Assembly (NCBI GenBank): GCA_964420395.1
Contig: CAYQTJ010000004.1
Coordinates: 2,506 to 66,505, forward strand
Direction: 5' to 3'
DNA length: 64,000 bases
Origin: an uncultured Fibrobacteraceae bacterium
Lineage (GTDB): Bacteria > Krumholzibacteriota > Krumholzibacteriia > LZORAL124-64-63
Part shown: one piece after another, positions 1-64,000 of the stretch
Layout of the letters: every line of letters begins with the position of its first letter
Position numbering within the stretch: the stretch's first letter is position 1
Notes under the pieces: generated by a model
Seen by the model: the letters and a program-made list of their open reading frames with translations, nothing else
The model's database searches: none
Told to the model about the DNA's origin: nothing
Position numbers and translations under genes: made by a program

Positions 1-1
1 C

Positions 2-121
2 CGCAGCTGGGAATCGCTGTTCGCCGCCGGGATGATCGCGCTGCTGCTGCTGTTCCTGGGCGTCTGGCCGGGCGGCCTGCAGCGCCTGGCCGAGGCGACG
101 TTCCGGACGCTGGCCGGCTAG
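2..121 (+). CDS. 3' end of a truncated membrane protein. C-terminus ...AAGMIALLLLFLGVWPGGLQRLAEATFRTLAG, stop TAG at 119-121.
   Basis: Open frame runs in from the window edge. It is hydrophobic and there is no in-window start. Confidence 0.3.
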   Translation, partial: RSWESLFAAGMIALLLLFLGVWPGGLQRLAEATFRTLAG

Positions 122-147
122 GCGCGGCCCGACGGCCGCGGACGCGG

Positions 148-1317
148 TCAGCCGCGGAACGCCGGAATGCCGGTGATCTCCGCGCCGACGACCAGCGTGT
201 GGATCTCGTGGGTCCCTTCGTACGTCTTCACGGACTCGAGATTCGTGAGGTGGCGGCCGACGGGATACTCGTCGGTGATGCCGGCAGCGCCGAGGATCTC
301 CCGCGCGGAACGGGCGCAGTCGAGCGCCATCGCCACGTTGTTGCGCTTGGCGAGGGAGACCAGCGGCACCGGATTGACCCCGCGGTCCTTGAGCCGCCCG
401 AGCTGGTGCGCCAGCCCCTGCGCCTTGGTGATCTCCGTCAGCATGTCGACCAGGCGCGCCTGCACCAGCTGGAAGGAGGCCACGGGGCGATCGAACTGGC
501 GCCGCTCGAGGGCGTAGGCGAGCGCCGTGTGGTAGCAGTCGGCCGCCGCGCCGACGGCGCCCCAGGCGATGCCGTAGCGCGCCTCGTTGAGGCAGGCCAG
601 GGGCGCCCTGAGGCCGCGCGCGCCCGGGAGGCGGGCGCTGTCGGGCAGCCGCACGGCGTCCAGCGACAATTCTCCCGTGTCGCTCGCCCGCAGGCTGTAC
701 TTGCCGCGGATCGTCTGCGCGGCGAAGCCGGGCGCGTCCCGCTCGACGAGGAAGCCGAGCACGCCATCGGGCCCGCGCGCCCAGACCAGGGCCACGTCGG
801 CGAGGGTGGCGTTGGTGATCCACACCTTGGCTCCGTGGAGGACCCAGCCGTCGCCGTCGCGGACCGCGGTCGTTTCCATCCCCCCCGGATCGCTGCCGTG
901 GCCGGCCTCGGTCAGGCCGAAGCAGCCGAGCAGGCGGCCGGCCGCCAGCTCGGGCAGCCACTTCCGCTGCTGCGCCTCGCTGCCGTAGACGCTGATCGGC
1001 CACATGACGAGACTGCCCTGGACGGAGGCGAAGCTGCGCAGGCCGCTGTCACCCCGTTCGAGCTCCTGGCAGATCATTCCGTACAGGGTCGAGGAGAGGC
1101 CGGCGCAGCCGGGACCCCGCACGCTCGGGCCGAGCAGCCCCAGTTCGCCCAACTCGCGCCCCAGTTCGACGGGAAAGGTGCCGGCGGCGTGGTGTTCGCG
1201 CACCACCGGCAGGAAGCGCCGCTCGACCCAGCCGCGGACGGTGTCGCGCACCGAGCGCTCCTCGTCGCCGAGTTGGGCCTCGAAGCCGTAGAAATCGACG
1301 CCGCGATAGGCCTGCAT
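148..1317 (-). CDS. gcdH: Glutaryl-CoA dehydrogenase, acyl-CoA dehydrogenase family.
   Basis: Near-collinear match to the GCDH hallmark stretches, GCFGLTE(A/P)xHGSDP ... KxWITN ... FLVE ... KFSLRAS ... NxARYGIAWGA ... YEGTHEIHTLVVG. The start is taken at the internal MQAYRG (ATG 1315-1317), giving 390 aa. Confidence 0.85.
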   Translation of the reverse strand: MQAYRGVDFYGFEAQLGDEERSVRDTVRGWVERRFLPVVREHHAAGTFPVELGRELGELGLLGPSVRGPGCAGLSSTLYGMICQELERGDSGLRSFASVQGSLVMWPISVYGSEAQQRKWLPELAAGRLLGCFGLTEAGHGSDPGGMETTAVRDGDGWVLHGAKVWITNATLADVALVWARGPDGVLGFLVERDAPGFAAQTIRGKYSLRASDTGELSLDAVRLPDSARLPGARGLRAPLACLNEARYGIAWGAVGAAADCYHTALAYALERRQFDRPVASFQLVQARLVDMLTEITKAQGLAHQLGRLKDRGVNPVPLVSLAKRNNVAMALDCARSAREILGAAGITDEYPVGRHLTNLESVKTYEGTHEIHTLVVGAEITGIPAFRG

Positions 1318-1491
1318 GCTGCCTCCGATCCCGCGAGGACGGCCGGTCCGGACGCGGTCCGCGGCCGGCACCGCTGCGCGGCGCATTCCCAATCTGCCGC
1401 AAGCCGCGCTTGACCGCCAGCCGCATTTGATCGATCAATACGGCGCGCCGTCGCCGCCCGCGGGGGGAGTCGCGGCGCGGGGGAGGGCGCG

Positions 1492-3468
1492 TTGCGCGGC
1501 TGGTTGCGAAGCGGGGCGGCGGCGCTGCTGGCCGCGTGGGCGGTCGGCGCGGCGCTCGGGGGGCTGGAGGCGGTCCTGCAGTGGTTGCGCTTCGGCCCGC
1601 CGGCGGATCTGCCGCAGCAGGGATTCTGGCGCGCCTGCCTGCCGTCCGCGGTCGTCTGCGGCGCCGCCGCGGCCGCGGCCGCGCTCTTCGTCTTCCCGGC
1701 CGCCGGGCTGGTGTTGCGGCTGCGGCGGGCGCGCCGGCCGCGTCGCGGGGCCTTCGCCGCGGCGGTCGCCGGGGCGGCGTCCTCCCTGCTGGTCGTCTGG
1801 TCCGCCTACCTGCTGCGGGAGCACCTCGTGCCGGCCTGGTGGAGCGCGCACGGCGGCGTGGCCGGCAAGGGGGCGCTCGGCCTGCTCTGGCTCGGCGCCG
1901 CCGGCCTCGGCTGCGTCGCGCTGCGACCGGTGGCCGACCGCCTGGCCCGGCGCTCCGCCTGGCTGCTGCTCGGGCCGCTGGCGGCGATCGCCGCCGGTGC
2001 GCTCGCCTGGCCGCACTGGCGCGCCGACGAGCCGCGCCGTCGCACCGCGGGGCTGGAGCGGCGGGTCGCGGCGCCGGCGGGGGCGCCGAACGTCGTCCTG
2101 CTCACCATCGACGCCTGGCGGCGCGATCACCTGTCCTGCCTGGATCCGGCGTCGCCGCCCACGCCGCACCTCGACCGGCTGGCGGGGGAGGGGGCGCTGT
2201 TCGCGAACGCCTGGACGCCGAGTCCCTGGACGCTGCCGGCGGCCGGCGCCCTGCTGACCGGCTGGCCCCCGGCCGCGCTCGGCGTGCGCCAGTACCGGCC
2301 GCTGCCTGCCGGGGTCGGCACGCTGGCCGCGACGGCGTGGAGCGGCGGCTGGGAGACGGCGGCCTTCGTCACCAATCCGTACCTTTCGCGCTGGTACGGC
2401 TGCGACCGCGGCTTCGCCACCTTCGCGCACTCCCTCGTTCTGGAGCCGCTCGAGCCGGCGGCGCGTTGCGTGCTGGTGCGGGAGCTGTCCCGCTACGCCG
2501 ATCTCCATTTCGAGGCTTCGGAGGCGGGGGTCGTGATGCCGCAGGCGCTGCGCTGGCTGCGCCGCCACGGCGGCGAGCGCCCGTTCTTCCTCTGGATCCA
2601 CCTGCTCGACCCGCACCTGCCGTACAGCTGGCGCGAGCTGCCGGACGACCGGCCGGGGGCGGCCGGGGAAGGCCGCGGCGTCGCGCCGCTGGCCGCGGAC
2701 GTGCCGGATACCGGCCATTTCCGCGGGCGCCGCTTCATGGCGCTGCGCGAGGTGCGCTCGGGGGCCTGGGTGCCGGACGCGGCGGCGCGCCGCGCGATCG
2801 CCGCGCTCTACGGGCGGGAGGTGCAGTACGCCGACGCCTGGGCGGGCCGGCTGTTCGCGCAGTTGCGGGAGTCGGCGCTGCTGGACCGCACGCTGATCGT
2901 CGTCACGGCCGATCACGGCGAGGAGCTGTTCGATCACGGCGGAATCGACCACGGCCACAGCCTGTTGCCGGAGGTGACGGGGGTGCCGTTGATCGTCCGC
3001 TTCCCCGACGGCGCGGGGGCGGGGAGCGTGAGCCGCGAGCCGGTCTCGCTGCTCGACGTGGTTCCCACCATCGCGGCGGCGCTCCGCTGGCCGCGGCCGG
3101 CGGGGACCGTGGGCCGGAACCTGGCCCCGGCGCCTGCCGACCCGTCCGCGGAGGCGTCGCGGGGCGGGCCGCTGGTCCTGGAGAACCTGCTCTACGGTCC
3201 GCAGCAGGTGGGCTGGCTGCAGTGGCCATGGCTGGGTGTGGCGCCGGACTCGGGCGGTCGCGAAAGCTGGTACGACCTCGCGGCTTCGCCCCGGGCGGTC
3301 GTCGCCGCGCCGGCGCCGGCGGAGGCGGACTCGATCGTGGCGAGAGGGGCGCGGCTGCGCGCCGTCTGGCGACAGGCCGGCGACCTGCTGCGCGACGGAG
3401 CCGGCGGCCCTGCGGCCGGCGGGGTGCCGGAGGACCTGCGCCGCCAGTTGCGCAGCCTCGGCTACTGA
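1492..3468 (+). CDS. Membrane-anchored sulfatase / alkaline-phosphatase-superfamily protein. Possibly a phosphoethanolamine-transferase or LTA-synthase-like enzyme.
   Basis: About 190 aa of hydrophobic N-terminus with several TM segments. Then the sulfatase motifs VVLLTIDAWRRDHLSC and TADHGEELFDHGGIDHGHS. The start is uncertain. Confidence 0.6.
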   Translation: MRGWLRSGAAALLAAWAVGAALGGLEAVLQWLRFGPPADLPQQGFWRACLPSAVVCGAAAAAAALFVFPAAGLVLRLRRARRPRRGAFAAAVAGAASSLLVVWSAYLLREHLVPAWWSAHGGVAGKGALGLLWLGAAGLGCVALRPVADRLARRSAWLLLGPLAAIAAGALAWPHWRADEPRRRTAGLERRVAAPAGAPNVVLLTIDAWRRDHLSCLDPASPPTPHLDRLAGEGALFANAWTPSPWTLPAAGALLTGWPPAALGVRQYRPLPAGVGTLAATAWSGGWETAAFVTNPYLSRWYGCDRGFATFAHSLVLEPLEPAARCVLVRELSRYADLHFEASEAGVVMPQALRWLRRHGGERPFFLWIHLLDPHLPYSWRELPDDRPGAAGEGRGVAPLAADVPDTGHFRGRRFMALREVRSGAWVPDAAARRAIAALYGREVQYADAWAGRLFAQLRESALLDRTLIVVTADHGEELFDHGGIDHGHSLLPEVTGVPLIVRFPDGAGAGSVSREPVSLLDVVPTIAAALRWPRPAGTVGRNLAPAPADPSAEASRGGPLVLENLLYGPQQVGWLQWPWLGVAPDSGGRESWYDLAASPRAVVAAPAPAEADSIVARGARLRAVWRQAGDLLRDGAGGPAAGGVPEDLRRQLRSLGY

Positions 3469-3495
3469 AGCCCGGGGCGGCCCCGCCGCGCCGGG

Positions 3496-3714
3496 CTACA
3501 GCGCCTCGACCGACCTGACCTCGGGGATCTCGCTGCGCAGCCGGGCCTCGATCCCCTGCTTGAGCGTCATGAGCGACATGGGGCAACTGCCGCAGGCGCC
3601 GGTGAGCCTCAGCGTCACCACGCCGGCGTTGAAGTCGATGTATTCGAGGTCTCCGCCATCGGCCTGCAGGGCGGGCCTGATCCGCTCGAGGGCGGCCTTG
3701 ATCTTCTCTTCCAT
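3496..3714 (-). CDS. NifU-like (Nfu-type) Fe-S cluster assembly domain protein.
   Basis: 72 aa. Contains the CGSCP motif, as in TGACGSCPMS, typical of the Nfu C-terminal domain. Confidence 0.7.
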   Translation of the reverse strand: MEEKIKAALERIRPALQADGGDLEYIDFNAGVVTLRLTGACGSCPMSLMTLKQGIEARLRSEIPEVRSVEAL

Positions 3715-3880
3715 GGCGCTTTGTCATCCTTTCTCAGGGTGGCGTGCGGCAAAGGTCGCCCACAAGCTACCGCGCGCCGCGGCGCTGTCAAGCGGGCGCG
3801 CAGCGCGCGGTTGCCGTGACGCGGCGGCCGCCCTATGATCGGCCGGCGGCGGCGGAACGGGCACGCGGTACGGGAGGGAC

Positions 3881-4705
3881 ATGGACGACCGGACCGGGTC
3901 GGAGCTGGCGCGGCTGCGCGCGATGGTGCTGCCGGCGGGGGAGCGGCTGCTGGCCGAGCAGGGCCGGCGACGCGAGATCGCCTGGAAGTCGCAGACGGAA
4001 CTGGTGACGGATCTCGACCGCCTGCTCGAGCGGGACCTCGTCGCCGCCCTGGCCGCGGCGCATCCCGACGACGGGGTGGTGGCCGAGGAGGGGGGGGCGC
4101 GCGCCGACGGTTCCGGCCGCGTCTGGTACCTCGATCCGATCGACGGTACGACGAACTACGTCCACGACTATCCGATGTACTGCGTCTCGCTGGCCTGCGC
4201 CGACGCGGAGGGGCCGCTGCTGGCCGCGGTCTACGCCCCCTACCTGGACGAGCTGTACCTGGCCGCCCGGGGCGCCGGCGCGTGGCTCGAACAGCCACGG
4301 GCCGGTGGCCGGCGTGCGCTGGCGCCGCGCGAGCCGGTGCCGATGCGCCGCGCCCTGCTCGCCACCGGCTTCCCCTACGTGCGCGACCGGCTCGTGGCGC
4401 GCAATGCCGCCAGCCTGCAGCGCTTCCTCATGATGGGGTGCGCCGACGTGCGGCGCGGCGGCAGCGCGGCGCTCGACCTGTGCCACGTGGGGGCCGGCAA
4501 GCTGGACGGCTACTGGGAACTGAGCCTGCGGGTCTGGGACGCCGCCGCCGGCACGCTGGTGGCGCGCGAAGCCGGCGCGCTGGTGACCGACTTCGCGGGG
4601 CGCGGCGGGTTGCTGAGCGGGAGCACGGTGCTGGCCGCCGCGCCGCAGCTGCACGGCGTGATGCTGGAGGCGCTGCGGGAGGGGGAGGATGGAAGCGGCG
4701 GCTGA
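3881..4705 (+). CDS. Inositol monophosphatase family protein (SuhB-like).
   Basis: WYLDPIDGTTNYVHDYPMYCVSLA metal-binding motif and GFPY motif. Confidence 0.75.
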   Translation: MDDRTGSELARLRAMVLPAGERLLAEQGRRREIAWKSQTELVTDLDRLLERDLVAALAAAHPDDGVVAEEGGARADGSGRVWYLDPIDGTTNYVHDYPMYCVSLACADAEGPLLAAVYAPYLDELYLAARGAGAWLEQPRAGGRRALAPREPVPMRRALLATGFPYVRDRLVARNAASLQRFLMMGCADVRRGGSAALDLCHVGAGKLDGYWELSLRVWDAAAGTLVAREAGALVTDFAGRGGLLSGSTVLAAAPQLHGVMLEALREGEDGSGG

Positions 4706-5024
4706 GGCGCTCTGGGTGCTGGTCACCACCTTCCCGCGGCGCGACCTCGCCCTGGCGGCGGGCCGGCGCCTCGTGGCGGAGGAGCTGGCCGCCTGCGCCC
4801 AGGTGGGGGGGGATCTCGTGTCGTTCTACCGCTGGCGCGGCGAGGTGCGGGAGGAGGCCGAGGTGGCCATGACGCTCAAGGTCCGCGCGTCGCGCTACGC
4901 CGCCTGCGCGGCCCGGCTGCGCGAGTTGCACCCCTACGAGGTGCCGCAGATCGCCGGCTGGCCGCTCGCGCGCGTGGACCCCGACTACGCGCGGTGGGCC
5001 CGGGGCGGGGAGGAGCCGGCGTGA
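4689..5024 (+). CDS. cutA: Divalent-cation tolerance protein CutA.
   Basis: 111 aa. Carries the CutA1 signature (CAQV...SxYRWxGEV...E...KT...YxA). Confidence 0.7.
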   Translation: MEAAAEALWVLVTTFPRRDLALAAGRRLVAEELAACAQVGGDLVSFYRWRGEVREEAEVAMTLKVRASRYAACAARLRELHPYEVPQIAGWPLARVDPDYARWARGGEEPA

Positions 5025-5848
5025 TCCGCGCGCTGACGCTGACGACCGATTTCGGCCTCGCCGATCCGTACGTCGCGGAGTTGAAGGCGGCGCTGCTCGC
5101 GGAGTGGCGCCGCTTCCCCGACCCGTTTCCGCTCCCGCTCCTGGTCGACATCTCGCACGCCCTCGCGCCGGGCGACGTGCCGGCGGCCGCCTGGCTGCTG
5201 GGGCGGGTCGCACCGGCGTTCCCCCCGGGAACGGTGCACCTGGCGATCGTCGACCCGGGGGTCGGCACGGATCGGCCCGCGGTGGCGGTCGCCGCCGGCG
5301 GCCAGTTCTTCGTCGGTCCGGGCAACGGGCTGTTCGGCTTCCTCGCGCGGGGCGGGCCGGTGGCGGTGGTCCGGCTCGACAACCCGCTCTACCGGCGCGG
5401 CGGCGCGGGGGGTCCGGCGCCCACGTTCGCGGGGCGCGATCTGTTCGCCCCGGCAGCTGCCCACCTGGCGATGGGGGTGCCGCTGCATCAACTCGGGTCG
5501 CCGGCCGGTGAAGACGCCCTCGGCGCGCCGGCCGTCCGGATCGACGCGCCGGACGGAGCGGCGGGGCCGGAGCTCGGGCGGATCGTCTGGATCGACCGCT
5601 TCGGCAATGCGATCACGGACATCGCGCGGGACGGTCCCCACGGCGCGCGGCTGGGCGGAGGGAGCGCCGTGGCCGTCGGCGCGACCGCGGTCGCCGGACC
5701 GGTCCTCACCTTCGCGTTCGGCCCCGCGCAGCGGCCCTTCTGGTACTGGGGCAGCGGCGGCACGCTCGAGCTCGCCCTGCGCGACGGGGACGCGGCGGCC
5801 CGGCACGGCTGGCAGGTCGGCATGGCGGTGCGGCTCGCCGCGCCGTAG
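5021..5848 (+). CDS. S-adenosyl-L-methionine hydroxide adenosyltransferase (DUF62; fluorinase/chlorinase superfamily).
   Basis: N-terminal LTLTTDFGLADPYVAELKA is the family hallmark. The likely GTG start at 5021 overlaps the cutA stop. Confidence 0.6.
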   Translation: MIRALTLTTDFGLADPYVAELKAALLAEWRRFPDPFPLPLLVDISHALAPGDVPAAAWLLGRVAPAFPPGTVHLAIVDPGVGTDRPAVAVAAGGQFFVGPGNGLFGFLARGGPVAVVRLDNPLYRRGGAGGPAPTFAGRDLFAPAAAHLAMGVPLHQLGSPAGEDALGAPAVRIDAPDGAAGPELGRIVWIDRFGNAITDIARDGPHGARLGGGSAVAVGATAVAGPVLTFAFGPAQRPFWYWGSGGTLELALRDGDAAARHGWQVGMAVRLAAP

Positions 5849-5887
5849 CTTCATTCGGTTCGGACCGCTCCGGGCAGGGAGGTACGC

Positions 5888-6673
5888 ATGACTGGTGATC
5901 GTCGTCCGGCGGCGCGGCGCCTGGCCCCCTGGCTGGGGTTCTGCCTGCCGGTCGCCTGCGCGCTGCTGCTCGGTTCGTGCAGCAGCCAGCGCATCGGGCT
6001 GCCCTATCCCGACGAGCAGGCGGGGATGGCCTTCGCCGACTCCCTGCCGCCGCCGCGCGTGTTCCTCGGCGCCATCGAGGACCGGCGTCCCCCGGAGCAG
6101 CACGAGGGACGAGGCGGGTTCTTCGGCATCACCTACCCGGCCGACGACACCTGGCAGCGCCCGGTCGACCAGCTGTACCGCGCCGCGCTGGCGCAGGACC
6201 TGACCCAGACCCGCATCGTGGAGCTGACCCCGCTCCCGCGGCAGGCCGCCTTCACGCTGGAGGCCGAGGTCTTCTCGCTCGCCTGCCGCCTGAAGCGCAC
6301 GCCGGGGGCCTACCTGCTCCCGATGAGCGCCGGGATGCTCGGCGGCATGGTCTTCGGCGAGACGGCGTCGGACCGCGTCCGCACCGGGATCGTGGCGGGC
6401 ATCGCGCTGATGATCGCCGCGCCGATGCCGACCGCGCATCGGGCCGAGTGCGAGGTGCGCCTGACGCTGCGCGACGCGGCGGGGGAAGTGGTCTGGCAGC
6501 AGACCTGCCTGGGCGAGGTCGACGGCCACATCTACGTGCCGGCGACCTCCCGCGAGGACAAGAAGCAGGCCGAGAAGACCCTGCCCCGGGCGGTCAAGCG
6601 GTGCAACGCCTGCCTGCTGGGGCAGTTGCGGCAGTTCCTGGCCGGCGCGCAGGCGGCCCCGGCCGGCGGCTGA
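5888..6673 (+). CDS. Hypothetical lipoprotein.
   Basis: Signal peptide with a lipobox (LLLGSC). No recognisable domain. Confidence 0.45.
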   Translation: MTGDRRPAARRLAPWLGFCLPVACALLLGSCSSQRIGLPYPDEQAGMAFADSLPPPRVFLGAIEDRRPPEQHEGRGGFFGITYPADDTWQRPVDQLYRAALAQDLTQTRIVELTPLPRQAAFTLEAEVFSLACRLKRTPGAYLLPMSAGMLGGMVFGETASDRVRTGIVAGIALMIAAPMPTAHRAECEVRLTLRDAAGEVVWQQTCLGEVDGHIYVPATSREDKKQAEKTLPRAVKRCNACLLGQLRQFLAGAQAAPAGG

Positions 6674-6688
6674 GCCGGCCCGCCCGGA

Positions 6689-8041
6689 TCAGAGCAGGCG
6701 GGCCGCGAGGCTCGCGAGTTCGCTGCGCTCGCTCTTGGCGAGCGTGATGTGGCCGTAGATCGCCTCCTGCTTGAACCGCTCCACGACGTAGGTGAGTCCG
6801 TTGCTCGACGCGTCGAGGTAGGGATTGTCGATCTGATAGGCGTCGCCGGCGAGGATGACCTTGGAGCCGGTGCCGGCCCGGCTGACGACGGTCTTCACCT
6901 CGTGCGGCGTGAGGTTCTGGGCCTCGTCGATGATGATGAACAGCTTGGGCAGGCTCCGCCCGCGGATGTAGGTGACCGCCTCGACCTCGATCAGTCCCGC
7001 ATCGAACAGGTACTGCACCTTGCCGGCCGATTTCTCCATCTCCGGATCGACCAGGAACTGCAGGTTGTCGTAGATCGGCTCCATCCAGCTCTCGAGCTTC
7101 TCGTCCTTGGAGCCGGGCAGGTAGCCGATGTCGCGGCCGAGCGGCATGATCGGGCGCGACACCATGATCTTGCGATAGCTCTTCTCCTCGGCCACCTGGT
7201 GCAGGCCGACGGCGAGGGCGAGCAGGGTCTTGCCGGTGCCGGCCTGGCCGAGCATGGTCACGAGCTGGATGTCGGGGCGCATCAGCAGTTCGAGGGCGAA
7301 GCGCTGCTGCAGGTTCAGCGGCTGCAGGCCCCAGGGGCGCGCCGCCTCGTGCTTCAGCGGCTCGACCCGCGCCGTGTCCCGGCGATAGATCCCCAGGGCG
7401 GTGTGCTTGGCGTTGCCGGCGGCGCGCAGCAGCACTCCCTCGTTGGGCAGCAGCGGCTCGGCCGGGGCGCACGGCTCGCCGCGGTAGAAGGCGTCGACGG
7501 CGGCGTCGGGCACCTCCAGCTCGCGCCAGCCGGTGTAGAGCTCGTCGAAGTTGACCGTGCTGCGCTGCAGGTCCTCGGCGACGAGGCCGAGGGCATCGCC
7601 CTTGACGCGGGCGTTGATGTCCTTGGTGACGAAGACCACGTCGGCGCCGTGGGCTTTCAGCCAGAGGCCGGCGGCCAGGATCCGGTTGTCGGGGATGCTG
7701 CCGTCGAGGCCGCGCGGCAACTGGTCGACGTAGGTGTCGACCAGCACGAAGAGGCGCCCGCCGTGGGGCAGCGGCACCCCTTCGCGCAGGTTGCCGGCCG
7801 CGCGCAGGGCGTCGATCTGCCGGATCACCCGCCGGGCGTTGCGGCCGCGCTCGTCGTTCTCGCGCTTGAACCGGTCCAGTTCCTCGAGCACGTCCACCGT
7901 CAGGATGATGTCGCGCCGCTCGAACGCCTCGAGGGCCGTGGCGTCGTGCAGCAGGACATTGGTGTCGAGCAGGTAGCAGCGCCCGCTCAGCTTGGCGAGG
8001 CTGGCGCCGTTGGCCCGGGTGACCGACGTCGAATCGGACAT
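6689..8041 (-). CDS. PhoH2: N-terminal PIN domain fused to a PhoH-like ATPase.
   Basis: PIN motif YLLDTNVLLHD. Walker A GQAGTGKT. PhoH core IIIDEAQNLT. Confidence 0.75.
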   Translation of the reverse strand: MSDSTSVTRANGASLAKLSGRCYLLDTNVLLHDATALEAFERRDIILTVDVLEELDRFKRENDERGRNARRVIRQIDALRAAGNLREGVPLPHGGRLFVLVDTYVDQLPRGLDGSIPDNRILAAGLWLKAHGADVVFVTKDINARVKGDALGLVAEDLQRSTVNFDELYTGWRELEVPDAAVDAFYRGEPCAPAEPLLPNEGVLLRAAGNAKHTALGIYRRDTARVEPLKHEAARPWGLQPLNLQQRFALELLMRPDIQLVTMLGQAGTGKTLLALAVGLHQVAEEKSYRKIMVSRPIMPLGRDIGYLPGSKDEKLESWMEPIYDNLQFLVDPEMEKSAGKVQYLFDAGLIEVEAVTYIRGRSLPKLFIIIDEAQNLTPHEVKTVVSRAGTGSKVILAGDAYQIDNPYLDASSNGLTYVVERFKQEAIYGHITLAKSERSELASLAARLL

Positions 8042-8268
8042 GGTCCCTCCATGGCAGAGAGCAGCGACCGGCGTGGCCGCGCCCGTTCCGTATCGGCCGA
8101 ACGGCGGGCGGATTGAGCCGTCCGGGGACCGCCAGCCCCCGAACGGGCTCAGGCGGTGGTGGCCGGGGCCGATTCTAGTAGATTGTGCCCCTTTGCGGGA
8201 CGAGAATCCGCGCGGGCGCCGGCCTGGCGGTCGCGCGGCGCGGGGGGACAGTCAGCCGAGGAGGGATC

Positions 8269-9666
8269 ATGTCCGGGGAAGCCTCGAAGTCGGATTACAT
8301 GCGGCCGTTCGCGGACGGGGTGGTGGCGTCGCCGGAGGAGCGGTCGGCGCTGCTGGAGCGGATGCAGCGGGACGGCGTCCGGTTCCTGCGCCTGATCTTC
8401 ACCGACATCATGGGCCAGAACAAGAACGTGGAGGTTCCGGCCAGCCAGTTCGCCAAGGCGCTGCAGGGCGAGATCATGTTCGACGGCTCCTCGATCGAGG
8501 GCTTCAGCCGCATCGAGGAGTCCGACATGCTGCTGGTGCCCGATCTCACCTCCTACGCGGTCTTCCCCTTCGACGGCGACCAGGGCAAGGTGGCGCGGCT
8601 GATCTGCGACGTCTACAACGCCGACCGCACGCCGTTCGCCGGCTGTCCCCGGCTGGCCCTGCGCCGGACGTTGCAACTGTTCGCCGAACACGGGCTGGCG
8701 CCGGTGTGCGGGCCGGAGCTCGAGTTCTTCCTCTTCCAGCGCGATGCCGCCGGGGATCCGACGGTGCGCACGCACGACGCCGGCGGCTACTTCGACCTGT
8801 CGCCCGTGGACCGCGGCGAGGAGGCGCGCCGCGAGATCGTCAACGCGCTCGAGGCCATGGGCTTCGAGATCGAGGCGGCGCACCACGAGGTCGCGCCGGG
8901 GCAGCACGAGATCGACTTCAAGTACGCGGGGGCGCTCGAGACGGCCGATCGCGTCACCACGTTCCGGCTGATCGTCAAGAAGGTGGCGTTCGACTACGGC
9001 CTGCACGCCACCTTCATGCCCAAGCCGATCCGCGGCATCAACGGCTCCGGCATGCACACGCACCAGTCGCTGTTCCGCACGGCTGGCGATCACGGCAACG
9101 CCTTCTTCGATCCGGCGGCGCCGTTCCAGCTGAGCGAGATCGCCCGGCACTACATGGGCGGCATCCTGGCGCACGCGCGCGCCTTCGTGGCCATCACGAA
9201 TCCCCTGGTGAACTCGTACAAGCGGCTGATGCCGGGCTACGAGGCGCCGGTGAACGTGGCGTGGTCGGAGCACAACCGGTCGCCGCTGCTGCGCGTGCCG
9301 GCGCGGCGCGGCGTCGGCACGCGGGTCGAGGTGCGCGTGCCGGATCCGAGCTGCAACCCGTACCTGGCGTTCGCGGTGATGCTCCGCTCCGGGCTGGACG
9401 GCATGGAACGCCGGCTCGATCCGGGCCCGCCGGTGAACCAGAACATCTTCGAGATGAGCGACCGCGAGAAGCGGCGGCTGAAGATCACGCAGCTGCCGGC
9501 CAACCTCAAGGAGGCGATCGACTGCCTGCGCCGGGACGCCGTGATGCGCGAAGTGCTCGGCGAGCACATCTTCACGCACTTCCTGGAGGCCAAGGAGGCG
9601 GTCTGGGCCGACTTCAACGCGCAGGTCCACGAGTGGGAACTGGAGCGCTATCTCGCGACCTACTAG
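8269..9666 (+). CDS. glnA: Glutamine synthetase, type I.
   Basis: FMPKPIRGINGSGMHTHQSLF, MPGYEAPVNVAWS..NRSPLLRVP and other GS catalytic-domain motifs. The start is taken at MSGEASK. Confidence 0.8.
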   Translation: MSGEASKSDYMRPFADGVVASPEERSALLERMQRDGVRFLRLIFTDIMGQNKNVEVPASQFAKALQGEIMFDGSSIEGFSRIEESDMLLVPDLTSYAVFPFDGDQGKVARLICDVYNADRTPFAGCPRLALRRTLQLFAEHGLAPVCGPELEFFLFQRDAAGDPTVRTHDAGGYFDLSPVDRGEEARREIVNALEAMGFEIEAAHHEVAPGQHEIDFKYAGALETADRVTTFRLIVKKVAFDYGLHATFMPKPIRGINGSGMHTHQSLFRTAGDHGNAFFDPAAPFQLSEIARHYMGGILAHARAFVAITNPLVNSYKRLMPGYEAPVNVAWSEHNRSPLLRVPARRGVGTRVEVRVPDPSCNPYLAFAVMLRSGLDGMERRLDPGPPVNQNIFEMSDREKRRLKITQLPANLKEAIDCLRRDAVMREVLGEHIFTHFLEAKEAVWADFNAQVHEWELERYLATY

Positions 9667-9693
9667 CGGTCGCCGGAGGGGGGGCGGGCCGTC

Positions 9694-10125
9694 GTGCCGC
9701 TGATCGGATTGCTGGCGGTGGCGACCGGGCTGGCCACGCAGGTGGCCAAGGTGCTCGTGTCGTCGTGGCGGCGCGGACGGCCCGACTTCTCCCTCCTGCT
9801 GGCCTCCGGCGGGATGCCGAGTTCGCACACGGCGACCGTGACCGCCCTCGCCCTGTTCGTCGGCAGCGGGTCGGGCTGGGGCGGCCCCCTCTTCTCGGTG
9901 ACGCTGGTGTTCGCGGGCTACGTGGTCTTCGAGGCGACCGGGCTGCGGCAGGAGGTGGGCAAGCAGGCCCGCGTCCTGAACGATCTGGTGGACGCGCTGA
10001 TCGCCACCCACACGCTCGATCGCGGACGCCTGCGCGAACTGACCGGCCACACCTGGGGCGAAGTGGCCGGCGGCCTGCTCTGCGGGGTCGCGGGGTGGCT
10101 TCTGGGACGGCGTTTCCTGCCGTAG
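9694..10125 (+). CDS. Divergent PAP2-family membrane protein (DUF212 / acid-phosphatase-like).
   Basis: 143 aa, hydrophobic. GGMPSSHTA motif. Confidence 0.6.
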   Translation: MPLIGLLAVATGLATQVAKVLVSSWRRGRPDFSLLLASGGMPSSHTATVTALALFVGSGSGWGGPLFSVTLVFAGYVVFEATGLRQEVGKQARVLNDLVDALIATHTLDRGRLRELTGHTWGEVAGGLLCGVAGWLLGRRFLP

Positions 10126-10146
10126 CGCCCGCGTCGCGCGCGGGCG
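10126..10146 (+). terminator. GC hairpin (cgcccgcg-tcgcg-cgcgggcg) immediately after the PAP2-like gene stop.
   Basis: 8-bp perfect stem read from the sequence. Weak U-tract. Confidence 0.25.
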
Positions 10147-10153
10147 AATCCGC

Positions 10154-10181
10154 TTGACACGCGCCTCCTCTCACCTAAGCT
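10154..10181 (+). promoter_or_regulatory. sigma70-like promoter upstream of the ParA-CBM48 gene: TTGACA-N16-TAAGCT.
   Basis: Perfect -35 hexamer at 10154-10159. -10-like hexamer at 10176-10181. Confidence 0.35.
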
Positions 10182-10294
10182 CCGCGGGAATGGCCGGTCC
10201 GGCGGACGGTCGGGGCCGTCCGTCCGCGGCCGACCGGGGGTGATCGGCCGGTCGTGCCGCGCCGCCACGGCGCGGGTGCGGAAAGGACGGGGTC

Positions 10295-11368
10295 ATGAGA
10301 ATCATCGCCCTGGCCAACCAGAAGGGCGGCTGCGGCAAGACGACGGTCGCCACCAATCTCGCCGCCGCGCTCGCCGAGTCCGGGCAGCGGGTGCTGCTGT
10401 TCGACAACGATCCGCAGGGGCACGCCACCCTCGCCAGCGGCCTGGGCGAGGGGGATTTCGCCGCCGGCGCGTACGATCTCTACCTCACCCTGGACGCGCG
10501 CGTCGAGGAGGTCCGGCGGACGGTCGCGCCGAACCTCGACCTGGTTCCGGCGGGGATCGAACTGAGCGCCGTCGAGCAGGCGCTCGCCGGCGAACCGGGT
10601 CGCGAGTGGCGCCTGCGCCGGGCGCTGGACCGTTCCTCCCTGCCCTACGATGTCGTGCTGATCGACTGCCCGCCCAGCGTCGGCCTGCTCACCTTCAACG
10701 CCCTGCTGGCCAGCGGCGAGGTGATCGTTCCGGTGGACGCGAGCGTGCAGAGCGCGCAGGCCGTGCGCAAGTTCCGCGAAACCCTGACGGTCATCGACGA
10801 GCGACGGGGCCACCAGGCCCGGCCGCGCCTGCTGCTGTCGAACCACGATCCCCGTTCGCGGTTCGCGCGCGACTTCGCGGCGGATCTCGCCCGGGACTTC
10901 GGCGACCTGCTGCTCGACACCGTGGTCCACCACACCGTGCGTCTGAAGGAGGCCGTCGCGGCCGGCCTGGCCGTGGGACGGCTCGACGCCGGCTCGCGGG
11001 GGGCGCGCGACTTCCGGAGCCTGGCGGCGGAACTGCTCGCGGCCGGCGCGGGCCTGGCCGATCCGGCGGCGTTCCCGTTGCCACCGGCGGCGGGCGGGCC
11101 GCTCCTGACCCCCGCGGGGGTGCGCTTCGCGGCGCGCTTCCCGGAGGCCCGCGCCGTGCGGGTTACCGGGTCGTTCACCGACTGGGCGGCGGAGGGGGAG
11201 CCGCTCACGGCGAAGGGTGACGGAGAGTGGGAGGCCGTGCTGCCGGTGCCGCCGGGGCGCTACGAGTACCGCTTCATCGTGGACGGCGACTGGCTGCCCG
11301 ACCCGCAGAACGCCGAGGCCGTGCCGAACGACTTCGGCGGCGTGAATTCCCTGCTGGTCGTGCCGTGA
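10295..11368 (+). CDS. ParA/MinD-family P-loop ATPase with a fused C-terminal CBM48-like (AMPK-beta glycogen-binding-type) domain.
   Basis: N-terminus has the deviant Walker A ALANQKGGCGKTT. The C-terminal ~85 aa read VRVTGSFTDWAAEGEPL...GEWEAVLPVPPGRYEYRFIVDGDWLPDP...DFGGVNSLLVV, which follows the AMPK-beta GBD/CBM48 pattern. Confidence 0.75.
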   Translation: MRIIALANQKGGCGKTTVATNLAAALAESGQRVLLFDNDPQGHATLASGLGEGDFAAGAYDLYLTLDARVEEVRRTVAPNLDLVPAGIELSAVEQALAGEPGREWRLRRALDRSSLPYDVVLIDCPPSVGLLTFNALLASGEVIVPVDASVQSAQAVRKFRETLTVIDERRGHQARPRLLLSNHDPRSRFARDFAADLARDFGDLLLDTVVHHTVRLKEAVAAGLAVGRLDAGSRGARDFRSLAAELLAAGAGLADPAAFPLPPAAGGPLLTPAGVRFAARFPEARAVRVTGSFTDWAAEGEPLTAKGDGEWEAVLPVPPGRYEYRFIVDGDWLPDPQNAEAVPNDFGGVNSLLVVP

Positions 11369-11381
11369 GATCGGGACGAAC

Positions 11382-12242
11382 GTGGCCGTCGAACTGACCC
11401 CCCGCAACCACGACATCCGCACCGTCGTCGACCACTTCCTCGAACCTGCGGTCGCCCCGGCGGGGCGCGCCCGGGGGGGGACGCGGGCCTATCGCTTCGC
11501 CGTGGCCGCCGGGGCCCACGGCTTCCTGGCCGCCTGGACCGCCGCGGGGCTCGCGCGGGCAAGCCTGCTGCTCGGCGGCAGCGGTGCCCGGCAGGCCCCG
11601 ATGCGGGTCACCCTCGAGGAGTGGCACCGGCAGGCGTGGGCCGCGGCGCCGTTCCTGGGGGGGGGCGACCGGGAGCGGCTGCGCACGCTGTTCCGCCCGG
11701 AGGCGTTCGGCCACGCGGAGGGGGACGCGCGGCGCTGGCTGGGCGGCGTGGAGGTGGTGCCGCCGCGCTTCGTCGGCCGATCCGGCGGCGGGGAGCCGGG
11801 ACCGGTCTGCGCCTGGATCAATCTGGGCGGGGTGGCGGGACGGTCGCTCGCGGCCCTCGAGGCGGCCCATGCCTGGGACGGGGGAGGTCTCTTCGACGGC
11901 GGCCTGGACGGGCTCGTGTGGTGCGTGCGCGCGGAGGAGGCGGGGGCGCTCGGCACCGCCTACGGCCTGGGCCGGCTGGCGGCGGCGCTGCGCCCGCGCC
12001 AACTGAAGCTGCTGGTCTACGCGGATGGGGCGCGGACCGGTGCCGCGCGGGACCGCTGGCGGGAACTGGCCGGGCTGGCCGCCCCCGCCGCGGCGATCGA
12101 ACTGCTCGCGGAGGCCTGCGATCCCCGGAGCGCGGCGGCGGAGGGGAGCGCCAGCCCGTTCGCCTCCCTGGCCGCCAGCCTGGCGCTCGGCGCGGAGGGG
12201 GCCAGGCGGTCGGGCGCCGCGGCGCGGGAGGCCGGCGCGTGA
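11382..12242 (+). CDS. Hypothetical protein. Possible partner or adaptor of the upstream ParA-like ATPase.
   Basis: GTG start 14 nt after the parA-like stop, on the same strand. No recognisable domains. High-GC ORF, so the call is tentative. Confidence 0.35.
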   Translation: MAVELTPRNHDIRTVVDHFLEPAVAPAGRARGGTRAYRFAVAAGAHGFLAAWTAAGLARASLLLGGSGARQAPMRVTLEEWHRQAWAAAPFLGGGDRERLRTLFRPEAFGHAEGDARRWLGGVEVVPPRFVGRSGGGEPGPVCAWINLGGVAGRSLAALEAAHAWDGGGLFDGGLDGLVWCVRAEEAGALGTAYGLGRLAAALRPRQLKLLVYADGARTGAARDRWRELAGLAAPAAAIELLAEACDPRSAAAEGSASPFASLAASLALGAEGARRSGAAAREAGA

Positions 12243-12556
12243 ACGGCGAGGCGGGAGCCGTGCAGGCGGGGCTGGTCCGCGCCGGACCGCTGCGGGAGGA
12301 CTTCCGCCGCTTCCTGGAACTGCTGGGCGAGCTCGACCCCGGTGTCACGCTGCACGAGGAACCGTTCCGGATCGTGGTCCGCCTCCACGGGCGCCCGCTC
12401 TGTGACTGCCACCCTCAATCCCACGCCGTGCACGTTCGGCTTGGCCGGGAGGCGGGGGGCGAGGTACGCTGTCGCACGCATGAGGACTTTGTCGACATCC
12501 TGGCGCGGTTGCTCGGCGAGCTGCGCGGCGCGGCCCGGCCGCTGCCGCCGGTCTGA
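12239..12556 (+). CDS. Small hypothetical protein, Cys/His-rich (CDCHPQSH...VRCRTHE).
   Basis: GTG start overlaps the upstream stop, suggesting translational coupling. No known family. Confidence 0.25.
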   Translation: MNGEAGAVQAGLVRAGPLREDFRRFLELLGELDPGVTLHEEPFRIVVRLHGRPLCDCHPQSHAVHVRLGREAGGEVRCRTHEDFVDILARLLGELRGAARPLPPV

Positions 12557-12586
12557 ACCGGACCGCGTGCGCGCGGCAGGCGCGGC

Positions 12587-13975
12587 GTGACGCGGGCGGG
12601 CGCGGCGCAATTCCTGTACGGCGGTTGCCTGCTGACCCTCCCGCTGATCGGGTGCGATCCGGTGCGCCTGGCGAGCGGGGCCGATCTGGGCGCCGGCTTC
12701 CAGCCGGCCTATCTGTTCCTGGCCGGGGCGACCCTGCTCGCCTGCGCCGCGACCGGGCGGCGGCGGCTGTGGGCCGGCTGGGCCGCGGCCCGTCCGTGGA
12801 GCACGCTCGGCCTGTGGGCCGCCGGGGCGGTGGCCGTCTCGGCGCTCGGCCTCGTGATCCGGCCTCCGGCGGGGGGGCCGGAAGCCGCGGCGCGGCTGTG
12901 GCGCCTGGGCAAGCAGTTCGGGCAGCTCCTGATCATGTTCACGTTCGTGGCCTGGCCGCTGCTCTGGACCCGGGGCAGCGCCCGCTGGGAGTGGACCCGC
13001 CGGCTGTTCGGCCTCGCCCTGCTCGGGCAACTGCTCTACGGGCTGGTGCAGGGGGCCCTGTTCGGCCACGCCTGCGCGCCGTTCGCGGCCCTGGAGCGGG
13101 TCTTCACCGCCAATCCTGCCATCCTGTCCGGCTCCGAGGAGCTGTACCTCGGCCACGGCTTCACCGGAATCCCCCGCCTGCGCGGCACCTGCTGCGAGCC
13201 GCTCTATCTCGGCAATTACCTCCTGCTGGCGCTGCCGGTGGTGCTGTTGCCGGGCGCACGGCATCGTCACCAGGCACTGGCGCTCGGCGGAGGCCTCCTG
13301 CTGCTGCTGACCTGGTCGCGCGGCGCCTGGCTGGCGGCGGGCGGCGCAGCCGTCGTCTGGGCGTTGCTGGCGGCGCGCGCGGGGCCTCGCCGGCGACCGG
13401 AGGCCGGGACGGAGTCCCCGCGGCGGTGGCTCATCGTTGCGGCGCTGTCGGGCATGGCGGTCGCGTTGCTGCTCTGGCGCCCCGACCTGGTCACGCTGCC
13501 GGCCCGACGGCTGGCGCAGTCGGTCAACCGCGAGGACTGGTCCAACCTCACGCGCCTCTACTCGATGCAGGCCGCCTGGCGCGCCTTCCTGCTGAGCCCG
13601 GTGGTGGGGGTGGGGTGGGGCCAGTTCGGCTTCCACTTCGTGGGGCTGGTCGATCCCCTCGGGCTGCAGAGCCAGTTCAGCTGGCCGGTCGTCAACTCCT
13701 ACCCGCTCCAGGTCCTCTGCGAAACGGGCCTCATCGGCTTCGCGGTCTTCGTCGGGGGGGCCGCGCTGGTGGCCCGGGCGATCGCGCGGGCGCTGGGCGG
13801 GGGAGGGGGAGTGGCGGGCGTCGAGGCCCGCCGCCGCACCGCCCTGCTCGCGGCGGCGCTCGTCGGGGTCTGGGGGCAGCTTCTGACGTTTTCCCAGTAC
13901 AACCTGCCCCACATATGGGTCGCCCTGGGGCTGCTGCTGGCGGCGACGCGGGAAGCGGAGGCGGGCCGTGGCTGA
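12587..13975 (+). CDS. O-antigen ligase / polymerase family membrane protein (WaaL/Wzy_C-like).
   Basis: Multi-TM protein. A central loop carries LLLLLTWSRGAWL, characteristic of the O-antigen ligase domain. Confidence 0.6.
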   Translation: MTRAGAAQFLYGGCLLTLPLIGCDPVRLASGADLGAGFQPAYLFLAGATLLACAATGRRRLWAGWAAARPWSTLGLWAAGAVAVSALGLVIRPPAGGPEAAARLWRLGKQFGQLLIMFTFVAWPLLWTRGSARWEWTRRLFGLALLGQLLYGLVQGALFGHACAPFAALERVFTANPAILSGSEELYLGHGFTGIPRLRGTCCEPLYLGNYLLLALPVVLLPGARHRHQALALGGGLLLLLTWSRGAWLAAGGAAVVWALLAARAGPRRRPEAGTESPRRWLIVAALSGMAVALLLWRPDLVTLPARRLAQSVNREDWSNLTRLYSMQAAWRAFLLSPVVGVGWGQFGFHFVGLVDPLGLQSQFSWPVVNSYPLQVLCETGLIGFAVFVGGAALVARAIARALGGGGGVAGVEARRRTALLAAALVGVWGQLLTFSQYNLPHIWVALGLLLAATREAEAGRG

Positions 13976-15152
13976 GCGCCCCCTCGTGCTGCTGGACGCC
14001 CTGCTGGTGCAGCCGGAGCCGACCGGCGTCGGGCGGTCGATCCTGGAACTGACCCGGGCGCTGGCGGCCCGGGACCGGGGCTTCGATTTCGGGCTGCTGA
14101 CCACGCATCCGGAAGCGTTCGCGCCGCTGGAGGGGGTGCCGGGCTGGCGGGTGCTCACCTGTGCCGGCGCTCGCGGCGGCACCCTGCGCAAGGCGCTGTA
14201 CACCCAGTTCGCCCTGCCGGCGCTGGCGACGCGCCTGCGGGCGGCGGTCCTGCACAGCCTGCAGTTCGTGGCGCCACTGAGGCTGCCGTGCCGGAGCGTG
14301 GTCACCGTGCACGACCTGGCCTTCCGCCGTTTCCCGGGCACGGTGGAGGTGCCGCGGCGCTGGTACTACGAGGCCCTGGTGCCGGCGACCCTGCGGCGCG
14401 CCGGCCGGGTCGTCACGAATTCGCAGGCGACCGCGGACGACGTGGCGGCGCTGTTCCCCTCCGTCAGGGGGCGCCTGCGGGTGACCCCCTTCGGCACCCC
14501 CTCCTGGGTCTGGGAGCAGCCGGAGCGGCGGCGGGAGGGGGAGGCCGGGGGTCCGTTCCTGTTCGTGGGGACGCTCGAGCCGCGGAAGAACCTGCCGCGT
14601 ATCCTGGAGGCTTTTCGCCGGTTCCGAAACCGGGCCGAGGCCGCCGGCGGGCCGCCGCCGCCCGTTCTGAGCCTGGTGGGCGGTCGCGGCTGGGGAGATT
14701 CCCCCCTGCGGGAGCCGATCCGGGCCCTCTCGGCGCGGGGGGCGCTGCGGCTCGAGGGGTACTGCCAGCCGGCTCGTTTGTGGGAACTGTACGGCGCGGC
14801 ACGGGCGTTGCTATTTCCCTCCCTTCACGAGGGTTTCGGCTTCCCGATCCTGGAGGCGATGGCGGCCGGCCTGCCGGTCCTGACCGCCGACCGGGGGGCG
14901 ATGCGGGAGGTGGCGGGGGACGCGGCGCTGCTCGTGGATCCCGACGACGTCGAAGCGATCGCCGACGGGCTCGCCCGGCTGGACCGGGACGCCGCGCTGC
15001 GGGCGCGATTGATCGCGCGCGGCAGGGAGCGGGCGCGGGAGTGGTCGTGGGAGCGCACGGCCGCGGCCACGGTGGCGGTTTACGCGGAGTTGGTGGCGGC
15101 GCCCGGTCCCCGCGACGAAATTGCCGTTGCCGCGCCTGAGGATAGCGTTTAG
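13968..15152 (+). CDS. Glycosyltransferase, family 4 (GT-B).
   Basis: FLFVGTLEPRKNLPRILEAF and EGFGFPILEAMAAGLPV, the EX7E region. Confidence 0.7.
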   Translation: MAERPLVLLDALLVQPEPTGVGRSILELTRALAARDRGFDFGLLTTHPEAFAPLEGVPGWRVLTCAGARGGTLRKALYTQFALPALATRLRAAVLHSLQFVAPLRLPCRSVVTVHDLAFRRFPGTVEVPRRWYYEALVPATLRRAGRVVTNSQATADDVAALFPSVRGRLRVTPFGTPSWVWEQPERRREGEAGGPFLFVGTLEPRKNLPRILEAFRRFRNRAEAAGGPPPPVLSLVGGRGWGDSPLREPIRALSARGALRLEGYCQPARLWELYGAARALLFPSLHEGFGFPILEAMAAGLPVLTADRGAMREVAGDAALLVDPDDVEAIADGLARLDRDAALRARLIARGRERAREWSWERTAAATVAVYAELVAAPGPRDEIAVAAPEDSV

Positions 15153-15203
15153 CCTGCCGTAGCGACCAGCCGGCGATCGAGCCGCCAGGACAAGGAGCGC
15201 CGC

Positions 15204-16505
15204 GTGGATAGGGAGATCGTCGCGCTGTTGTGCGGACTGCTGGCGTTCAGCATGTCGTGGCTGGTGCAGCCGCACTTCCGCAACCTCGGCTTCCTCACCA
15301 AGATCGTGGACCATCCCGGCTACCGTCGCTCCCATCTGGAGCCGGTTCCGCGCACCGGCGGCATGGCCATATTCATCTCCTTCTTCTTCACCCTCTACAT
15401 CCAGGAGCGCCTCAGCCTCACGGATGCCATGCCGTGGTCGTGGCTCGGCATCCTGATCGGGGCCGGCCTGGCGATCCTGGCGCTGGGAGTGGGCGACGAT
15501 CGCTTCGGGATCCACGCGGAGAAGAAGCTCTACGGGCAGCTGCTCGTGATCGTGGGGCTGATGCTGTTCGGGCAGCGGCTCGAGGTGGTGAACCTGCCGC
15601 CGTTCGGCGAGGTGAACCTCGGCGGCTGGGCCTGGCCGGTCACCATGCTCTGGTACCTCGGCTTCATCAATTCGATGAACCTGATCGACGGGCTCGACGG
15701 ACTGGCGAGCGGCATCAGCGTGCTGGTCCTGCTCTCGCTCGGCGCGATCTCCCTGGCGGTGGGCGAATTCGTGCCGCTGGTGTGCGCGGCCACGCTGTGC
15801 GGGGCGACCGTGGCCTTCTTCTACTGGAACATCAGCCGGCGCAAGATCTTCCTCGGCGACTCCGGCAGCATGTGGATGGGGCTCGTGCTCGGCACGCTGC
15901 TGCTCGACCTGGGGCGCCGGACGAGCGTGGCGCTGCCGGTCCTGCTGGCGCCGATGGTGGTGCCGATCTGGGACACAGGAACCACGATCATCCGCCGCTG
16001 GCGCAAGCGGGCGTCGATCTTCCAGGCCGACGATTATCACCTGCACCACCGCCTGGTGCGGGTCGGCTTCTCGCCCCGCGCCGCGGTGGCGTTCCTGCTG
16101 CTGATCACCGCCGGCACCGTCCTGTTCGCGATGTCCGATTTTCTGGGCGCGCCGTGGATCGGGATGCCGGCGCTCGGTTGCTGGCTGCTCTCCCTGCACC
16201 TCGAAGCGACGCAGCACCGGCGCAACCGCGCGCTCGGCTTCGACTCGTTCACCGAAATCCTCTACATCCTCGGCTTCGACGACCGGCTCGAACTGCGCCT
16301 CGGGGCGCGGGGACGCAGGGTGGCGGAGATCGTCGACCTCCAGGCCGAGCGGCAGCGCGTGGAACGCACGCTCGCGGCGGCCGTCGGCGGCAGCGCGCCG
16401 GAGCGACTGGCGTCGCCCGCGCCGCGCCGACGCTCGACCAAGGCCGGCGCGGTGGAGGAAGCGGGCGAGGATGTCGTTCTCCCCACTACCCGCGATCTTT
16501 CTTGA
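15204..16505 (+). CDS. Polyprenyl-phosphate N-acetylhexosamine-1-phosphate transferase (WecA/MraY glycosyltransferase family 4).
   Basis: Multi-TM. Motifs DDxxD-like (GVGDDRFGI), NLIDGLDGLA and FLGDSGS. It has a C-terminal soluble extension. Confidence 0.7.
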   Translation: MDREIVALLCGLLAFSMSWLVQPHFRNLGFLTKIVDHPGYRRSHLEPVPRTGGMAIFISFFFTLYIQERLSLTDAMPWSWLGILIGAGLAILALGVGDDRFGIHAEKKLYGQLLVIVGLMLFGQRLEVVNLPPFGEVNLGGWAWPVTMLWYLGFINSMNLIDGLDGLASGISVLVLLSLGAISLAVGEFVPLVCAATLCGATVAFFYWNISRRKIFLGDSGSMWMGLVLGTLLLDLGRRTSVALPVLLAPMVVPIWDTGTTIIRRWRKRASIFQADDYHLHHRLVRVGFSPRAAVAFLLLITAGTVLFAMSDFLGAPWIGMPALGCWLLSLHLEATQHRRNRALGFDSFTEILYILGFDDRLELRLGARGRRVAEIVDLQAERQRVERTLAAAVGGSAPERLASPAPRRRSTKAGAVEEAGEDVVLPTTRDLS

Positions 16506-17139
16506 CGACCTGGCGCGGAGCGCCGGCCGACCCGCCCTCGAGGTGGGGTGCGGCGACGGACGCTTCAGCGCCGTGCTCGCGGCCCACGGGGCGCGCCCGT
16601 GGCGGCTCGACCGTCTGCCGCCGCGCCGGGGCACGGTGGCCGACGCCGTGGCCGACGCGCGCGCGCTGCCGCTGGCGGACGGGAGCCTGGGGCTGCTGGT
16701 CGCCGCCAACCTGCTGCGGCACCTCTGGTCGCCCCGCGGCCCGGAGGCGGTGCCCGAGGATTGGCTCCGCTGCATCGCCCCCGACGGCCGGCTCTGGATC
16801 TTCGAGGACGAGCCGGTGTCGCGGCCGCCGGCCGCGCGGCACTACCGGGACGCGATGACCCTGCTGGCGAGGCTCGACCCGGGAGGGCGCCGGCCGCTGC
16901 TGCCGCTCGGCCGGTTCCTGGCGCGGCTGGACGCGGCGGGACGAAGGGACGGCTGGAGGCACGGCATGGCGGTCAACGCCACGCCCGCGGCGGCGCCCGG
17001 AGCGCTGGCGGAGCTGCTCGCCGGGCAGGGGGGTGGGCCCGAGGCGCCCGGCGTCCGGCTGGCGGCCGCCATCCGGCGCGAAGGCCTCAGCTACGGGCCG
17101 TACTGGTGGGCGCGCTGGAGCCGGGAGGAGTCGGCGTGA
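16471..17139 (+). CDS. Class I SAM-dependent methyltransferase.
   Basis: Motif I LEVGCGDGR. A post-I acidic loop. The start may lie downstream of 16471, since it overlaps the WecA-like gene. Confidence 0.5.
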   Translation: MSFSPLPAIFLDDLARSAGRPALEVGCGDGRFSAVLAAHGARPWRLDRLPPRRGTVADAVADARALPLADGSLGLLVAANLLRHLWSPRGPEAVPEDWLRCIAPDGRLWIFEDEPVSRPPAARHYRDAMTLLARLDPGGRRPLLPLGRFLARLDAAGRRDGWRHGMAVNATPAAAPGALAELLAGQGGGPEAPGVRLAAAIRREGLSYGPYWWARWSREESA

Positions 17140-18470
17140 ACGGCTGGCGACGTCGGGGGGCGGGACTGGCGGCCGGGGGGGCGGCGCTGCTGCTGGGCGT
17201 GGCCGGCCTGCTGCTGGACGGCCCCCGGGGCCTGGTGGACTGGCGCGCCGCGCGCGTGGTGGTCCTCGAGAGCGACGACTGGGGCCTGAGCGGCTTCTTC
17301 CCGGAGAGCGCGCCGGCCGCCCCGGCGCGGGCCCTGCTCGGCGGGGGCTTCCCGGCCCCCTATTGGGACTCGACGCTCGAGGACAGCCTCGATGTGGCGT
17401 CCCTGGCCGCGCTCCTGGCGAGGCACGTCGGGCGGGACGGCCTGCCGCCGGTCCTGCAGGCGAACATGATCGTCTCCGCCCTGGAGCCTGAGCGGGCGGA
17501 GGGGGACGCCGCCGCGCCGCTCGCCTGGCGGCGGATCGACCTGCCCGACCTGCCGCGCGGCTACCCGCGCCCCGGCCTGGCCGCGGCGGTGGACGCGGCG
17601 ATCGCCGCGGGGGTCTGGCGGCCCGAGTTCCACGGCGCCTTCCACTACGATCCCGCCCGCCGCCGCGCGGCGCTGGAGTCGCGTCCCGATCTGCGCCCGT
17701 TGCTCGAGGAGACGGTGCTGTTTCCCGGCAGCGACACGGCGTGGGAATTGGGGGCCTGGCGGGCCACCGGGGAGTTGCGGGCGGAACTGGCCGCGGCCGT
17801 GGCGGTCTTCACGGCCCGCTTCGGCCACCGCCCGGTGTCGATCTGCGCGCCCGACTACGTCTGGGATCCCCGTTGCGAGGGGCTGTGGGCGGAGCAGGGG
17901 CTGACGGTGATCCAGGCCAAGCGCGAGCAGCGCGACTCCCGCCGGCCGGGGGGCGGGCCGGCGGCGCGGTTGCGCAAGGTGCTCGGGCGTGCCTGGGATC
18001 GCTGGCGCCACCCGGAGCGGCTCTACCTCGACCGCAATTGCCGGTTCGAGCCGGCGCAGGCGGCCGACAGCGCGGCCGCCGTGGCGGGCTGTGTCGCCGC
18101 GGTCCGGCGGGCCTGGGCTCGCGGCGAGCCGGCCGTCATCGAGACCCACCGCGTGAACTTCGTCAGCCTCGCCCCCGGGGCCGCCGCGCGGGGGCGGCGC
18201 CAACTCGACCTCCTGCTGGCTGCCCTGGCGGCCGAGCCGGGGGGAGGGCCCCTCTATCTGACCGATGCCGAACTGGCCCAATTGGCGCGGGGAGGCACCT
18301 GCCTGGCGTGGCGCGGCGACCGCGTCGTGCTCCGCAACCTGACCCGCGGGACCCGCGTGGCGACGATTCCCGGCCCGGCGGGCGGGGCGGACTCGCTGCT
18401 GGCGATCGCCCCCGGGACCACGCTCGTCCGGCGGGCCGCGGGGGGCCATTTGCGGGCGCCCCGACGGTGA
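17136..18470 (+). CDS. Hypothetical protein with an N-terminal TM anchor. Possibly polysaccharide-deacetylase/DUF2334-like.
   Basis: GTG start overlaps the upstream stop. Weak resemblance only. Confidence 0.35.
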   Translation: MNGWRRRGAGLAAGGAALLLGVAGLLLDGPRGLVDWRAARVVVLESDDWGLSGFFPESAPAAPARALLGGGFPAPYWDSTLEDSLDVASLAALLARHVGRDGLPPVLQANMIVSALEPERAEGDAAAPLAWRRIDLPDLPRGYPRPGLAAAVDAAIAAGVWRPEFHGAFHYDPARRRAALESRPDLRPLLEETVLFPGSDTAWELGAWRATGELRAELAAAVAVFTARFGHRPVSICAPDYVWDPRCEGLWAEQGLTVIQAKREQRDSRRPGGGPAARLRKVLGRAWDRWRHPERLYLDRNCRFEPAQAADSAAAVAGCVAAVRRAWARGEPAVIETHRVNFVSLAPGAAARGRRQLDLLLAALAAEPGGGPLYLTDAELAQLARGGTCLAWRGDRVVLRNLTRGTRVATIPGPAGGADSLLAIAPGTTLVRRAAGGHLRAPRR

Positions 18471-18474
18471 GGAA

Positions 18475-18504
18475 TTGACCCGCCGTCCCTGCTTGTGATA
18501 TCCT
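18475..18504 (+). promoter_or_regulatory. sigma70-like promoter with an extended -10: TTGACC-N18-(TGa)TATCCT. Upstream of the first giant protease gene.
   Basis: -35 at 18475-18480. TG at 18496-18497. -10-like hexamer at 18499-18504. This leaves a ~245-nt leader before the ATG at 18754. Confidence 0.35.
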
Positions 18505-18753
18505 AATAACCAGATCCGGATTCTGGGGAATCTCACCCGCTTTCCTCGGGACCCGGGCCTGCGCCAGTCAAGACAGCGGGCGCGCCGGGCGCGCCGATGA
18601 GACAGCAACCAGCGCTGGACCGGCGGGCTGGTGCCCCGGCCCATTCGCCATCCCGATCGCGCGGCATGCAGGATCCACGTCGTCTCCGGCCGGGCCGGAG
18701 GCAGCTCCCCTGCCGTAGCCCTATCGCCCACCCCCGTCGTTCGGAGGCCGCGG

Positions 18754-21700
18754 ATGAGATTGCGCCCCGCTCTCCTGGCCCTGTTCCTCTGGGTGATGCC
18801 GGCCCTCACCATCACGCTCTGTTCGAGCCCGCGGGAGGCGTGCGGCGCCGTCTCCGGTAGCGGCGCTCAGCTGCGCCAGGAGGTCACGTTCCCCCTTTCC
18901 CGCTCCGGATGGCCGGTGGCGGGGGAGGTCGGCGCCGCGCTGCTCACCGACGAACCGGGCGATCCGCGGGTGCCTTACCACGACGTCGTGCTGCTGCTCC
19001 CGCCGGGGCGGCGGGTCGCGGAGGCACGCTTCGCTCCTCGCGATCCGAGCGAGCGGGAACTGCCGGCGGCGGTGGTCACCGCGGCCCCGGCGCGGGTTTC
19101 CGCCGGGGGCGAGGTGGCCTGGGACCGGCTGCCGGCCGACGGGCCGGCGTATCCGCCGGCCTGGGGGGAACTGCTGGGCGAGACGGTCTGGCACGGCTAC
19201 CGCCTGGCCCACGTACGGCTCTACCCCTGGCAACTGACGCGGGGGGGCACGGGGACGTGGGACGGCGCACGCGCCGCAGCGGGGATGACGATCGAACTGG
19301 CGCTGGCTCCCGTGGCGGACGGCGGCGGTCGCCGGCGCCCGGCGCCGGAGCCGGACGCCGCGCTCAGGGCGCGGCTGCGGGGGCTGGTGGCGAATCCGGA
19401 CGCCGTCGCCGCCTACCCGCTGCCGGGCGTGGCGGCGGCGCGGGATGGCGCCGGCTTCTCGCCGACCTGGGCGCCGAGCCTGCTGGGCGACGATGTGGCC
19501 TACGTGATCATCACGAGCGCCGCGCTCGCGGCGGAGTTCCAGCGCCTGGCCGATTACAAGACCGCGCGGGGCGTCCCGACGGTCGTGCGCACGATCGAGG
19601 CGATCGTCGCCGCGGCGCCGGCCGGGATCGATCTGCCGGCGCAGATCCGCGCCTATTGCGCCGAGGCATACCGCGACTGGGGGACGACGGCTGTCCTGCT
19701 GGGCGGCGACACGCAGATCGTGCCGACGCGACGGATCCTCAACACGCTATATCCCGCGGGCGAGGGGACCGAGATGCCCGTGGACCTCTACTTCGCCTGC
19801 CTGGACGGGGACTGGAACGCCGACCACGACGAGAAGCTCGGCGAAGCCTACATGAATCCCTACGATTCGGGTGACTGGGCCGATCTGGCGGCCGAACTGG
19901 CGGTCGGGCGGGCGCCGGTCGCCACGGCGGCGGAGGCCGCCGTGTTCGTGGACAAGGTCATGGCCTACGAGGGGGGAACCGTCGCCGCGCCGGCTGGCCG
20001 CGCCCTCTTCCTGAGCGAAGTGCTCTTCCCGAGCGCCTGGACCGTCGGCACCCCCATCACCGACGACGGCGCGACGTACAGCGAGGCGATCATCAACGAA
20101 GTCATGGCGGAGTCGCCCATGCCCCCGGCGGCGACGCGGATGTACGAGGCGACCGCGCTCTGGCCCGGCTCGGTCCCCGAGCGGCGCCTCGCGGTGATCG
20201 ACTCGCTCAACACCGGGCACTTCGGGCTGGTCAACCACATCGGCCACGGTTTCTTCTACAACCTGTCCGTGGGCGATGCGACGCTCGATCTGAAGGATGC
20301 CGCCGGGGTCCACAACGACCCGAGCTACTTCATCCTGAACAGCCTCAACTGCTCCTCGTCCGCCTTCGACTACAACAGCATCCTCGAGCGGCTGGTGCTG
20401 AATCCGGGAGGCGGCGCCGTGGCCACGATCGGCTCGGCGCGCGCCGCCTTCCCGACCACCGCCAGCCAGTACCAGCGGGAGTTCTACGCCGCGCTGTTCC
20501 GCGACGGGATCCGGGAGGTGGGCGCAGCGGTGGCGGCCTGCCGCCTGCCTTTCCAGGGGCTGACCGCCGGGAACACGCCGGAGCGCTGGACGCACATGAC
20601 CCTGACGCTGCTCGGCGATCCGACGCTGGCGGTCTGGACCGCGCCGCCGGTGCCTCTCGTGGTCAGCGCGCCGGACACCCTGCCGCTCGGCGGGCAGGAG
20701 GTCGTCGTGAAGGTGACCCGCGGCGGGCTGGCCGTGGCGGGGGCCATGGTCTGCCTGCTCAAGACGGGCGAGTGCTACGCGCGCGGCTACACCGATGCGG
20801 GCGGGGAGGCCCGCCTGCCGGTCGTGGTGAAGTCGGCGGGGGCCGTCGCGCTGAGCGTGACGGCGGCCGACTCGCGCCCCGCGACGCGGACCCTGCCGGT
20901 GAGCGTCGCGCCGAGCCCGTACCTGAAGGTGACCTCGGTCCAGTTCCGGGATGACGGCACGCTCGGCTCGGTCGGCAACGGCGACGGCCTGCCGGATGCC
21001 GGCGAAACGGTGGCGTTGCTGCCGACCTTCACGAACAGCGGGACGGTCCTGGCCACCGGCGCGGTCTCGATGTCGGCATGGACCCTGACCCCGGGGGCGA
21101 CGCTGCTGTCGACCGCGACCGCCGTGCCGCCGCTGGCGCCCGGCGCGTCCGCGGTCGGCGGGAGCCCGCTGCTGCTGCGTCTCGAGGCCGGCGTGCCGGA
21201 CGGCACCCTGTTCACGGTGCAACTGGCCGCCATCGACGGCGGGCGGGTCTACTTGGACGAGATCTCCGAGCGGGGACGCGCGCCCGACCTGCGGCCGACG
21301 ATCATGACGTGGAGCGACTCGCCCGGGGGGGACGGCGACGGCGTGATCGAGCCCGACGAGGAGATCGTGCTGCGCGTGACGCTCCTGAATCCAGGCGGCG
21401 GGCGGGCCTCCGGCCTGACGGCCACCGTCGAGCCGGGAATCGGACTGACGGTGGTGGATGGCAGCGGCGCCTGGCCCGACATCGCGCCGGGGGGCGAGGC
21501 GACTCCGTCCGACGCGGTGAGCGTGCGCCCCGCCTCGCCGGTGTCGGCCGCCCGCGGCACGCTGGTCGTGCAGGACGCCTTCGGACACGAGTGGCGCCAG
21601 CGCTTCGACCTCACGCCGCCCGAACGGCCGACGGGAGTGACCGGCACCTCGCCCGCCGGCGGGGAGTGCCTCCTGCTCTGGACGCCGAACCCGGAGGCGG

Positions 21701-23562
21701 ACCTCTACGGGTATCACGTCTACCGGTCGCTGCAGCCGAATTACGGCTACGTGCGGCTCACCGCGGAACCGGTCACGGGCGGGAGCTTCTACCGCGACAC
21801 CGGACTCGCCGCGCTCACCCGGTACTACTATCAGATCGCCGCCGCCGACTCGTCGCGGCTGCTGAGCCGCGTCACCTCGACGCTCGGCGTCAGCACGGTG
21901 CCGTCGGAGCAGACCGGCTTCCCGATCGAGCTGCCCGCGGAGACGTCGAGCCATCCGGTCGTCGGAGACGTCAACGGCGACGGCCGGCTCGACGTGGTGC
22001 TGCCGGCCAATTACATCTACGTGTGGGACGCGGATGGGGTGGAACTGCGGAACGGCGACGGCGACAGCCAGACGCTCGGCCCCTTCAACTCCACGGCCGC
22101 CGACTGGGCGCCGGCCGGTGCCACGCTGGCCAACCTGACCAGCCGTCCGGGGCTGGAGATCATCGCCTCGAATCGCACCGCGCGGCAGATCTTCGTCTAC
22201 CAGGGGGACGGCACGGTGGCCGCGGGCTGGCCGCGCACGATGAGCGACTGGAACTGGGCGACGCCGGTGGCGGGGGATCTCGACGGGGACGGCGACCTGG
22301 AGGTCATCGCGAACACCGTCACGGGGACGCTCTACGTCTGGCACCACGACGGCACGGACTTCTTCGACGGCGACGCCAACCCCGCCACGGTCGGGGTGTT
22401 CCAGGTGCGCGTCAACGAGTGGTACAGCTTCTGCTCGCCGGCGCTCGCCGACCTCGACCAGGACGGGAAGCTGGAGATCATCCTCGGCACCCGCTACAGC
22501 GGCACGACGCCGGACGTGCTGATGGCGCTGCGCAACGACGGCACGAACCTGCCCGGCTTCCCGGTCAGCTTCGGCCTCTACGGCGAGACGCTCTGCAGCC
22601 CGGCCGTGGGCGATCTCGACCTGGACGGGCGGCTGGAGATCGTGGTGGTCACCGAGAACGATCGCCTGCAGGTCATCCGGCACACCGGGCTGTCGATGGC
22701 GCCGTTCCCGATCCTCTTCGTCTCCAACAACAACCCCGACGGGCTGAGCACCCCGTCGCCGGCGCTCGCCGACCTCGACGGCGACGGCTATCCGGAGATC
22801 GTGGCGGTGTCGGTCACCGACGCGCTGACCGCCGCGGTGCACGCGGTCAGGCGGACCGGCGTCAACCTGTCCGGCTGGCCGCGGGCGGTGGGGGGGAATT
22901 CGGAATCGTCGCCGGTGGTGGCGGACATCAGCGGCGACGGGCATCCGGACGTCCTGTTCGGCATCGGCGGCGGGGCCGACAGCAGCCCCAACGCGCTCTA
23001 CGCGTGGCGCCACGACGGCGGCGTGGTGCCGGGATTCCCGCTGCAGCTCAGCGGGCCGATCCGCCCGACCCCCTGCCTGACGGACCTGAACCAGGACGGG
23101 GACATCGACCTCGTCTACGGCGGCTGGGACCTGCAGATGCACGTCTGGGACCTGCCGGCGGCCTGGAATCCCGACCTGGCGTTCTGGCCCACCTTCAAGG
23201 GCAATCCGCTGCGCAGCGGCCTGGCCGGCCAGCTGTGGATCACCGCCGTGCCCGGGGGGGAGGACGGCGCCCCGCCGGCGGCGGTCGCGCTCGAGGGGAA
23301 TCGGCCCAACCCGTTCAATCCGCGCACGCGGATCACCTTCGCCCTGCCCGGCCCCGGCGCGGTCCGGGCCCGGCTGACCATCTACGACCTGCGGGGGCGG
23401 CGCGTGGCGCAGCTGGTGGACGGCTCCCTGCGGCCCGGGCGCCACACCGTCGACTGGTACGGGCGCGACGACGGGGGCGGGGCGGTCGCCAGCGGGGTCT
23501 ATCTCTGCCGGCTGACGGCCGGCGGGGTGGTGACGGAGCGCAAGATGACCCTGGTGCGGTGA
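18754..23562 (+). CDS. Giant secreted multidomain protein. Domain order is signal peptide, C25 gingipain-like cysteine peptidase, Ig/CARDB-like domains, FN3, an FG-GAP/VCBS beta-propeller of about 8 blades, and a T9SS-type C-terminal sorting domain.
   Basis: Signal peptide MRLRPALLALFLWVMPALT. C25 motifs LLGGDTQIVPTR, catalytic His in NHIGHGFF and catalytic Cys in LNSLNCSSSAFD. Repeated GDxxGDGxxExxxx FG-GAP units. C-terminus NPFNPRTRITFALP...LTIYDLRGRRVAQL...GVYLCRL...RKMTLVR matches the T9SS CTD. Confidence 0.8.
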   Translation: MRLRPALLALFLWVMPALTITLCSSPREACGAVSGSGAQLRQEVTFPLSRSGWPVAGEVGAALLTDEPGDPRVPYHDVVLLLPPGRRVAEARFAPRDPSERELPAAVVTAAPARVSAGGEVAWDRLPADGPAYPPAWGELLGETVWHGYRLAHVRLYPWQLTRGGTGTWDGARAAAGMTIELALAPVADGGGRRRPAPEPDAALRARLRGLVANPDAVAAYPLPGVAAARDGAGFSPTWAPSLLGDDVAYVIITSAALAAEFQRLADYKTARGVPTVVRTIEAIVAAAPAGIDLPAQIRAYCAEAYRDWGTTAVLLGGDTQIVPTRRILNTLYPAGEGTEMPVDLYFACLDGDWNADHDEKLGEAYMNPYDSGDWADLAAELAVGRAPVATAAEAAVFVDKVMAYEGGTVAAPAGRALFLSEVLFPSAWTVGTPITDDGATYSEAIINEVMAESPMPPAATRMYEATALWPGSVPERRLAVIDSLNTGHFGLVNHIGHGFFYNLSVGDATLDLKDAAGVHNDPSYFILNSLNCSSSAFDYNSILERLVLNPGGGAVATIGSARAAFPTTASQYQREFYAALFRDGIREVGAAVAACRLPFQGLTAGNTPERWTHMTLTLLGDPTLAVWTAPPVPLVVSAPDTLPLGGQEVVVKVTRGGLAVAGAMVCLLKTGECYARGYTDAGGEARLPVVVKSAGAVALSVTAADSRPATRTLPVSVAPSPYLKVTSVQFRDDGTLGSVGNGDGLPDAGETVALLPTFTNSGTVLATGAVSMSAWTLTPGATLLSTATAVPPLAPGASAVGGSPLLLRLEAGVPDGTLFTVQLAAIDGGRVYLDEISERGRAPDLRPTIMTWSDSPGGDGDGVIEPDEEIVLRVTLLNPGGGRASGLTATVEPGIGLTVVDGSGAWPDIAPGGEATPSDAVSVRPASPVSAARGTLVVQDAFGHEWRQRFDLTPPERPTGVTGTSPAGGECLLLWTPNPEADLYGYHVYRSLQPNYGYVRLTAEPVTGGSFYRDTGLAALTRYYYQIAAADSSRLLSRVTSTLGVSTVPSEQTGFPIELPAETSSHPVVGDVNGDGRLDVVLPANYIYVWDADGVELRNGDGDSQTLGPFNSTAADWAPAGATLANLTSRPGLEIIASNRTARQIFVYQGDGTVAAGWPRTMSDWNWATPVAGDLDGDGDLEVIANTVTGTLYVWHHDGTDFFDGDANPATVGVFQVRVNEWYSFCSPALADLDQDGKLEIILGTRYSGTTPDVLMALRNDGTNLPGFPVSFGLYGETLCSPAVGDLDLDGRLEIVVVTENDRLQVIRHTGLSMAPFPILFVSNNNPDGLSTPSPALADLDGDGYPEIVAVSVTDALTAAVHAVRRTGVNLSGWPRAVGGNSESSPVVADISGDGHPDVLFGIGGGADSSPNALYAWRHDGGVVPGFPLQLSGPIRPTPCLTDLNQDGDIDLVYGGWDLQMHVWDLPAAWNPDLAFWPTFKGNPLRSGLAGQLWITAVPGGEDGAPPAAVALEGNRPNPFNPRTRITFALPGPGAVRARLTIYDLRGRRVAQLVDGSLRPGRHTVDWYGRDDGGGAVASGVYLCRLTAGGVVTERKMTLVR

Positions 23563-23567
23563 GGGAA

Positions 23568-23602
23568 CGGGGCGCGGCCATTGACCGCGCCCCGCTTCTC
23601 TG
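23568..23602 (+). terminator. Intrinsic-terminator-like hairpin after the first giant gene. It has a 10-bp perfect GC stem, cggggcgcgg/ccgcgccccg, and an 8-nt loop.
   Basis: Stem is 23568-23577 and 23586-23595, followed by a CTTCTCT pyrimidine/T-rich tract. Confidence 0.45.
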
Positions 23603-23609
23603 GTAAAAT
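23581..23609 (+). promoter_or_regulatory. sigma70-like promoter with an extended -10: TTGACC-N17-(TGg)TAAAAT. Upstream of the second giant protease gene.
   Basis: -35 at 23581-23586. TG at 23601-23602. -10 at 23604-23609. This leaves a ~240-nt leader to the ATG at 23854, with a GGAGGG RBS. Confidence 0.45.
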
Positions 23610-23853
23610 GGACGAAGTCACACCGGAGTGGGGCGCCGTCGGCGCCGCCGCTCCGCTACCACCTCCCGGAGGGCTGGACGACCGCACCTGGGTAACGGGC
23701 AGCAGTGGCGGGCCGGCAGGGCCGGCCCCGCATTGGCAGCAGCGTTCACAGTCCCCCGAGGAGGCATCCGTTTCCTCACGCAGAAGTCGATGAAGACACG
23801 TGCTTCTCGCGGCTCCGGCCGCGAGTTACGTCGCTATTGACCGGAGGGTATGC

Positions 23854-26800
23854 ATGGATCGCCATCGCCTGATGAGCCGCATCAGCCTGACCGTCGCGAC
23901 GGCCGCGGCGCTGACCTGGGGGACCGTGGCCCTCGGCGCCGGGGCCCCCGCCGCCTTCTTCGAGGGGAGGATCACCGGCGAGCTCTCGTGGGAAACGAAC
24001 GCCTCCGGGGCGGTGACGCCCCGCCTCGCCGGCGGTCGGGCCTGGGCCGAGACGGATCGGCCCGCGCTGGCGGTGCTCGACCTGCGCCTGCTGGTGCCGC
24101 TGGAGGCGGCGCCGGGCGGCGTCGAGGTGGTGCCCCTGGCGACGCACCGCGTGCGGGTGCCGGGGCGGCTGGCCGTCGGTTCGCCGCTCATCAGCAGCGA
24201 CGGGGTCGCCGTGGTCGCGGCCCGGCTCCCTCTGGACGGGGCGGTCTTTCCGGCGCAGTGGGGCGAATTCGGCGGCACGCAGGTCTGGCGGGGCTTCCGT
24301 CTCGCGTCGGTGCGGGTCTACCCGCTGCGGGCCGTGCGTGACGCGGCGGGCGAGTGGAGCGAACTCGAGGTGCTCGACAGCTACGCCATCCGGTTCCTGC
24401 CGGGCGGCGGCAAGCTCGCGGCGGGGGACGCCGCGGAGATCGCCGTGCGCGAACGTCGGGTGCCGGGCGAGCGGGCGCGCGCCGAGGCGGCGCTGGCCGG
24501 CCTGATCGCGAACCCCGGAGGGCTGTCCGGCTACGCGCGCGCCGACGGTGCGGTCGTGGCGGAGCCGGCGGGGGGCTTCGCGCCGAGCCAGACCCCCAGC
24601 CTGGAGGGGAGCCCGGTCCGTTACCTGATCATCACCCGGGAGGCGCTGGCCCCGGCCTTCCAGCGCCTGGCCGATCATCGCACCGCCCTGGGGGACCCTG
24701 CGGTCGTGCAGACGGTGGAGTGGATCGAGGCCAACTACCGCCACGGCGCGGATGTCCAGGAGACGATCCGGCTCTTCATCCGCGAGGCCTATCAGCGCTG
24801 GGGTGTGGAGTACGTCCTGCTCGGCGGCGACACCGACGTGGTCCCGGCCCGCTACATCCACAGCGAGTACTATCCCCCCTCGTCCAGCACCGACGTGCCG
24901 ACCGACCTCTATTTCGGGTGCCTGGACGGGAACTGGAACGCCGATGCCGACGATCTCTTCGGCGAGCACTACGCCAGCTATCTGAATCCCGGCGACAACG
25001 CCGATCTCGCCGACGAGGTGCGGGTGGGGCGCGCCCCGGTCAGCACCGTGAACGCGGTGAACGCGTTCATCGACAAGGTCATCGGCTACGAGCAGCAGGT
25101 GGCGGGGACGGGCTGGCCCAACCGGATGCTGTTCGCCGCGGAGGTGCTGTTCCCGGCCGACTACACCGCGGGGGCGACGATCACCCTCGACGGCGCGAGC
25201 TTCGCCGAGCAGTTGAACAACACCGCGCTCACCCCCTGCACCGGGATGACGCCGACGCGGCTTTACGAGTCGTATCCGCTCTGGCCCGGCTCGACGCGCC
25301 TCTCGCGCGCGGCGTTCACGGACTCCGTCAATACCGGTCACTTCGGCATCGTGAACCAGATCGGTCACGGCTTCTTCGTCAACATGTCGCTGGGCGACGC
25401 CAATTTCACCGTCGCCGACGCCGACGGATTGCACAACACGGGGCGCCCGTTCCTGCTCTATGCCCTCAACTGCGCCTCCGCGGCGTTCGACTACGCCTGT
25501 CTGATGGAGCGCTTCGTGCAGAATCCCAACGGCGGCGCGGTCGCGGCGATCGGCGCGGCCCGGGCCGCGTTCCCGTATACGGCGAACGACTATCAGATTG
25601 AGTTCTTCCGGCTGCTGTTCTGCAACGGCATCCACCGGCTGGGCGACCTGATGAGCCTCAGCCGCCTCCCGCAGCTGGCAGACACCTACTACAACACGGC
25701 CGACCGCTGGACCTTCCTGAACTACACGCTGCTCGGCGACCCCGGCCTGGCGGTGTGGACCGGTGCTCCGCGGCCGGCGAGCGTGGCGGCTCCCGCCTCC
25801 CTCACGGCCGGCGCCCAGTCGGTGACGGTGACCGTGACGGCCGACGGCCTGCCGGTCGAGGGGGCGCTCGTCTGCCTGAGCAAGGAGGGCGACGACTACG
25901 CCTCGGACTTCACGGATGCCGCGGGCCAGGTCTCCCTCGCCTACACCCCGGTCAGCGCCGGCGCGGCCAGCCTGGTCGTAAGCGGAGCGGGGCTGGCCCG
26001 CGAGGCGCGCGATCTGCCGGTGACGGTCCCCGGCGCGTACATCGCGCTCGACGCGGTGACGATCACCGATGACGGCTCCGCCGGCAGCAGCGGCAACGGG
26101 GACGGGCGCTTCGACGCCGGCGAGACGGTGGCGGTGGTCACCCAGTATCGCGACACCGGCACGGGGGGGGCGCTGAACTGCCTCGCCACTCTCAGCGGGG
26201 GGGCGGCCGGCCTGACCATCCTGGACGGCACGGCCAGCGTCGGCAACGTGCCGTCGGGCAGCGTCAAGGCGGCCACGGAGCCGTTCCTGGTGCGTGCCGA
26301 CGCCGCCCTGCCCGACGGTCTGCACGTGGCGTTCTCGGTCACGGTGACCGCGCAGGCCGGGGGGCCGTTCGCCAGCGAGTGGAATCCGGTCGTGCTGGCG
26401 CCGGAGCTGGCGCCGATCGCGCTGACCTGGTCGGACCTGGTCTACGGCAACGGGGACGGCGTGCAGCAGAACGGCGAGCGGATCACCGTGGCGGTGAAGC
26501 TCAAGAACTACGGCGACGGGCTGGCCGGGGCGATCACCGGGCGGCTGCGCAGCATGGACCCGGGCGTGGTCCTGCGCGACACCGTCGCGTCCTACGGCAC
26601 GCTGGCGCTGCTGCAGGAAGGGACCGGATCGGTGCCGTTCTCGCTGTCGGAGACGGACGTCAGCGTCGACCACCCCTGCTGGATCCTCTTCAGCGATCCG
26701 CAGGGGCGCACGGTGCGGCACGACTTCGTACTGAACGCGCCGGCGGCGCCGGCGGCGCCGGCGACCAGCGGCACGCTCGGGCCCGACGTCATCGGCCTGA

Positions 26801-28725
26801 CCTGGGCGCCGGTGACGACCCCGCACCTGCGCGGCTACCACGTCTACCGCGGCACCAGCGCCGGCGGTCCGTTCGTGCGGGCGAACGCCGACCTGGTCGA
26901 GCGCACGTCCTACTTCCGCGACTCCGGTCTCGCCCTGCTGACCCAGTACTTCTACCGGATCGCGGCGGTGGACTCCTCGCTGGTGGAGGGGCCGTTCTCG
27001 GCCGTGGTCTCGCAGAGCACCGCACCGCCGGAAATGGGCGGCTTCCCGCTGCCCATGACTAAGGAGACGAGCGGCCACAACGCCGTCGGCGACGTGGACG
27101 GCGACGGCACGCTCGAGGTCGTGCTCGGGGCGGACGAGGTCTACGTCTGGACCGCCGGCGGTGGCGAGCTGCGCGACGGTGACAACGACGCCCAGACGCT
27201 CGGGCCGTTCACGAACATGTCCAGCGGCACCACGAATCTGAGCTTCTCGCCGTCCGGCATCACCCTGGCCGATCTGGACGACGTACCGGGGCTCGAGATC
27301 ATCGCCAGCGAGAGGGTCCAGAACAAGATCCACATCTTCCGCCGGGACGGCAGCGAACTGCCGGGCTGGCCGCGGTCCCTGGTCGGCACGAGCTGGAACT
27401 GGACCACGCCCGCGGTCGGCGACGTGGACGGCGACGGCGCCCCGGAGATCGTCTGCAACGACATCGCCGGCCGCACCTTCGCCTGGCACCTCGACGGCAC
27501 GGAACTGAGGGACGGCGACAGCAATCCCGCCACGCTCGGCGTGTTCGTGGCGCGCGCCGGCGCGACCTACGAGTATGGCTTCAGCTCGCCCGCGCTGTGC
27601 GACCTGGACGGTGACGGGCGCAAGGAGATCATCTTCGGCTCGAAGCTCTCCGGCGTGCCCAACTACCTCTACGCCTATCGCTACGACGGCAGCCAGGCGA
27701 CCGGCTTCCCGTTCGCGACCGGCAACCTCGGCGCCATCGGGTGCAGCCCCAGCCTTGGAGACCTCGACAACGACGGTCAGCGGGAGATCGTCTTCGTGTC
27801 GGAAGCCGACTCGCTCTATGTCCTGCGGCGGAACGGCAGCCGCTATCCCGGCTTCCCGATCTGGTTCACCGCCAACAGCACCAGCAGCGGCGCCTCCTGT
27901 CCCAGCCCGGCGCTGGCCGACTTCGACGGCGACGGGCGGCTGGAGATCGCGGCGGTGACGGTCACGAACGCCGCGAGCGCGGCCCTGCGGCTGATCGACA
28001 CCGACGTCGCGGGCGGCACCTCCGGCCAGACCATGCCGGGCTGGCCGAAGAGCCTGCCGGGCAACTCGGAGTCCAGTCCCCTGGCGGGGGACATCGACGG
28101 CGACGGCGGCATCGACATCGTGTTCGGGATCGGCGGGGGCGACGAATCGACCCCCAACAACATCTACGCCTTCGAGGCGAGCGGCGCCGCGGTGCCTGGC
28201 TTCCCGATCACCGTCGGGGGGCCGATCCGGCCCTGCCCCGTGCTGTGCGACCTCGACGGGGACGGCAAAGTCAACATCGTCTATGGCGGATGGGACCTGC
28301 AGGTCCACGTCTGGAACCTGCCGTTCGCCTACGATCCGGATCTGATGCCGTGGCCCACCTTCCGCGGCAGCCACTGGCGCGACGGCGTCTACCGGCAGCC
28401 CACCCTGACCGGTGCGCCGGGGGAGGCGCCTCCGGCGGCGCTGGCCGTGGCGCCGAACTTCCCGAACCCGTTCAATCCCGTCACGACGGTGCGGCTCAAC
28501 GTGCCGGGCCCGTCCGGGCAGAGCGTGCCGCTCGGCCTGCGGGTGTACGACCTGCAGGGGCGGCTGGTGCGCGTCCTGCACGCCGGCCCGGCCGCGACCG
28601 GCTGGCGGACCTGGATCTGGGACGGTCGCGACGGCGCCGGGCAGCCGCAGGCGAGCGGCGTGTACCTGCTCCGGGCCGAAGCGGGCGGGCAGGTGCGGAC
28701 GCAAAAGATGGCCCTGGTGAAATGA
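23854..28725 (+). CDS. Giant secreted multidomain protein, paralog of 18754-23562. Same architecture: C25 gingipain-like peptidase, Ig/CARDB, FN3, FG-GAP beta-propeller and T9SS CTD.
   Basis: VLLGGDTDVVPARYIHS. NQIGHGFF (His). LNCASAAFD (Cys). FG-GAP repeats GDVDGDGTLEVVLG, GDVDGDGAPEIVCN, CDLDGDGRKEIIFG, GDLDNDGQREIVFV, ADFDGDGRLEIAAV, GDIDGDGGIDIVFG and CDLDGDGKVNIVYG. CTD is NPFNPVTTVRLNVP...LRVYDLQGRLVRVL...GVYLLRA...QKMALVK. Confidence 0.8.
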   Translation: MDRHRLMSRISLTVATAAALTWGTVALGAGAPAAFFEGRITGELSWETNASGAVTPRLAGGRAWAETDRPALAVLDLRLLVPLEAAPGGVEVVPLATHRVRVPGRLAVGSPLISSDGVAVVAARLPLDGAVFPAQWGEFGGTQVWRGFRLASVRVYPLRAVRDAAGEWSELEVLDSYAIRFLPGGGKLAAGDAAEIAVRERRVPGERARAEAALAGLIANPGGLSGYARADGAVVAEPAGGFAPSQTPSLEGSPVRYLIITREALAPAFQRLADHRTALGDPAVVQTVEWIEANYRHGADVQETIRLFIREAYQRWGVEYVLLGGDTDVVPARYIHSEYYPPSSSTDVPTDLYFGCLDGNWNADADDLFGEHYASYLNPGDNADLADEVRVGRAPVSTVNAVNAFIDKVIGYEQQVAGTGWPNRMLFAAEVLFPADYTAGATITLDGASFAEQLNNTALTPCTGMTPTRLYESYPLWPGSTRLSRAAFTDSVNTGHFGIVNQIGHGFFVNMSLGDANFTVADADGLHNTGRPFLLYALNCASAAFDYACLMERFVQNPNGGAVAAIGAARAAFPYTANDYQIEFFRLLFCNGIHRLGDLMSLSRLPQLADTYYNTADRWTFLNYTLLGDPGLAVWTGAPRPASVAAPASLTAGAQSVTVTVTADGLPVEGALVCLSKEGDDYASDFTDAAGQVSLAYTPVSAGAASLVVSGAGLAREARDLPVTVPGAYIALDAVTITDDGSAGSSGNGDGRFDAGETVAVVTQYRDTGTGGALNCLATLSGGAAGLTILDGTASVGNVPSGSVKAATEPFLVRADAALPDGLHVAFSVTVTAQAGGPFASEWNPVVLAPELAPIALTWSDLVYGNGDGVQQNGERITVAVKLKNYGDGLAGAITGRLRSMDPGVVLRDTVASYGTLALLQEGTGSVPFSLSETDVSVDHPCWILFSDPQGRTVRHDFVLNAPAAPAAPATSGTLGPDVIGLTWAPVTTPHLRGYHVYRGTSAGGPFVRANADLVERTSYFRDSGLALLTQYFYRIAAVDSSLVEGPFSAVVSQSTAPPEMGGFPLPMTKETSGHNAVGDVDGDGTLEVVLGADEVYVWTAGGGELRDGDNDAQTLGPFTNMSSGTTNLSFSPSGITLADLDDVPGLEIIASERVQNKIHIFRRDGSELPGWPRSLVGTSWNWTTPAVGDVDGDGAPEIVCNDIAGRTFAWHLDGTELRDGDSNPATLGVFVARAGATYEYGFSSPALCDLDGDGRKEIIFGSKLSGVPNYLYAYRYDGSQATGFPFATGNLGAIGCSPSLGDLDNDGQREIVFVSEADSLYVLRRNGSRYPGFPIWFTANSTSSGASCPSPALADFDGDGRLEIAAVTVTNAASAALRLIDTDVAGGTSGQTMPGWPKSLPGNSESSPLAGDIDGDGGIDIVFGIGGGDESTPNNIYAFEASGAAVPGFPITVGGPIRPCPVLCDLDGDGKVNIVYGGWDLQVHVWNLPFAYDPDLMPWPTFRGSHWRDGVYRQPTLTGAPGEAPPAALAVAPNFPNPFNPVTTVRLNVPGPSGQSVPLGLRVYDLQGRLVRVLHAGPAATGWRTWIWDGRDGAGQPQASGVYLLRAEAGGQVRTQKMALVK

Positions 28726-28856
28726 CCCGGCGGCGGGCCGACGTCACGCCGCCGGTTGACGGCGCGGCGCCCGCTCCTTAGCATCACGGTCCGGCCCGCG
28801 GCCCCTCCCAGCCGGAGGGGCCGCGGCTTTGGCGGCTCCGGACGGCGGGAGAGGGC

Positions 28857-30476
28857 ATGGGCGGACGACGGGCCACGTCGCTGGCGCTGGGGGTGGCGCT
28901 GGCCGCGCTGGCCGCGCTGGGGGGCGGCGGCTGCGGTGGCGGGGGGGGCGCGGGGCCGCGCGCCGGCGGCACCGCCATCCTCGCCCTGGCGGCCGAGCCC
29001 GATCTCCTCAATCCGCTGCTCACCGGCTCCGCCTACGCGACGCAGCTGCTGGGGCTGATGCAGGACGGGCTGATCGAGATGGACGAGGACCTCGAGTTCC
29101 GTCCCCGCATCGCCAGCGGCTGGACGTTCGCTCCGGACAGCCTCTCCGTGACTTTCCGGCTGCGACCCTGGGTCTGGTCCGACGGCGAGCCGCTGACCGC
29201 GCGCGACGTGGCGGCGAGCTTCGCCCTGCTGACCGATCCGGTCATCGCCAGCCCGCGTCGCGGGGGGCTGGCGAACGTCACCGCGGTGACGGCGCTGGAT
29301 CCGGCCACGGTGCGCTACGACTTCCGGAGCCGCCGCCCGCGAACGGAGGCGCTGTTCGCCGCGGCGCACGCGCTGCTGCCGGCGCACCGGACCGCCACGC
29401 TGGAGCCTGCCCGGGTGCGGGAGTGGCCGCTCAATCAGCAACCGCTCTCCTCCGGTCCGTACCGGCTCGAGAGCTGGCAGCGCAACCGCCAGGTGGTGCT
29501 GACGCGCAACGAACGCTATCCCGGACCGCGGCCGCGGCTCGATCGACTCGTCTTCCGGATCATTCCGGACGAGACGTCGCGGCTGATCGAGTTGGAAACG
29601 GGCGGCGTCGATTTCGTGGACGAGATCCCGCCGCAGGCGGCCCGCGCCCTGGCGGCCTCGGGCCGGGCTACGGTGCTGCGGGTTGGCGGCCGGCTGGTGG
29701 GGCAGGTGCAGTGGAACCTGCGCAGTCCCCTGCTGGCCGACCGCGCGGTCCGCCGCGCCCTCTCGTTCGCCATCGATCGCGCGGCGTTCATCGACGGCCT
29801 GCTGTGCGGTTACGGGGCGCCGGCGGCGAGCCCCATCCCGCCCTGCCTCTGGGCCCACGACGCCTCGCTGCTGCCCGACCGCCACGAGCCGCAGCGGGCG
29901 CGTGACCTGCTCGACTCCGCCGGCTGGCGCGACAGCGACGGGGACGGCGTGCGCGAGCGGGATGGCCGCCGCCTGTCGCTGCTGCTGATCACCCGCAAGG
30001 GCGACCCGGTGCGGGAGGACGGCGCGGCGCTGATCGCGGCGAACCTGCGGTCGGTGGGGGTGGAGGTGCGCCCGCGGATCCTCGAATTCGGGGCGGCGCT
30101 CGACGAGGTGCGGCAGGGCCGCTTCGACGGCTACCTCGGCTATTTCCAGCCGCGGCTGGTGCCCGATCCCTCGGCCCAGTTGCGCTCCGACGCCACGGAC
30201 CGCTTCAACTACGGCAGCTACGCGAGCGCCGCCGTCGATTCCCTGCTCGACGCCGCGCTCGCCTGCCCCGACCGGGCCCGCGCCGCACCGCTCTGGCACC
30301 GCCTGCAGCGGATCGTGGCGGAGGACGCGCCGTTCGCCTTCCTCTTCTACCCGGAAACGCTCTGCGGCGTCGGCCCGCGCCTGCGGGGGGTGCGCCCGCA
30401 CGTGCTGTCGCCGTTCAACAACGTGGGCGAATGGTGGATCGGCTCGCCGGACCGCGAGGCGAAGGCCGGGCATTGA
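28857..30476 (+). CDS. ABC transporter substrate-binding protein, family 5 (peptide/nickel/oligosaccharide type). Probably a lipoprotein.
   Basis: Lipoprotein-like signal with a Gly-rich linker. SBP_bac_5-like organisation (LIEMDEDLEFRPRIASGWTF...). Confidence 0.65.
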   Translation: MGGRRATSLALGVALAALAALGGGGCGGGGGAGPRAGGTAILALAAEPDLLNPLLTGSAYATQLLGLMQDGLIEMDEDLEFRPRIASGWTFAPDSLSVTFRLRPWVWSDGEPLTARDVAASFALLTDPVIASPRRGGLANVTAVTALDPATVRYDFRSRRPRTEALFAAAHALLPAHRTATLEPARVREWPLNQQPLSSGPYRLESWQRNRQVVLTRNERYPGPRPRLDRLVFRIIPDETSRLIELETGGVDFVDEIPPQAARALAASGRATVLRVGGRLVGQVQWNLRSPLLADRAVRRALSFAIDRAAFIDGLLCGYGAPAASPIPPCLWAHDASLLPDRHEPQRARDLLDSAGWRDSDGDGVRERDGRRLSLLLITRKGDPVREDGAALIAANLRSVGVEVRPRILEFGAALDEVRQGRFDGYLGYFQPRLVPDPSAQLRSDATDRFNYGSYASAAVDSLLDAALACPDRARAAPLWHRLQRIVAEDAPFAFLFYPETLCGVGPRLRGVRPHVLSPFNNVGEWWIGSPDREAKAGH

Positions 30477-30516
30477 ACCACTTGGCCCCGGGACCGATTC
30501 TCCGTATCCTGTAGAC

Positions 30517-32157
30517 ATGAAAGCAAGCGTGCCGATCCGGACCGCGGTCGCCCTGGCGGGCCTGCTCGCGGCGGCCGGCTGCGGCGATTCGCCGACGCCC
30601 CCGCCACCCCCGCCGGCGGGCTATGTCTTCACCCCCGCGGGCGACGACGTGACCGTGCTGTACGAGGGGCAGGTCGACTTCTCGGTGCGCACGGCGGCGG
30701 GGGGCGAGGTGGCGGCCGTCTTCCGGCGGGGGGACACGGTCCTCGCCACCGGCAGTTCCTACGCCTACGCCGGGACACGGGCCGGGCGGGACTCGCTGCG
30801 GGCCGAGGTGCCGGGGGCGCCGGCCGGCGTGAAGGACTGGCGGATCTGGGTGGAGAGCGGGTACGGCGACCGCCCCGCGCCGGTGCTCGCGTTGACGGCG
30901 GTGATCGGCGCGCGGCCGGGAACGCTGCGCGTGAACTGGCTGCGCGCCGCGCCCGAGCTCAACCCGCTGCCGGTCGCCCGCTACCTGGTGGGGCTGGGTC
31001 GGGACGGGCCGTTGACCGAGCTGAACTGGGACGTGGCGGAGCTGCTGGAAGAGGTGCCGAGCCTCGAAGCGACGGTCGGGTACGGGCGCGACTATGCCGG
31101 ACTGGCCGGCGGCGACACGGTCTGGGTGGGGGTGCGCGCCGAGGACGAGGCCGGCCGCCTCTCGCCGCTGGGGCCGGTGCCCCGGGTCCGGGTGGCGGGG
31201 GCGTACCGCATCGTCGGGACGGCCATCGGGATCGCGGGCGAGCCGCTCGTGGGAATCCTCGCCAGCGTTGGCGAGGCGCCGGAACTGCGGGCCATCACCG
31301 CGGACGGCGGCGGCTTCGACCTGCCGCGGCCGGCGCTCGTGCCCGAGGGCTTCCGGGACATCGACCGGTACGTGCTGTCGGTGCGCGACGAGACCGGCCC
31401 GGACATCGGCACGTACTACGACGTCCGGACCGACACGCTGTCGGCCGCCGATTCCTACCCGCGACCGATCACGCTGGTCGCCGCGCGGACCGCGCAGGGC
31501 GATCCACTCCTCGACCCGGACTGCGCCGCGCTGGTCTACCAGGGGGAGTTCCTCACCTTCCTGAAGCGGATGACCTTCACGGGCATGGGCGGGAACACCC
31601 GGCTCTATCGCTGGGGCCACTATCCGATCACCTACTGGGTGCAGCCGACGGGCGACTGGACGGCCCCGGGCGGCTTCGAGATGGGCCCGCTCGCGCGGGC
31701 CGCCGCCGCCGCCTGGAACGCCCGGCTCGGGGGGACCTTCTTCACGGAATCGGCGGACAGCGTCGCGGCGGACCTGAAGGTTGTCTTCAAGTCCCTCGGC
31801 GGCACGATCTACGGACTCACGGAGATCGTGGCGCCGTACTACGCGGCAATCAACACCATCGTGCCGACCAAGATGAAGATCACGCTGTCGCGCGAATTCA
31901 CGCGCCTGGCCTATGCGCAGGGGGTGGTGCTGCACGAGTTCGGCCACGCGCTCTGCATCGGCAACCACAGCGAATGCCCCGGCTACATGCACATCATGAG
32001 AATCGGCGCGCACGACGTGCCGCTCAGCCCCGAAATCCCGGGCGTCGATACGCAGGGCGAGATGGAGGCGGCCATCAGCGACGACGAGGTGCGCCTCGTG
32101 CACTACATCCGCAATCTCCCGCAGGGCGTCAACATGAATCAATATTTGCTTGACTGA
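30517..32157 (+). CDS. Lipoprotein with FN3-like repeats and a C-terminal HEXXH zinc-metallopeptidase-like module.
   Basis: Lipobox LLAAAGC. VVLHEFGHALCIGNHSECPGYMHIM near the C-terminus. The spacing differs by one residue from the canonical metzincin HEXXHXXGXXH. Confidence 0.5.
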   Translation: MKASVPIRTAVALAGLLAAAGCGDSPTPPPPPPAGYVFTPAGDDVTVLYEGQVDFSVRTAAGGEVAAVFRRGDTVLATGSSYAYAGTRAGRDSLRAEVPGAPAGVKDWRIWVESGYGDRPAPVLALTAVIGARPGTLRVNWLRAAPELNPLPVARYLVGLGRDGPLTELNWDVAELLEEVPSLEATVGYGRDYAGLAGGDTVWVGVRAEDEAGRLSPLGPVPRVRVAGAYRIVGTAIGIAGEPLVGILASVGEAPELRAITADGGGFDLPRPALVPEGFRDIDRYVLSVRDETGPDIGTYYDVRTDTLSAADSYPRPITLVAARTAQGDPLLDPDCAALVYQGEFLTFLKRMTFTGMGGNTRLYRWGHYPITYWVQPTGDWTAPGGFEMGPLARAAAAAWNARLGGTFFTESADSVAADLKVVFKSLGGTIYGLTEIVAPYYAAINTIVPTKMKITLSREFTRLAYAQGVVLHEFGHALCIGNHSECPGYMHIMRIGAHDVPLSPEIPGVDTQGEMEAAISDDEVRLVHYIRNLPQGVNMNQYLLD

Positions 32158-32244
32158 ATTCCCCCTCCGCCCGAGCATTCCGACATTACACCAGCGACGC
32201 GACCGGTAATAATCGTCGGGCGCGTCCGGCGATGGGCGGCGCCG

Positions 32245-32589
32245 TCAGCCGGGGGGCCAGCCGAGACGACGTCCGGCCAGCAGATGCAGGTGCAGGTGGG
32301 GCACGGTCTGACCCGCCGCTTCGCCGCAGTTGATGACCAGCCTGTAGCCCGCGGACTCCAGCCCGAGTTCGCGGGCCAGGCGCGCGGCCGTCGTGGCGAG
32401 TCGCCCGAGCAGCCCGGCGTCGTCGTCGGCGAGGTCGGCCAGGGAGGCGACGTGCCGGCGCGGGATCAGCAGGAGGTGCGTCGGCGCCTGCGGGTTGACG
32501 TCGTGGAAGGCCACGACCGCCTCGTCGCTGTAGGCCTGCCGGCTCGGGATGCGTCCGGCGGCGATCTCGCAGAACAGGCACTTTTCCAT
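32245..32589 (-). CDS. HIT-family (histidine triad, HinT-like) nucleotide hydrolase.
   Basis: MEKCLFCEI...VPHLHLHLL histidine triad. The start is taken at the internal MEKCLFC. Confidence 0.75.
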   Translation of the reverse strand: MEKCLFCEIAAGRIPSRQAYSDEAVVAFHDVNPQAPTHLLLIPRRHVASLADLADDDAGLLGRLATTAARLARELGLESAGYRLVINCGEAAGQTVPHLHLHLLAGRRLGWPPG

Positions 32590-32685
32590 CGGATGCCTCC
32601 CGGCGGCCGCCGGCGTTTCCGGCAGCGCGGCCACGGAGGCAGCCTACCACGCCGCCGCCGCGGGCGGCAACGGGGAGTGGGCATG

Positions 32686-33618
32686 CCATCGCTGCTGGTG
32701 GTCGGCTACAACGCCTGGGATCTGCTGGCGCCGCTGCCGGCTCCCATCCCCCGCGACGCCAAGCTCGAAACGCCGGGCCTGACCATGGGGGGGGGAGGGC
32801 CGGCGGCCACCGCCGCGGTGGCGCTGGCGCGGCTCGGCGCGCGGGTCCGCCTGGTCACGCCGCTGGCGGACGATCTCGCGGGGCGGCTGCAGCGGCAGGA
32901 ACTGGTCTCCGCCGGGGTGGACCTGGCCCTCTCGCCGGCGCGTCCCGGCGGCGCCTCGCCCCTGGCCGTCAGCCTGATCGACGCCGACGGCTCGCGCGCG
33001 ATCCTCTGGCGCCGGGGCGATCTCGAACCGCTCGCGGCGTCGGAAGTCGCGGCGGACTGGCTGGACGGCACGGACGCGCTGCTGTGCGACAGCCACGAAC
33101 CGGTCGCCGCCGGGGCGCTGGCGCGGGCGGCGCGCGCCCGCGGCGTGCCGGTGGTGCTGGACGGTGGCAGCGTGCGCCCCGGGCTGGCCGAACTCGTGGC
33201 GCTGTGCGACGACGTGATCGGCTCCGCCGCCTTCGCGACGTCCCTGACCGGCGAGCCCGACCCGGGAGAGGCGCTGCGGGCGCTGGCTCGCCGCGGTCCC
33301 GGCCGCGTGGCCGCCACTTTCGGACCGGCCGGCTGCCTGCGGCTGGCCGACGGCCAACTGGCGCACCGGCCGGCCTTCGCCGTCCCGGTGGTCGATACGA
33401 CCGGTGCGGGCGATGCCTTCCACGCCGGCTACGCCTTCGCGCGCAGCCTCGGCCGCGACTTCGATGGCTGCCTCGCCTGGGGCGCCGCCGTGGCGGCGCT
33501 CGGCTGCCGCGCGCTCGGCGGCCGGGCGGGGCTTCCTGACCGGGCGGAGGCGGAGGCGCTGCTGCGGCACGGGCGGTTCCGGGCGGAGCGGCCGGTCTGG
33601 CGCGGGCGGCCCGACTGA
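32686..33618 (+). CDS. PfkB-family carbohydrate/nucleoside kinase (ribokinase-like).
   Basis: C-terminal signature DTTGAGDAFHAGYAFA. N-terminal GG dipeptide region. Confidence 0.7.
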   Translation, partial: PSLLVVGYNAWDLLAPLPAPIPRDAKLETPGLTMGGGGPAATAAVALARLGARVRLVTPLADDLAGRLQRQELVSAGVDLALSPARPGGASPLAVSLIDADGSRAILWRRGDLEPLAASEVAADWLDGTDALLCDSHEPVAAGALARAARARGVPVVLDGGSVRPGLAELVALCDDVIGSAAFATSLTGEPDPGEALRALARRGPGRVAATFGPAGCLRLADGQLAHRPAFAVPVVDTTGAGDAFHAGYAFARSLGRDFDGCLAWGAAVAALGCRALGGRAGLPDRAEAEALLRHGRFRAERPVWRGRPD

Positions 33619-33638
33619 GGCGCCGATCGGGGCTGGAC

Positions 33639-33660
33639 TTTCGTCTATGTTTCGCCTATC
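33639..33660 (+). promoter_or_regulatory. 11-bp tandem direct repeat TTTCGTCTATG / TTTCGCCTATC, about 60 bp upstream of lexA. Candidate operator.
   Basis: Read directly from the sequence. Its function is inferred from the position only. Confidence 0.2.
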
Positions 33661-33718
33661 ATGAGCTGCAGGGCGCGGCGAGCCGCCGCGCCGCAACGCG
33701 TCGACCGGAGGCCGGAGC

Positions 33719-34321
33719 ATGGGACTGACGCCGCGCCAGGCGGAGATCCTGACCTTCATCGAGGACTACACCCGCCGCCACGGCTACGCGCCGACGCTCG
33801 TGGAGATCGCGCAGCGCCTGTCGCTCTCGTCCGTGGCCACCGTGCACAAGCATGTCAGCCGGCTGGTGGAGCAGGGACGCCTGCGACACGGACGGCACGC
33901 GCGACGGGAGCTCGAGGTGGTGGCCCTCCCCGGCGTCCGCGCCGCCCGGACCGTGCCGCTGCTCGGCGCCGTGGCGGCGGGCCGTCCCATCGAGCCGCTG
34001 CCGGAGACGGAGCAGCTCGAACTTCCGGAGGGCTGGCTCGGCCGCGCCCGCACCTACGCGCTGCGCGTGCGGGGCGATTCGATGATCGAAGAGCAGATCC
34101 GCGACGGCGACGTCGTCATCGTCGAGGAGCGCGAAACCGCGCGCAACGGGGAGACGGTCATTGCGCTCGTGGACGGCGAAGGGGTCACGGTGAAGCGGTA
34201 CCGGCGCGACGGCGGCCTGATCCGACTCGAACCGGCCAACCACGAGCTCTCCCCGCTCGTGCTGCCGGAGGAGCGGGTGCGTGTGCAGGGCGTCGTCATC
34301 GGCGTGCTCAGGCGCCTCTAG
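33719..34321 (+). CDS. lexA: LexA repressor (SOS regulator, S24 peptidase).
   Basis: N-terminal wHTH LTPRQAEILTFIEDY...GYAPTLVEIA. Cleavage-site region AAG. C-terminal VRGDSMIEEQIRDGDVVIVE with the Ser/Lys dyad context. Confidence 0.85.
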   Translation: MGLTPRQAEILTFIEDYTRRHGYAPTLVEIAQRLSLSSVATVHKHVSRLVEQGRLRHGRHARRELEVVALPGVRAARTVPLLGAVAAGRPIEPLPETEQLELPEGWLGRARTYALRVRGDSMIEEQIRDGDVVIVEERETARNGETVIALVDGEGVTVKRYRRDGGLIRLEPANHELSPLVLPEERVRVQGVVIGVLRRL

Positions 34322-35354
34322 CGGCGGGGGGCGGGAGCGCCCGCCGCGCTGCCTGCTCCACCTGCGTCCCCGCGATCCCGCCTGGGGGCGCTCCGCGGTG
34401 GCGTTCCACTGCGACCGCTGGGCGCCCGCCTGGGAGGCGGCCGACGGCGGCGTCCACCTCGACCTGACCGGCACCGGCCGGCTGTACGGCCGTGGCGCGG
34501 ATGGCCCGGTGCGTCTCTGCCGCGAGGCGGTCCGCGTCTGGGGGCCGCTGGCGGCGGGCGCCGCCCCCTCGCGCCTGGCCGCCGCGCTCGCCTCGCGCTG
34601 CGTGGCGGGCGAGGCGGGCGCCGGCGCGCTCCTGTACCTCCCCCCGACCGGCGTGCCCGGCTTCCTCGCCCCCTATCCGCTGAGCGTGCTGGGCGTTCGC
34701 CATGCCGCAGCCGTGACCCTGCTGACGGGGCGGGGCGTGCGGACGCTGGGGGACCTGCAGGCACTGCCGCCGGCGCTGCTGGCCGGTCTGCTCGGAGCGG
34801 AGGGAGCCTGGATCGCCGCGACCGCGGCGGGGGACGACGCGGCGCCGCTGGGCCGGGAGCGCCCCGCCGGCCGGCCGGTGGTGGCGGTCCGTCTGGCGCG
34901 GCCGCTGACCGGCGGCGAGGGGACGACGGCGCTGCTGCAGGCGGTGGCGGCGCGCGCCCTGCTGGGCTCGCCCGAAGGACCGTCCGGGCGCGCGTCCTGG
35001 ACCCTGCGGGTGCGCCGGGACGGGGCCTGGGAGCAGAGCGCGCTGGCCGGGGCACCCCTGCCCGACACCCTCGCCGGCTGGCGACGACTGCTGTCGCTGC
35101 TGTGGCGTCGGCTGCCGTCGCGCCGCGCCGGCGTGACCGCGCTGACGCTGTTGCCGGGACCGCGGTGCGTGGCGCCGGGCGGGACACAGGGGGACTGCTT
35201 CGCTTCCGGCGCCGATGGCCGGCTCACCAGGGGGTGGCGCCGCGTCGGCGCACCGCGGGCGCTCCACCCGGCCGCCGAGGAGTCGCTGCGGCGGTGGGGC
35301 GCCGTCTGGGACGAGGGGGAGGGGCCGCGGGGCGGGGGTTCCCCGTCCGGTTAG
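34281..35354 (+). CDS. Short Y-family DNA polymerase-like protein (ImuB-like), probably non-catalytic.
   Basis: CLLHLRP... is like the ImuB N-terminus. LDLTGTGRLYG is the Y-family LDxTGs.rLFG motif. LPLSVLGV...LGVRTLGDLQALPPALLAGLLG is the thumb HhH region. The ORF is too short to hold a full palm. The start is uncertain and overlaps lexA by 41 nt if ATG 34281 is used. Confidence 0.45.
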   Translation: MCRASSSACSGASSGGGRERPPRCLLHLRPRDPAWGRSAVAFHCDRWAPAWEAADGGVHLDLTGTGRLYGRGADGPVRLCREAVRVWGPLAAGAAPSRLAAALASRCVAGEAGAGALLYLPPTGVPGFLAPYPLSVLGVRHAAAVTLLTGRGVRTLGDLQALPPALLAGLLGAEGAWIAATAAGDDAAPLGRERPAGRPVVAVRLARPLTGGEGTTALLQAVAARALLGSPEGPSGRASWTLRVRRDGAWEQSALAGAPLPDTLAGWRRLLSLLWRRLPSRRAGVTALTLLPGPRCVAPGGTQGDCFASGADGRLTRGWRRVGAPRALHPAAEESLRRWGAVWDEGEGPRGGGSPSG

Positions 35355-36352
35355 AAGAGCGTGGGTGCGGCATCGCCGCCACCGCGCCGGCCCGCCGCGC
35401 GGGGGGCGGCAGCCGGTAGGTCGGGAAACGGCCGGAGCTGCCGGGGATAGGCGGCGCGCAGCCCGGCCGGCACGGCGGGCGACAGGCCGCTCCAGAGCCG
35501 CTGCAACTGCAGCGCGTTCACCACGGCCTGTCCCCGGAAGTGGTTGTTCGCGATCACGTGGATCGCCGCGCCGGCCGGCAGGCGCGCGGCGGCCGCGCTC
35601 AACCGGGCCAGCAGGCCGCTCAACTCGGCGTCATCGTAGAGGTAGTCGTAGCGCGCATCGCGACCGGCGTCCGGGGCGAACCACGCGGCGCTGTTGCGGC
35701 CGTGCAGACGGACGTAGAGCGGTGCCGTCGCCCCGGGCGGTGGGGGCGGCCCTCCGAGCGCCGCCGCCAGGGCGTCGTCGGTCGACAGGTTGCCGCGCAG
35801 CGGCGGCTGGTCGCAGACGACGGGCCGGATGGGTGGCGAGGCGCCCCAGGCGGCGTGCCGCACCTCGATGGCGAGCGGCCAGCCGGCGTCGGCGGCGGCG
35901 CGCGCCAGTTCGGACAGCCGCTGCGCCCCGGCGGGCGAGGCGCGCAGCGACCAGGGGAACTGCAGCAACAGCGCCCCGAGGCGGCCGGCGTCGCGCGCCG
36001 GCCGGAAGGGGCCGGTCGCGTCGAGCAGGGCGTGCGGCGACGGCGGGGCACCGCCGTGGCTGAGTCGGCGGTGCAGCTTGAAGTTCCAGCGGAAGTCGGG
36101 ACGGCTCTCCACCCGGCGGCACCAGGACTCGACCTGGCGCGCCGACACGTCGCGGTAGAACGTGGCGTTGACCTCGACGGTGGCGAACAGCGTCGCCAGC
36201 AGGTCGAGCGGGTGGAAGCCGCGCGGACGTGGCCGGGGATAGACGATCCCCTCCCAGTCGGCATAGCTCCAGCCGGCGGGCCCGAAGCGGACCTCCGGTC
36301 CGGGCGCGGTCTTTCCCCCGGCCGGGCCGGGAGCCTCAGGCGCAACGTGCAT
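35351..36352 (-). CDS. DUF72 (UPF0759/YecE-like) family protein.
   Basis: FGPAGWSYADW...LATLFATVEVNATFY...LYVRLHGRN...IANNHFRGQAVVNA. Confidence 0.7.
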   Translation of the reverse strand: MHVAPEAPGPAGGKTAPGPEVRFGPAGWSYADWEGIVYPRPRPRGFHPLDLLATLFATVEVNATFYRDVSARQVESWCRRVESRPDFRWNFKLHRRLSHGGAPPSPHALLDATGPFRPARDAGRLGALLLQFPWSLRASPAGAQRLSELARAAADAGWPLAIEVRHAAWGASPPIRPVVCDQPPLRGNLSTDDALAAALGGPPPPPGATAPLYVRLHGRNSAAWFAPDAGRDARYDYLYDDAELSGLLARLSAAAARLPAGAAIHVIANNHFRGQAVVNALQLQRLWSGLSPAVPAGLRAAYPRQLRPFPDLPAAAPRAAGRRGGGDAAPTLF

Positions 36353-36441
36353 CGCGACCCCCGCCGCGCCCCGGGCGGGGGCGGCGCGCGATTGTAGGCC
36401 GGACGGGCCCGGCGGGCAATGCCGTGGCGGCGCGGTCGCGG

Positions 36442-36470
36442 TTGACGCTGTGCCCGCGCCCCGTTAACAT
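36442..36470 (+). promoter_or_regulatory. sigma70-like promoter TTGACG-N17-TAACAT upstream of the Hsp20-Lon pair.
   Basis: -35 at 36442-36447. -10 at 36465-36470. Confidence 0.35.
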
Positions 36471-36514
36471 CCGATCGGCAAATGTCTTGTCGCGGACCAG
36501 TCAGGGGGGACGCC

Positions 36515-36964
36515 ATGGTCGGCGAGCGCGCGGGCAATCCCGAGGGCCGGGGAGGGGCGGAGGATGTCTTCGAAATCCTCGTCACCTCGTTCTCCGGGCA
36601 GGAGGGGGGCCTGCCGGGGGAGGGGGACCTGTCGTGGCGTCCGGCCACCGACGCCTACGAGACCGCGGAGGCGTTCGTCGTGCAGATGGACCTGGCGGGG
36701 CTCGAGCCGCGCGGCATCGAGGTGGCGCTGGACGGCGACTGCCTCGTGGTACGGGGCGTGAGGCGGGACATCGCGCCGCCCGGCAAGAAGCACTATTCCA
36801 AGATGGAGATCAGCGTGGGACCGTTCGAGCGCCGCATCGTGGTGCCGATCGAGATCGATCCGCAGGGGGCGGTCGCGCGCTACCGCAACGGATTCCTGTT
36901 CGTGGAGCTGCGCAAGGGCAAGCGACGCACCTTCACGCGAAGGCGGATCGATGTCGACGCGTGA
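36515..36964 (+). CDS. Small heat-shock protein, Hsp20/alpha-crystallin family.
   Basis: ACD-domain pattern WRPATDAYETAEAFVVQMDLAGLEPRGIEVALDGDCLVVRG...GFLFVEL. Confidence 0.75.
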   Translation: MVGERAGNPEGRGGAEDVFEILVTSFSGQEGGLPGEGDLSWRPATDAYETAEAFVVQMDLAGLEPRGIEVALDGDCLVVRGVRRDIAPPGKKHYSKMEISVGPFERRIVVPIEIDPQGAVARYRNGFLFVELRKGKRRTFTRRRIDVDA

Positions 36965-37016
36965 GGGGGGTCGGCGGCCCCGCGGCCGCGCAGACGGGGA
37001 GAGGAGCGGGCGTGCG

Positions 37017-39413
37017 ATGAGCGGCGAAAAGACCAAAGGCGGCTCGGGCGGGTCGGATGTGGCGGAGGCGCGGGTCCCCGACGTGCTGCCGATCCTGCCG
37101 ATCAGCGAGGCCGTCATCTTCCCGTACATGATGGTCCCGCTGGTCCTGAGCGACCGCAAGCTGATCCAGCTCGCCGACGACTGCCTGGCGGGCGACAAGA
37201 TGCTCGGCGCGTTCGCGCAGCGACCCACCCCGGATGACGAAGAGGAGAAGGAGACGGCCGGCGCCGAGGAGGAACTGATCTACACCGTCGGCACGGCGGT
37301 CAAGCTGCAGAAGATGCTGCGCTTCCCGGACGGCAGCATGCGGCTGCTCGGGCAGGGGGTGGCGCGGGTGCAGCTGAGGGGGCTGACGTCGCGCCGGCCG
37401 TACCTGAAGGGCCGCGTGTCGGTCGTCGAGGAGGATGACAGCCGTGACTCGCGGACGCTGGCCTACATGCGCGGCGTGGCGAACAACTTCATGAAGATCG
37501 TCGACGCCAGCGAGAACCTGTCGGAGGAGCTGAAGGTCGTCGTCATGAACATCGACGACCCCGGCCGCCTCGCCGACCTGATCGCCACCAACCTCGACAT
37601 CGAGATCGGCGAGAAGCAGCAGGTGCTCGAGGAGCCGAGCCCGCGCAAGCGGCTCCAGCTGTTGACGAAGATCGTCATGCGCGAGCTGGAGGTCGTGGAG
37701 CTCGGGCGCAAGCTCCAGCTGCGCGTGCGCAAGTCGATCGACAAGGACCAGCGCGAGTACTACCTGCGGCAGCAGTTGAAGGCGATCCAGCGCGAGCTGG
37801 GCGACACGGACGAGGCGTCCGTGGAGATGGACGAGCTGAAGGAGCGGATCGCCGCGGCCGACCTGCCGGAGACGACGCGGGCCGCCGTCGAGCGGGAGTA
37901 CGACCGGCTGGCGCGCATGTCGCCCGGGGCGAGCGAGTACACAGTCAGCAAGACCTACGTGGACTGGCTGCTCGACCTGCCGTGGCACGTGGCCTCGGAG
38001 GACAAGCTCGACCTGCGCCGCGCCGAACGGCTGCTCGAGCGGGACCACTACGGACTGGCGGACGTCAAGGAGCGGATCCTCGAGTTTCTCGCCGTGCGCA
38101 AGCTCAAGGCCGACAACCGCGGCCCGATCCTCTGCCTCGTCGGCCCTCCCGGCGTGGGCAAGACGTCGCTGGGACGCAGCGTGGCGGAGGCGGTGGGCCG
38201 CAAGTTCTTCCGCTTCTCCCTGGGCGGCATGCGCGACGAAGCGGAGATCCGCGGGCACCGCCGCACCTACGTCGGCGCGATGCCGGGGCGGATCATCGCC
38301 GGGCTGAAGGAGTGCGGCACCAACAACCCGCTCATCATGCTCGACGAGATCGACAAGCTCGGCCAGGACTTCCGCGGGGACCCGGCCAGCGCGCTGCTGG
38401 AGGTGCTCGACCCGGAGCAGAACTGGTCCTTCACCGACCACTACCTGGCGCTGCCGTTCGACCTGTCGAAGGTCCTCTTCATCACGACGGCGAACGTTCT
38501 CGACTCGATCCCGCGCCCCCTGCTCGACCGCATGGAGATCATCAGTCTCGCCGGGTACACCAACCTCGAGAAGCTGGAGATCGCGCGGCGCTACCTGGTG
38601 CCGCGGCAGATCGAGTCGAACGGGCTCTCCGGGGGGTTGATCCGCTTCTCGGACGCCGCCGTGCAGCAGATCATCGCCGAGCACACGCGGGAGGCGGGGG
38701 TGCGCGAGCTGGAGCGGCGCATCGGCGCGGTGTGCCGGAAGGTGGCTCGCGACGTGGCCCGGGGAAAGCGCGGACAGCGCCGCATCACCGCCGCGAACCT
38801 CAACGACTATCTCGGCTCGCCCCCGTACGCCGACGACCGTCTGCGCAGCCGGGCGCGGGTGGGCGTGGCGACGGGGCTCGCCTGGACCGCCGTGGGCGGA
38901 AAGATCCTCTACCTCGAGGGGGTGCTGCTGCCCAACGGGAGCGGCACGATGAAGCTGACCGGACAGCTCGGCAGCGTGATGCAGGAGTCGGCCAGCGCCG
39001 CCTTCTCCTACCTGCGCAGCCGGTTCGGGGAGCGGCCGGAGCATCGCGAGTTCTTCCGCGCCCACGACCTGCACATCCACATCCCGGCGGGCGCCACCCC
39101 GAAGGACGGGCCGAGCGCGGGCATCGCGCTGGCTTCGGTGATGCTGTCGCTGCTGCTCGGCCGCCCGATCGACCGGCTGACGGCCATGACCGGGGAGATC
39201 ACGCTCACCGGCGACGTGCTGCCGATCGGCGGCCTCAAGGAGAAGGTGCTGGCCGCGCACCGGGCGGGCGTGCGGCGAATCATCCTGCCGGCGGCGAACG
39301 AGCCCGACCTGGACGACATCCCGAAGGAGGCGGCGCGCGAGATCCGCTTCGTTCCGGTGAAGCACATCGATGCGGTCTGGCGGGAGATCTTCCCGCGGCT
39401 GCGGCTGGACTGA
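37017..39413 (+). CDS. lon: ATP-dependent Lon protease (La).
   Basis: LON N-domain [20 protein letters not shown]. Walker [16 protein letters not shown]. Protease-domain catalytic Ser in [14 protein letters not shown]. Confidence 0.9.
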
Positions 39414-39430
39414 AGCGGCGGGGAGGTCAC

Positions 39431-40552
39431 GTGGTGAGCCCGCTCATCGACCGGCTGCTGGATCCCTGGTCGCGCCGCGGCCGGGAGGCGGCCTTCACGC
39501 TGCCGGGGGCCCTGGCGCCCGGCGCCGCGGTCCTGGTGCTGGACAGCGGGGACCTGGCCGACCTCGTCTTCCACGGCCCGTTGCTGCACGGCCTGCGGGC
39601 GGGGGTGCCGGATCTGCGCGTGGACGTGCTGCTGCCGGAGGGGCACGCCCAGTTCGTGGCGGCGAGCGGCCTGGCGCGCAACTGCCTCACCTACCGGGAG
39701 GCGCAGCTGCGCCCCTTCCGCCGCGGTTTCTTTCCCCTGCTGCGGGCGGCCCGCGCGGGGGGGTACGACGCGACGATCATCGCCAGCCAGGAGCCGCAGC
39801 CGGCCCTGGCCCGGGTGGCGATGGCCACCGGCGCGCCGCTGAGGCTGGGACCGTCGCACGCGAACGCCTGGCCGGCCGTGAACCTGGAGATCCGCCGCGG
39901 CGCGGACGATGCCACGTACCGCGGGCGCCGGCCGGCCGCGGCCCTGCCGCTGCTGGGGCTGCCGGAGCCGGCGCCCGGCTGGAGCTGGCCCCTGCCGGAG
40001 GAGCGGCGGCGACACGTCCGGCAGCTGGTGCGCTTCAACAAGACCCGCCCCGACGACCTGCTGGTCGCCGTCGATCCGGGGGCGGGGAAGAACGGCCCTC
40101 CGCTGGCCCTGGCGAGCCTGCAGTTCCTGATCGCCCAACTGGCCGGCCGCCACGCCTGCCAGATCGTGCCGCTGTGCGCCAACGGCGGCGGGGAGCGGCT
40201 GCGCGAGCTCACCGCGGCGCTGCCGGCCGCGCCGCCGGCCCTGCCGCGGGCCGACCTCCTGGAGACCGCGCTGCTGCTGTCGCAGTGCGACCTCTTCCTG
40301 GGCGGGAACACCGATCTGTTCCATCTCGCGGTGTCGCTCGGCGTGCCGGCGATCGGCCTGTTCACCGAGGAGGATGGCGCCGACTGGGAGCCGCGGGGCC
40401 GGCCGACCGCGCGGGGGCTGCGGGTGAAACGGGGTGAGCGGGTGGACGCGGAGGCGCTGTTCGCCGCCGTGGCGGCCGTCGGCATCCGCAGCGGGCCGCG
40501 GGCGGCCGCCGCCGCGGACGGAGCGTCGGCATGGCGCGAGGGAGCGGTCTGA
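39431..40552 (+). CDS. Glycosyltransferase family 9 (LPS heptosyltransferase-like).
   Basis: GT9 features: LVLDSGDLADLVF near the N-terminus, and GNTDLFHLAVSLGVPAIGLF near the C-terminus. GTG start. Confidence 0.6.
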   Translation: MVSPLIDRLLDPWSRRGREAAFTLPGALAPGAAVLVLDSGDLADLVFHGPLLHGLRAGVPDLRVDVLLPEGHAQFVAASGLARNCLTYREAQLRPFRRGFFPLLRAARAGGYDATIIASQEPQPALARVAMATGAPLRLGPSHANAWPAVNLEIRRGADDATYRGRRPAAALPLLGLPEPAPGWSWPLPEERRRHVRQLVRFNKTRPDDLLVAVDPGAGKNGPPLALASLQFLIAQLAGRHACQIVPLCANGGGERLRELTAALPAAPPALPRADLLETALLLSQCDLFLGGNTDLFHLAVSLGVPAIGLFTEEDGADWEPRGRPTARGLRVKRGERVDAEALFAAVAAVGIRSGPRAAAAADGASAWREGAV

Positions 40553-40553
40553 G

Positions 40554-41660
40554 ATGGACGCCGCGGCGCGGCCGCCGCGTGGCCGGCGCCTGCTGGTGGT
40601 CGCGCCGAACTGGCTCGGCGATCTGATCATGGCCACGCCGGCCCTCGACCGGCTGGCGGAGGCGCGCGCCGCGGGGTGGTCGCCGGTGCTGAGCCTCCCC
40701 GCGCGCTGGGCCCCCCTGTTCGCCGGCGATTCCCGCTGCGACGCCCTGTTGCCCTGGGACCGCCAGGGTCGCCACGCCGGGATCCTCGGCGTGCCGCGGC
40801 TGGCCGCCCTGTGGCGGGGGGCGCGGGCGGAGGCGGTGGTGTTGATGCCCCCGTCGCTGCGTGTGGCGCTCGCCGCGCGCCTGGCCGGGATCCCGCTGCG
40901 TGCCGGTCACGCGACGGACGGGCGGCGGGCCCTGCTGAGCCACCCCCTGCCGCGCCCGCCGCGCGGTTCCCGGCACTTCAGCCGCGAGATGCTCGATCTG
41001 GCCGAGGCGGCGCTCGCCGCGGTGGGGGGGGCGGCGGCCGGGGAGTCGGCGGCGCCGCGCCACCCGTCCCTGCCTGTCTGCGCGCGGGTGGCGCCCGATC
41101 CGCGGCTGGCGGGCGGTCCGCCGGTCTGGGCGCTGGGTGTGGGGACCACCTTCGGCGACGCCAAGAGCTGGCCGCCGGGTCGCCTCGCCGCCTTCGCCGC
41201 CCGGGCGGTCGGCGAGGAGGGGGTGCGGGTGCTGCTGCTGGGCGAGCCGGCGGGGCGGGCGGCGGCGGACGCGGCCCGGGCGGCCGGGGGCGCGCCGTGG
41301 CGGGAGACGCCGGAGGGGGGACCGGGCGTGGTCGATCTCGTCGGGCGCACCTCCCTGCTCGATGCGGTGGCGCTGTTGCGCGGCTGCGCGCTCTATGTGG
41401 GCAACGATTCCGGGCTGATGCATCTGGCGGCGGCCCTCGGCACGCCGACGCTCGGGCTGTTCGGCTCCACGAGCCCGGCCTGGACGGCGCCGCGCGGCCC
41501 CCGCGCGGCGTGCGTCGTCGCGGAGGGGTTCGCCTGCTCGCCCTGCTACCTGCGGCGCTGCCCGCAGCCGCTCTTCTGCCTCGAAACGGTCACGCCGGGG
41601 CAGGTGCTGGAACGGGCCCGGGCGCTGCTGGCCGCGCCGGCGGAGGGGGAGCCGGAATGA
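40554..41660 (+). CDS. ADP-heptose:LPS heptosyltransferase, GT9 (WaaF/RfaF-like).
   Basis: RLLVVAPNWLGDLIMATPAL ... GNDSGLMHLAAALGTPTLGLFGSTSP. The ATG lies immediately after the upstream stop. Confidence 0.7.
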   Translation: MDAAARPPRGRRLLVVAPNWLGDLIMATPALDRLAEARAAGWSPVLSLPARWAPLFAGDSRCDALLPWDRQGRHAGILGVPRLAALWRGARAEAVVLMPPSLRVALAARLAGIPLRAGHATDGRRALLSHPLPRPPRGSRHFSREMLDLAEAALAAVGGAAAGESAAPRHPSLPVCARVAPDPRLAGGPPVWALGVGTTFGDAKSWPPGRLAAFAARAVGEEGVRVLLLGEPAGRAAADAARAAGGAPWRETPEGGPGVVDLVGRTSLLDAVALLRGCALYVGNDSGLMHLAAALGTPTLGLFGSTSPAWTAPRGPRAACVVAEGFACSPCYLRRCPQPLFCLETVTPGQVLERARALLAAPAEGEPE

Positions 41661-42259
41661 GCCTGTGGCTGCCGGAGGGGTGCCCCGAGGCGGACGCCCG
41701 GAAGGACCGGACGGACGGTGGCGCCCTGTTCGTCGACCGCGACGGCGTGGTCATCGCGGACGCCGACTACCCGGCGGATCCGTCCGCCGTCCGGCTGCTG
41801 CCGGGCGCGGCGGCGGCCCTCGCGCGCGCCCGCGCCGCCGGCTACCTGGTGATCGGGGTGTCCAACCAGTCCGGCATCGGACGCGGTTACTACGGCGAGG
41901 CGGATTTCGCGGCGGTGCAGCGGCGCGTCGATGCGCAACTCGCCGCCGCCGGCGCCGGACTGGACGCGCTCTATTACTGTCCGCACGCCCCGGCGCAGGA
42001 CTGCCGCTGCCGCAAGCCGCGGCCCGGCCTGCTGGAGGAGGCGGCGACGCGCTTCCGGTGGCGCGCCGACCGCTCCTGGCTGGTGGGCGACAAGCTGACG
42101 GACGCGGAACTGGCGCGGGCGGCGGGGCTGCGTCCCGTTCTGGTGCTGACCGGCAAGGCGGAGGCGCGGTCCGCCGGCCTCCCGCCCGACGGGGCGGTGC
42201 TGGTGGTGGCGGATCTGGCGGAGGCGGTCTCCCGCCTCCTGAGCGGGGAGCGGGCGTGA
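41657..42259 (+). CDS. gmhB: D-glycero-D-manno-heptose-1,7-bisphosphate 7-phosphatase (HAD-IIIA).
   Basis: ALFVDRDGV (DxDGT/V). VSNQSG. YCPHAP...CRCRKP zinc-loop motif. GDKLTD. Confidence 0.7.
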   Translation: MSLWLPEGCPEADARKDRTDGGALFVDRDGVVIADADYPADPSAVRLLPGAAAALARARAAGYLVIGVSNQSGIGRGYYGEADFAAVQRRVDAQLAAAGAGLDALYYCPHAPAQDCRCRKPRPGLLEEAATRFRWRADRSWLVGDKLTDAELARAAGLRPVLVLTGKAEARSAGLPPDGAVLVVADLAEAVSRLLSGERA

Positions 42260-43482
42260 GCTGGCTGCTGGACGACCGACCGTTGCGGGCCATCCTCGTG
42301 ACCCGGCTGCGCTACCTCGGCGACGTGGCGATGGCGACCGTCGTGGCGGAGGCGCTGCGCCGGGGCGATCCGCAAGTCGACCTCGGCTTCCTCTGCGAGG
42401 AGGCGTACGCGCCGGTGCTGGCCGGCCAGCCGTCCCTGCGGCGCGTGCACGTGCTGCGGACCAGGCGGCGCTCGGCGGACGCGCGGGCCCGGTCGGTGCG
42501 CGCCGACCCGCGCACCCTCGCGGTGGCGCCGGTCCTGCCCGACGATTGCGAACCGGCCGGCGGGGCCCACCTCGGCCTGCCGCACGGCGGCGGCGGCATA
42601 ATGCGCGAACTGCGCACCGCCCGGTACGATCTGGCGGTCGATCTCCTGTTCAATCCGCGCAGCGCCCTGCTGCTCCGGCTGTCGGGGGCCGGGGCCCGGG
42701 TGGGGGGGCCGGCCGGTTGGCGGCGCCGGCTCTACACCCACCTGGCCGGGCCGGAGGCGCTGGACGGAGACCCGCAGCTGCGTCGGCTCGCGCCCGGCTG
42801 TCTCGGGGATCACCTGTCGCGGCTGGCGCCGCTGCGGCACGGGCCGAGCGGGCTGCCGTTCCTGGCGTGGTACCGGCGGGAGTACGCCGCCGCGCCGGCG
42901 AGGCCCCTGGTGGCCCGCCCCCCCCTGGGGGGAGGGGCGGCGCGCCGGGCCCTCGACGTGCTCGGCGTCGGGGGCGGGAACGGCTTCGTGCTGCTGGCTC
43001 CCGGTGCCACCTGGCCGAGCAAGGAGTGGCCGGCGGCGCGCTGGGCGCAGTTGGTCGGGCTGCTGGCGGCGCGGCAGGCGCGGCCGATCGTGCTCCTGTC
43101 GCCGCCGCTGCGGGGAGAGCTCTACGCGCCGCTGGCGCGCGAGGTGCCGCCGGGACGCGGCGGGCTGCTGCCGCCGCTGCCGCTGGTCGAGGTGCTGCGC
43201 ACGGTGGCGGCCGCGGATCTCGTGGTGAGCGTGGACGGGGGGATCATGCACGCGGCGGTGGCGATGGACCGGCCGACCCTGGCGCTCTTCGGCCCCACCG
43301 ATCCGGCGATCTGGTTCCCCTACCCCGGCCACGGCCGGCAGCGGGTGCTGGGGACCGCCCCCGCCTGCCACCCCTGCGACCGCCACGACTGCCAGGAGTT
43401 CGTCTGCCTGCCGGACCTCGCGGCGGACGCGGTGGCGGCGGCGGCGCTCTCCCTGCTGGCGACCGCCGGGAGCGACCGGTGA
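42256..43482 (+). CDS. Glycosyltransferase family 9 (heptosyltransferase-like).
   Basis: ILVTRLRYLGDVAMATVV ... VDGGIMHAAVAMDRPTLALFGPTDP. GTG start overlaps the gmhB stop. Confidence 0.65.
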   Translation: MSWLLDDRPLRAILVTRLRYLGDVAMATVVAEALRRGDPQVDLGFLCEEAYAPVLAGQPSLRRVHVLRTRRRSADARARSVRADPRTLAVAPVLPDDCEPAGGAHLGLPHGGGGIMRELRTARYDLAVDLLFNPRSALLLRLSGAGARVGGPAGWRRRLYTHLAGPEALDGDPQLRRLAPGCLGDHLSRLAPLRHGPSGLPFLAWYRREYAAAPARPLVARPPLGGGAARRALDVLGVGGGNGFVLLAPGATWPSKEWPAARWAQLVGLLAARQARPIVLLSPPLRGELYAPLAREVPPGRGGLLPPLPLVEVLRTVAAADLVVSVDGGIMHAAVAMDRPTLALFGPTDPAIWFPYPGHGRQRVLGTAPACHPCDRHDCQEFVCLPDLAADAVAAAALSLLATAGSDR

Positions 43483-44534
43483 TCGGCGGAGCGGCGGCAG
43501 CTCCCGGCCGCGTGAGGAGCATCCTCGTGATCCGCCGGCGGGCCCTCGGAGACGCGCTGGTCACGCTGCCGGCCGTGTTGCGGCTGGCGGAGGCGTTCCC
43601 CGCGGCCCGGATCGACCTGGTCGTGGACCGCGCTTTCGCCGCGCTGCTCACCGGCCTGGCGCCGGGGCTGACGATCCTGCCGTGGCCGCCGGGGCGGGGC
43701 GAACGACCGCGCTGGATCGCCCGGCTGCGCGCGGCGCGGTACGACCTGGCGCTCGATTACCTCGGCAGCCCCCGCACGGCGCTCTGGACGGCGCTGACCG
43801 GCGCCCCGCTGCGGGTCGGCTACGCGCTGCGGGGGCGCGCCTGGGCCTACAACGTGCGCGTCCCGCGCAACCGGGACGGCGCGACGCCGCTGGCCGCCTT
43901 CGCCGGGGAGGCGTTCCTCGATCCGCTGCGGGCGCTCGGGCTGGCCCCGGCGCCGTGGCGGGCCGTTGGAGCGGCCGCCGCCCATCCGAACCCAGGCTCC
44001 GCGGGACCGTCCGGCCCGCGGATCGGCCTGGCCCTCGGCGCCACCTGGCCCGCGAAGGGGTGGCCGCTGGCGCACGCGGCCGAACTGGCGGCGCTGGCCG
44101 CGGCGGCGGGGGCGACCGTGCTGCTGCTGCCGGGGCCGGGCGAGGAGCGGCTGGCGGCCGAGTTCCGGAGCGTGGCGCCGGCGGCGGAGGTGGCGCCGCC
44201 GACCAGCCTCGTCGAACTCGCGGCGCTGCTGGCCACGCTCGACCTGCTGGTGGCCACCGATTGCGGCGCCCGTCACCTGGCCGCCGCGCTCGAGGTGCCG
44301 ACCGTGACCCTGTTCGGCCCGACCGATCCCCGGGGCTGGAACCCCGCGGATCCGCGCCATGTTGCAGCACGGACCGGCGAGTCGTGCTCGCCGTGCGATC
44401 TCACGATCTGCCCGATCCCCGGTCATCCCTGCATGACCGGCTTGACCGGGTCGCTCGTCTGGGACAAGGTGCAGGCACTGCTGGCGCGCCGCGCGGCCGC
44501 GGACGGCCGGCGCGGGGAAGGGACGGGCGCATGA
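43479..44534 (+). CDS. Glycosyltransferase family 9 (heptosyltransferase-like).
   Basis: ILVIRRRALGDALVTLPAV ... TDCGARHLAAALEVPTVTLFGPTDP. GTG start overlaps the upstream stop. Confidence 0.65.
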   Translation: MIGGAAAAPGRVRSILVIRRRALGDALVTLPAVLRLAEAFPAARIDLVVDRAFAALLTGLAPGLTILPWPPGRGERPRWIARLRAARYDLALDYLGSPRTALWTALTGAPLRVGYALRGRAWAYNVRVPRNRDGATPLAAFAGEAFLDPLRALGLAPAPWRAVGAAAAHPNPGSAGPSGPRIGLALGATWPAKGWPLAHAAELAALAAAAGATVLLLPGPGEERLAAEFRSVAPAAEVAPPTSLVELAALLATLDLLVATDCGARHLAAALEVPTVTLFGPTDPRGWNPADPRHVAARTGESCSPCDLTICPIPGHPCMTGLTGSLVWDKVQALLARRAAADGRRGEGTGA

Positions 44535-45361
44535 CGGGGCGGAAGCAGGGGGCGACGTGGCTCGCGGCGACCCTCGTATCGGCATGGCTCGTGGCGGCGT
44601 CGGCGGGGTCGGCGTCGGCCCAGGCCGGGACCGACAGCCTGCCGGCCGGTGCGCCGGCGGCGGGGGCCGGTCCCGATTCCGCGGCCGTTGTCCCGTTCGC
44701 GCCGGGCGAGCGGCTGGTCTTCTCCATCGACTACGGACCGGTCAACGCCGGCGAGGGCACGCTGGAGGTGCGGGGGCTGGTCGAGACCGACGGGCACCCC
44801 TGCTATCTGATCGAGAGCCGTGCCTCGTCCAATCGATTCTTCTCCGCCTTCTACATGGTGCGGGACAAGGTCGTCTCGCATGTCGACGTGGCGCGCCTCT
44901 ACTCCCGCTACTTCGCGAAGCGGCTGCGGGAGGGGGAGTACCGGCAGAACATCGAGGTGCGGTTCGACCAGGTGGCCGGGAAGGCGCACTATGCCGACGG
45001 GCGGACTTTTGATACCATGCCGGGCGTCCACGACGTGCTGTCGGCCTTCTATTTCGTGCGGACGCTCGCGCTCGAGCCGGGCCGGACCTACCACGTCGAC
45101 ACCCACAGTTCGCGCAAGAACTATCCGCTGGAAGTCATCGTGCACGGGCGGGAGAGGGTGAAGGTGCCGGCGGGGGAGTTCGACTGCCTGGTGGTGGAGC
45201 CGGTGATCCTGGGCGACGGCCTGTTCCAGCACGAGGGCAGCCTGACCATCTGGCTGACCGACGACGCCCGCAAGATGCCGGTCCTCATGAAGACCAAGGT
45301 GAAGGTCGGGTCGATCGACGCCTCGCTCAAGGAGTTCGTGACGGGAGGGGCGCCGCGCTGA
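44531..45361 (+). CDS. Secreted DUF3108-family protein.
   Basis: Signal peptide. ERLVFSIDYGPVNAGEGTLEV ... YHVDTHSSRKNYPLEV is the pattern typical of DUF3108. Confidence 0.5.
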   Translation: MTGRKQGATWLAATLVSAWLVAASAGSASAQAGTDSLPAGAPAAGAGPDSAAVVPFAPGERLVFSIDYGPVNAGEGTLEVRGLVETDGHPCYLIESRASSNRFFSAFYMVRDKVVSHVDVARLYSRYFAKRLREGEYRQNIEVRFDQVAGKAHYADGRTFDTMPGVHDVLSAFYFVRTLALEPGRTYHVDTHSSRKNYPLEVIVHGRERVKVPAGEFDCLVVEPVILGDGLFQHEGSLTIWLTDDARKMPVLMKTKVKVGSIDASLKEFVTGGAPR

Positions 45362-45383
45362 GGCGGGGCCCGGGGAGGGATCC

Positions 45384-46412
45384 GTGTCGTCATCGGGGAA
45401 CGACGGTCGGTCGCCTGGCCTGCCGCTGCGCGGCTGGCCGGAGGTCGACCTGGACCGGGTGCGTCGGCTCCCGTTCCAGGCGCGCCTGAACAAGGTCTCC
45501 ATCGACGACTTCGGCCGGCCGTCCGCCCCGGGCGACGGCGGCGGCGCGTGGAACCGCTGGCTCGACGGCCTGCCACGGCTGCTGGCGGCGGACAACCTGC
45601 GCCTGCTCGTGGCCCGGCTGCGGGAGGCCCGGCGCGACCGCCGCGTCATCCTCTGGCTGCTCGGCGGGCACGTCGTCAAGACCGGCCTCGCCCCCTACCT
45701 GATCGACCTGATGGATCGCGGCTACCTGACGGCCGTGGCGATGAACGGCTCGGCCTCCATCCATGACGTGGAGGCGGCGCTGTTCGGTCGCACCAGCGAG
45801 GACGTGGCGCGGAATCTCGAGGACGGCAGCTTCGGGATGGTCGCCGAAACCGGCGACTTCTTCCGCGCGGCCTACCGCGAGGCCTTCGCGGACGGATGCG
45901 GCATGGGCGAAGGGGTCGCCCGGAAGCTCGAGCGGGCGGCCGCGCCCCATCGCGACCGGAGCGTGCTGCACGGAGCCTGGCGGCGCGACCTGCCGTGCAC
46001 CGTGCACGTCGCCATCGGCACCGACATCATCCATCAGCAGCCCGGCGCCGACGGCGCGGCCATCGGCGAGTTGACGATGCGCGACTTCCGCGTGCTGGCC
46101 GAGGTGACGCGCGGCCTGGCGCCGGTCGGCGTGGTGGTCAACCTGGGCTCGGCGGTGGTCATGCCGGAGGTGTTCCTGAAGGCCTATACGGTCGCGCGCA
46201 ATCTGGGCTGTCGCCCCGACCGACTGACGACCGCCAATCTGGACATGCTCCAGCACTACCGACCGCGCGAGAACGTGCTGCAGCGCCCCACCGCGCTCGG
46301 CGGCGACGCGATCCCGCTGACCGGTCACCACGAGATCATGGTGCCGCTGCTGCACGCGCTGCTGGTCGACGCGGATGACGCCGACGCGGGCGCGCGGCGG
46401 GGGCCGGCATGA
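45384..46412 (+). CDS. Deoxyhypusine-synthase-like (DHS-like) protein.
   Basis: Colinear resemblance to DHS blocks. ILWLLGGHVVKTGL...LTAVAMNGSASIHDVE resembles FLGYTSNLISSGI...LVTTAGGVEEDL. VHVAIGTDIIHQ resembles VFSPALTDGSLGDM. VVVNLGSAVVMPEVF resembles the GGGVVKHH region. Confidence 0.45.
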   Translation: MSSSGNDGRSPGLPLRGWPEVDLDRVRRLPFQARLNKVSIDDFGRPSAPGDGGGAWNRWLDGLPRLLAADNLRLLVARLREARRDRRVILWLLGGHVVKTGLAPYLIDLMDRGYLTAVAMNGSASIHDVEAALFGRTSEDVARNLEDGSFGMVAETGDFFRAAYREAFADGCGMGEGVARKLERAAAPHRDRSVLHGAWRRDLPCTVHVAIGTDIIHQQPGADGAAIGELTMRDFRVLAEVTRGLAPVGVVVNLGSAVVMPEVFLKAYTVARNLGCRPDRLTTANLDMLQHYRPRENVLQRPTALGGDAIPLTGHHEIMVPLLHALLVDADDADAGARRGPA

Positions 46413-48001
46413 GGAGCCGCGGACGCGCCGACTCCGCCTGGGTGCCCGACCCGGCCTGGCTCCATCCGGACCGGGCGGCGCAGGACGCCGAGGGGATCAG
46501 CGGCGGCTTCCTGCTGCTGGTCACGCTGCTGGCGGCGGTGGTGCGGTTCTACCACCTCGGCGGGCAGCCGCTCTGGGTCGACGAGGAGATGACCTGGGCG
46601 ATGATCCGCCCCGACGCAGGGCTGTCGTTCGGCCGCCAGCTGCTCGACGAGATCCAGGGACCGCTCTATCTCGCGGCGAGCTGGCCGCTGGCGCGGGAGT
46701 TCGGGCTGTCGGAGTCGTGGGTGCGGGCGCCGGCGGCGCTGGCCGGCGTGCTGGCGGTGCCGCTGGCCGGGCTGCTCGGGCGGCGGCTGTGCGGGGCGCG
46801 CACGGGGCGCCTGCTGGCGCTCCTGCTGGCCGTCAGTCCGTTCCACCTCTGGTACAGCCAGGAGGCGCGGGGCTACAGCTTCCTGGTGCTGTTCGCGATC
46901 CTCTCGACCCTGGCCTTCCTGCGGCTCGCGGAGTCGCCGCGCGGCGGACGGGCGGCGGCCTACGCGCTGGCCGCGGCCGCGATGGCCTGGAGCAATCTGT
47001 CGGGGCTGTTCCTGATCGGGGCGCAGGCCGTGGCGGTCCTGATCGTGGTGCGTCCCCGGGGCGCGCGTGCCCGCTGGCTCTGGGTGGCCGCCTTCGGCCT
47101 GGTGGGGCTGGGGGTCCTGCCGTGGCTGCTGCGGGCGTCGGGCATCCTCGCCGTGGACCGGCTGCTGCCGGGGGCGGCGGCCGGCGCGGCGCTGAGGGGG
47201 GAAACCACCTTCAGCCCGCTGGCCCTGCCGTTCACCCTGTTCGCCTTCCTCTTCGGCTACAGCCTCGGCCCGTCGCTCGCGGAACTGCACCAGGCGGATC
47301 GCCTGGGGGTGGTGCGGGCGCACTGGCCGGTGCTGGCCGCGGCGGCCACCGCCGCCGCGGTGGTGCTCGCGGCCGGCGTGGCGCGCCTGGGTCGCCGCAC
47401 CGGGACCCTGCTCGCGCTCTGGATCCTGTTGCCGGCCGCGGCGATCAGCCTGCTGGCGCTGCAGAACGTGAAGCCGTTCAATCCCCGATACCTGGCGGCG
47501 ACCTTCCCGCTGGTGCTGCTGGTCGCGGCCCGCGGCCTGGGGGGGCTGCCACGGCGCCTGGGCCGGGCGGGCGGTTTCCTGCTCTGCGGGCTCTGCCTCT
47601 GGTCGCTCTGGGGCTACCACGGCGACCCGCGCTACGCGAAGGAGGACGTGCGGGACGCGGCGGCGTGGGTCGGGGGGCGGGCCGAAGCGGGCGATCCGGT
47701 GATCGTGCCGGTGATCACCCGGGTCTGGAACCTCTATCACCAGGGACCGGGCCGCGTCGTGCCGATGTGGGAATCGACCACGGTCGCCGATGCCGCCACC
47801 GCGCGCGCCTTCCTGGTCCCGCGGATGGCCGGCGCCGCCCACGGCTTCCTGGTGCTGTCGCGAGCCTGGGAGATCGACCCCGACGGTCGGCTGGCCGCCG
47901 CGCTGGCTAGCGAGGCGCGCGTGGTCGAAGAGGTGCGTTTCCCCGGCGTGCGGGTGATGGAGTGGAGGCGCGAGCCGCCCCGGGCGGGGGACGGGCCATG
48001 A
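46409..48001 (+). CDS. ArnT/PMT-family (GT39/GT83-like) membrane glycosyltransferase.
   Basis: Multi-TM. N-terminal YHLGGQPLWVDEEMTWA (the DE motif) ... FHLWYSQEARGYS. Confidence 0.6.
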   Translation: MRSRGRADSAWVPDPAWLHPDRAAQDAEGISGGFLLLVTLLAAVVRFYHLGGQPLWVDEEMTWAMIRPDAGLSFGRQLLDEIQGPLYLAASWPLAREFGLSESWVRAPAALAGVLAVPLAGLLGRRLCGARTGRLLALLLAVSPFHLWYSQEARGYSFLVLFAILSTLAFLRLAESPRGGRAAAYALAAAAMAWSNLSGLFLIGAQAVAVLIVVRPRGARARWLWVAAFGLVGLGVLPWLLRASGILAVDRLLPGAAAGAALRGETTFSPLALPFTLFAFLFGYSLGPSLAELHQADRLGVVRAHWPVLAAAATAAAVVLAAGVARLGRRTGTLLALWILLPAAAISLLALQNVKPFNPRYLAATFPLVLLVAARGLGGLPRRLGRAGGFLLCGLCLWSLWGYHGDPRYAKEDVRDAAAWVGGRAEAGDPVIVPVITRVWNLYHQGPGRVVPMWESTTVADAATARAFLVPRMAGAAHGFLVLSRAWEIDPDGRLAAALASEARVVEEVRFPGVRVMEWRREPPRAGDGP

Positions 48002-48684
48002 GCCACGATCTCTTCGCGGCGCGGGGGGGCTTCGACGCCTTCCTGGGCGACGCCGCGGGCGACCTGCCGCGCCCGGACACCGTCCCGTTCGCCGTGGGCA
48101 AGCGGCTGTTCGACCTGGCCGCCGCGCTCGGCGGCCTGCTGCTGCTGCTGCCGCTCTTCCCGTTCCTCGTGCTCCTGATCCGTCTCGACACCCCGGGGCC
48201 GATCTTCTTCCGCCAGGAGCGGGTCGGGCGGTACGGGCGCCGGTTCACCTGCTGGAAGTTCCGCTCCATGGTGTGCGATGCCGAGGCGCGCAAGCGGGAC
48301 ATCTCCTATCTCAACGAAGCCACCGGCGCCGCCTTCAAGATCAAGGACGATCCGCGCATCACCGGCGTCGGCCGGTTCATTCGGCGCAGCAGCCTCGACG
48401 AATTCCCGCAGCTGTTCAACGTCCTGCGGGGGGAGATGTCGATCGTCGGACCGCGGCCGCAGATCCCCGACGAGGTGGCACAGTACACGCCACGACAGGC
48501 CGCGCGCCTGCTCGTCAAGCCGGGGCTGACCTGCCTGTGGCAGGTGTCGGGGCGCAGCCAGCTCGATTTCGAGGAGTGGATGTCGCTGGACCTGGAATAC
48601 GTGCGGCGCCGCAGCCTCGGCCTCGACTTCTGGATCCTGGGCCGCACCCTGCCGGCGGTCATCGAGCGCAAAGGCGCGTACTAG
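47998..48684 (+). CDS. Polyprenyl-phosphate sugar-phosphate transferase (bacterial sugar transferase, WbaP/PglC C-terminal-domain type).
   Basis: KRLFDLAAALGGLLLLLPLF...PGPIFFRQERVGRYGRRFTCWKFRSM...DEFPQLFNVLRGEMSIVGPRP. Confidence 0.75.
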   Translation: MSHDLFAARGGFDAFLGDAAGDLPRPDTVPFAVGKRLFDLAAALGGLLLLLPLFPFLVLLIRLDTPGPIFFRQERVGRYGRRFTCWKFRSMVCDAEARKRDISYLNEATGAAFKIKDDPRITGVGRFIRRSSLDEFPQLFNVLRGEMSIVGPRPQIPDEVAQYTPRQAARLLVKPGLTCLWQVSGRSQLDFEEWMSLDLEYVRRRSLGLDFWILGRTLPAVIERKGAY

Positions 48685-48692
48685 GGGGCCTC

Positions 48693-49067
48693 TTGCTCGG
48701 ACTCGGGGCCGACCTGGTGGAGGTTTCGCGCGTGGAGGCGCTGCTGCGGCGTCACGGCGCCCGCTTCCGGGAGCGGATCTCGAGCGCGGCCGAGCTGGCC
48801 GGCGGTCCCGCGGCGACCGCCGCCGGCGAGGCGGCGGCGCTGGCGGAGCGCTGGGCGGCCAAGGAGGCCTGCCTGAAGGCGCTGGGGGCGGGCGCCGCCG
48901 GCGTGCCCCTGTCGGCGATCGAGGTGATCGCCGGGCGGGAGGGGGCGCCGGCGCTGCGGCTGCGGGGGGCCGCGGCGGCGGCGCTGGCGGCGATGGGGGG
49001 CAGCTCGGCCCACCTCGCGCTCGCGCGGGCCGGCGACTGGGCCGCGGCGCTCGTGGCGATCGCCTGA
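48693..49067 (+). CDS. acpS: Holo-[acyl-carrier-protein] synthase (4'-phosphopantetheinyl transferase).
   Basis: LGLGADLVEVSRVE (GxDxxEixR) ... WAAKEACLKALG. TTG start inferred. Confidence 0.55.
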   Translation: MLGLGADLVEVSRVEALLRRHGARFRERISSAAELAGGPAATAAGEAAALAERWAAKEACLKALGAGAAGVPLSAIEVIAGREGAPALRLRGAAAAALAAMGGSSAHLALARAGDWAAALVAIA

Positions 49068-49168
49068 GATGACGCGGCGGAGGGAGCTTGCCCGGCCGCG
49101 CTCCTGCGGATATCATCCGGCTGCCGACGATCGGGCGAAACCGCGGTCGTTCCGGGAGGGACGTGCCT

Positions 49169-50101
49169 TTGCTCCGGCTGGACTACCTGCAGTTGGACGT
49201 CTTCACCGACCGCCCGTTCGGGGGGAGTCGGCTCACGCTCTTTCCGCGCGGCGAGGGGCTCTCCGGCCGCCTGATGCAGGCCATCGCCGGCGAGGTGGGC
49301 TGCGGCGAGACCGCCTTCGTGCTGCCCAGCCGCCAGCGTCGGCAGAACTGGTGGGCGCTGCGCATCTTCACGCCCCGCGCGGAGATCCCGTTCGCCGGCC
49401 ATTCGGTGCTCGGCGCCGCCTGCGCGCTCGACCACCTCGGCCTGCTCGCGCACAGTGGCGATCGCACGCTGTGCGAGTGGGAACTCGAGGCGGGGTATTT
49501 TCCGGTGGTGATCCGGGACGAGGGGGGCAGTCCCCTCTACAGCCTCGTGCACAACCCGCCGGTGTTCCTCGGCCGCTACTACCACCGGGATCGCGTGGCG
49601 CGTGCGCTTGGCCTGCCGGTGGAAGAGCTGGCGATCACCGGACTGCCGTGCGAGGTGATCTCGACCGGCCTGCCGATCCACGTCGTGCCGGTCGGCTCGC
49701 TGGCTGCCGTGCAGAGCATCGTGCCGCGCGCGGCCGAGACCGAGGCGATCGCCGCCGATCTCGGCTTCGGCGACCTGTTCGTGTTCACGTGCGAGACGGA
49801 AGCCGAAGACGCCGACGTGCATTGCCGGATGTTCGCGCCCCACTTCGGCATTCCCGAGGATCCGGCGAGCGGCTCGGCCATGGGGGCGCTGGCGGCGTAC
49901 CTGATCAAGCACCGCCTCGTGGCCATGGAGCCGCACCTGCGGCTCGTCGGCGAGCAGGGGCTGGAGATGGGCCGTCCCAGCCGCCTGATCGTCGAGGCCG
50001 AGATCGAGAACGGACAGGCCAGCCTGATCCAGGTGGGGGGGCGCTGCCTCGTCGTGGGCGAGGGGCGGCTCACCCTCGCGGGTGACCCCTTCGCGAGTTG
50101 A
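49169..50101 (+). CDS. PhzF-family isomerase-like protein.
   Basis: LDYLQLDVFTDRPFGG...GETAFVLP N-terminal signature. TTG start inferred. Confidence 0.6.
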   Translation: MLRLDYLQLDVFTDRPFGGSRLTLFPRGEGLSGRLMQAIAGEVGCGETAFVLPSRQRRQNWWALRIFTPRAEIPFAGHSVLGAACALDHLGLLAHSGDRTLCEWELEAGYFPVVIRDEGGSPLYSLVHNPPVFLGRYYHRDRVARALGLPVEELAITGLPCEVISTGLPIHVVPVGSLAAVQSIVPRAAETEAIAADLGFGDLFVFTCETEAEDADVHCRMFAPHFGIPEDPASGSAMGALAAYLIKHRLVAMEPHLRLVGEQGLEMGRPSRLIVEAEIENGQASLIQVGGRCLVVGEGRLTLAGDPFAS

Positions 50102-50138
50102 ATCCTGCGACTGCCGGAGCGAAAGGAGCCGACGCCCG

Positions 50139-51797
50139 ATGACCACGCCCGCCGGACTGAGCCCCGAGATGTGCGACATGGTGGTGCAGACCCTGCGCCA
50201 GGTGGTGAAGCGCGACCTTCCCGACGAACGGGTGCTGGCGCTCGATCACGACGAGACCTTCCCGGAGGAGTTCATCCGAACCCTGCTTTCGCCCGAGGTG
50301 GGACTGCACCTGCTGTTCCTCCCCGAAGCCGTGGGGGGGCTCGGCGGCGGCGCGCGCGACATCTGCCGCGTCTCGGAAGAGATGGCGGGCATCGACCTGG
50401 GGGTGGCCACCGCGTTCCTGGCCATCTGCCTCGGAACCGATCCGATCATCGTGGGGGGCACGCCGGAGCAGAAGACGCGCTGGTTGTCGCGCATCGCGGG
50501 CGAGGGGCTGATCGTCGCCTACGGCGTGACCGAGCCGGCGGCCGGCAGCAACGTGGCGGCGCTCCAGACGCGGGCCGAGCCGGTGCGCGATCCGGCCGGC
50601 ACGATCACGCACTACCGCCTCAACGGCGCGAAGCAGTTCATCACCAATGGCGGCGTGGCGCAGCTGTACACGATCCTGGCGCAGGCCCCCGCGGGGCCGA
50701 CATTCTTCGTGGTGGAGCGCGACACGCCCGGGGTGTCGGCCGGCAGGCAGGAGGACAAGCACGGCATCCGGGCGTCCAACACGACCAGCGTCCTGCTCGA
50801 GGACGTGCTGGTGCCGGCGGACCAGTTGATCGGTCTCGAGGAGGGGCGGGGCCTGAAGCAGGCCAACGCGGTCTTCGGCTACACGCGGCTCATGGTGGGC
50901 GCGTTCGGGCTCGGCGCGGGCCAGATGGCGCTCGACCGGGCGCTCGACTACGCCCGCTCGCGCGTCCAGTTCGGCTCGCCGCTGATCGAGAAGCAGGGTT
51001 ACACGCACAAGCTGCTGGTGCCGAACTGGGTCGACCTGGCGGCCGGCCGGGCGTACGTGCGGGAGATCGCGCTGCGCATCGACTCGGGGGAGCACGACCT
51101 GCAGGTGGAGGGCTCGATCGCCAAGCTCTGGTGCACCGAGGCGGGCAACCGCGCCGCGGACGCCGCGCTGCAGGCCTTCGGCGGCTATGGCTACACGCGC
51201 GAGTACATGGTCGAGAAGATCCGGCGCGACGTGCGCATCACGAGCATCTACGAGGGAACCAGCGAGATCCAGCAGAGCATCATCGGACTGTTCCGCTGGA
51301 AGGAGACCGTCCGCTCGAAGGGGGCCTTCTACGGCGACGCCGCCGCCTCGCTCGACGCGCTGCACGAGCGGCATCCGCAGGTGGGGGCCCGGCTCGCGGC
51401 GGTGGCGCTGCGCACGCTGGGGGAGGCGATCCTCCATTGCCACGCGGCGGGGTTGACCAGGCAGCAGATCGTCCAGTTCACCCTCGCCGACATGGCCACG
51501 GCGGCGGAGGTGGCGGGGGCGTTCTGCCGCCTGACCGCCGCCGAGGCCGACGCCGGCGCGGCCGACGCGACGACGCGGGCCGCGATGAGCCGGCAGTGCG
51601 CGCGGCAGGCGCTGGCGGCGGTGCGGCGCGGAGCCCTGGAGTGCGCGTTGGGCCAGGTCGATCCGGCGGACGAGGCGCAACTGGCACAGGCGGCGCCGGC
51701 GGTGGCGACCCTGGCGCCGGTGGAGGCCTGGCGGACCCTGGCGGGCGGGTGGCGGGACCACGATCTGATCGCGCAGCACCTGCGGGGGCTCGCCTAG
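50139..51797 (+). CDS. Acyl-CoA dehydrogenase-family protein with a C-terminal extension of about 170 aa.
   Basis: ACAD N, middle and C domains: YGVTEPAAGSN, GAKQFITNG, YEGTSEIQQ. They are followed by an Ala-rich extension with no recognised domain. Confidence 0.7.
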   Translation: MTTPAGLSPEMCDMVVQTLRQVVKRDLPDERVLALDHDETFPEEFIRTLLSPEVGLHLLFLPEAVGGLGGGARDICRVSEEMAGIDLGVATAFLAICLGTDPIIVGGTPEQKTRWLSRIAGEGLIVAYGVTEPAAGSNVAALQTRAEPVRDPAGTITHYRLNGAKQFITNGGVAQLYTILAQAPAGPTFFVVERDTPGVSAGRQEDKHGIRASNTTSVLLEDVLVPADQLIGLEEGRGLKQANAVFGYTRLMVGAFGLGAGQMALDRALDYARSRVQFGSPLIEKQGYTHKLLVPNWVDLAAGRAYVREIALRIDSGEHDLQVEGSIAKLWCTEAGNRAADAALQAFGGYGYTREYMVEKIRRDVRITSIYEGTSEIQQSIIGLFRWKETVRSKGAFYGDAAASLDALHERHPQVGARLAAVALRTLGEAILHCHAAGLTRQQIVQFTLADMATAAEVAGAFCRLTAAEADAGAADATTRAAMSRQCARQALAAVRRGALECALGQVDPADEAQLAQAAPAVATLAPVEAWRTLAGGWRDHDLIAQHLRGLA

Positions 51798-51902
51798 GTC
51801 CGGATGGCGCCGCCGCGCCGCTCAAGCCGGGGGCGGGAGGCGCGATGTACAGACGCTGGCGGTCGCGGAGCGCCTCGCCGCCGCGGAGCCGGCAGGAGTG
51901 GC

Positions 51903-52703
51903 ATGGATGAGCCGGACGAAATGTCATGGACGACCCACCCGTTCCGCCGCCACCCCGGGCGCGGCCTGGCCGGTCTCGGCGTGAGCCTCGCCGCGCTGGC
52001 GCTGGTGCAGGCGTGGGCGCGGACGGCCGCGCTCACCGGGCTGGGGGCGCTGCTGCTGGCGGTGTCGCTCTGGCCGTTCTACTTCCCCACGCGCTGGCGG
52101 GTCGACGGGACCGGCGTCGCGGCCGACTACGGGCTGTGGCGACGGCGATGGCCCTGGGAGCGTTTCCGGGCCTGCGTCCCGCTGCCGGGCGCGGTGGTGC
52201 TGACCCCCCTTCGCCCGGCCGCACCCGCTGGAGCGCTGGCGCGCGGTCGTGGTGCCGTGCCCGGACGCGGGGGAGCGGCTGCTGGCGACGCTGTCCCGGC
52301 GTCTGCCCTGCCGGGACGGGAAGGGGGGGGGTGCCGCGTGAACGCGCCCCGGTCCCAGCCGCCGGCCCTGCCCGGCGCGGCGGCGCTCGCCGAAGCGACC
52401 GGCCCTCGGCCCGCCACACTCGAGGCCGCGGACGACCTCCTGCTGGCCGAACTGGCCCTCGCGGTGCAGCGGCGCGGCCTGGCCACCCCCGCGGTGCTTT
52501 GGCTGGAGAGCCTGCGGCCGCTCTCGTTCGTCGGCGCGCAGGCGATGCACGCGCTGACCCCCTTCGTCCAACTGCTGACCAGGGGTGCCCGGTTCGAACG
52601 GCTCGCCGAGATCTTCGAGGATCGCGGGCACCTGGAGCGCTTCCTGCGCCTGATCGAGACCGCGGCGGCGGCGCCGGCCGCAAGGACGGAGGGCCCGCAG
52701 TGA
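51903..52703 (+). CDS. Hypothetical protein with an N-terminal TM hairpin and a C-terminal soluble domain. First gene of a seven-gene operon.
   Basis: Hydrophobic segments GLAGLGVSLAALALV and LTGLGALLLAVSLWPFYF. The stop overlaps the next start. Confidence 0.4.
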   Translation: MDEPDEMSWTTHPFRRHPGRGLAGLGVSLAALALVQAWARTAALTGLGALLLAVSLWPFYFPTRWRVDGTGVAADYGLWRRRWPWERFRACVPLPGAVVLTPLRPAAPAGALARGRGAVPGRGGAAAGDAVPASALPGREGGGCRVNAPRSQPPALPGAAALAEATGPRPATLEAADDLLLAELALAVQRRGLATPAVLWLESLRPLSFVGAQAMHALTPFVQLLTRGARFERLAEIFEDRGHLERFLRLIETAAAAPAARTEGPQ

Positions 52704-54553
52704 GCGCCCCCGCCGGCGGTCCGCACCCGGCCGCGCCGCCCCCCGCCGCCTGCGACGTCATTCTGGTCACCGACTGCGGATCGACCTCGACGAAGGCGAT
52801 CCTCGTCGAGCGCCGCGACGGACGGTTCCGCCTGACCGCCCGGGGCGAGGCGCCGACGACCGTGGAGGCCCCCTGGGAGGACGTCACGCGCGGCGTGCGC
52901 AACGCGATCGCCGAAGTGTCCGAACTGTCCGGCCGGCGGCTCCTCGACCCCGCGACCGGCGCCCTGCTCCGCCCGGCGCGCGACGGCGAGGGGGTGGACC
53001 TCTTCCTCAGCACCAGCAGCGCCGGCGGCGGGCTGCAGATGCTGGTGGCGGGAGTCGTGCGCAACATGACCGCCGAGAGCGCCGAGCGGGCCGCGCTGGG
53101 CGCCGGGGCCATCGTGATGGACGTCATCGCGTTCAACGATCCGCGCCGGCCGCACGAGCAGATCGAGCGGATCCGGCAGCTTCGTCCCGACATGATCCTG
53201 CTCAGCGGCGCCGTCGACGGGGGCAGCACCAGCCACGTGGTCAAGCTGGCGGAGCTGGTCGCCGCGGCCGAGCCGCGGCCGCGCCTCGGCGGGGCGGGCG
53301 AGCTGCCGGTCGTCTACGCGGGCAACGTCGACGCGCGGGCCGCGGTCGCCGCCGCCTTCGGCGGCCGGGTGGACCTCGTGATGGTGGACAACCTGCGGCC
53401 GGTCCTGGAGCGGGAGAACCTCGGTCCGGCGCGGGAGAAGATCCACGACGTCTTCCTGGAGCACGTCATGGCGCGGGCGCCCGGCTACCTCGCCCTGATG
53501 GCCATGTGCGACCATCCGATCATGCCTACGCCCGCGGCCGTCGGCATGATGGTGCAGTCGATCTCGGCCGAGGGGGGGCGCGACGTGCTGGCGGTCGACA
53601 TCGGCGGCGCCACGACCGATGTCTTCTCCGTCTTCGACGGGCAGTTCAACCGCACGGTCAGCGCGAACCTGGGGATGAGCTACAGCGTGGCCAACGTGCT
53701 GCGCAGCGCGGGGCTGGAGAACGTGAAGCGGTGGGTGCCGGCGCCGATCGAGGAGCGCGACCTGCGGGATCGCCTGCTCAACAAGATGATCCGCCCCACG
53801 ACGCTCCCGCAGCTGATGAGCGACCTGCTCGTGGAGCAGGCGGTGGCCCGGGAGGCGCTGCGCCTCGCCTTCGCGCAGCACCGGGCTTTCGCCACGCGAC
53901 GCCTGATGGGGGTCCACCGGCGGCGCACCATCGGCGACGCCTTCCGGCAGGACGACGAGGACCAGAGCCTCGTCAACCTGCTGGACCTCGACCTGCTCAT
54001 CGGATCGGGCGGGGTGCTCTCGCACGCGCCGCGCCGCGCGCAGGCGGCGCTGATGCTGGTGGACGCCTTCCTGCCCGAGGGGCTGACCAGGCTGGCCGTG
54101 GATTCGGTGTTCATGCTGCCGCAACTCGGGGTGCTCAACGGCGTCCACCCGGTCGCGGCGCACGAGGTATTGGCGAGCGACTGCCTGATCCCGCTGGGCT
54201 CCTGCCTGGCGCCCGTCGGTCCGGCGCTCCGGCCCGGCAGCCCGCTGGCGCGCGTGACGCTGGCGCTGGAGAGCGGCGCCACGCTGGAGGCGCGGGTGCT
54301 GGCGGGGGAAGTCGAACTGCTGCCGCTGGCGCGCGGCACGCGGGCGCGGCTGCGGGTGGAGCCGGGCCGCGGCTTCGACGTCGGGCGCGGCCCCGGCACC
54401 CCGCTCGAGACCGATGTCGCGGGGGGCGAGGTGGGCCTGATCCTGGACGGCCGCGGCCGGCCCCTGGCCTGGCCGGCGCGCGAGAGCGAGCGCCTCGATT
54501 GCCTGCGGCGGTGGCATGCCGCGCTCGACATCTACCCCGAGGGAGCCGCGTGA
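52700..54553 (+). CDS. ASKHA-superfamily ATPase of the GlmL/MutL (glutamate-mutase reactivase-like) type.
   Basis: N-terminal phosphate-1 motif ILVTDCGSTSTKAILVE. Second-lobe motif VLAVDIGGATTDVFSV. At 617 aa it is longer than canonical GlmL. GTG start overlaps the upstream stop. Confidence 0.45.
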   Translation: MSAPAGGPHPAAPPPAACDVILVTDCGSTSTKAILVERRDGRFRLTARGEAPTTVEAPWEDVTRGVRNAIAEVSELSGRRLLDPATGALLRPARDGEGVDLFLSTSSAGGGLQMLVAGVVRNMTAESAERAALGAGAIVMDVIAFNDPRRPHEQIERIRQLRPDMILLSGAVDGGSTSHVVKLAELVAAAEPRPRLGGAGELPVVYAGNVDARAAVAAAFGGRVDLVMVDNLRPVLERENLGPAREKIHDVFLEHVMARAPGYLALMAMCDHPIMPTPAAVGMMVQSISAEGGRDVLAVDIGGATTDVFSVFDGQFNRTVSANLGMSYSVANVLRSAGLENVKRWVPAPIEERDLRDRLLNKMIRPTTLPQLMSDLLVEQAVAREALRLAFAQHRAFATRRLMGVHRRRTIGDAFRQDDEDQSLVNLLDLDLLIGSGGVLSHAPRRAQAALMLVDAFLPEGLTRLAVDSVFMLPQLGVLNGVHPVAAHEVLASDCLIPLGSCLAPVGPALRPGSPLARVTLALESGATLEARVLAGEVELLPLARGTRARLRVEPGRGFDVGRGPGTPLETDVAGGEVGLILDGRGRPLAWPARESERLDCLRRWHAALDIYPEGAA

Positions 54554-55665
54554 GCCACGCCTATTATCCCGGCCTGCGGGCCAGCGAGTGGGTCGCCCTG
54601 CGGCGGGAGCGCTTCCTGCCGGTCGAGGGCGAGGTCCTGGTGCGCGAAGGGCAGACGGTCGCGTCGGACACCGTGGTGGCGCGCACGATCCTGCGGGGGA
54701 CGCTCACGCCGGTGAACGTGGCGGCCAGTCTGGGGGTCGAGCCGGGCGAGGTCAACGAGGCGCTCCTGAAGCGCGCCGGCGAGGCGGTGTGCCAGGGCGA
54801 GCTGCTCGCCCGCACGAAGGGGGTCTTCGGGCTGTTGCGGGCCGAGTGCCGGGCGCCGGTCACCGGCACGATCGCCACGGCCTCGGTCGCGACCGGTCAG
54901 GTGATGATCGAGGGGCCGCCGCTGCCGGTGGAGGTCAAGGCGCACCTGGCCGGCACGGTGGTGTCGGTGCGGCCGGGGCGCGGGGCGACGATCGCCGCCG
55001 CGGGCACCTGGATCCAGGGGATCTTCGGCATCGGCGGCGAGGCGTGGGGGGCGATCGTCCTGGGGGTCTCGGCGCCGAGCGAACGGCTGACGGAGAAGGA
55101 GATCACCCCCGAGCTGCAGGGCAAGATCGTCGTGGGGGGCGCGCTGGTCACGCGTGAGGCGCTGGCGCGCGCCGCGCAACTCGGGATCGGCGCGATCGTC
55201 ACCGGCGGCGTGCACGCGCTCGATCTGGGCGAATTCATGGGTTGCGAGATCGGCGCCGGCGTGACCGGCGCCGAGCAGGTCGGCCTGACCCTGATCGTGA
55301 CCGAGGGTTTCGGCGAGATCGCCATGGCGCGCCGCACCTTCCGGCTGCTCGGCCAGCGCGAGGGCTTCCTGGCGAGCGTGAGCGGAGCCACCCAGATCCG
55401 GTCCGGGGTGCTGCGCCCCGAGATCATCGTGCCGGCGGCGACGGGGGAGCGCGGCGCGGCGGACGCCGTGGCGGCCGACGGCATCGCCGTCGGCACCTCC
55501 GTGCGGCTGGTGCGCGCGCCGCACTTCGGACAGCTCGGGACGGTGGTGGCCCTGCCGCCCGACCCGTGCGCGGTGGCGAGCGGCGCGGTCGTGCGGATCC
55601 TCGAGGCCGAACTGGAATCGGGCGTGCGGGTCACCGTGCCGCGCAGCAACGTCGAACTGTTCTGA
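54550..55665 (+). CDS. Hypothetical soluble protein with an N-terminal barrel-sandwich-hybrid / lipoyl-like domain.
   Basis: LPVEGEVLVREGQTVASDTVVAR, then Gly-rich GKIVVGGALVT...GIGAIVTGGV segments. GTG start overlaps the upstream stop. No confident family. Confidence 0.4.
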   Translation: MSHAYYPGLRASEWVALRRERFLPVEGEVLVREGQTVASDTVVARTILRGTLTPVNVAASLGVEPGEVNEALLKRAGEAVCQGELLARTKGVFGLLRAECRAPVTGTIATASVATGQVMIEGPPLPVEVKAHLAGTVVSVRPGRGATIAAAGTWIQGIFGIGGEAWGAIVLGVSAPSERLTEKEITPELQGKIVVGGALVTREALARAAQLGIGAIVTGGVHALDLGEFMGCEIGAGVTGAEQVGLTLIVTEGFGEIAMARRTFRLLGQREGFLASVSGATQIRSGVLRPEIIVPAATGERGAADAVAADGIAVGTSVRLVRAPHFGQLGTVVALPPDPCAVASGAVVRILEAELESGVRVTVPRSNVELF

Positions 55666-55686
55666 GCCGCTCCGCGAGGAGGCCGC

Positions 55687-56505
55687 GTGGACGCCTGGTT
55701 TGCGCCGGAAAGCTGGAACCTGGCGCTGTTCGCGCTGGTCGTGGGCGGGACGATCATGCTTTCCATCCGCCGGGCCGAACGGGGCCGGCCGCCCCGCGTG
55801 CGCCGCCTGCCGGGCGTGGACGCGATCGCGGAGGCGGTGGGCCGGGCGGTGGAACTGGGGCGGCCGGTGCTGTTCGTGCCCGGCTCGCGCGACCTCGACA
55901 ACGTGCAGACGGTGGCCGGTCTGGCGCTGCTGGGCGAGGTGGCCGGACTGGCCGCCCGGCTGGAGTGCCAGCTCCAGGTTCCGACCAGCCGGAGCCTCGT
56001 GCTGGCGGCCGCCCGCGACGCCTGCCGCACCGCCTTCATCTCCGCCGGCCGCGCGGAGGCCTGGCGTGACGAGACCGTCAGCTACGTCTCGGACGACCAG
56101 CTCGGGCTGGCGGCGCGCGTGGACGGGATGATCGCCCGCGACCGCCCCGCGGCCTGCCTGCTGTTCGGCTTCTTCGGCGCGGAATCGCTGCTGATGGCCG
56201 AGGCGGGCGCGCAGGCGGGGGCGATCCAGATCGCCGGCACCGCGGAGAAGAGCCAGTTGCCGCTGTTCGTGGCGGCGTGCGATTACACCCTCATCGGCGA
56301 GGAGCTCTTCGCCGCCAGCGCCTGCCTGACGGGTGAGCCGGCGCTGCTCGGCACGCTGCGCGGACAGGATCTGGGCAAGGCGTTCGCGGCGGCCTGCCTG
56401 GTCGCCGGCGCTCTGCTCGCCACGGCCGCCACGCTCACGGACTGGGCGCCGCTGGTGGCGCTGCGCGCCGCCTTCCTGCGCCTCTTCGAGACGGGGGTCG
56501 GCTGA
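55687..56505 (+). CDS. Hypothetical membrane-associated protein.
   Basis: N-terminal TM LALFALVVGGTIMLSI and C-terminal hydrophobic segments. Same operon. Confidence 0.4.
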   Translation: MDAWFAPESWNLALFALVVGGTIMLSIRRAERGRPPRVRRLPGVDAIAEAVGRAVELGRPVLFVPGSRDLDNVQTVAGLALLGEVAGLAARLECQLQVPTSRSLVLAAARDACRTAFISAGRAEAWRDETVSYVSDDQLGLAARVDGMIARDRPAACLLFGFFGAESLLMAEAGAQAGAIQIAGTAEKSQLPLFVAACDYTLIGEELFAASACLTGEPALLGTLRGQDLGKAFAAACLVAGALLATAATLTDWAPLVALRAAFLRLFETGVG

Positions 56506-56506
56506 C

Positions 56507-57202
56507 ATGCGCCGTCGCCTCCCGCGGATCGTGGTCGGGATCGTCGGCAGCCTGCTGATCCTGAAGGCGTTCGTGCCGCGGCCGGGCGCGGCCGGTCCCA
56601 CCGAGTGGCAGGCGTTCTTCGCCTACGTCGACGAGAACTTCTCCGTCTGGTTCAACATCCTTGCCGTGTTCGCCTTCGGCCTGGGGGCCGCGAGCCTCCT
56701 GAGGGTCCACGGCGGGCGGGTGCTGCGGCGGCAGCGCGACTGGCCCTATTCCCTGGCGGGGCTGACCGCCTTCGGGGTGGTGCTGATCGCCGGGCTGGCG
56801 CGCGTCGGCGGGGATCCCTCGGACGCCGGCTCGACCGTGCACTGGATCTTCCGGGCCGTGATCAGCCCGTTGCAGGCGAGCATCTTCGCCCTGCTCGCCT
56901 TCTACATCGCCTCCGCCTCCTACCGCGCGTTCCGCGTCCGGTCGCGCGAGGCGGCGGCCCTGCTGGTGGCGGCGCTCATCATCCTGGCGGGGCGCACGCC
57001 GTTCGGCCACTCGCTGACCGACTGGCTGCCGGCGTCGCTGTCGTTCCTGCGCCTGGAGAACGTGGCGCTGTGGGTGGTGCAGGTCCCCAACACGGCCGGC
57101 CAGCGGGCGATCACCATCGGCATCGCGCTCGGGACCGTGGCGATGTCGCTGCGACTGCTGCTGGGGATCGAGCGCGGCCTGCTCGGGCGGGGGGACTCGT
57201 GA
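56507..57202 (+). CDS. Hypothetical polytopic membrane protein.
   Basis: At least five hydrophobic helices. The ATG is 1 nt after the upstream stop. Confidence 0.4.
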   Translation: MRRRLPRIVVGIVGSLLILKAFVPRPGAAGPTEWQAFFAYVDENFSVWFNILAVFAFGLGAASLLRVHGGRVLRRQRDWPYSLAGLTAFGVVLIAGLARVGGDPSDAGSTVHWIFRAVISPLQASIFALLAFYIASASYRAFRVRSREAAALLVAALIILAGRTPFGHSLTDWLPASLSFLRLENVALWVVQVPNTAGQRAITIGIALGTVAMSLRLLLGIERGLLGRGDS

Positions 57203-58083
57203 GCGGGGGGGGCGAACGGCCGGTGCGGGGATCGGCGCTCTCGTCGCTCGACCGGCGCTGGGTCCATGCGGCGCTGGCCGGGGCGATCCTGCTCTCGATC
57301 GTGGCGCGGATCCGCTTTCCCGACACCCCGTCGCCGCTCGTGCAGGGGCTGTACGACCGGGTGGAGAGCCTGCCGGCGGGAGCGCCGATCGTGCTCTCGC
57401 TCGACTATTCACCGAATTCCCGTCCGGAGCTGGAGCCGATGGCGCGCGCGCTGGCGCGCCACGCGCTGCTGCGCGGCCACCGCCTGATCCTGCTCTCGGT
57501 CTGGGACACCGGCAACGCGATGATCGAGGAGCTGCGGACCGACGTGCTGGCCGTCGAGTTCCCCGACCGGCGGGAGGGGGCCGACTGGGTGGCGCTGGGC
57601 TACAAGGCCGGGAACGAGATCCTGATCAACGCCATCCGGGACAACTTCGGCTCCATGTACCGCACCGACCTGCGCGACAGCCTGCTCGCGTCGCTGCCGG
57701 CCCTCGCGGGGGTGCGCGGCCTCTCGGACTGCGGGCTGATCGTGTCGCTGTCCGGCGGGTCGCCCGGCCTGAAGGAGTGGATCCTGTTCGCCGGCGACGT
57801 GACCGGCGTGCCGGTGGCCGGGGGCTGCACCGGGGTCGGGACGCCGGAGTTCCTGCCCTATTTCCCGCGGCAGTTGATCGGTCTGCTGGGCGGACTGAAG
57901 GGGGCCGCGGAGTACGAGGCGGCCCTCGAGCGCGGGCATCCCGACTTCCCCCAGCGCACCATGGCCGCCACGGACGGCATGGGACCGCAGTCGGTCGCGC
58001 ACACGGTCATCATCGTCTTCATCCTCCTGGGCAACGCCGGCTACCTGATCGAGCGGCGGCGCCGGCGGCGGGGGTCGCCGTGA
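57199..58083 (+). CDS. Hypothetical protein with N- and C-terminal TM segments and a large middle domain.
   Basis: GTG start overlaps the upstream stop. No known family. Confidence 0.4.
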   Translation: MSGGGERPVRGSALSSLDRRWVHAALAGAILLSIVARIRFPDTPSPLVQGLYDRVESLPAGAPIVLSLDYSPNSRPELEPMARALARHALLRGHRLILLSVWDTGNAMIEELRTDVLAVEFPDRREGADWVALGYKAGNEILINAIRDNFGSMYRTDLRDSLLASLPALAGVRGLSDCGLIVSLSGGSPGLKEWILFAGDVTGVPVAGGCTGVGTPEFLPYFPRQLIGLLGGLKGAAEYEAALERGHPDFPQRTMAATDGMGPQSVAHTVIIVFILLGNAGYLIERRRRRRGSP

Positions 58084-58772
58084 GCGGCGGGCTGCACCCG
58101 AGCGGGAGCCTGGAGGTGTGGGTCGGCGCCTGCCTGACGCTGATGGTCTTCAGCTTCCTGTGGCGGGACAATCCCTTCTACAAGTTCGCCGAGCACGTGC
58201 TCGTCGGCGCGTCCGCCGCCTACGTGATGGTGATCAACTTCTGGAGCACCCTCTGGCCGAACGCGATCGTCAAGCTCTGGCCGGCCGCGGAGCGGGTGGT
58301 CAATCCGGAGGCGGTACCGGGGTCGCCCGAGCCGGTGGTGCTGGTGCCGGTCGCGCTGGGCCTGCTGATGCTCTGCCGCCTGCACCCGCGGACCGCCGCC
58401 TGGAGCCGCTGGCCGACCGCCTTCGCGATCGGCGTCAGCGCCGGCACCAACCTGCTGCGCTACCTGCAATCGGATTTCCTCCTGCAACTGCGCGCGGCGG
58501 CGGCGCCGAGCCTGGTGGTCCTGCACGGGGGCCGGCTGCAGCTGGGGGAGAGCCTGTCCAACATCGTGCTGCTGGTCGGTACGCTGTGCGGCCTCGCCTA
58601 CTTCACGTACACCCGCGAGCACCGCGGCCCGCTGGGCCGGATGGCCCGCTTCGGCATCGGTTTCATGATGGTGACTTTCGGAACCTCCTTCGGCTACACC
58701 GTGATGGCGCGTATATCCTTGCTGGTAAGCAGGTTGCACTTTCTCGTCGGGAACTGGCTCGGCCTGATCTGA
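58080..58772 (+). CDS. Hypothetical polytopic membrane protein. Last gene of the operon.
   Basis: About six hydrophobic helices. GTG start overlaps the upstream stop. Confidence 0.4.
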   Translation: MSGGLHPSGSLEVWVGACLTLMVFSFLWRDNPFYKFAEHVLVGASAAYVMVINFWSTLWPNAIVKLWPAAERVVNPEAVPGSPEPVVLVPVALGLLMLCRLHPRTAAWSRWPTAFAIGVSAGTNLLRYLQSDFLLQLRAAAAPSLVVLHGGRLQLGESLSNIVLLVGTLCGLAYFTYTREHRGPLGRMARFGIGFMMVTFGTSFGYTVMARISLLVSRLHFLVGNWLGLI

Positions 58773-58891
58773 ACCCCGCCGCCGGCCGGGCGCCGGCCGG
58801 CGCTACAGGTCGCGCGCCGGGCGGCCGAAGATAAAGTTGACGGCCCAGGGTCCGTATCCATAGACTGGCGCCCCGCGTCAGAGAGGGCTTC

Positions 58892-59815
58892 ATGCTGGAT
58901 TCCGGCACGAATATCGAGCGGCAGATTCAATTCTATCAGCGCAAGTACGAGCTGAATCCGCACTCGCGCGCCTTCGCGCCGCTGGCCGACCTCTACCGCA
59001 AGGCAGGACGGCTCGAGGAGGCGCTGGAGGTGCTGGAGGCGGGACTCGCCGAGCATCCCCAGTACGTTTCCGCGCTGGTGATCATGGCCCGTTGCCACGT
59101 CGACGCGGGACGCGCGGCCGAGTCCGGCGAGGCGTTCACGCGCGTGCTGGCGCTCGACCCGGACAATCTCGTCGCGCTCAAGAGCCTCGCCGAGATGGCC
59201 CTGGCCGGCGGTGACGACGCCCGCGGCGCCTCGTTGCTCGAGCGCGTCGTCTTCCTCGACCCCACGGACGAACCCGCGGCGGAGCGTCTCGAAACGTTGC
59301 GCGGCGGGGCGGTCGCCTCGCCGGCCGGCCCCGAGGAGACCGGGCAGGCCGCCGAGCCTCCCGAGGCGCCGGAGCACGCCGCCGTGGCGCTCCCCCCGCC
59401 CGCCGCCGAGGCGGAGCATGCGCCGCAGACCGCCGTCGCGACAGCGCCGGAGGCGGTGGCGGAAGCCGCCGCGGCCGCGCCGACGCCGGACGGCGAAGGG
59501 GTGTCGGACCGGGAGGCCGTCTCTCCCGTGCAGGAGCGCCAGTCGTTCGCCACGCGGACCCTGGCGGAGATCTACCTGGCCCAGGGCTATCGGGAGAAGG
59601 CCCTGACGGTCCTGCGCGAGATCCTGGCGCGCCATCCGGACCGCGAGGACGTCGCGGCGAAGGTCGCGGAAATCGAGAGCCAGCCGCCCGCCGCCGTTCC
59701 CGCCGGCCCCTCCGCGCCGCCGTCGGCCGCTTCGCCGCCCCCACCGGCGACCGAGAACCGGCTGCACTTCGAGGCGTGGCTCGGCCGCGTGGCCAAGCCG
59801 GAAGAGGGCCCTTGA
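58892..59815 (+). CDS. TPR-repeat protein with a Pro/Ala-rich linker.
   Basis: TPR-like helices at both ends (YRKAGRLEEALEVLEAGL..., YLAQGYREKALTVLREIL). Confidence 0.55.
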   Translation: MLDSGTNIERQIQFYQRKYELNPHSRAFAPLADLYRKAGRLEEALEVLEAGLAEHPQYVSALVIMARCHVDAGRAAESGEAFTRVLALDPDNLVALKSLAEMALAGGDDARGASLLERVVFLDPTDEPAAERLETLRGGAVASPAGPEETGQAAEPPEAPEHAAVALPPPAAEAEHAPQTAVATAPEAVAEAAAAAPTPDGEGVSDREAVSPVQERQSFATRTLAEIYLAQGYREKALTVLREILARHPDREDVAAKVAEIESQPPAAVPAGPSAPPSAASPPPPATENRLHFEAWLGRVAKPEEGP

Positions 59816-60264
59816 GCGATCCGATCCCGGTTTCCATCCTGAACGGCCCCAACCTGGACCAGCTCGGACGGCGCGAACCGGCCCTCTACGGCCCGACCAG
59901 CTGGCCCGAACTGGTGTCGCTGTGCGGGCAGTGGGCCACGGCCGCCGGGCTGCGCGCCGACGTGGAGCAGGCCGACGGGGAAGGGGAGCTGATCGCCCGG
60001 CTGCACGCGGCCGGTCGGTCCGCCGCCGGCATCGTCCTGAACGCCGCCGCCTACAGCCACACCTCGGTCGCCCTGCGCGACTGCCTGCTCTGCCTCCAGG
60101 TGCCGGTCGTCGAGGTCCACCTGACGAACCCCCTGCGACGAGAGCCGTTCCGTCGCACCAGCCTCATCGCCGACGTCGTGGCCGCGACCGTCCAGGGTTT
60201 CGGCGTGGACGGCTACCGCCTCGCCATCGAGGGGCTGGCAGGGCTCCTGCGCCAGCGTCGCTGA
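59812..60264 (+). CDS. aroQ: 3-dehydroquinate dehydratase, type II.
   Basis: SILNGPNLDQLGRREPALYG N-terminal signature. HLTN region. TTG start overlaps the TPR gene stop. Confidence 0.8.
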   Translation: MSDPIPVSILNGPNLDQLGRREPALYGPTSWPELVSLCGQWATAAGLRADVEQADGEGELIARLHAAGRSAAGIVLNAAAYSHTSVALRDCLLCLQVPVVEVHLTNPLRREPFRRTSLIADVVAATVQGFGVDGYRLAIEGLAGLLRQRR

Positions 60265-60367
60265 CCGGCGCGCCGCCCATCCTGGCGTTGCCAACCCCGC
60301 CGCGGAATGCTATCAATAGGGGCGCTCGCGGCGGTTGAAGACGATTCTTCAGGAAGAAAGCGAGGCG

Positions 60368-60928
60368 GTGTTGGCCTCCACCAGTGATTTCCGCAATGGC
60401 ATGGTGATCCGCTTCCGCGAGGGGCTCTGGTCCATCGTGGAATTCCAGCATGTCAAGCCGGGCAAGGGTGGCGCCTTCGTGCGCACCAAGCTCAAGAACG
60501 TCGAGACCGGCCGGGTGGTCGAGGAGACCTTCCGCGCCGGGGAGAAGGTCGAGGAGGTCCGCATCGAACGGCAGGACTACCAGTACCTGTACCGCGAGGC
60601 CGATTTCCTGACGTTCATGAACCTGGCCACCTACGAGCAGATGCACCTGCCGATGGAGAACATCGAGGATGTCGTCCCCTACCTGAAGGAGGGGGAGAAG
60701 GTCATCCTCGTCCTGCACGAGGAGCGTCCTCTCGCCGTGGAGCCGCCGTACACGGTCGAATTGAAGGTCGTCACCACCGATCCCGGCGTGCGCGGCGACA
60801 CCGCGCAGGGCGGGTCGAAGCCGGCGACCATGGAGACGGGCCTGGTCGTGCAGGTCCCGCTCTTCATCGAACAGGGGGAGGTGCTGAAGGTCGACACGCG
60901 CACCGGAAAGTACCTGGGCCGCGTCTGA
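60368..60928 (+). CDS. efp: Translation elongation factor P. The modification-loop Lys is conserved (KPGKGGAF).
   Basis: STSDFRNGMVI...VKPGKGGAFVRTKLKN... Three OB-fold domains. Start inferred at GTG 60368. Confidence 0.85.
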   Translation: MLASTSDFRNGMVIRFREGLWSIVEFQHVKPGKGGAFVRTKLKNVETGRVVEETFRAGEKVEEVRIERQDYQYLYREADFLTFMNLATYEQMHLPMENIEDVVPYLKEGEKVILVLHEERPLAVEPPYTVELKVVTTDPGVRGDTAQGGSKPATMETGLVVQVPLFIEQGEVLKVDTRTGKYLGRV

Positions 60929-60956
60929 GTCCGGCCCGACCCGCGGAAAGGAAGCC

Positions 60957-61436
60957 ATGCAGATCGACGACGTCCGCCAACTCGTCAAGCTGGTCGAGGA
61001 GAGCGGGATCGAGGAGCTCGAGATCTCCAGCGAAGGCACCACGATCCGCATCCAGAAGAGGCGGAGCGGGGAGGCGGCCGTGATAGCTCCGCCGCCGCAG
61101 TACTACTATCCGGCGCCCGGCGCTCCCGGCTCGCCGGGCGCTCCGCCGGCCCCGGCCCCGGCCGCGCTGTCGGGCGTGGCCGAGGAGCGCGCGCGCTGGA
61201 AGGAATTCCGCTCCCCGATTGTGGGCACCTTCTACCGGGCCGCCGCCCCCGGCGCGGAGCCGTTCGTCTCCGTTGGCGATCGCATTTCGGTCGGCCAGAC
61301 CGTCTGCATCATCGAGGCGATGAAGGTGATGAACGAGATCGAGGCCGAGACCGCCGGCATCATCCGGGAGATCCTCGTGGAGAACGCGAGCCCCGTGGAG
61401 GCCGAAGCCATCCTGTTCCTCATCGAGCCCCAATAG
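60957..61436 (+). CDS. accB: Biotin carboxyl carrier protein of acetyl-CoA carboxylase.
   Basis: Biotinyl domain with the EAMKVMNEIEA motif. Pro/Ala-rich linker. Confidence 0.8.
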   Translation: MQIDDVRQLVKLVEESGIEELEISSEGTTIRIQKRRSGEAAVIAPPPQYYYPAPGAPGSPGAPPAPAPAALSGVAEERARWKEFRSPIVGTFYRAAAPGAEPFVSVGDRISVGQTVCIIEAMKVMNEIEAETAGIIREILVENASPVEAEAILFLIEPQ

Positions 61437-61437
61437 T

Positions 61438-61463
61438 CGCCACGCGGTCGCGTGGCGCCACGC
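61438..61463 (+). terminator. GC-rich overlapping palindromes after accB (cgccacgc-ggtc-gcgtggcg, extended by gcgtggcgccacgc). Terminator-like.
   Basis: Inverted repeats read directly from the sequence. No U-tract. Confidence 0.25.
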
Positions 61464-61633
61464 GCATCGCCCCGCCCGCCCGTCGCCCCGGCCCCCCGCC
61501 GGGGCGACCTTCGTCCCGCCCCGCCGTTGCGCTCAAGCCTGACGAGCTTCGTGCCGATGATGGTGGAGCCGGATTCCAGTCCGTCGCGGGATTCCGCGCG
61601 GCGTCATCGACCGTCAGCACCGGGGGAGTCCCG

Positions 61634-62776
61634 ATGGAGATCAAGCCGATCCTGCAAGCGATGATCGAACACAAGGCCAGCGACCTGCACCTGAAGGTCG
61701 GCGTGAAGCCGATCCTGCGCGTCAACGGCCGGCTGCTCGCCGTGGACTTCGCCGCCCCCGGCCCCAAGGACATGATCACGATCGCGCAGCAGATCCTCAC
61801 GCCGGCGCAGCGCGAGATCTTCGAGTCGACGCGCGAGATCGACTTCGCGTTCGGCGTGCCCGGCCTGGCCCGCTTCCGCGCCAACTTCTACGTGCAGCGC
61901 GGCACCATCGCGATGGTGTTCCGGCACGTGCCGGTGGAGATCCAGGACTTCGACAGCCTGCGTCTGCCCGCCGCCGTGAAGGAACTCTCAACCCGCCGCC
62001 GCGGACTGATCCTCGTCACCGGCACGGTGGGGAGCGGCAAGTCCACGACCCTGGCCGCGATGGTCGACATCATCAACAGCACCCAGCCGTCGAACATCAT
62101 CACCATCGAGGATCCCATCGAGTTCCTGCATCGCGACAAGATGAGCATCATCAACCAGCGCGAAGTCGGCACCGACACGGGCTCCTTCGCCGAGGCGCTG
62201 CGCCACATCCTGCGGCAGGACCCCGATTGCATCCTCATCGGAGAAATCCGCGACGCCGATTCCATGAAGGTGGCCCTGACCGCCGCCGACACCGGCCACC
62301 TGGTGCTCAGCACCCTGCACACGATCGACACCACCCAGACGATCAGCCGCATCATCTCGTTCTTCCCGCCGCACCAGCACCAGGAGATCCGCTACCTGCT
62401 GGCCTCGACGCTGCAGGCAATCATTTCGCAGCGCCTGATCCCCGACATCAGCGGCACCCGGCGGTACCCGGCGGTGGAGGTCATGATCAACACCAGCACG
62501 ATCCGCGAGTACATCGTGGACGCCGAGAAGACGGTGCTGATCCGCCAGGCGATTCAGGACGGCTTCGTCCAGTACCAGATGCAGACTTTCGACCAGGCGC
62601 TGATGGCGCTCTACCGCGAGAAGACGATCTCCCTCGAGGAGGCGCTCAAGGCCAGCTCCAACCCGCACGAATTTGCGCTGCGCGTGAAGGGGATCCAGGC
62701 GAGTTCGGATGTGAGTTGGGATCGCTTCGAGGCCCCGGCGCCGGCCGAGCCCGAACCCCAATTCTCACGCATCTAG
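61634..62776 (+). CDS. pilT: Type IV pilus retraction ATPase PilT.
   Basis: Walker A GTVGSGKSTT. Asp box. Walker B ILIGEIRD. His box LVLSTLHT. The AIRNLIRE-like region here reads TIREYIVD. Confidence 0.85.
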   Translation: MEIKPILQAMIEHKASDLHLKVGVKPILRVNGRLLAVDFAAPGPKDMITIAQQILTPAQREIFESTREIDFAFGVPGLARFRANFYVQRGTIAMVFRHVPVEIQDFDSLRLPAAVKELSTRRRGLILVTGTVGSGKSTTLAAMVDIINSTQPSNIITIEDPIEFLHRDKMSIINQREVGTDTGSFAEALRHILRQDPDCILIGEIRDADSMKVALTAADTGHLVLSTLHTIDTTQTISRIISFFPPHQHQEIRYLLASTLQAIISQRLIPDISGTRRYPAVEVMINTSTIREYIVDAEKTVLIRQAIQDGFVQYQMQTFDQALMALYREKTISLEEALKASSNPHEFALRVKGIQASSDVSWDRFEAPAPAEPEPQFSRI

Positions 62777-62843
62777 CCCCTTGTGCCGTCGAGATTGTTG
62801 CTCTGTCGCATACGTGGTGGCCGTCGTCACTCTGCGGGCCGGC

Positions 62844-63962
62844 CTAGAAGGCGTACTTGAGTGCGTGTCGTCGATTGCGCGGCAGCGCCGGCGTGATCAC
62901 GCGGCGCTCGTAGTACTGCGCCCACCGCTCCGGCAGCTCGATCCGGTTCCGGAATAGCCGTTTGCTCAACACATCCTCCACCCGAAGCGGACGGTCGAGC
63001 ACCCCCTTGAGCATCGCCGGCGTCTGCCGGCACCGCTTCTCCCAGCGGTTCTTGATGTAGTTGCGCCAGACCAGCAGGATCGCCAGCCGCTCCGCGGCCG
63101 CCTGCCGCCGTTTCGACGCGGCGATCGTCTCCCGCTTGTGGTTGGCCTGGCTGTGGCGGATCAGCAGGTCGAGCAGGTTGGCCTCGAACAGCGGGTTGTC
63201 GGCGTCGCGCCGGTCCGTGGAGGGGGTGACGAGATGGCGGATCCGGCAGGCGAGCCCGCGAAACGCCCGCGGGTAGGCGCGGTGATCGTCGCTGCGCACG
63301 GTGGCCTCCGTTTCGTGCTCCAGGATCGTCCGGAGCAGGTGATGGACATCCTTCTCGACGGCCCGCGGATCGGGCCGGCCAAGGCATTGTTCGAGCTGCT
63401 CGCGGCGCCGCTTCTGCGCGTCGGTCATGCGGCCCTTGCGGCGCAGCGGACTGTCGGTGAAGTGCCAGAAGAAGCTGTTGTCGGCCTCGGCGAGCACGTG
63501 GAAGTGGAACGGGAAGAACTGGCTGAACTCGAAGGACTCAAGGCCGTCCATGACGAGGTCGCCCTGGGGGCGGACGCCGGCGGTGAGCCGGGTGTGCAGC
63601 AGCAGGCAGTGACGTCCGAGGCGGGCGAGGAGTCGGTCGATGGTGGAGGGGGCGGCGCGGACGTCGCGGGCGATCTGTCGGTTGGCCATGCCACCGACGG
63701 CCTTCATGAAGATGAGTTGGGGGAGGTCGGGACGTTTGAGCCAGTAGGAGGAGGCGAAGGTCTGTGAACTGAAGGAGCGTCGGCAGGCGAGACACGTAAA
63801 GCGCTGGACACGGTGCGGGGCGATGAGTCGGCGGTAGTGGCCGGCGCGCTTGAAGCGCCAGCCTGCGGTCAAGGTGTTGTGGTAGGGGCAGTTGGGGTTG
63901 GGGCAGAAGGGCGGGCGGAACCCGTAGGCAGTGCGATCGGGGGTGTCCATGGTCCCGAACAC
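62844..63962 (-). CDS. IS1-family-like transposase, with an N-terminal zinc-finger/HTH part fused to a DDE domain.
   Basis: N-terminal Cys cluster (CPNPNCPYH...CLACRRSF). DDE-like region MDGLESFEFSQF...HFHVLAEADNSFFWHF resembles the IS1 InsB DExxSFV...A.D block. Lies at the window edge. Confidence 0.45.
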   Translation of the reverse strand: MFGTMDTPDRTAYGFRPPFCPNPNCPYHNTLTAGWRFKRAGHYRRLIAPHRVQRFTCLACRRSFSSQTFASSYWLKRPDLPQLIFMKAVGGMANRQIARDVRAAPSTIDRLLARLGRHCLLLHTRLTAGVRPQGDLVMDGLESFEFSQFFPFHFHVLAEADNSFFWHFTDSPLRRKGRMTDAQKRRREQLEQCLGRPDPRAVEKDVHHLLRTILEHETEATVRSDDHRAYPRAFRGLACRIRHLVTPSTDRRDADNPLFEANLLDLLIRHSQANHKRETIAASKRRQAAAERLAILLVWRNYIKNRWEKRCRQTPAMLKGVLDRPLRVEDVLSKRLFRNRIELPERWAQYYERRVITPALPRNRRHALKYAF

Positions 63963-64000
63963 TGCAACCGGGACGCCAGGGACAATTTCGGCGGCACAAC

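What the first reader, a model, noticed from the sequence alone, without database searches (positions are those of the whole stretch)
51903..58772. Translationally coupled seven-gene operon of unknown function: GlmL-like ASKHA ATPase, barrel-sandwich-hybrid protein and four membrane proteins
Seven + strand ORFs run from 51903 to 58772. Five junctions are 4-nt stop/start overlaps or a 1-nt gap (52700/52703, 54550/54553, 56505/56507, 57199/57202, 58080/58083), and the sixth is a 21-nt gap (55665/55687). This argues for a single operon with stoichiometric co-expression. Only one protein has a recognisable fold family. That is the 617-aa ASKHA-type ATPase, whose ILVTDCGSTSTKAIL and VLAVDIGGATTDVF motifs resemble GlmL/MutL, the glutamate-mutase reactivase family. 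No mutase genes (glmS/glmE) are present. The ATPase is instead flanked by a protein with a lipoyl/barrel-sandwich-hybrid-like N-terminus and by one membrane-associated, two polytopic membrane and one bitopic protein. An ASKHA ATPase coupled to a dedicated membrane module does not match any operon I can name; it is not Pil, Nqr/Rnf or ABC. An extended acyl-CoA dehydrogenase (50139-51797) sits directly upstream and may belong to the same unit. This is my best candidate for an undescribed membrane-associated system, possibly a transporter or assembly machine energised or gated by an actin-fold ATPase.
Basis: partly seen in the sequence, partly recalled or inferred. Interest (0 to 1): 0.75.

Follow-up and report, generated by a model that had tools for sequence, protein, structure and literature searches.

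The report
Uncharacterised ATPase-plus-membrane-protein operon, widely conserved
This is a real, tightly packed operon of eight genes (not seven) that pairs an actin-fold ATPase and its partner protein with four membrane proteins; it recurs in hundreds of species from many bacterial phyla, nobody has described it, and its function is unknown.

Summary
The operon is real. ORFs 2-7 have GC3 of 0.94-0.97 and the stated 4-nt overlaps.

P2 belongs to Pfam MutL (PF13941) but scores below all three NCBIfam GlmL-type cut-offs and has no mutase partner. P4 is DUF6754. P3, P5, P6 and P7 match no family and no solved structure.

The P4-P5-P6-P7 cassette keeps its order in 90 of 93 testable copies and occurs in at least 590 species. 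These include Planctomycetota (cultured Gimesia maris), Zixibacteria, Ignavibacteria, Gemmatimonadota, Eisenbacteria, Acidobacteriota and Cloacimonadota. P2-P3 lies directly upstream in 24 of 55 testable loci. P2 and P3 are fused into one polypeptide in at least 40 of the 150 best P2 relatives. Zixibacteria and Ignavibacteria carry up to three paralogous cassettes with a single P2-P3 pair.

Predicted topology puts the conserved P4 domain in the cytoplasm and the conserved P6 domain in the periplasm.

Best reading (inference, about 0.5): a cytoplasmic ATPase module (P1b-P2-P3) works on interchangeable four-subunit membrane modules to do work across or beyond the inner membrane.

The upstream acyl-CoA dehydrogenase is not part of the unit. 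No publication was found.

The parts
51903..52341 (+). P1a: small membrane protein with a two-TM hairpin (about residues 21-61) and a Trp/Arg-rich cytoplasmic tail. It is frameshifted in this assembly by one extra C in the C6 run 52204-52209.
   Evidence: tblastn and DNA alignment to L004, L006 and L007. Deleting one C gives a 145-aa protein collinear with the 144-aa L004 orthologue and ending at TGA 52339-52341.
52338..52703 (+). P1b: small soluble protein of about 121 aa with the conserved motif LWLESLRPLSF.GAQAMH.LTPFV. Its GTG start overlaps the P1a stop (GTGA).
   Evidence: 67% identical to the 125-aa L004 gene. P1-type genes are found in 29 loci. One library representative (P0329) has this part fused to the N-terminus of P2.
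52700..54553 (+). P2: 617-aa ASKHA-fold ATPase of the MutL/GlmL (hydantoinase-branch) family, with a system-specific C-terminal domain of about 120 aa (residues ~495-617).
   Evidence: PF13941 E 1.2e-120 over residues 21-494. It scores below the NCBIfam cut-offs for GlmL, Or-4 and TIGR01319. Orthologues are 56-64% identical across phyla. The invariant motifs are D25-C-G-S-T, D300-I-G-G-A-T-T-D307 and S436-G-G-V-L-S.
54550..55665 (+). P3: 371-aa soluble three-domain partner of P2. It has an N-terminal barrel-sandwich hybrid, a central swivelling beta/beta/alpha-type domain and a C-terminal KOW/SH3-like barrel.
55687..56505 (+). P4: DUF6754 protein with TM1 (about 9-30), a highly conserved cytoplasmic Rossmann-like domain (about 40-215) and a C-terminal TM helix (about 232-250). 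Many orthologues add a signal peptide and an extracytoplasmic FN3 domain at the N-terminus.
56507..57202 (+). P5: 231-aa membrane protein with six TM helices and both termini predicted inside. Conserved motifs are ASASYRAFR (cytoplasmic) and PNTAGQR (outer face).
   Evidence: Hydropathy and positive-inside rule. Alignment A5 has 54% mean column identity. No Pfam or PDB relative.
57199..58083 (+). P6: 294-aa protein with an N-terminal TM helix, a conserved periplasmic domain of about 225 aa, a C-terminal TM helix and a poly-Arg tail.
   Evidence: Topology. Alignment A6 has 47% mean column identity with conserved acidic residues. No Pfam or PDB relative.
58080..58772 (+). P7: 230-aa polytopic membrane protein with the conserved motif (K/R)DNPFYKFAEH after TM1.
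   Evidence: Alignment A7 has 53% mean column identity. No Pfam or PDB relative.

Best explanation
The eight genes encode one multi-subunit machine built from two modules.

The cytoplasmic module is P1b-P2-P3. P2 is an actin-fold (ASKHA) ATPase of the MutL/GlmL branch. It works as one unit with its three-domain partner P3.

The membrane module is P4-P5-P6-P7, probably with P1a. P5 and P7 form the transmembrane core. P4 presents a very conserved Rossmann-like domain to the cytoplasm. P6 presents a conserved globular domain to the periplasm.

Proposed mechanism (inferred): ATP binding and hydrolysis by P2 move P3. P3 acts on the cytoplasmic domain of P4. The change passes through the P5/P7 helices to the periplasmic side, meaning P6 and, in many species, the FN3 or FG-GAP add-ons. 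The result is either substrate transport or mechanical or chemical work in the cell envelope.

One ATPase module can serve several paralogous membrane modules.

Shown here: the genes are real, they are co-linear and conserved, P2 and P3 occur as fusions, the nucleotide-binding motifs are intact, and the topology is as described. Inferred: the P2/P3-P4 contact, energy coupling across the membrane, and the nature of the substrate.
For: (1) The operon is tight, and the same overlaps recur in distant phyla.

(2) The P4-P5-P6-P7 order is kept in 90 of 93 testable cassettes. P2-P3 is directly upstream on the same strand in 24 of 55 loci with enough flank, and divergent or nearby in 5 more. Clustering of flanking ORFs finds no other family in more than 11 of 82 loci, so the unit is self-contained.

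(3) Fusion evidence: at least 40 of the best 150 P2 representatives are single P2-P3 polypeptides, and one is a P1b-P2 fusion.

(4) P2 keeps all ASKHA phosphate-1, phosphate-2 and adenosine motifs invariant and is 56-64% identical across phyla. This argues for a catalytic ATPase rather than a scaffold.

(5) Topology puts conserved domains on both sides of the membrane. P4 has Arg-rich sequence after TM1 and a signal peptide plus FN3 before TM1 in long forms. P6 is TM-domain-TM-polyArg.

(6) Zixibacteria and Ignavibacteria carry two or three tandem paralogous cassettes but one P2-P3 pair, and the third cassette forms its own old paralogue clade. This is the pattern of a shared energising module serving several membrane modules.

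(7) One P5 paralogue carries FG-GAP repeats, and many P4 proteins carry FN3. These are typical extracytoplasmic binding modules.
Against: No experiment and no homology to any characterised transporter or machine supports the mechanism.

P5 and P7 show no internal repeat and no conserved acidic residue in a predicted TM segment of the kind many transporters have.

In 23 of 55 testable loci, P2-P3 is not within 10 kb of the cassette. In Cloacimonadota, Armatimonadota, Poribacteria and WOR-3, P2-P3 or P3 sits alone. The functional link between the two modules therefore rests on adjacency in only part of the genomes. Genome-wide co-occurrence could not be tested.

Hydantoinase-branch ASKHA proteins are typically enzymes or reactivases that act on soluble partners. 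None is known as a motor for a membrane complex (established knowledge).

A P2/P3-P4 contact was not modelled because no multimer prediction was available.
Confidence: 0.5

Rival explanations
1. The membrane complex P4-P7 is a cofactor-dependent enzyme, with cobalamin or another cofactor bound by the Rossmann-like P4 domain. P2-P3 is its ATP-dependent reactivase or cofactor-loading chaperone. This would parallel the roles proposed for GlmL with glutamate mutase and shown for DdrAB and EutA with diol dehydratase and ethanolamine ammonia-lyase.
For: P2 is a member of the MutL/GlmL Pfam family. Reactivases of this ASKHA branch contain a swivelling domain and act on a Rossmann-like subunit of their client (established knowledge of DdrAB). 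P3 supplies a swivelling-type domain and P4 supplies a Rossmann-like domain. The best named Foldseek match of P4 is the cobalamin-binding domain of a mutase (8dpb_D, E 6e-3, TM 0.48 on target), and methylmalonyl-CoA mutase also appears lower in the list. One ATPase serving several client cassettes would also suit a chaperone.
Confidence: 0.13
2. The system is a membrane-bound, ATP-dependent group-transfer enzyme. P2 phosphorylates or activates a small substrate, as hydantoinase, oxoprolinase and acetone carboxylase-type ASKHA enzymes do. P3 carries the intermediate on its barrel-sandwich or swivelling domains. The membrane subunits couple the reaction to ion movement or to a lipid-linked substrate.
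For: P2 lies on the hydantoinase branch, with a Hydantoinase_A hit at E 4.6e-6. P3 combines two domain types that elsewhere act as swinging carriers: the biotinyl/lipoyl-like barrel-sandwich hybrid and the PEP-utiliser-like swivel domain. Cross-phylum identity of 45-67% mean per column in all subunits is typical of enzymes.
Against: P3 lacks the carrier residues. It has no (A/E)MKM or DKA lysine motif and no invariant His in the swivel domain. No Pfam match links P5, P6 or P7 to decarboxylase, Nqr/Rnf or other ion-pump subunits. No metabolic gene is consistently linked.
Confidence: 0.15
3. P2 is a non-enzymatic or polymerising actin-like scaffold that positions or assembles an envelope complex, in the manner of PilM-PilN-PilO, FtsA or MreB-RodZ. 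In that case ATP regulates assembly and does not power work.
For: P2 has the actin fold. Its partners are small membrane proteins with periplasmic domains, an arrangement that superficially resembles PilM/N/O or GspL/M (established knowledge).
Against: P2 belongs to the hydantoinase/MutL branch and gives no Pfam match to the PilM, FtsA or MreB families. A covalent fusion to a three-domain adaptor is not a feature of filament formers. No pilus, secretin or divisome genes are linked.
Confidence: 0.07
4. The adjacency is fortuitous: P2-P3 and P4-P7 are two unrelated systems that happen to be neighbours.
For: In 23 of 55 loci the cassette has no P2-P3 within the flank. P2-P3 fusions in Cloacimonadota stand alone.
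Against: Immediate same-strand adjacency with short gaps or overlaps recurs in Planctomycetota, Acidobacteriota, Gemmatimonadota, Marinimicrobia and the window's own lineage. In Zixibacteria and Ignavibacteria the pair is still next to the cassettes although inverted. In Marinimicrobia P1 sits between P3 and P4. Such persistence across phyla with otherwise unrelated flanks is not expected by chance.
Confidence: 0.08

Closest known systems
GlmL/MutL, the accessory protein of coenzyme-B12-dependent glutamate mutase (Pfam PF13941; NCBIfam NF040745, NF040744, TIGR01319)
   Same: P2 matches PF13941 end to end over residues 21-494 at 403.7 bits. It has the ASKHA nucleotide-binding motifs and hydantoinase-branch affinity. 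RefSeq names the Gimesia orthologue 'glutamate mutase L'.
   Different: P2 scores below all three NCBIfam cut-offs: 221 against 475, 200.9 against 600 and 154.1 against 204.05. It has an extra conserved C-terminal domain of about 120 aa. No glmS/glmE or other mutase is nearby in the window flanks or as a conserved neighbour in 82 loci. Instead it is coupled or fused to P3 and linked to four membrane proteins. The database name is therefore misleading.
ASKHA-type reactivases of B12 enzymes (diol dehydratase reactivase DdrAB, EutA)
   Same: Both combine an ASKHA ATPase, a swivelling-type domain and action on a Rossmann-like partner domain. This logic could apply to P2, P3 and P4. What is known about DdrAB comes from established knowledge and was not tested here.
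   Different: P2 gives only a marginal EutA hit at E 0.055. In this system the swivel domain is on a separate or fused partner that also has barrel-sandwich and KOW domains. The putative client is an integral membrane complex. There is no evidence for cobalamin.
NqrA / RnfC N-terminal barrel-sandwich hybrid domain (PF05896, PF13375)
   Different: Only about 90-100 residues align. The rest of P3 (swivel plus KOW) differs from NqrA and RnfC. P5, P6 and P7 give no Rnf/Nqr Pfam match, and P5 and P7 are not homologous to each other, unlike NqrD and NqrE.
Mechanotransmission ABC systems (MacB, LolCDE, FtsEX), and shared energising ATPases such as MsiK that serve several ABC permeases
   Same: This is a functional analogy only. 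A cytoplasmic ATPase is coupled to a membrane module whose conserved working domain is periplasmic (P6, plus FN3 or FG-GAP add-ons). One ATPase module serves up to three paralogous membrane cassettes.
   Different: There is no P-loop or ABC domain anywhere in the unit. The ATPase has the actin fold, and the membrane subunits are unrelated to ABC permeases.
PilM-PilN-PilO / GspL-GspM (an actin-fold protein with small membrane proteins in type IV pilus and type II secretion systems)
   Same: Both pair an actin-fold cytoplasmic protein with small membrane proteins that carry periplasmic domains.
   Different: P2 is not in the PilM or GspL families. No pilin, secretin or hexameric ATPase is linked. 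The PilT-like gene at 61634-62776 lies beyond four unrelated genes, starting with a TPR gene preceded by a promoter-like site.

Membership tests
MutL/GlmL family (Pfam PF13941) | Score at or above the Pfam gathering threshold over the full model | tested here: met
   403.7 bits against a cut-off of 27, model positions 1-449 of 450.
GlmL equivalog, the methylaspartate mutase accessory protein (NF040745; also NF040744 Or-4 and TIGR01319 glmL_fam) | Score at or above the curated NCBIfam cut-off | tested here: not met
   221 against 475, 200.9 against 600 and 154.1 against 204.05.
GlmL equivalog | Encoded with the B12-dependent mutase subunits (glmS/glmE or oraS/oraE) | tested here: not met
   The ten genes annotated on either side of the operon include no mutase. 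No additional family is conserved in more than 11 of 82 loci. The rest of the 64-kb window was not scanned against Pfam.
ASKHA ATPases | Conserved phosphate-1 (DxGxT), phosphate-2 (DxGGxT.D) and adenosine (GGG/SGG) motifs | tested here: met
   D25-C-G-S-T29, D300-I-G-G-A-T-T-D307 and S436-G-G-V are invariant in 28 orthologues from several phyla.
DUF6754 (Pfam PF20539) | Score at or above the gathering threshold | tested here: met
   P4 scores 315.9 bits against a cut-off of 27. The family has no assigned function, and no paper contains the name.
Biotinyl/lipoyl carrier domains (PF00364) | Barrel-sandwich hybrid fold | tested here: met
Biotinyl/lipoyl carrier domains (PF00364) | Modifiable Lys in the (A/E)MKM or DKA hairpin motif | tested here: not met
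   The P3 consensus contains no such motif. hhalign to the window's own AccB aligns only 18 residues upstream of the motif, at probability 1%. Lys90 is nearly invariant but lies in a different context.
PEP-utilising enzyme mobile (phosphohistidine) domain | Swivelling beta/beta/alpha fold | tested here: met
PEP-utilising enzyme mobile (phosphohistidine) domain | Conserved catalytic His | tested here: not met
   There is no invariant or nearly invariant His in either P3 alignment.
Nqr/Rnf ion-translocating oxidoreductases | Membrane subunits of the Rnf-Nqr families and an FMN-binding subunit | tested here: not met
   No Pfam hit for P5, P6 or P7, either singly or across 27-29 orthologues each. 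Only the N-terminal domain of P3 resembles NqrA and RnfC.
ABC transporters | P-loop ABC nucleotide-binding domain | tested here: not met
   No ABC_tran hit for any of the proteins.
Cobalamin-binding domain (for P4) | B12-binding Rossmann-like fold with a DxHxxG / SxL / GG signature | tested here: not met
   The fold match is weak (8dpb_D E 6e-3). There is no invariant His in P4.
Known anti-phage defence systems (PADLOC) | Any component matching a PADLOC model | tested here: not met
   No hits at E up to 0.1 for all seven ORFs.

The most novel reading that the evidence does not exclude
This is a new class of primary-active membrane machine whose motor is an actin-fold (ASKHA, MutL-branch) ATPase. 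All known primary-active membrane machines use a P-loop, P-type or rotary ATPase instead. The soluble motor-adaptor (P1b-P2-P3) plugs into interchangeable four-subunit membrane modules (P4-P7) and drives transport or envelope work. The system would be a housekeeping feature of much of the FCB and PVC groups, Acidobacteriota and related phyla.
Probability: 0.35. Interest if true: 0.92.

Novelty: categorically new. Interest (0 to 1): 0.8.

Why it matters
The system occurs in at least 590 species-level genomes and thousands of metagenomic protein clusters. Its subunits are 45-67% identical per alignment column across phyla. That is high for proteins compared across phyla and suggests a constrained, housekeeping-type role. 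Even so, every subunit is annotated as hypothetical, as a DUF, or (misleadingly) as 'glutamate mutase L'.

Working out its function would annotate seven or eight genes in a large share of environmentally dominant but poorly studied phyla. If the ATPase really powers the membrane module, it would add a new energising principle to membrane biology.

The question is directly testable, because cultured hosts such as Gimesia maris carry the whole operon.

Tried and rejected
- **Family searches:** Pfam, NCBIfam and PADLOC on all ORFs gave only MutL and DUF6754. Per-member Pfam scans of the P5, P6 and P7 orthologue sets gave no consistent family.
- **PDB profile searches:** nothing for P2, P4, P5, P6 or P7; only weak barrel-sandwich and KOW hits for P3.
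- **Homology between subunits:** P4 versus P6 and P5 versus P7 are not homologous, and P5 and P7 have no internal repeats.
- **B12 link:** the P4 profile against MutS was negative, and there are no riboswitches or other Rfam families in the window or in 7 loci.
- **Biotin carrier idea:** hhalign of P3 against AccB was negative, and there is no MKM motif.
- **Additional conserved neighbours:** none. The TPR gene is linked in 8 loci, the acyl-CoA dehydrogenase in 7 and PPDK in 8, all lineage-specific.
- **N-terminal extensions of some P2 relatives:** Peptidase_M1, GntR and TSP3 look like incidental or merged gene calls.
- **Literature:** searches for 'DUF6754', 'glutamate mutase L', and combinations of MutL, ASKHA and planctomycete terms found nothing relevant.
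- **Essentiality:** I tried to read it from the Planctopirus limnophila Tn-seq supplement (PMC10632474). This failed because the locus tags of the orthologues could not be identified and the stored file is truncated.
- **First HMM iteration script:** it timed out and was replaced.

Full report
**1. The observation**

The window is about 73% GC. In such DNA long ORFs arise by chance, so frame choice has to be tested. The six ORFs from 52700 to 58772 have GC3 of 0.94-0.97 and GC2 of 0.48-0.54, which is the signature of real genes here. There are 4-nt stop/start overlaps at 52700/52703, 54550/54553, 57199/57202 and 58080/58083, a 1-nt gap at 56505/56507 and a 21-nt gap before 55687. Purine-rich Shine-Dalgarno-like sequences precede the starts.

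The first ORF (51903-52703, GC3 0.88) is not one gene. In close relatives the same DNA encodes two genes of 144 and 125 aa with a 4-nt overlap. tblastn shows that the C-terminal third of the first product is encoded in another frame in the window. A DNA alignment pins this to one extra C in a CCCCCC run at 52204-52209. Removing it restores a 145-aa P1a that ends at TGA 52339-52341, overlapped by the GTG start of P1b at 52338.

The unit therefore has eight genes: P1a, P1b and P2-P7. It is single-copy in the window. A promoter-like site at 58837-58866 precedes the next gene, which encodes a TPR protein. No terminator-like site was found.

**2. What the proteins are**

P2 (617 aa) matches Pfam MutL (PF13941) end to end, at E 1e-120. 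It falls below the curated NCBIfam cut-offs for GlmL, the ornithine-pathway Or-4 protein and the GlmL subfamily. About 120 conserved residues follow the Pfam model. Across 28 orthologues from several phyla, P2 is 56-64% identical to the window protein, and the three ASKHA nucleotide-binding motifs are invariant.

P3 (371 aa) matches no Pfam model above threshold. An AlphaFold2 model (pLDDT 84) has three domains:
- a C-terminal KOW/SH3-like barrel.

No solved structure matches more than one of these domains. P3 has neither the biotin/lipoyl lysine motif nor a conserved histidine.

P4 (272 aa) is Pfam DUF6754 (E 2e-94). It has a TM helix, a cytoplasmic Rossmann-like domain with 58 invariant positions across phyla, and a C-terminal TM helix. 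Fold searches return only generic Rossmann-like matches.

P5 has six TM helices. P6 has a TM helix, a periplasmic domain of about 225 aa, a second TM helix and a poly-Arg tail. P7 is polytopic. None of the three has a Pfam or PDB relative, alone or as a family profile. The four membrane proteins are not detectably related to each other. No component matches a known defence system.

**3. Conservation elsewhere**

DUF6754 has more than 3,500 clusters at 90% identity in the protein collection. They include Zixibacteria, Ignavibacteria, Planctomycetota, Gemmatimonadota, Eisenbacteria, records labelled 'Fibrobacteraceae', Acidobacteriota, Marinimicrobia, Cloacimonadota and Calditrichota. The closest relatives are two unnamed soil MAGs whose P4 is 90-92% identical to the window's.

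I built HMMs for each window protein and mapped them onto 85 fetched loci. The order P4-P5-P6-P7 is intact in 90 of 93 cassettes that could be tested.

Among the 55 loci with at least 3.5 kb of upstream flank:
- P2-P3 lies immediately upstream on the same strand in 24;
- it lies nearby in another arrangement in 5 (divergently transcribed in Zixibacteria and Ignavibacteria);
- the pair is only partly detected in 3;
- it is absent from the flank in 23.

The same overlaps and short gaps between genes are seen in a Planctomycetes MAG and in a relative of the window organism. Clustering all other flanking ORFs found no further family in more than 11 of 82 loci. The acyl-CoA dehydrogenase upstream in the window is linked in only 7 loci, all close relatives, so it is not part of the unit. 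No mutase is associated.

Zixibacteria and Ignavibacteria carry two or three tandem cassettes but a single P2-P3 pair. The third cassette forms its own paralogue clade, so the duplication is old and maintained. Long forms of P4 have a signal peptide and an FN3 domain before the first TM helix. One P5 paralogue carries FG-GAP repeats.

**4. P2 and P3 are one functional unit**

An exhaustive HMMER search of P2 against 1.84 billion representative proteins gave 3,080 hits at E up to 1e-3, of which 744 were at E up to 1e-30. I mapped my HMMs onto the best 150. At least 40 of them are single polypeptides of 900-1,050 aa with P2 followed by P3. Two are complete P2+P3 fusions (P0314, P0323). One is a P1b-P2 fusion (P0329).

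The large fused family belongs to Cloacimonadota. It has a duplicated barrel-sandwich region and lacks the KOW domain. It is encoded as a stand-alone gene with no cassette within 10 kb, while a Cloacimonadota contig carries P4-P7 (L031). P2-P3, or P3 alone, also stands apart from the cassette in Armatimonadota, Poribacteria and WOR-3.

The P2-P3 partnership is thus shown by gene fusion. The partnership of P2-P3 with P4-P7 rests on recurrent adjacency in many phyla, but not in all.

**5. How it most likely works**

Three things are established. P2 is an ATPase of the actin fold with intact catalytic motifs. It is covalently or translationally coupled to a three-domain adaptor. The pair is repeatedly coupled to a four-protein membrane module that has one very conserved domain in the cytoplasm (P4) and one in the periplasm (P6).

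The explanation that fits these facts with the fewest assumptions is a two-module machine. ATP turnover in P2 moves P3. P3 acts on the P4 cytoplasmic domain. The change is passed through the P5/P7 helices to the periplasmic side. Several paralogous membrane modules sharing one ATPase module fit this reading, as do variable extracytoplasmic binding domains (FN3, FG-GAP). So does the analogy with ABC systems that share an ATPase or that transmit force to periplasmic domains.

All coupling steps are inferred. I put this reading at about 0.5. Whether the output is transport across the membrane or work in the envelope cannot be decided from the sequence.

**6. Rival readings**

- **Reactivase or cofactor chaperone for a membrane enzyme.** This draws on the GlmL, DdrAB and EutA precedent and on a weak Foldseek match of P4 to a cobalamin-binding domain. 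Against it, P4 has no His or DxHxxG signature, there is no riboswitch and there is no mutase-like partner.
- **Group-transfer enzyme that uses P3 as a swinging carrier.** This fits the domain types, but P3 lacks the carrier residues.
- **Cytoskeletal or scaffolding role.** This is unlikely for a hydantoinase-branch protein that is fused to an adaptor.
- **Chance adjacency.** This is unlikely given its recurrence across phyla with otherwise unrelated flanks. It cannot be fully excluded without genome-wide co-occurrence data.

**7. Comparison with what is known, and novelty**

P2 is a member of the MutL Pfam family but not a GlmL equivalog. The RefSeq names 'glutamate mutase L' and 'methylaspartate mutase' given to its orthologues in Gimesia are not supported by context. 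P4 belongs to a DUF. The other proteins are 'hypothetical' in RefSeq.

Searches of 8 million full texts found no paper that mentions DUF6754 or describes this gene set. Subscription-only literature is not covered by those searches.

No known class of membrane system uses a MutL-type ASKHA ATPase with a barrel-sandwich/swivel/KOW adaptor and these four membrane proteins. I therefore rate it as categorically new in kind, with the function still open.

**8. Limits**

- No multimer modelling was available, only two structure predictions could be run, and one fold library was unavailable.
- Genome-wide co-occurrence could not be tested.
- Taxon labels of MAGs are those of the records and may be imprecise.
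- TM topology comes from a hydropathy and positive-inside script, not from a dedicated predictor.

Noticed in passing
window 52204-52209: A CCCCCC homopolymer carries one C more than in relatives L007 and L004. This shifts the frame of P1a and merges it with P1b. L006 (92% related) has a different indel nearby. It is probably a homopolymer assembly error but could be a real frameshift.
   Followed up: yes
L018, L024, L029, L055, L062, L072, L077, L078, L081, L085 (Zixibacteria / Ignavibacteria loci): There are three tandem paralogous P4-P5-P6-P7 cassettes per locus with a single P2-P3 pair, often divergently transcribed. The third cassette forms its own clade. A pyruvate phosphate dikinase gene often follows the cassettes (8 loci).
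   Followed up: partly
P0385, P0479, P0570 and relatives; loci L089, L090: In Cloacimonadota, P2 and P3 are one protein of about 950-1,060 aa with a duplicated barrel-sandwich region and no KOW domain, and some have an N-terminal Zn-ribbon. The gene stands alone, for example between uvrC and a nitroreductase gene.
   Followed up: partly
L086:9595-9975 (Armatimonadota): A 23S rRNA intervening-sequence protein gene (PF05635) sits between the MutL-type gene and the P3 gene. No membrane cassette lies within 10 kb.
   Followed up: no
L077:14713-16488: A P5 paralogue of 591 aa carries FG-GAP repeats inserted in the protein, presumably in an extracytoplasmic loop. Other enlarged paralogues have no Pfam match: P5 in L084 (612 aa), P7 in L040 (560 aa) and P6 in L001 (571 aa).
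   Followed up: partly
P0366, P0320, P0315 (library representatives): Some MutL-type proteins have N-terminal GntR, Peptidase_M1 or TSP3-repeat extensions. These may be merged gene calls. A genuine GntR-MutL fusion would hint at ligand sensing.
   Followed up: no
window 58892-62776: Downstream genes are a TPR protein, type II dehydroquinase, EF-P, a biotin carboxyl carrier protein and a PilT/T2SSE-type ATPase. The same order follows the operon in relative L004. These genes are not conserved next to the system in other phyla.
   Followed up: partly
window 45342-51797: Upstream genes are an ArgZ-like Rossmann protein, a PMT_2 glycosyltransferase, a Bac_transf sugar transferase, a PhzF-like protein and an extended acyl-CoA dehydrogenase. 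They are syntenic only with close relatives.
   Followed up: partly
window 18601-23562 and 23794-28725: Two adjacent + strand ORFs of about 1,650 aa each have high GC3 (0.93-0.94). I did not examine them.
   Followed up: no
L059:585-5896 (Gimesia): Directly upstream of the operon in Gimesia lie genes for a protein with a weak match to a marine sortase-target family, a TPR/YbgF-like protein, TolQ/ExbB-like and ExbD/TolR-like proteins, and TatD. TatD and an MFS transporter are also near the operon in the Planctomycetes MAG L002. This may be lineage synteny or a hint of envelope function.
   Followed up: no
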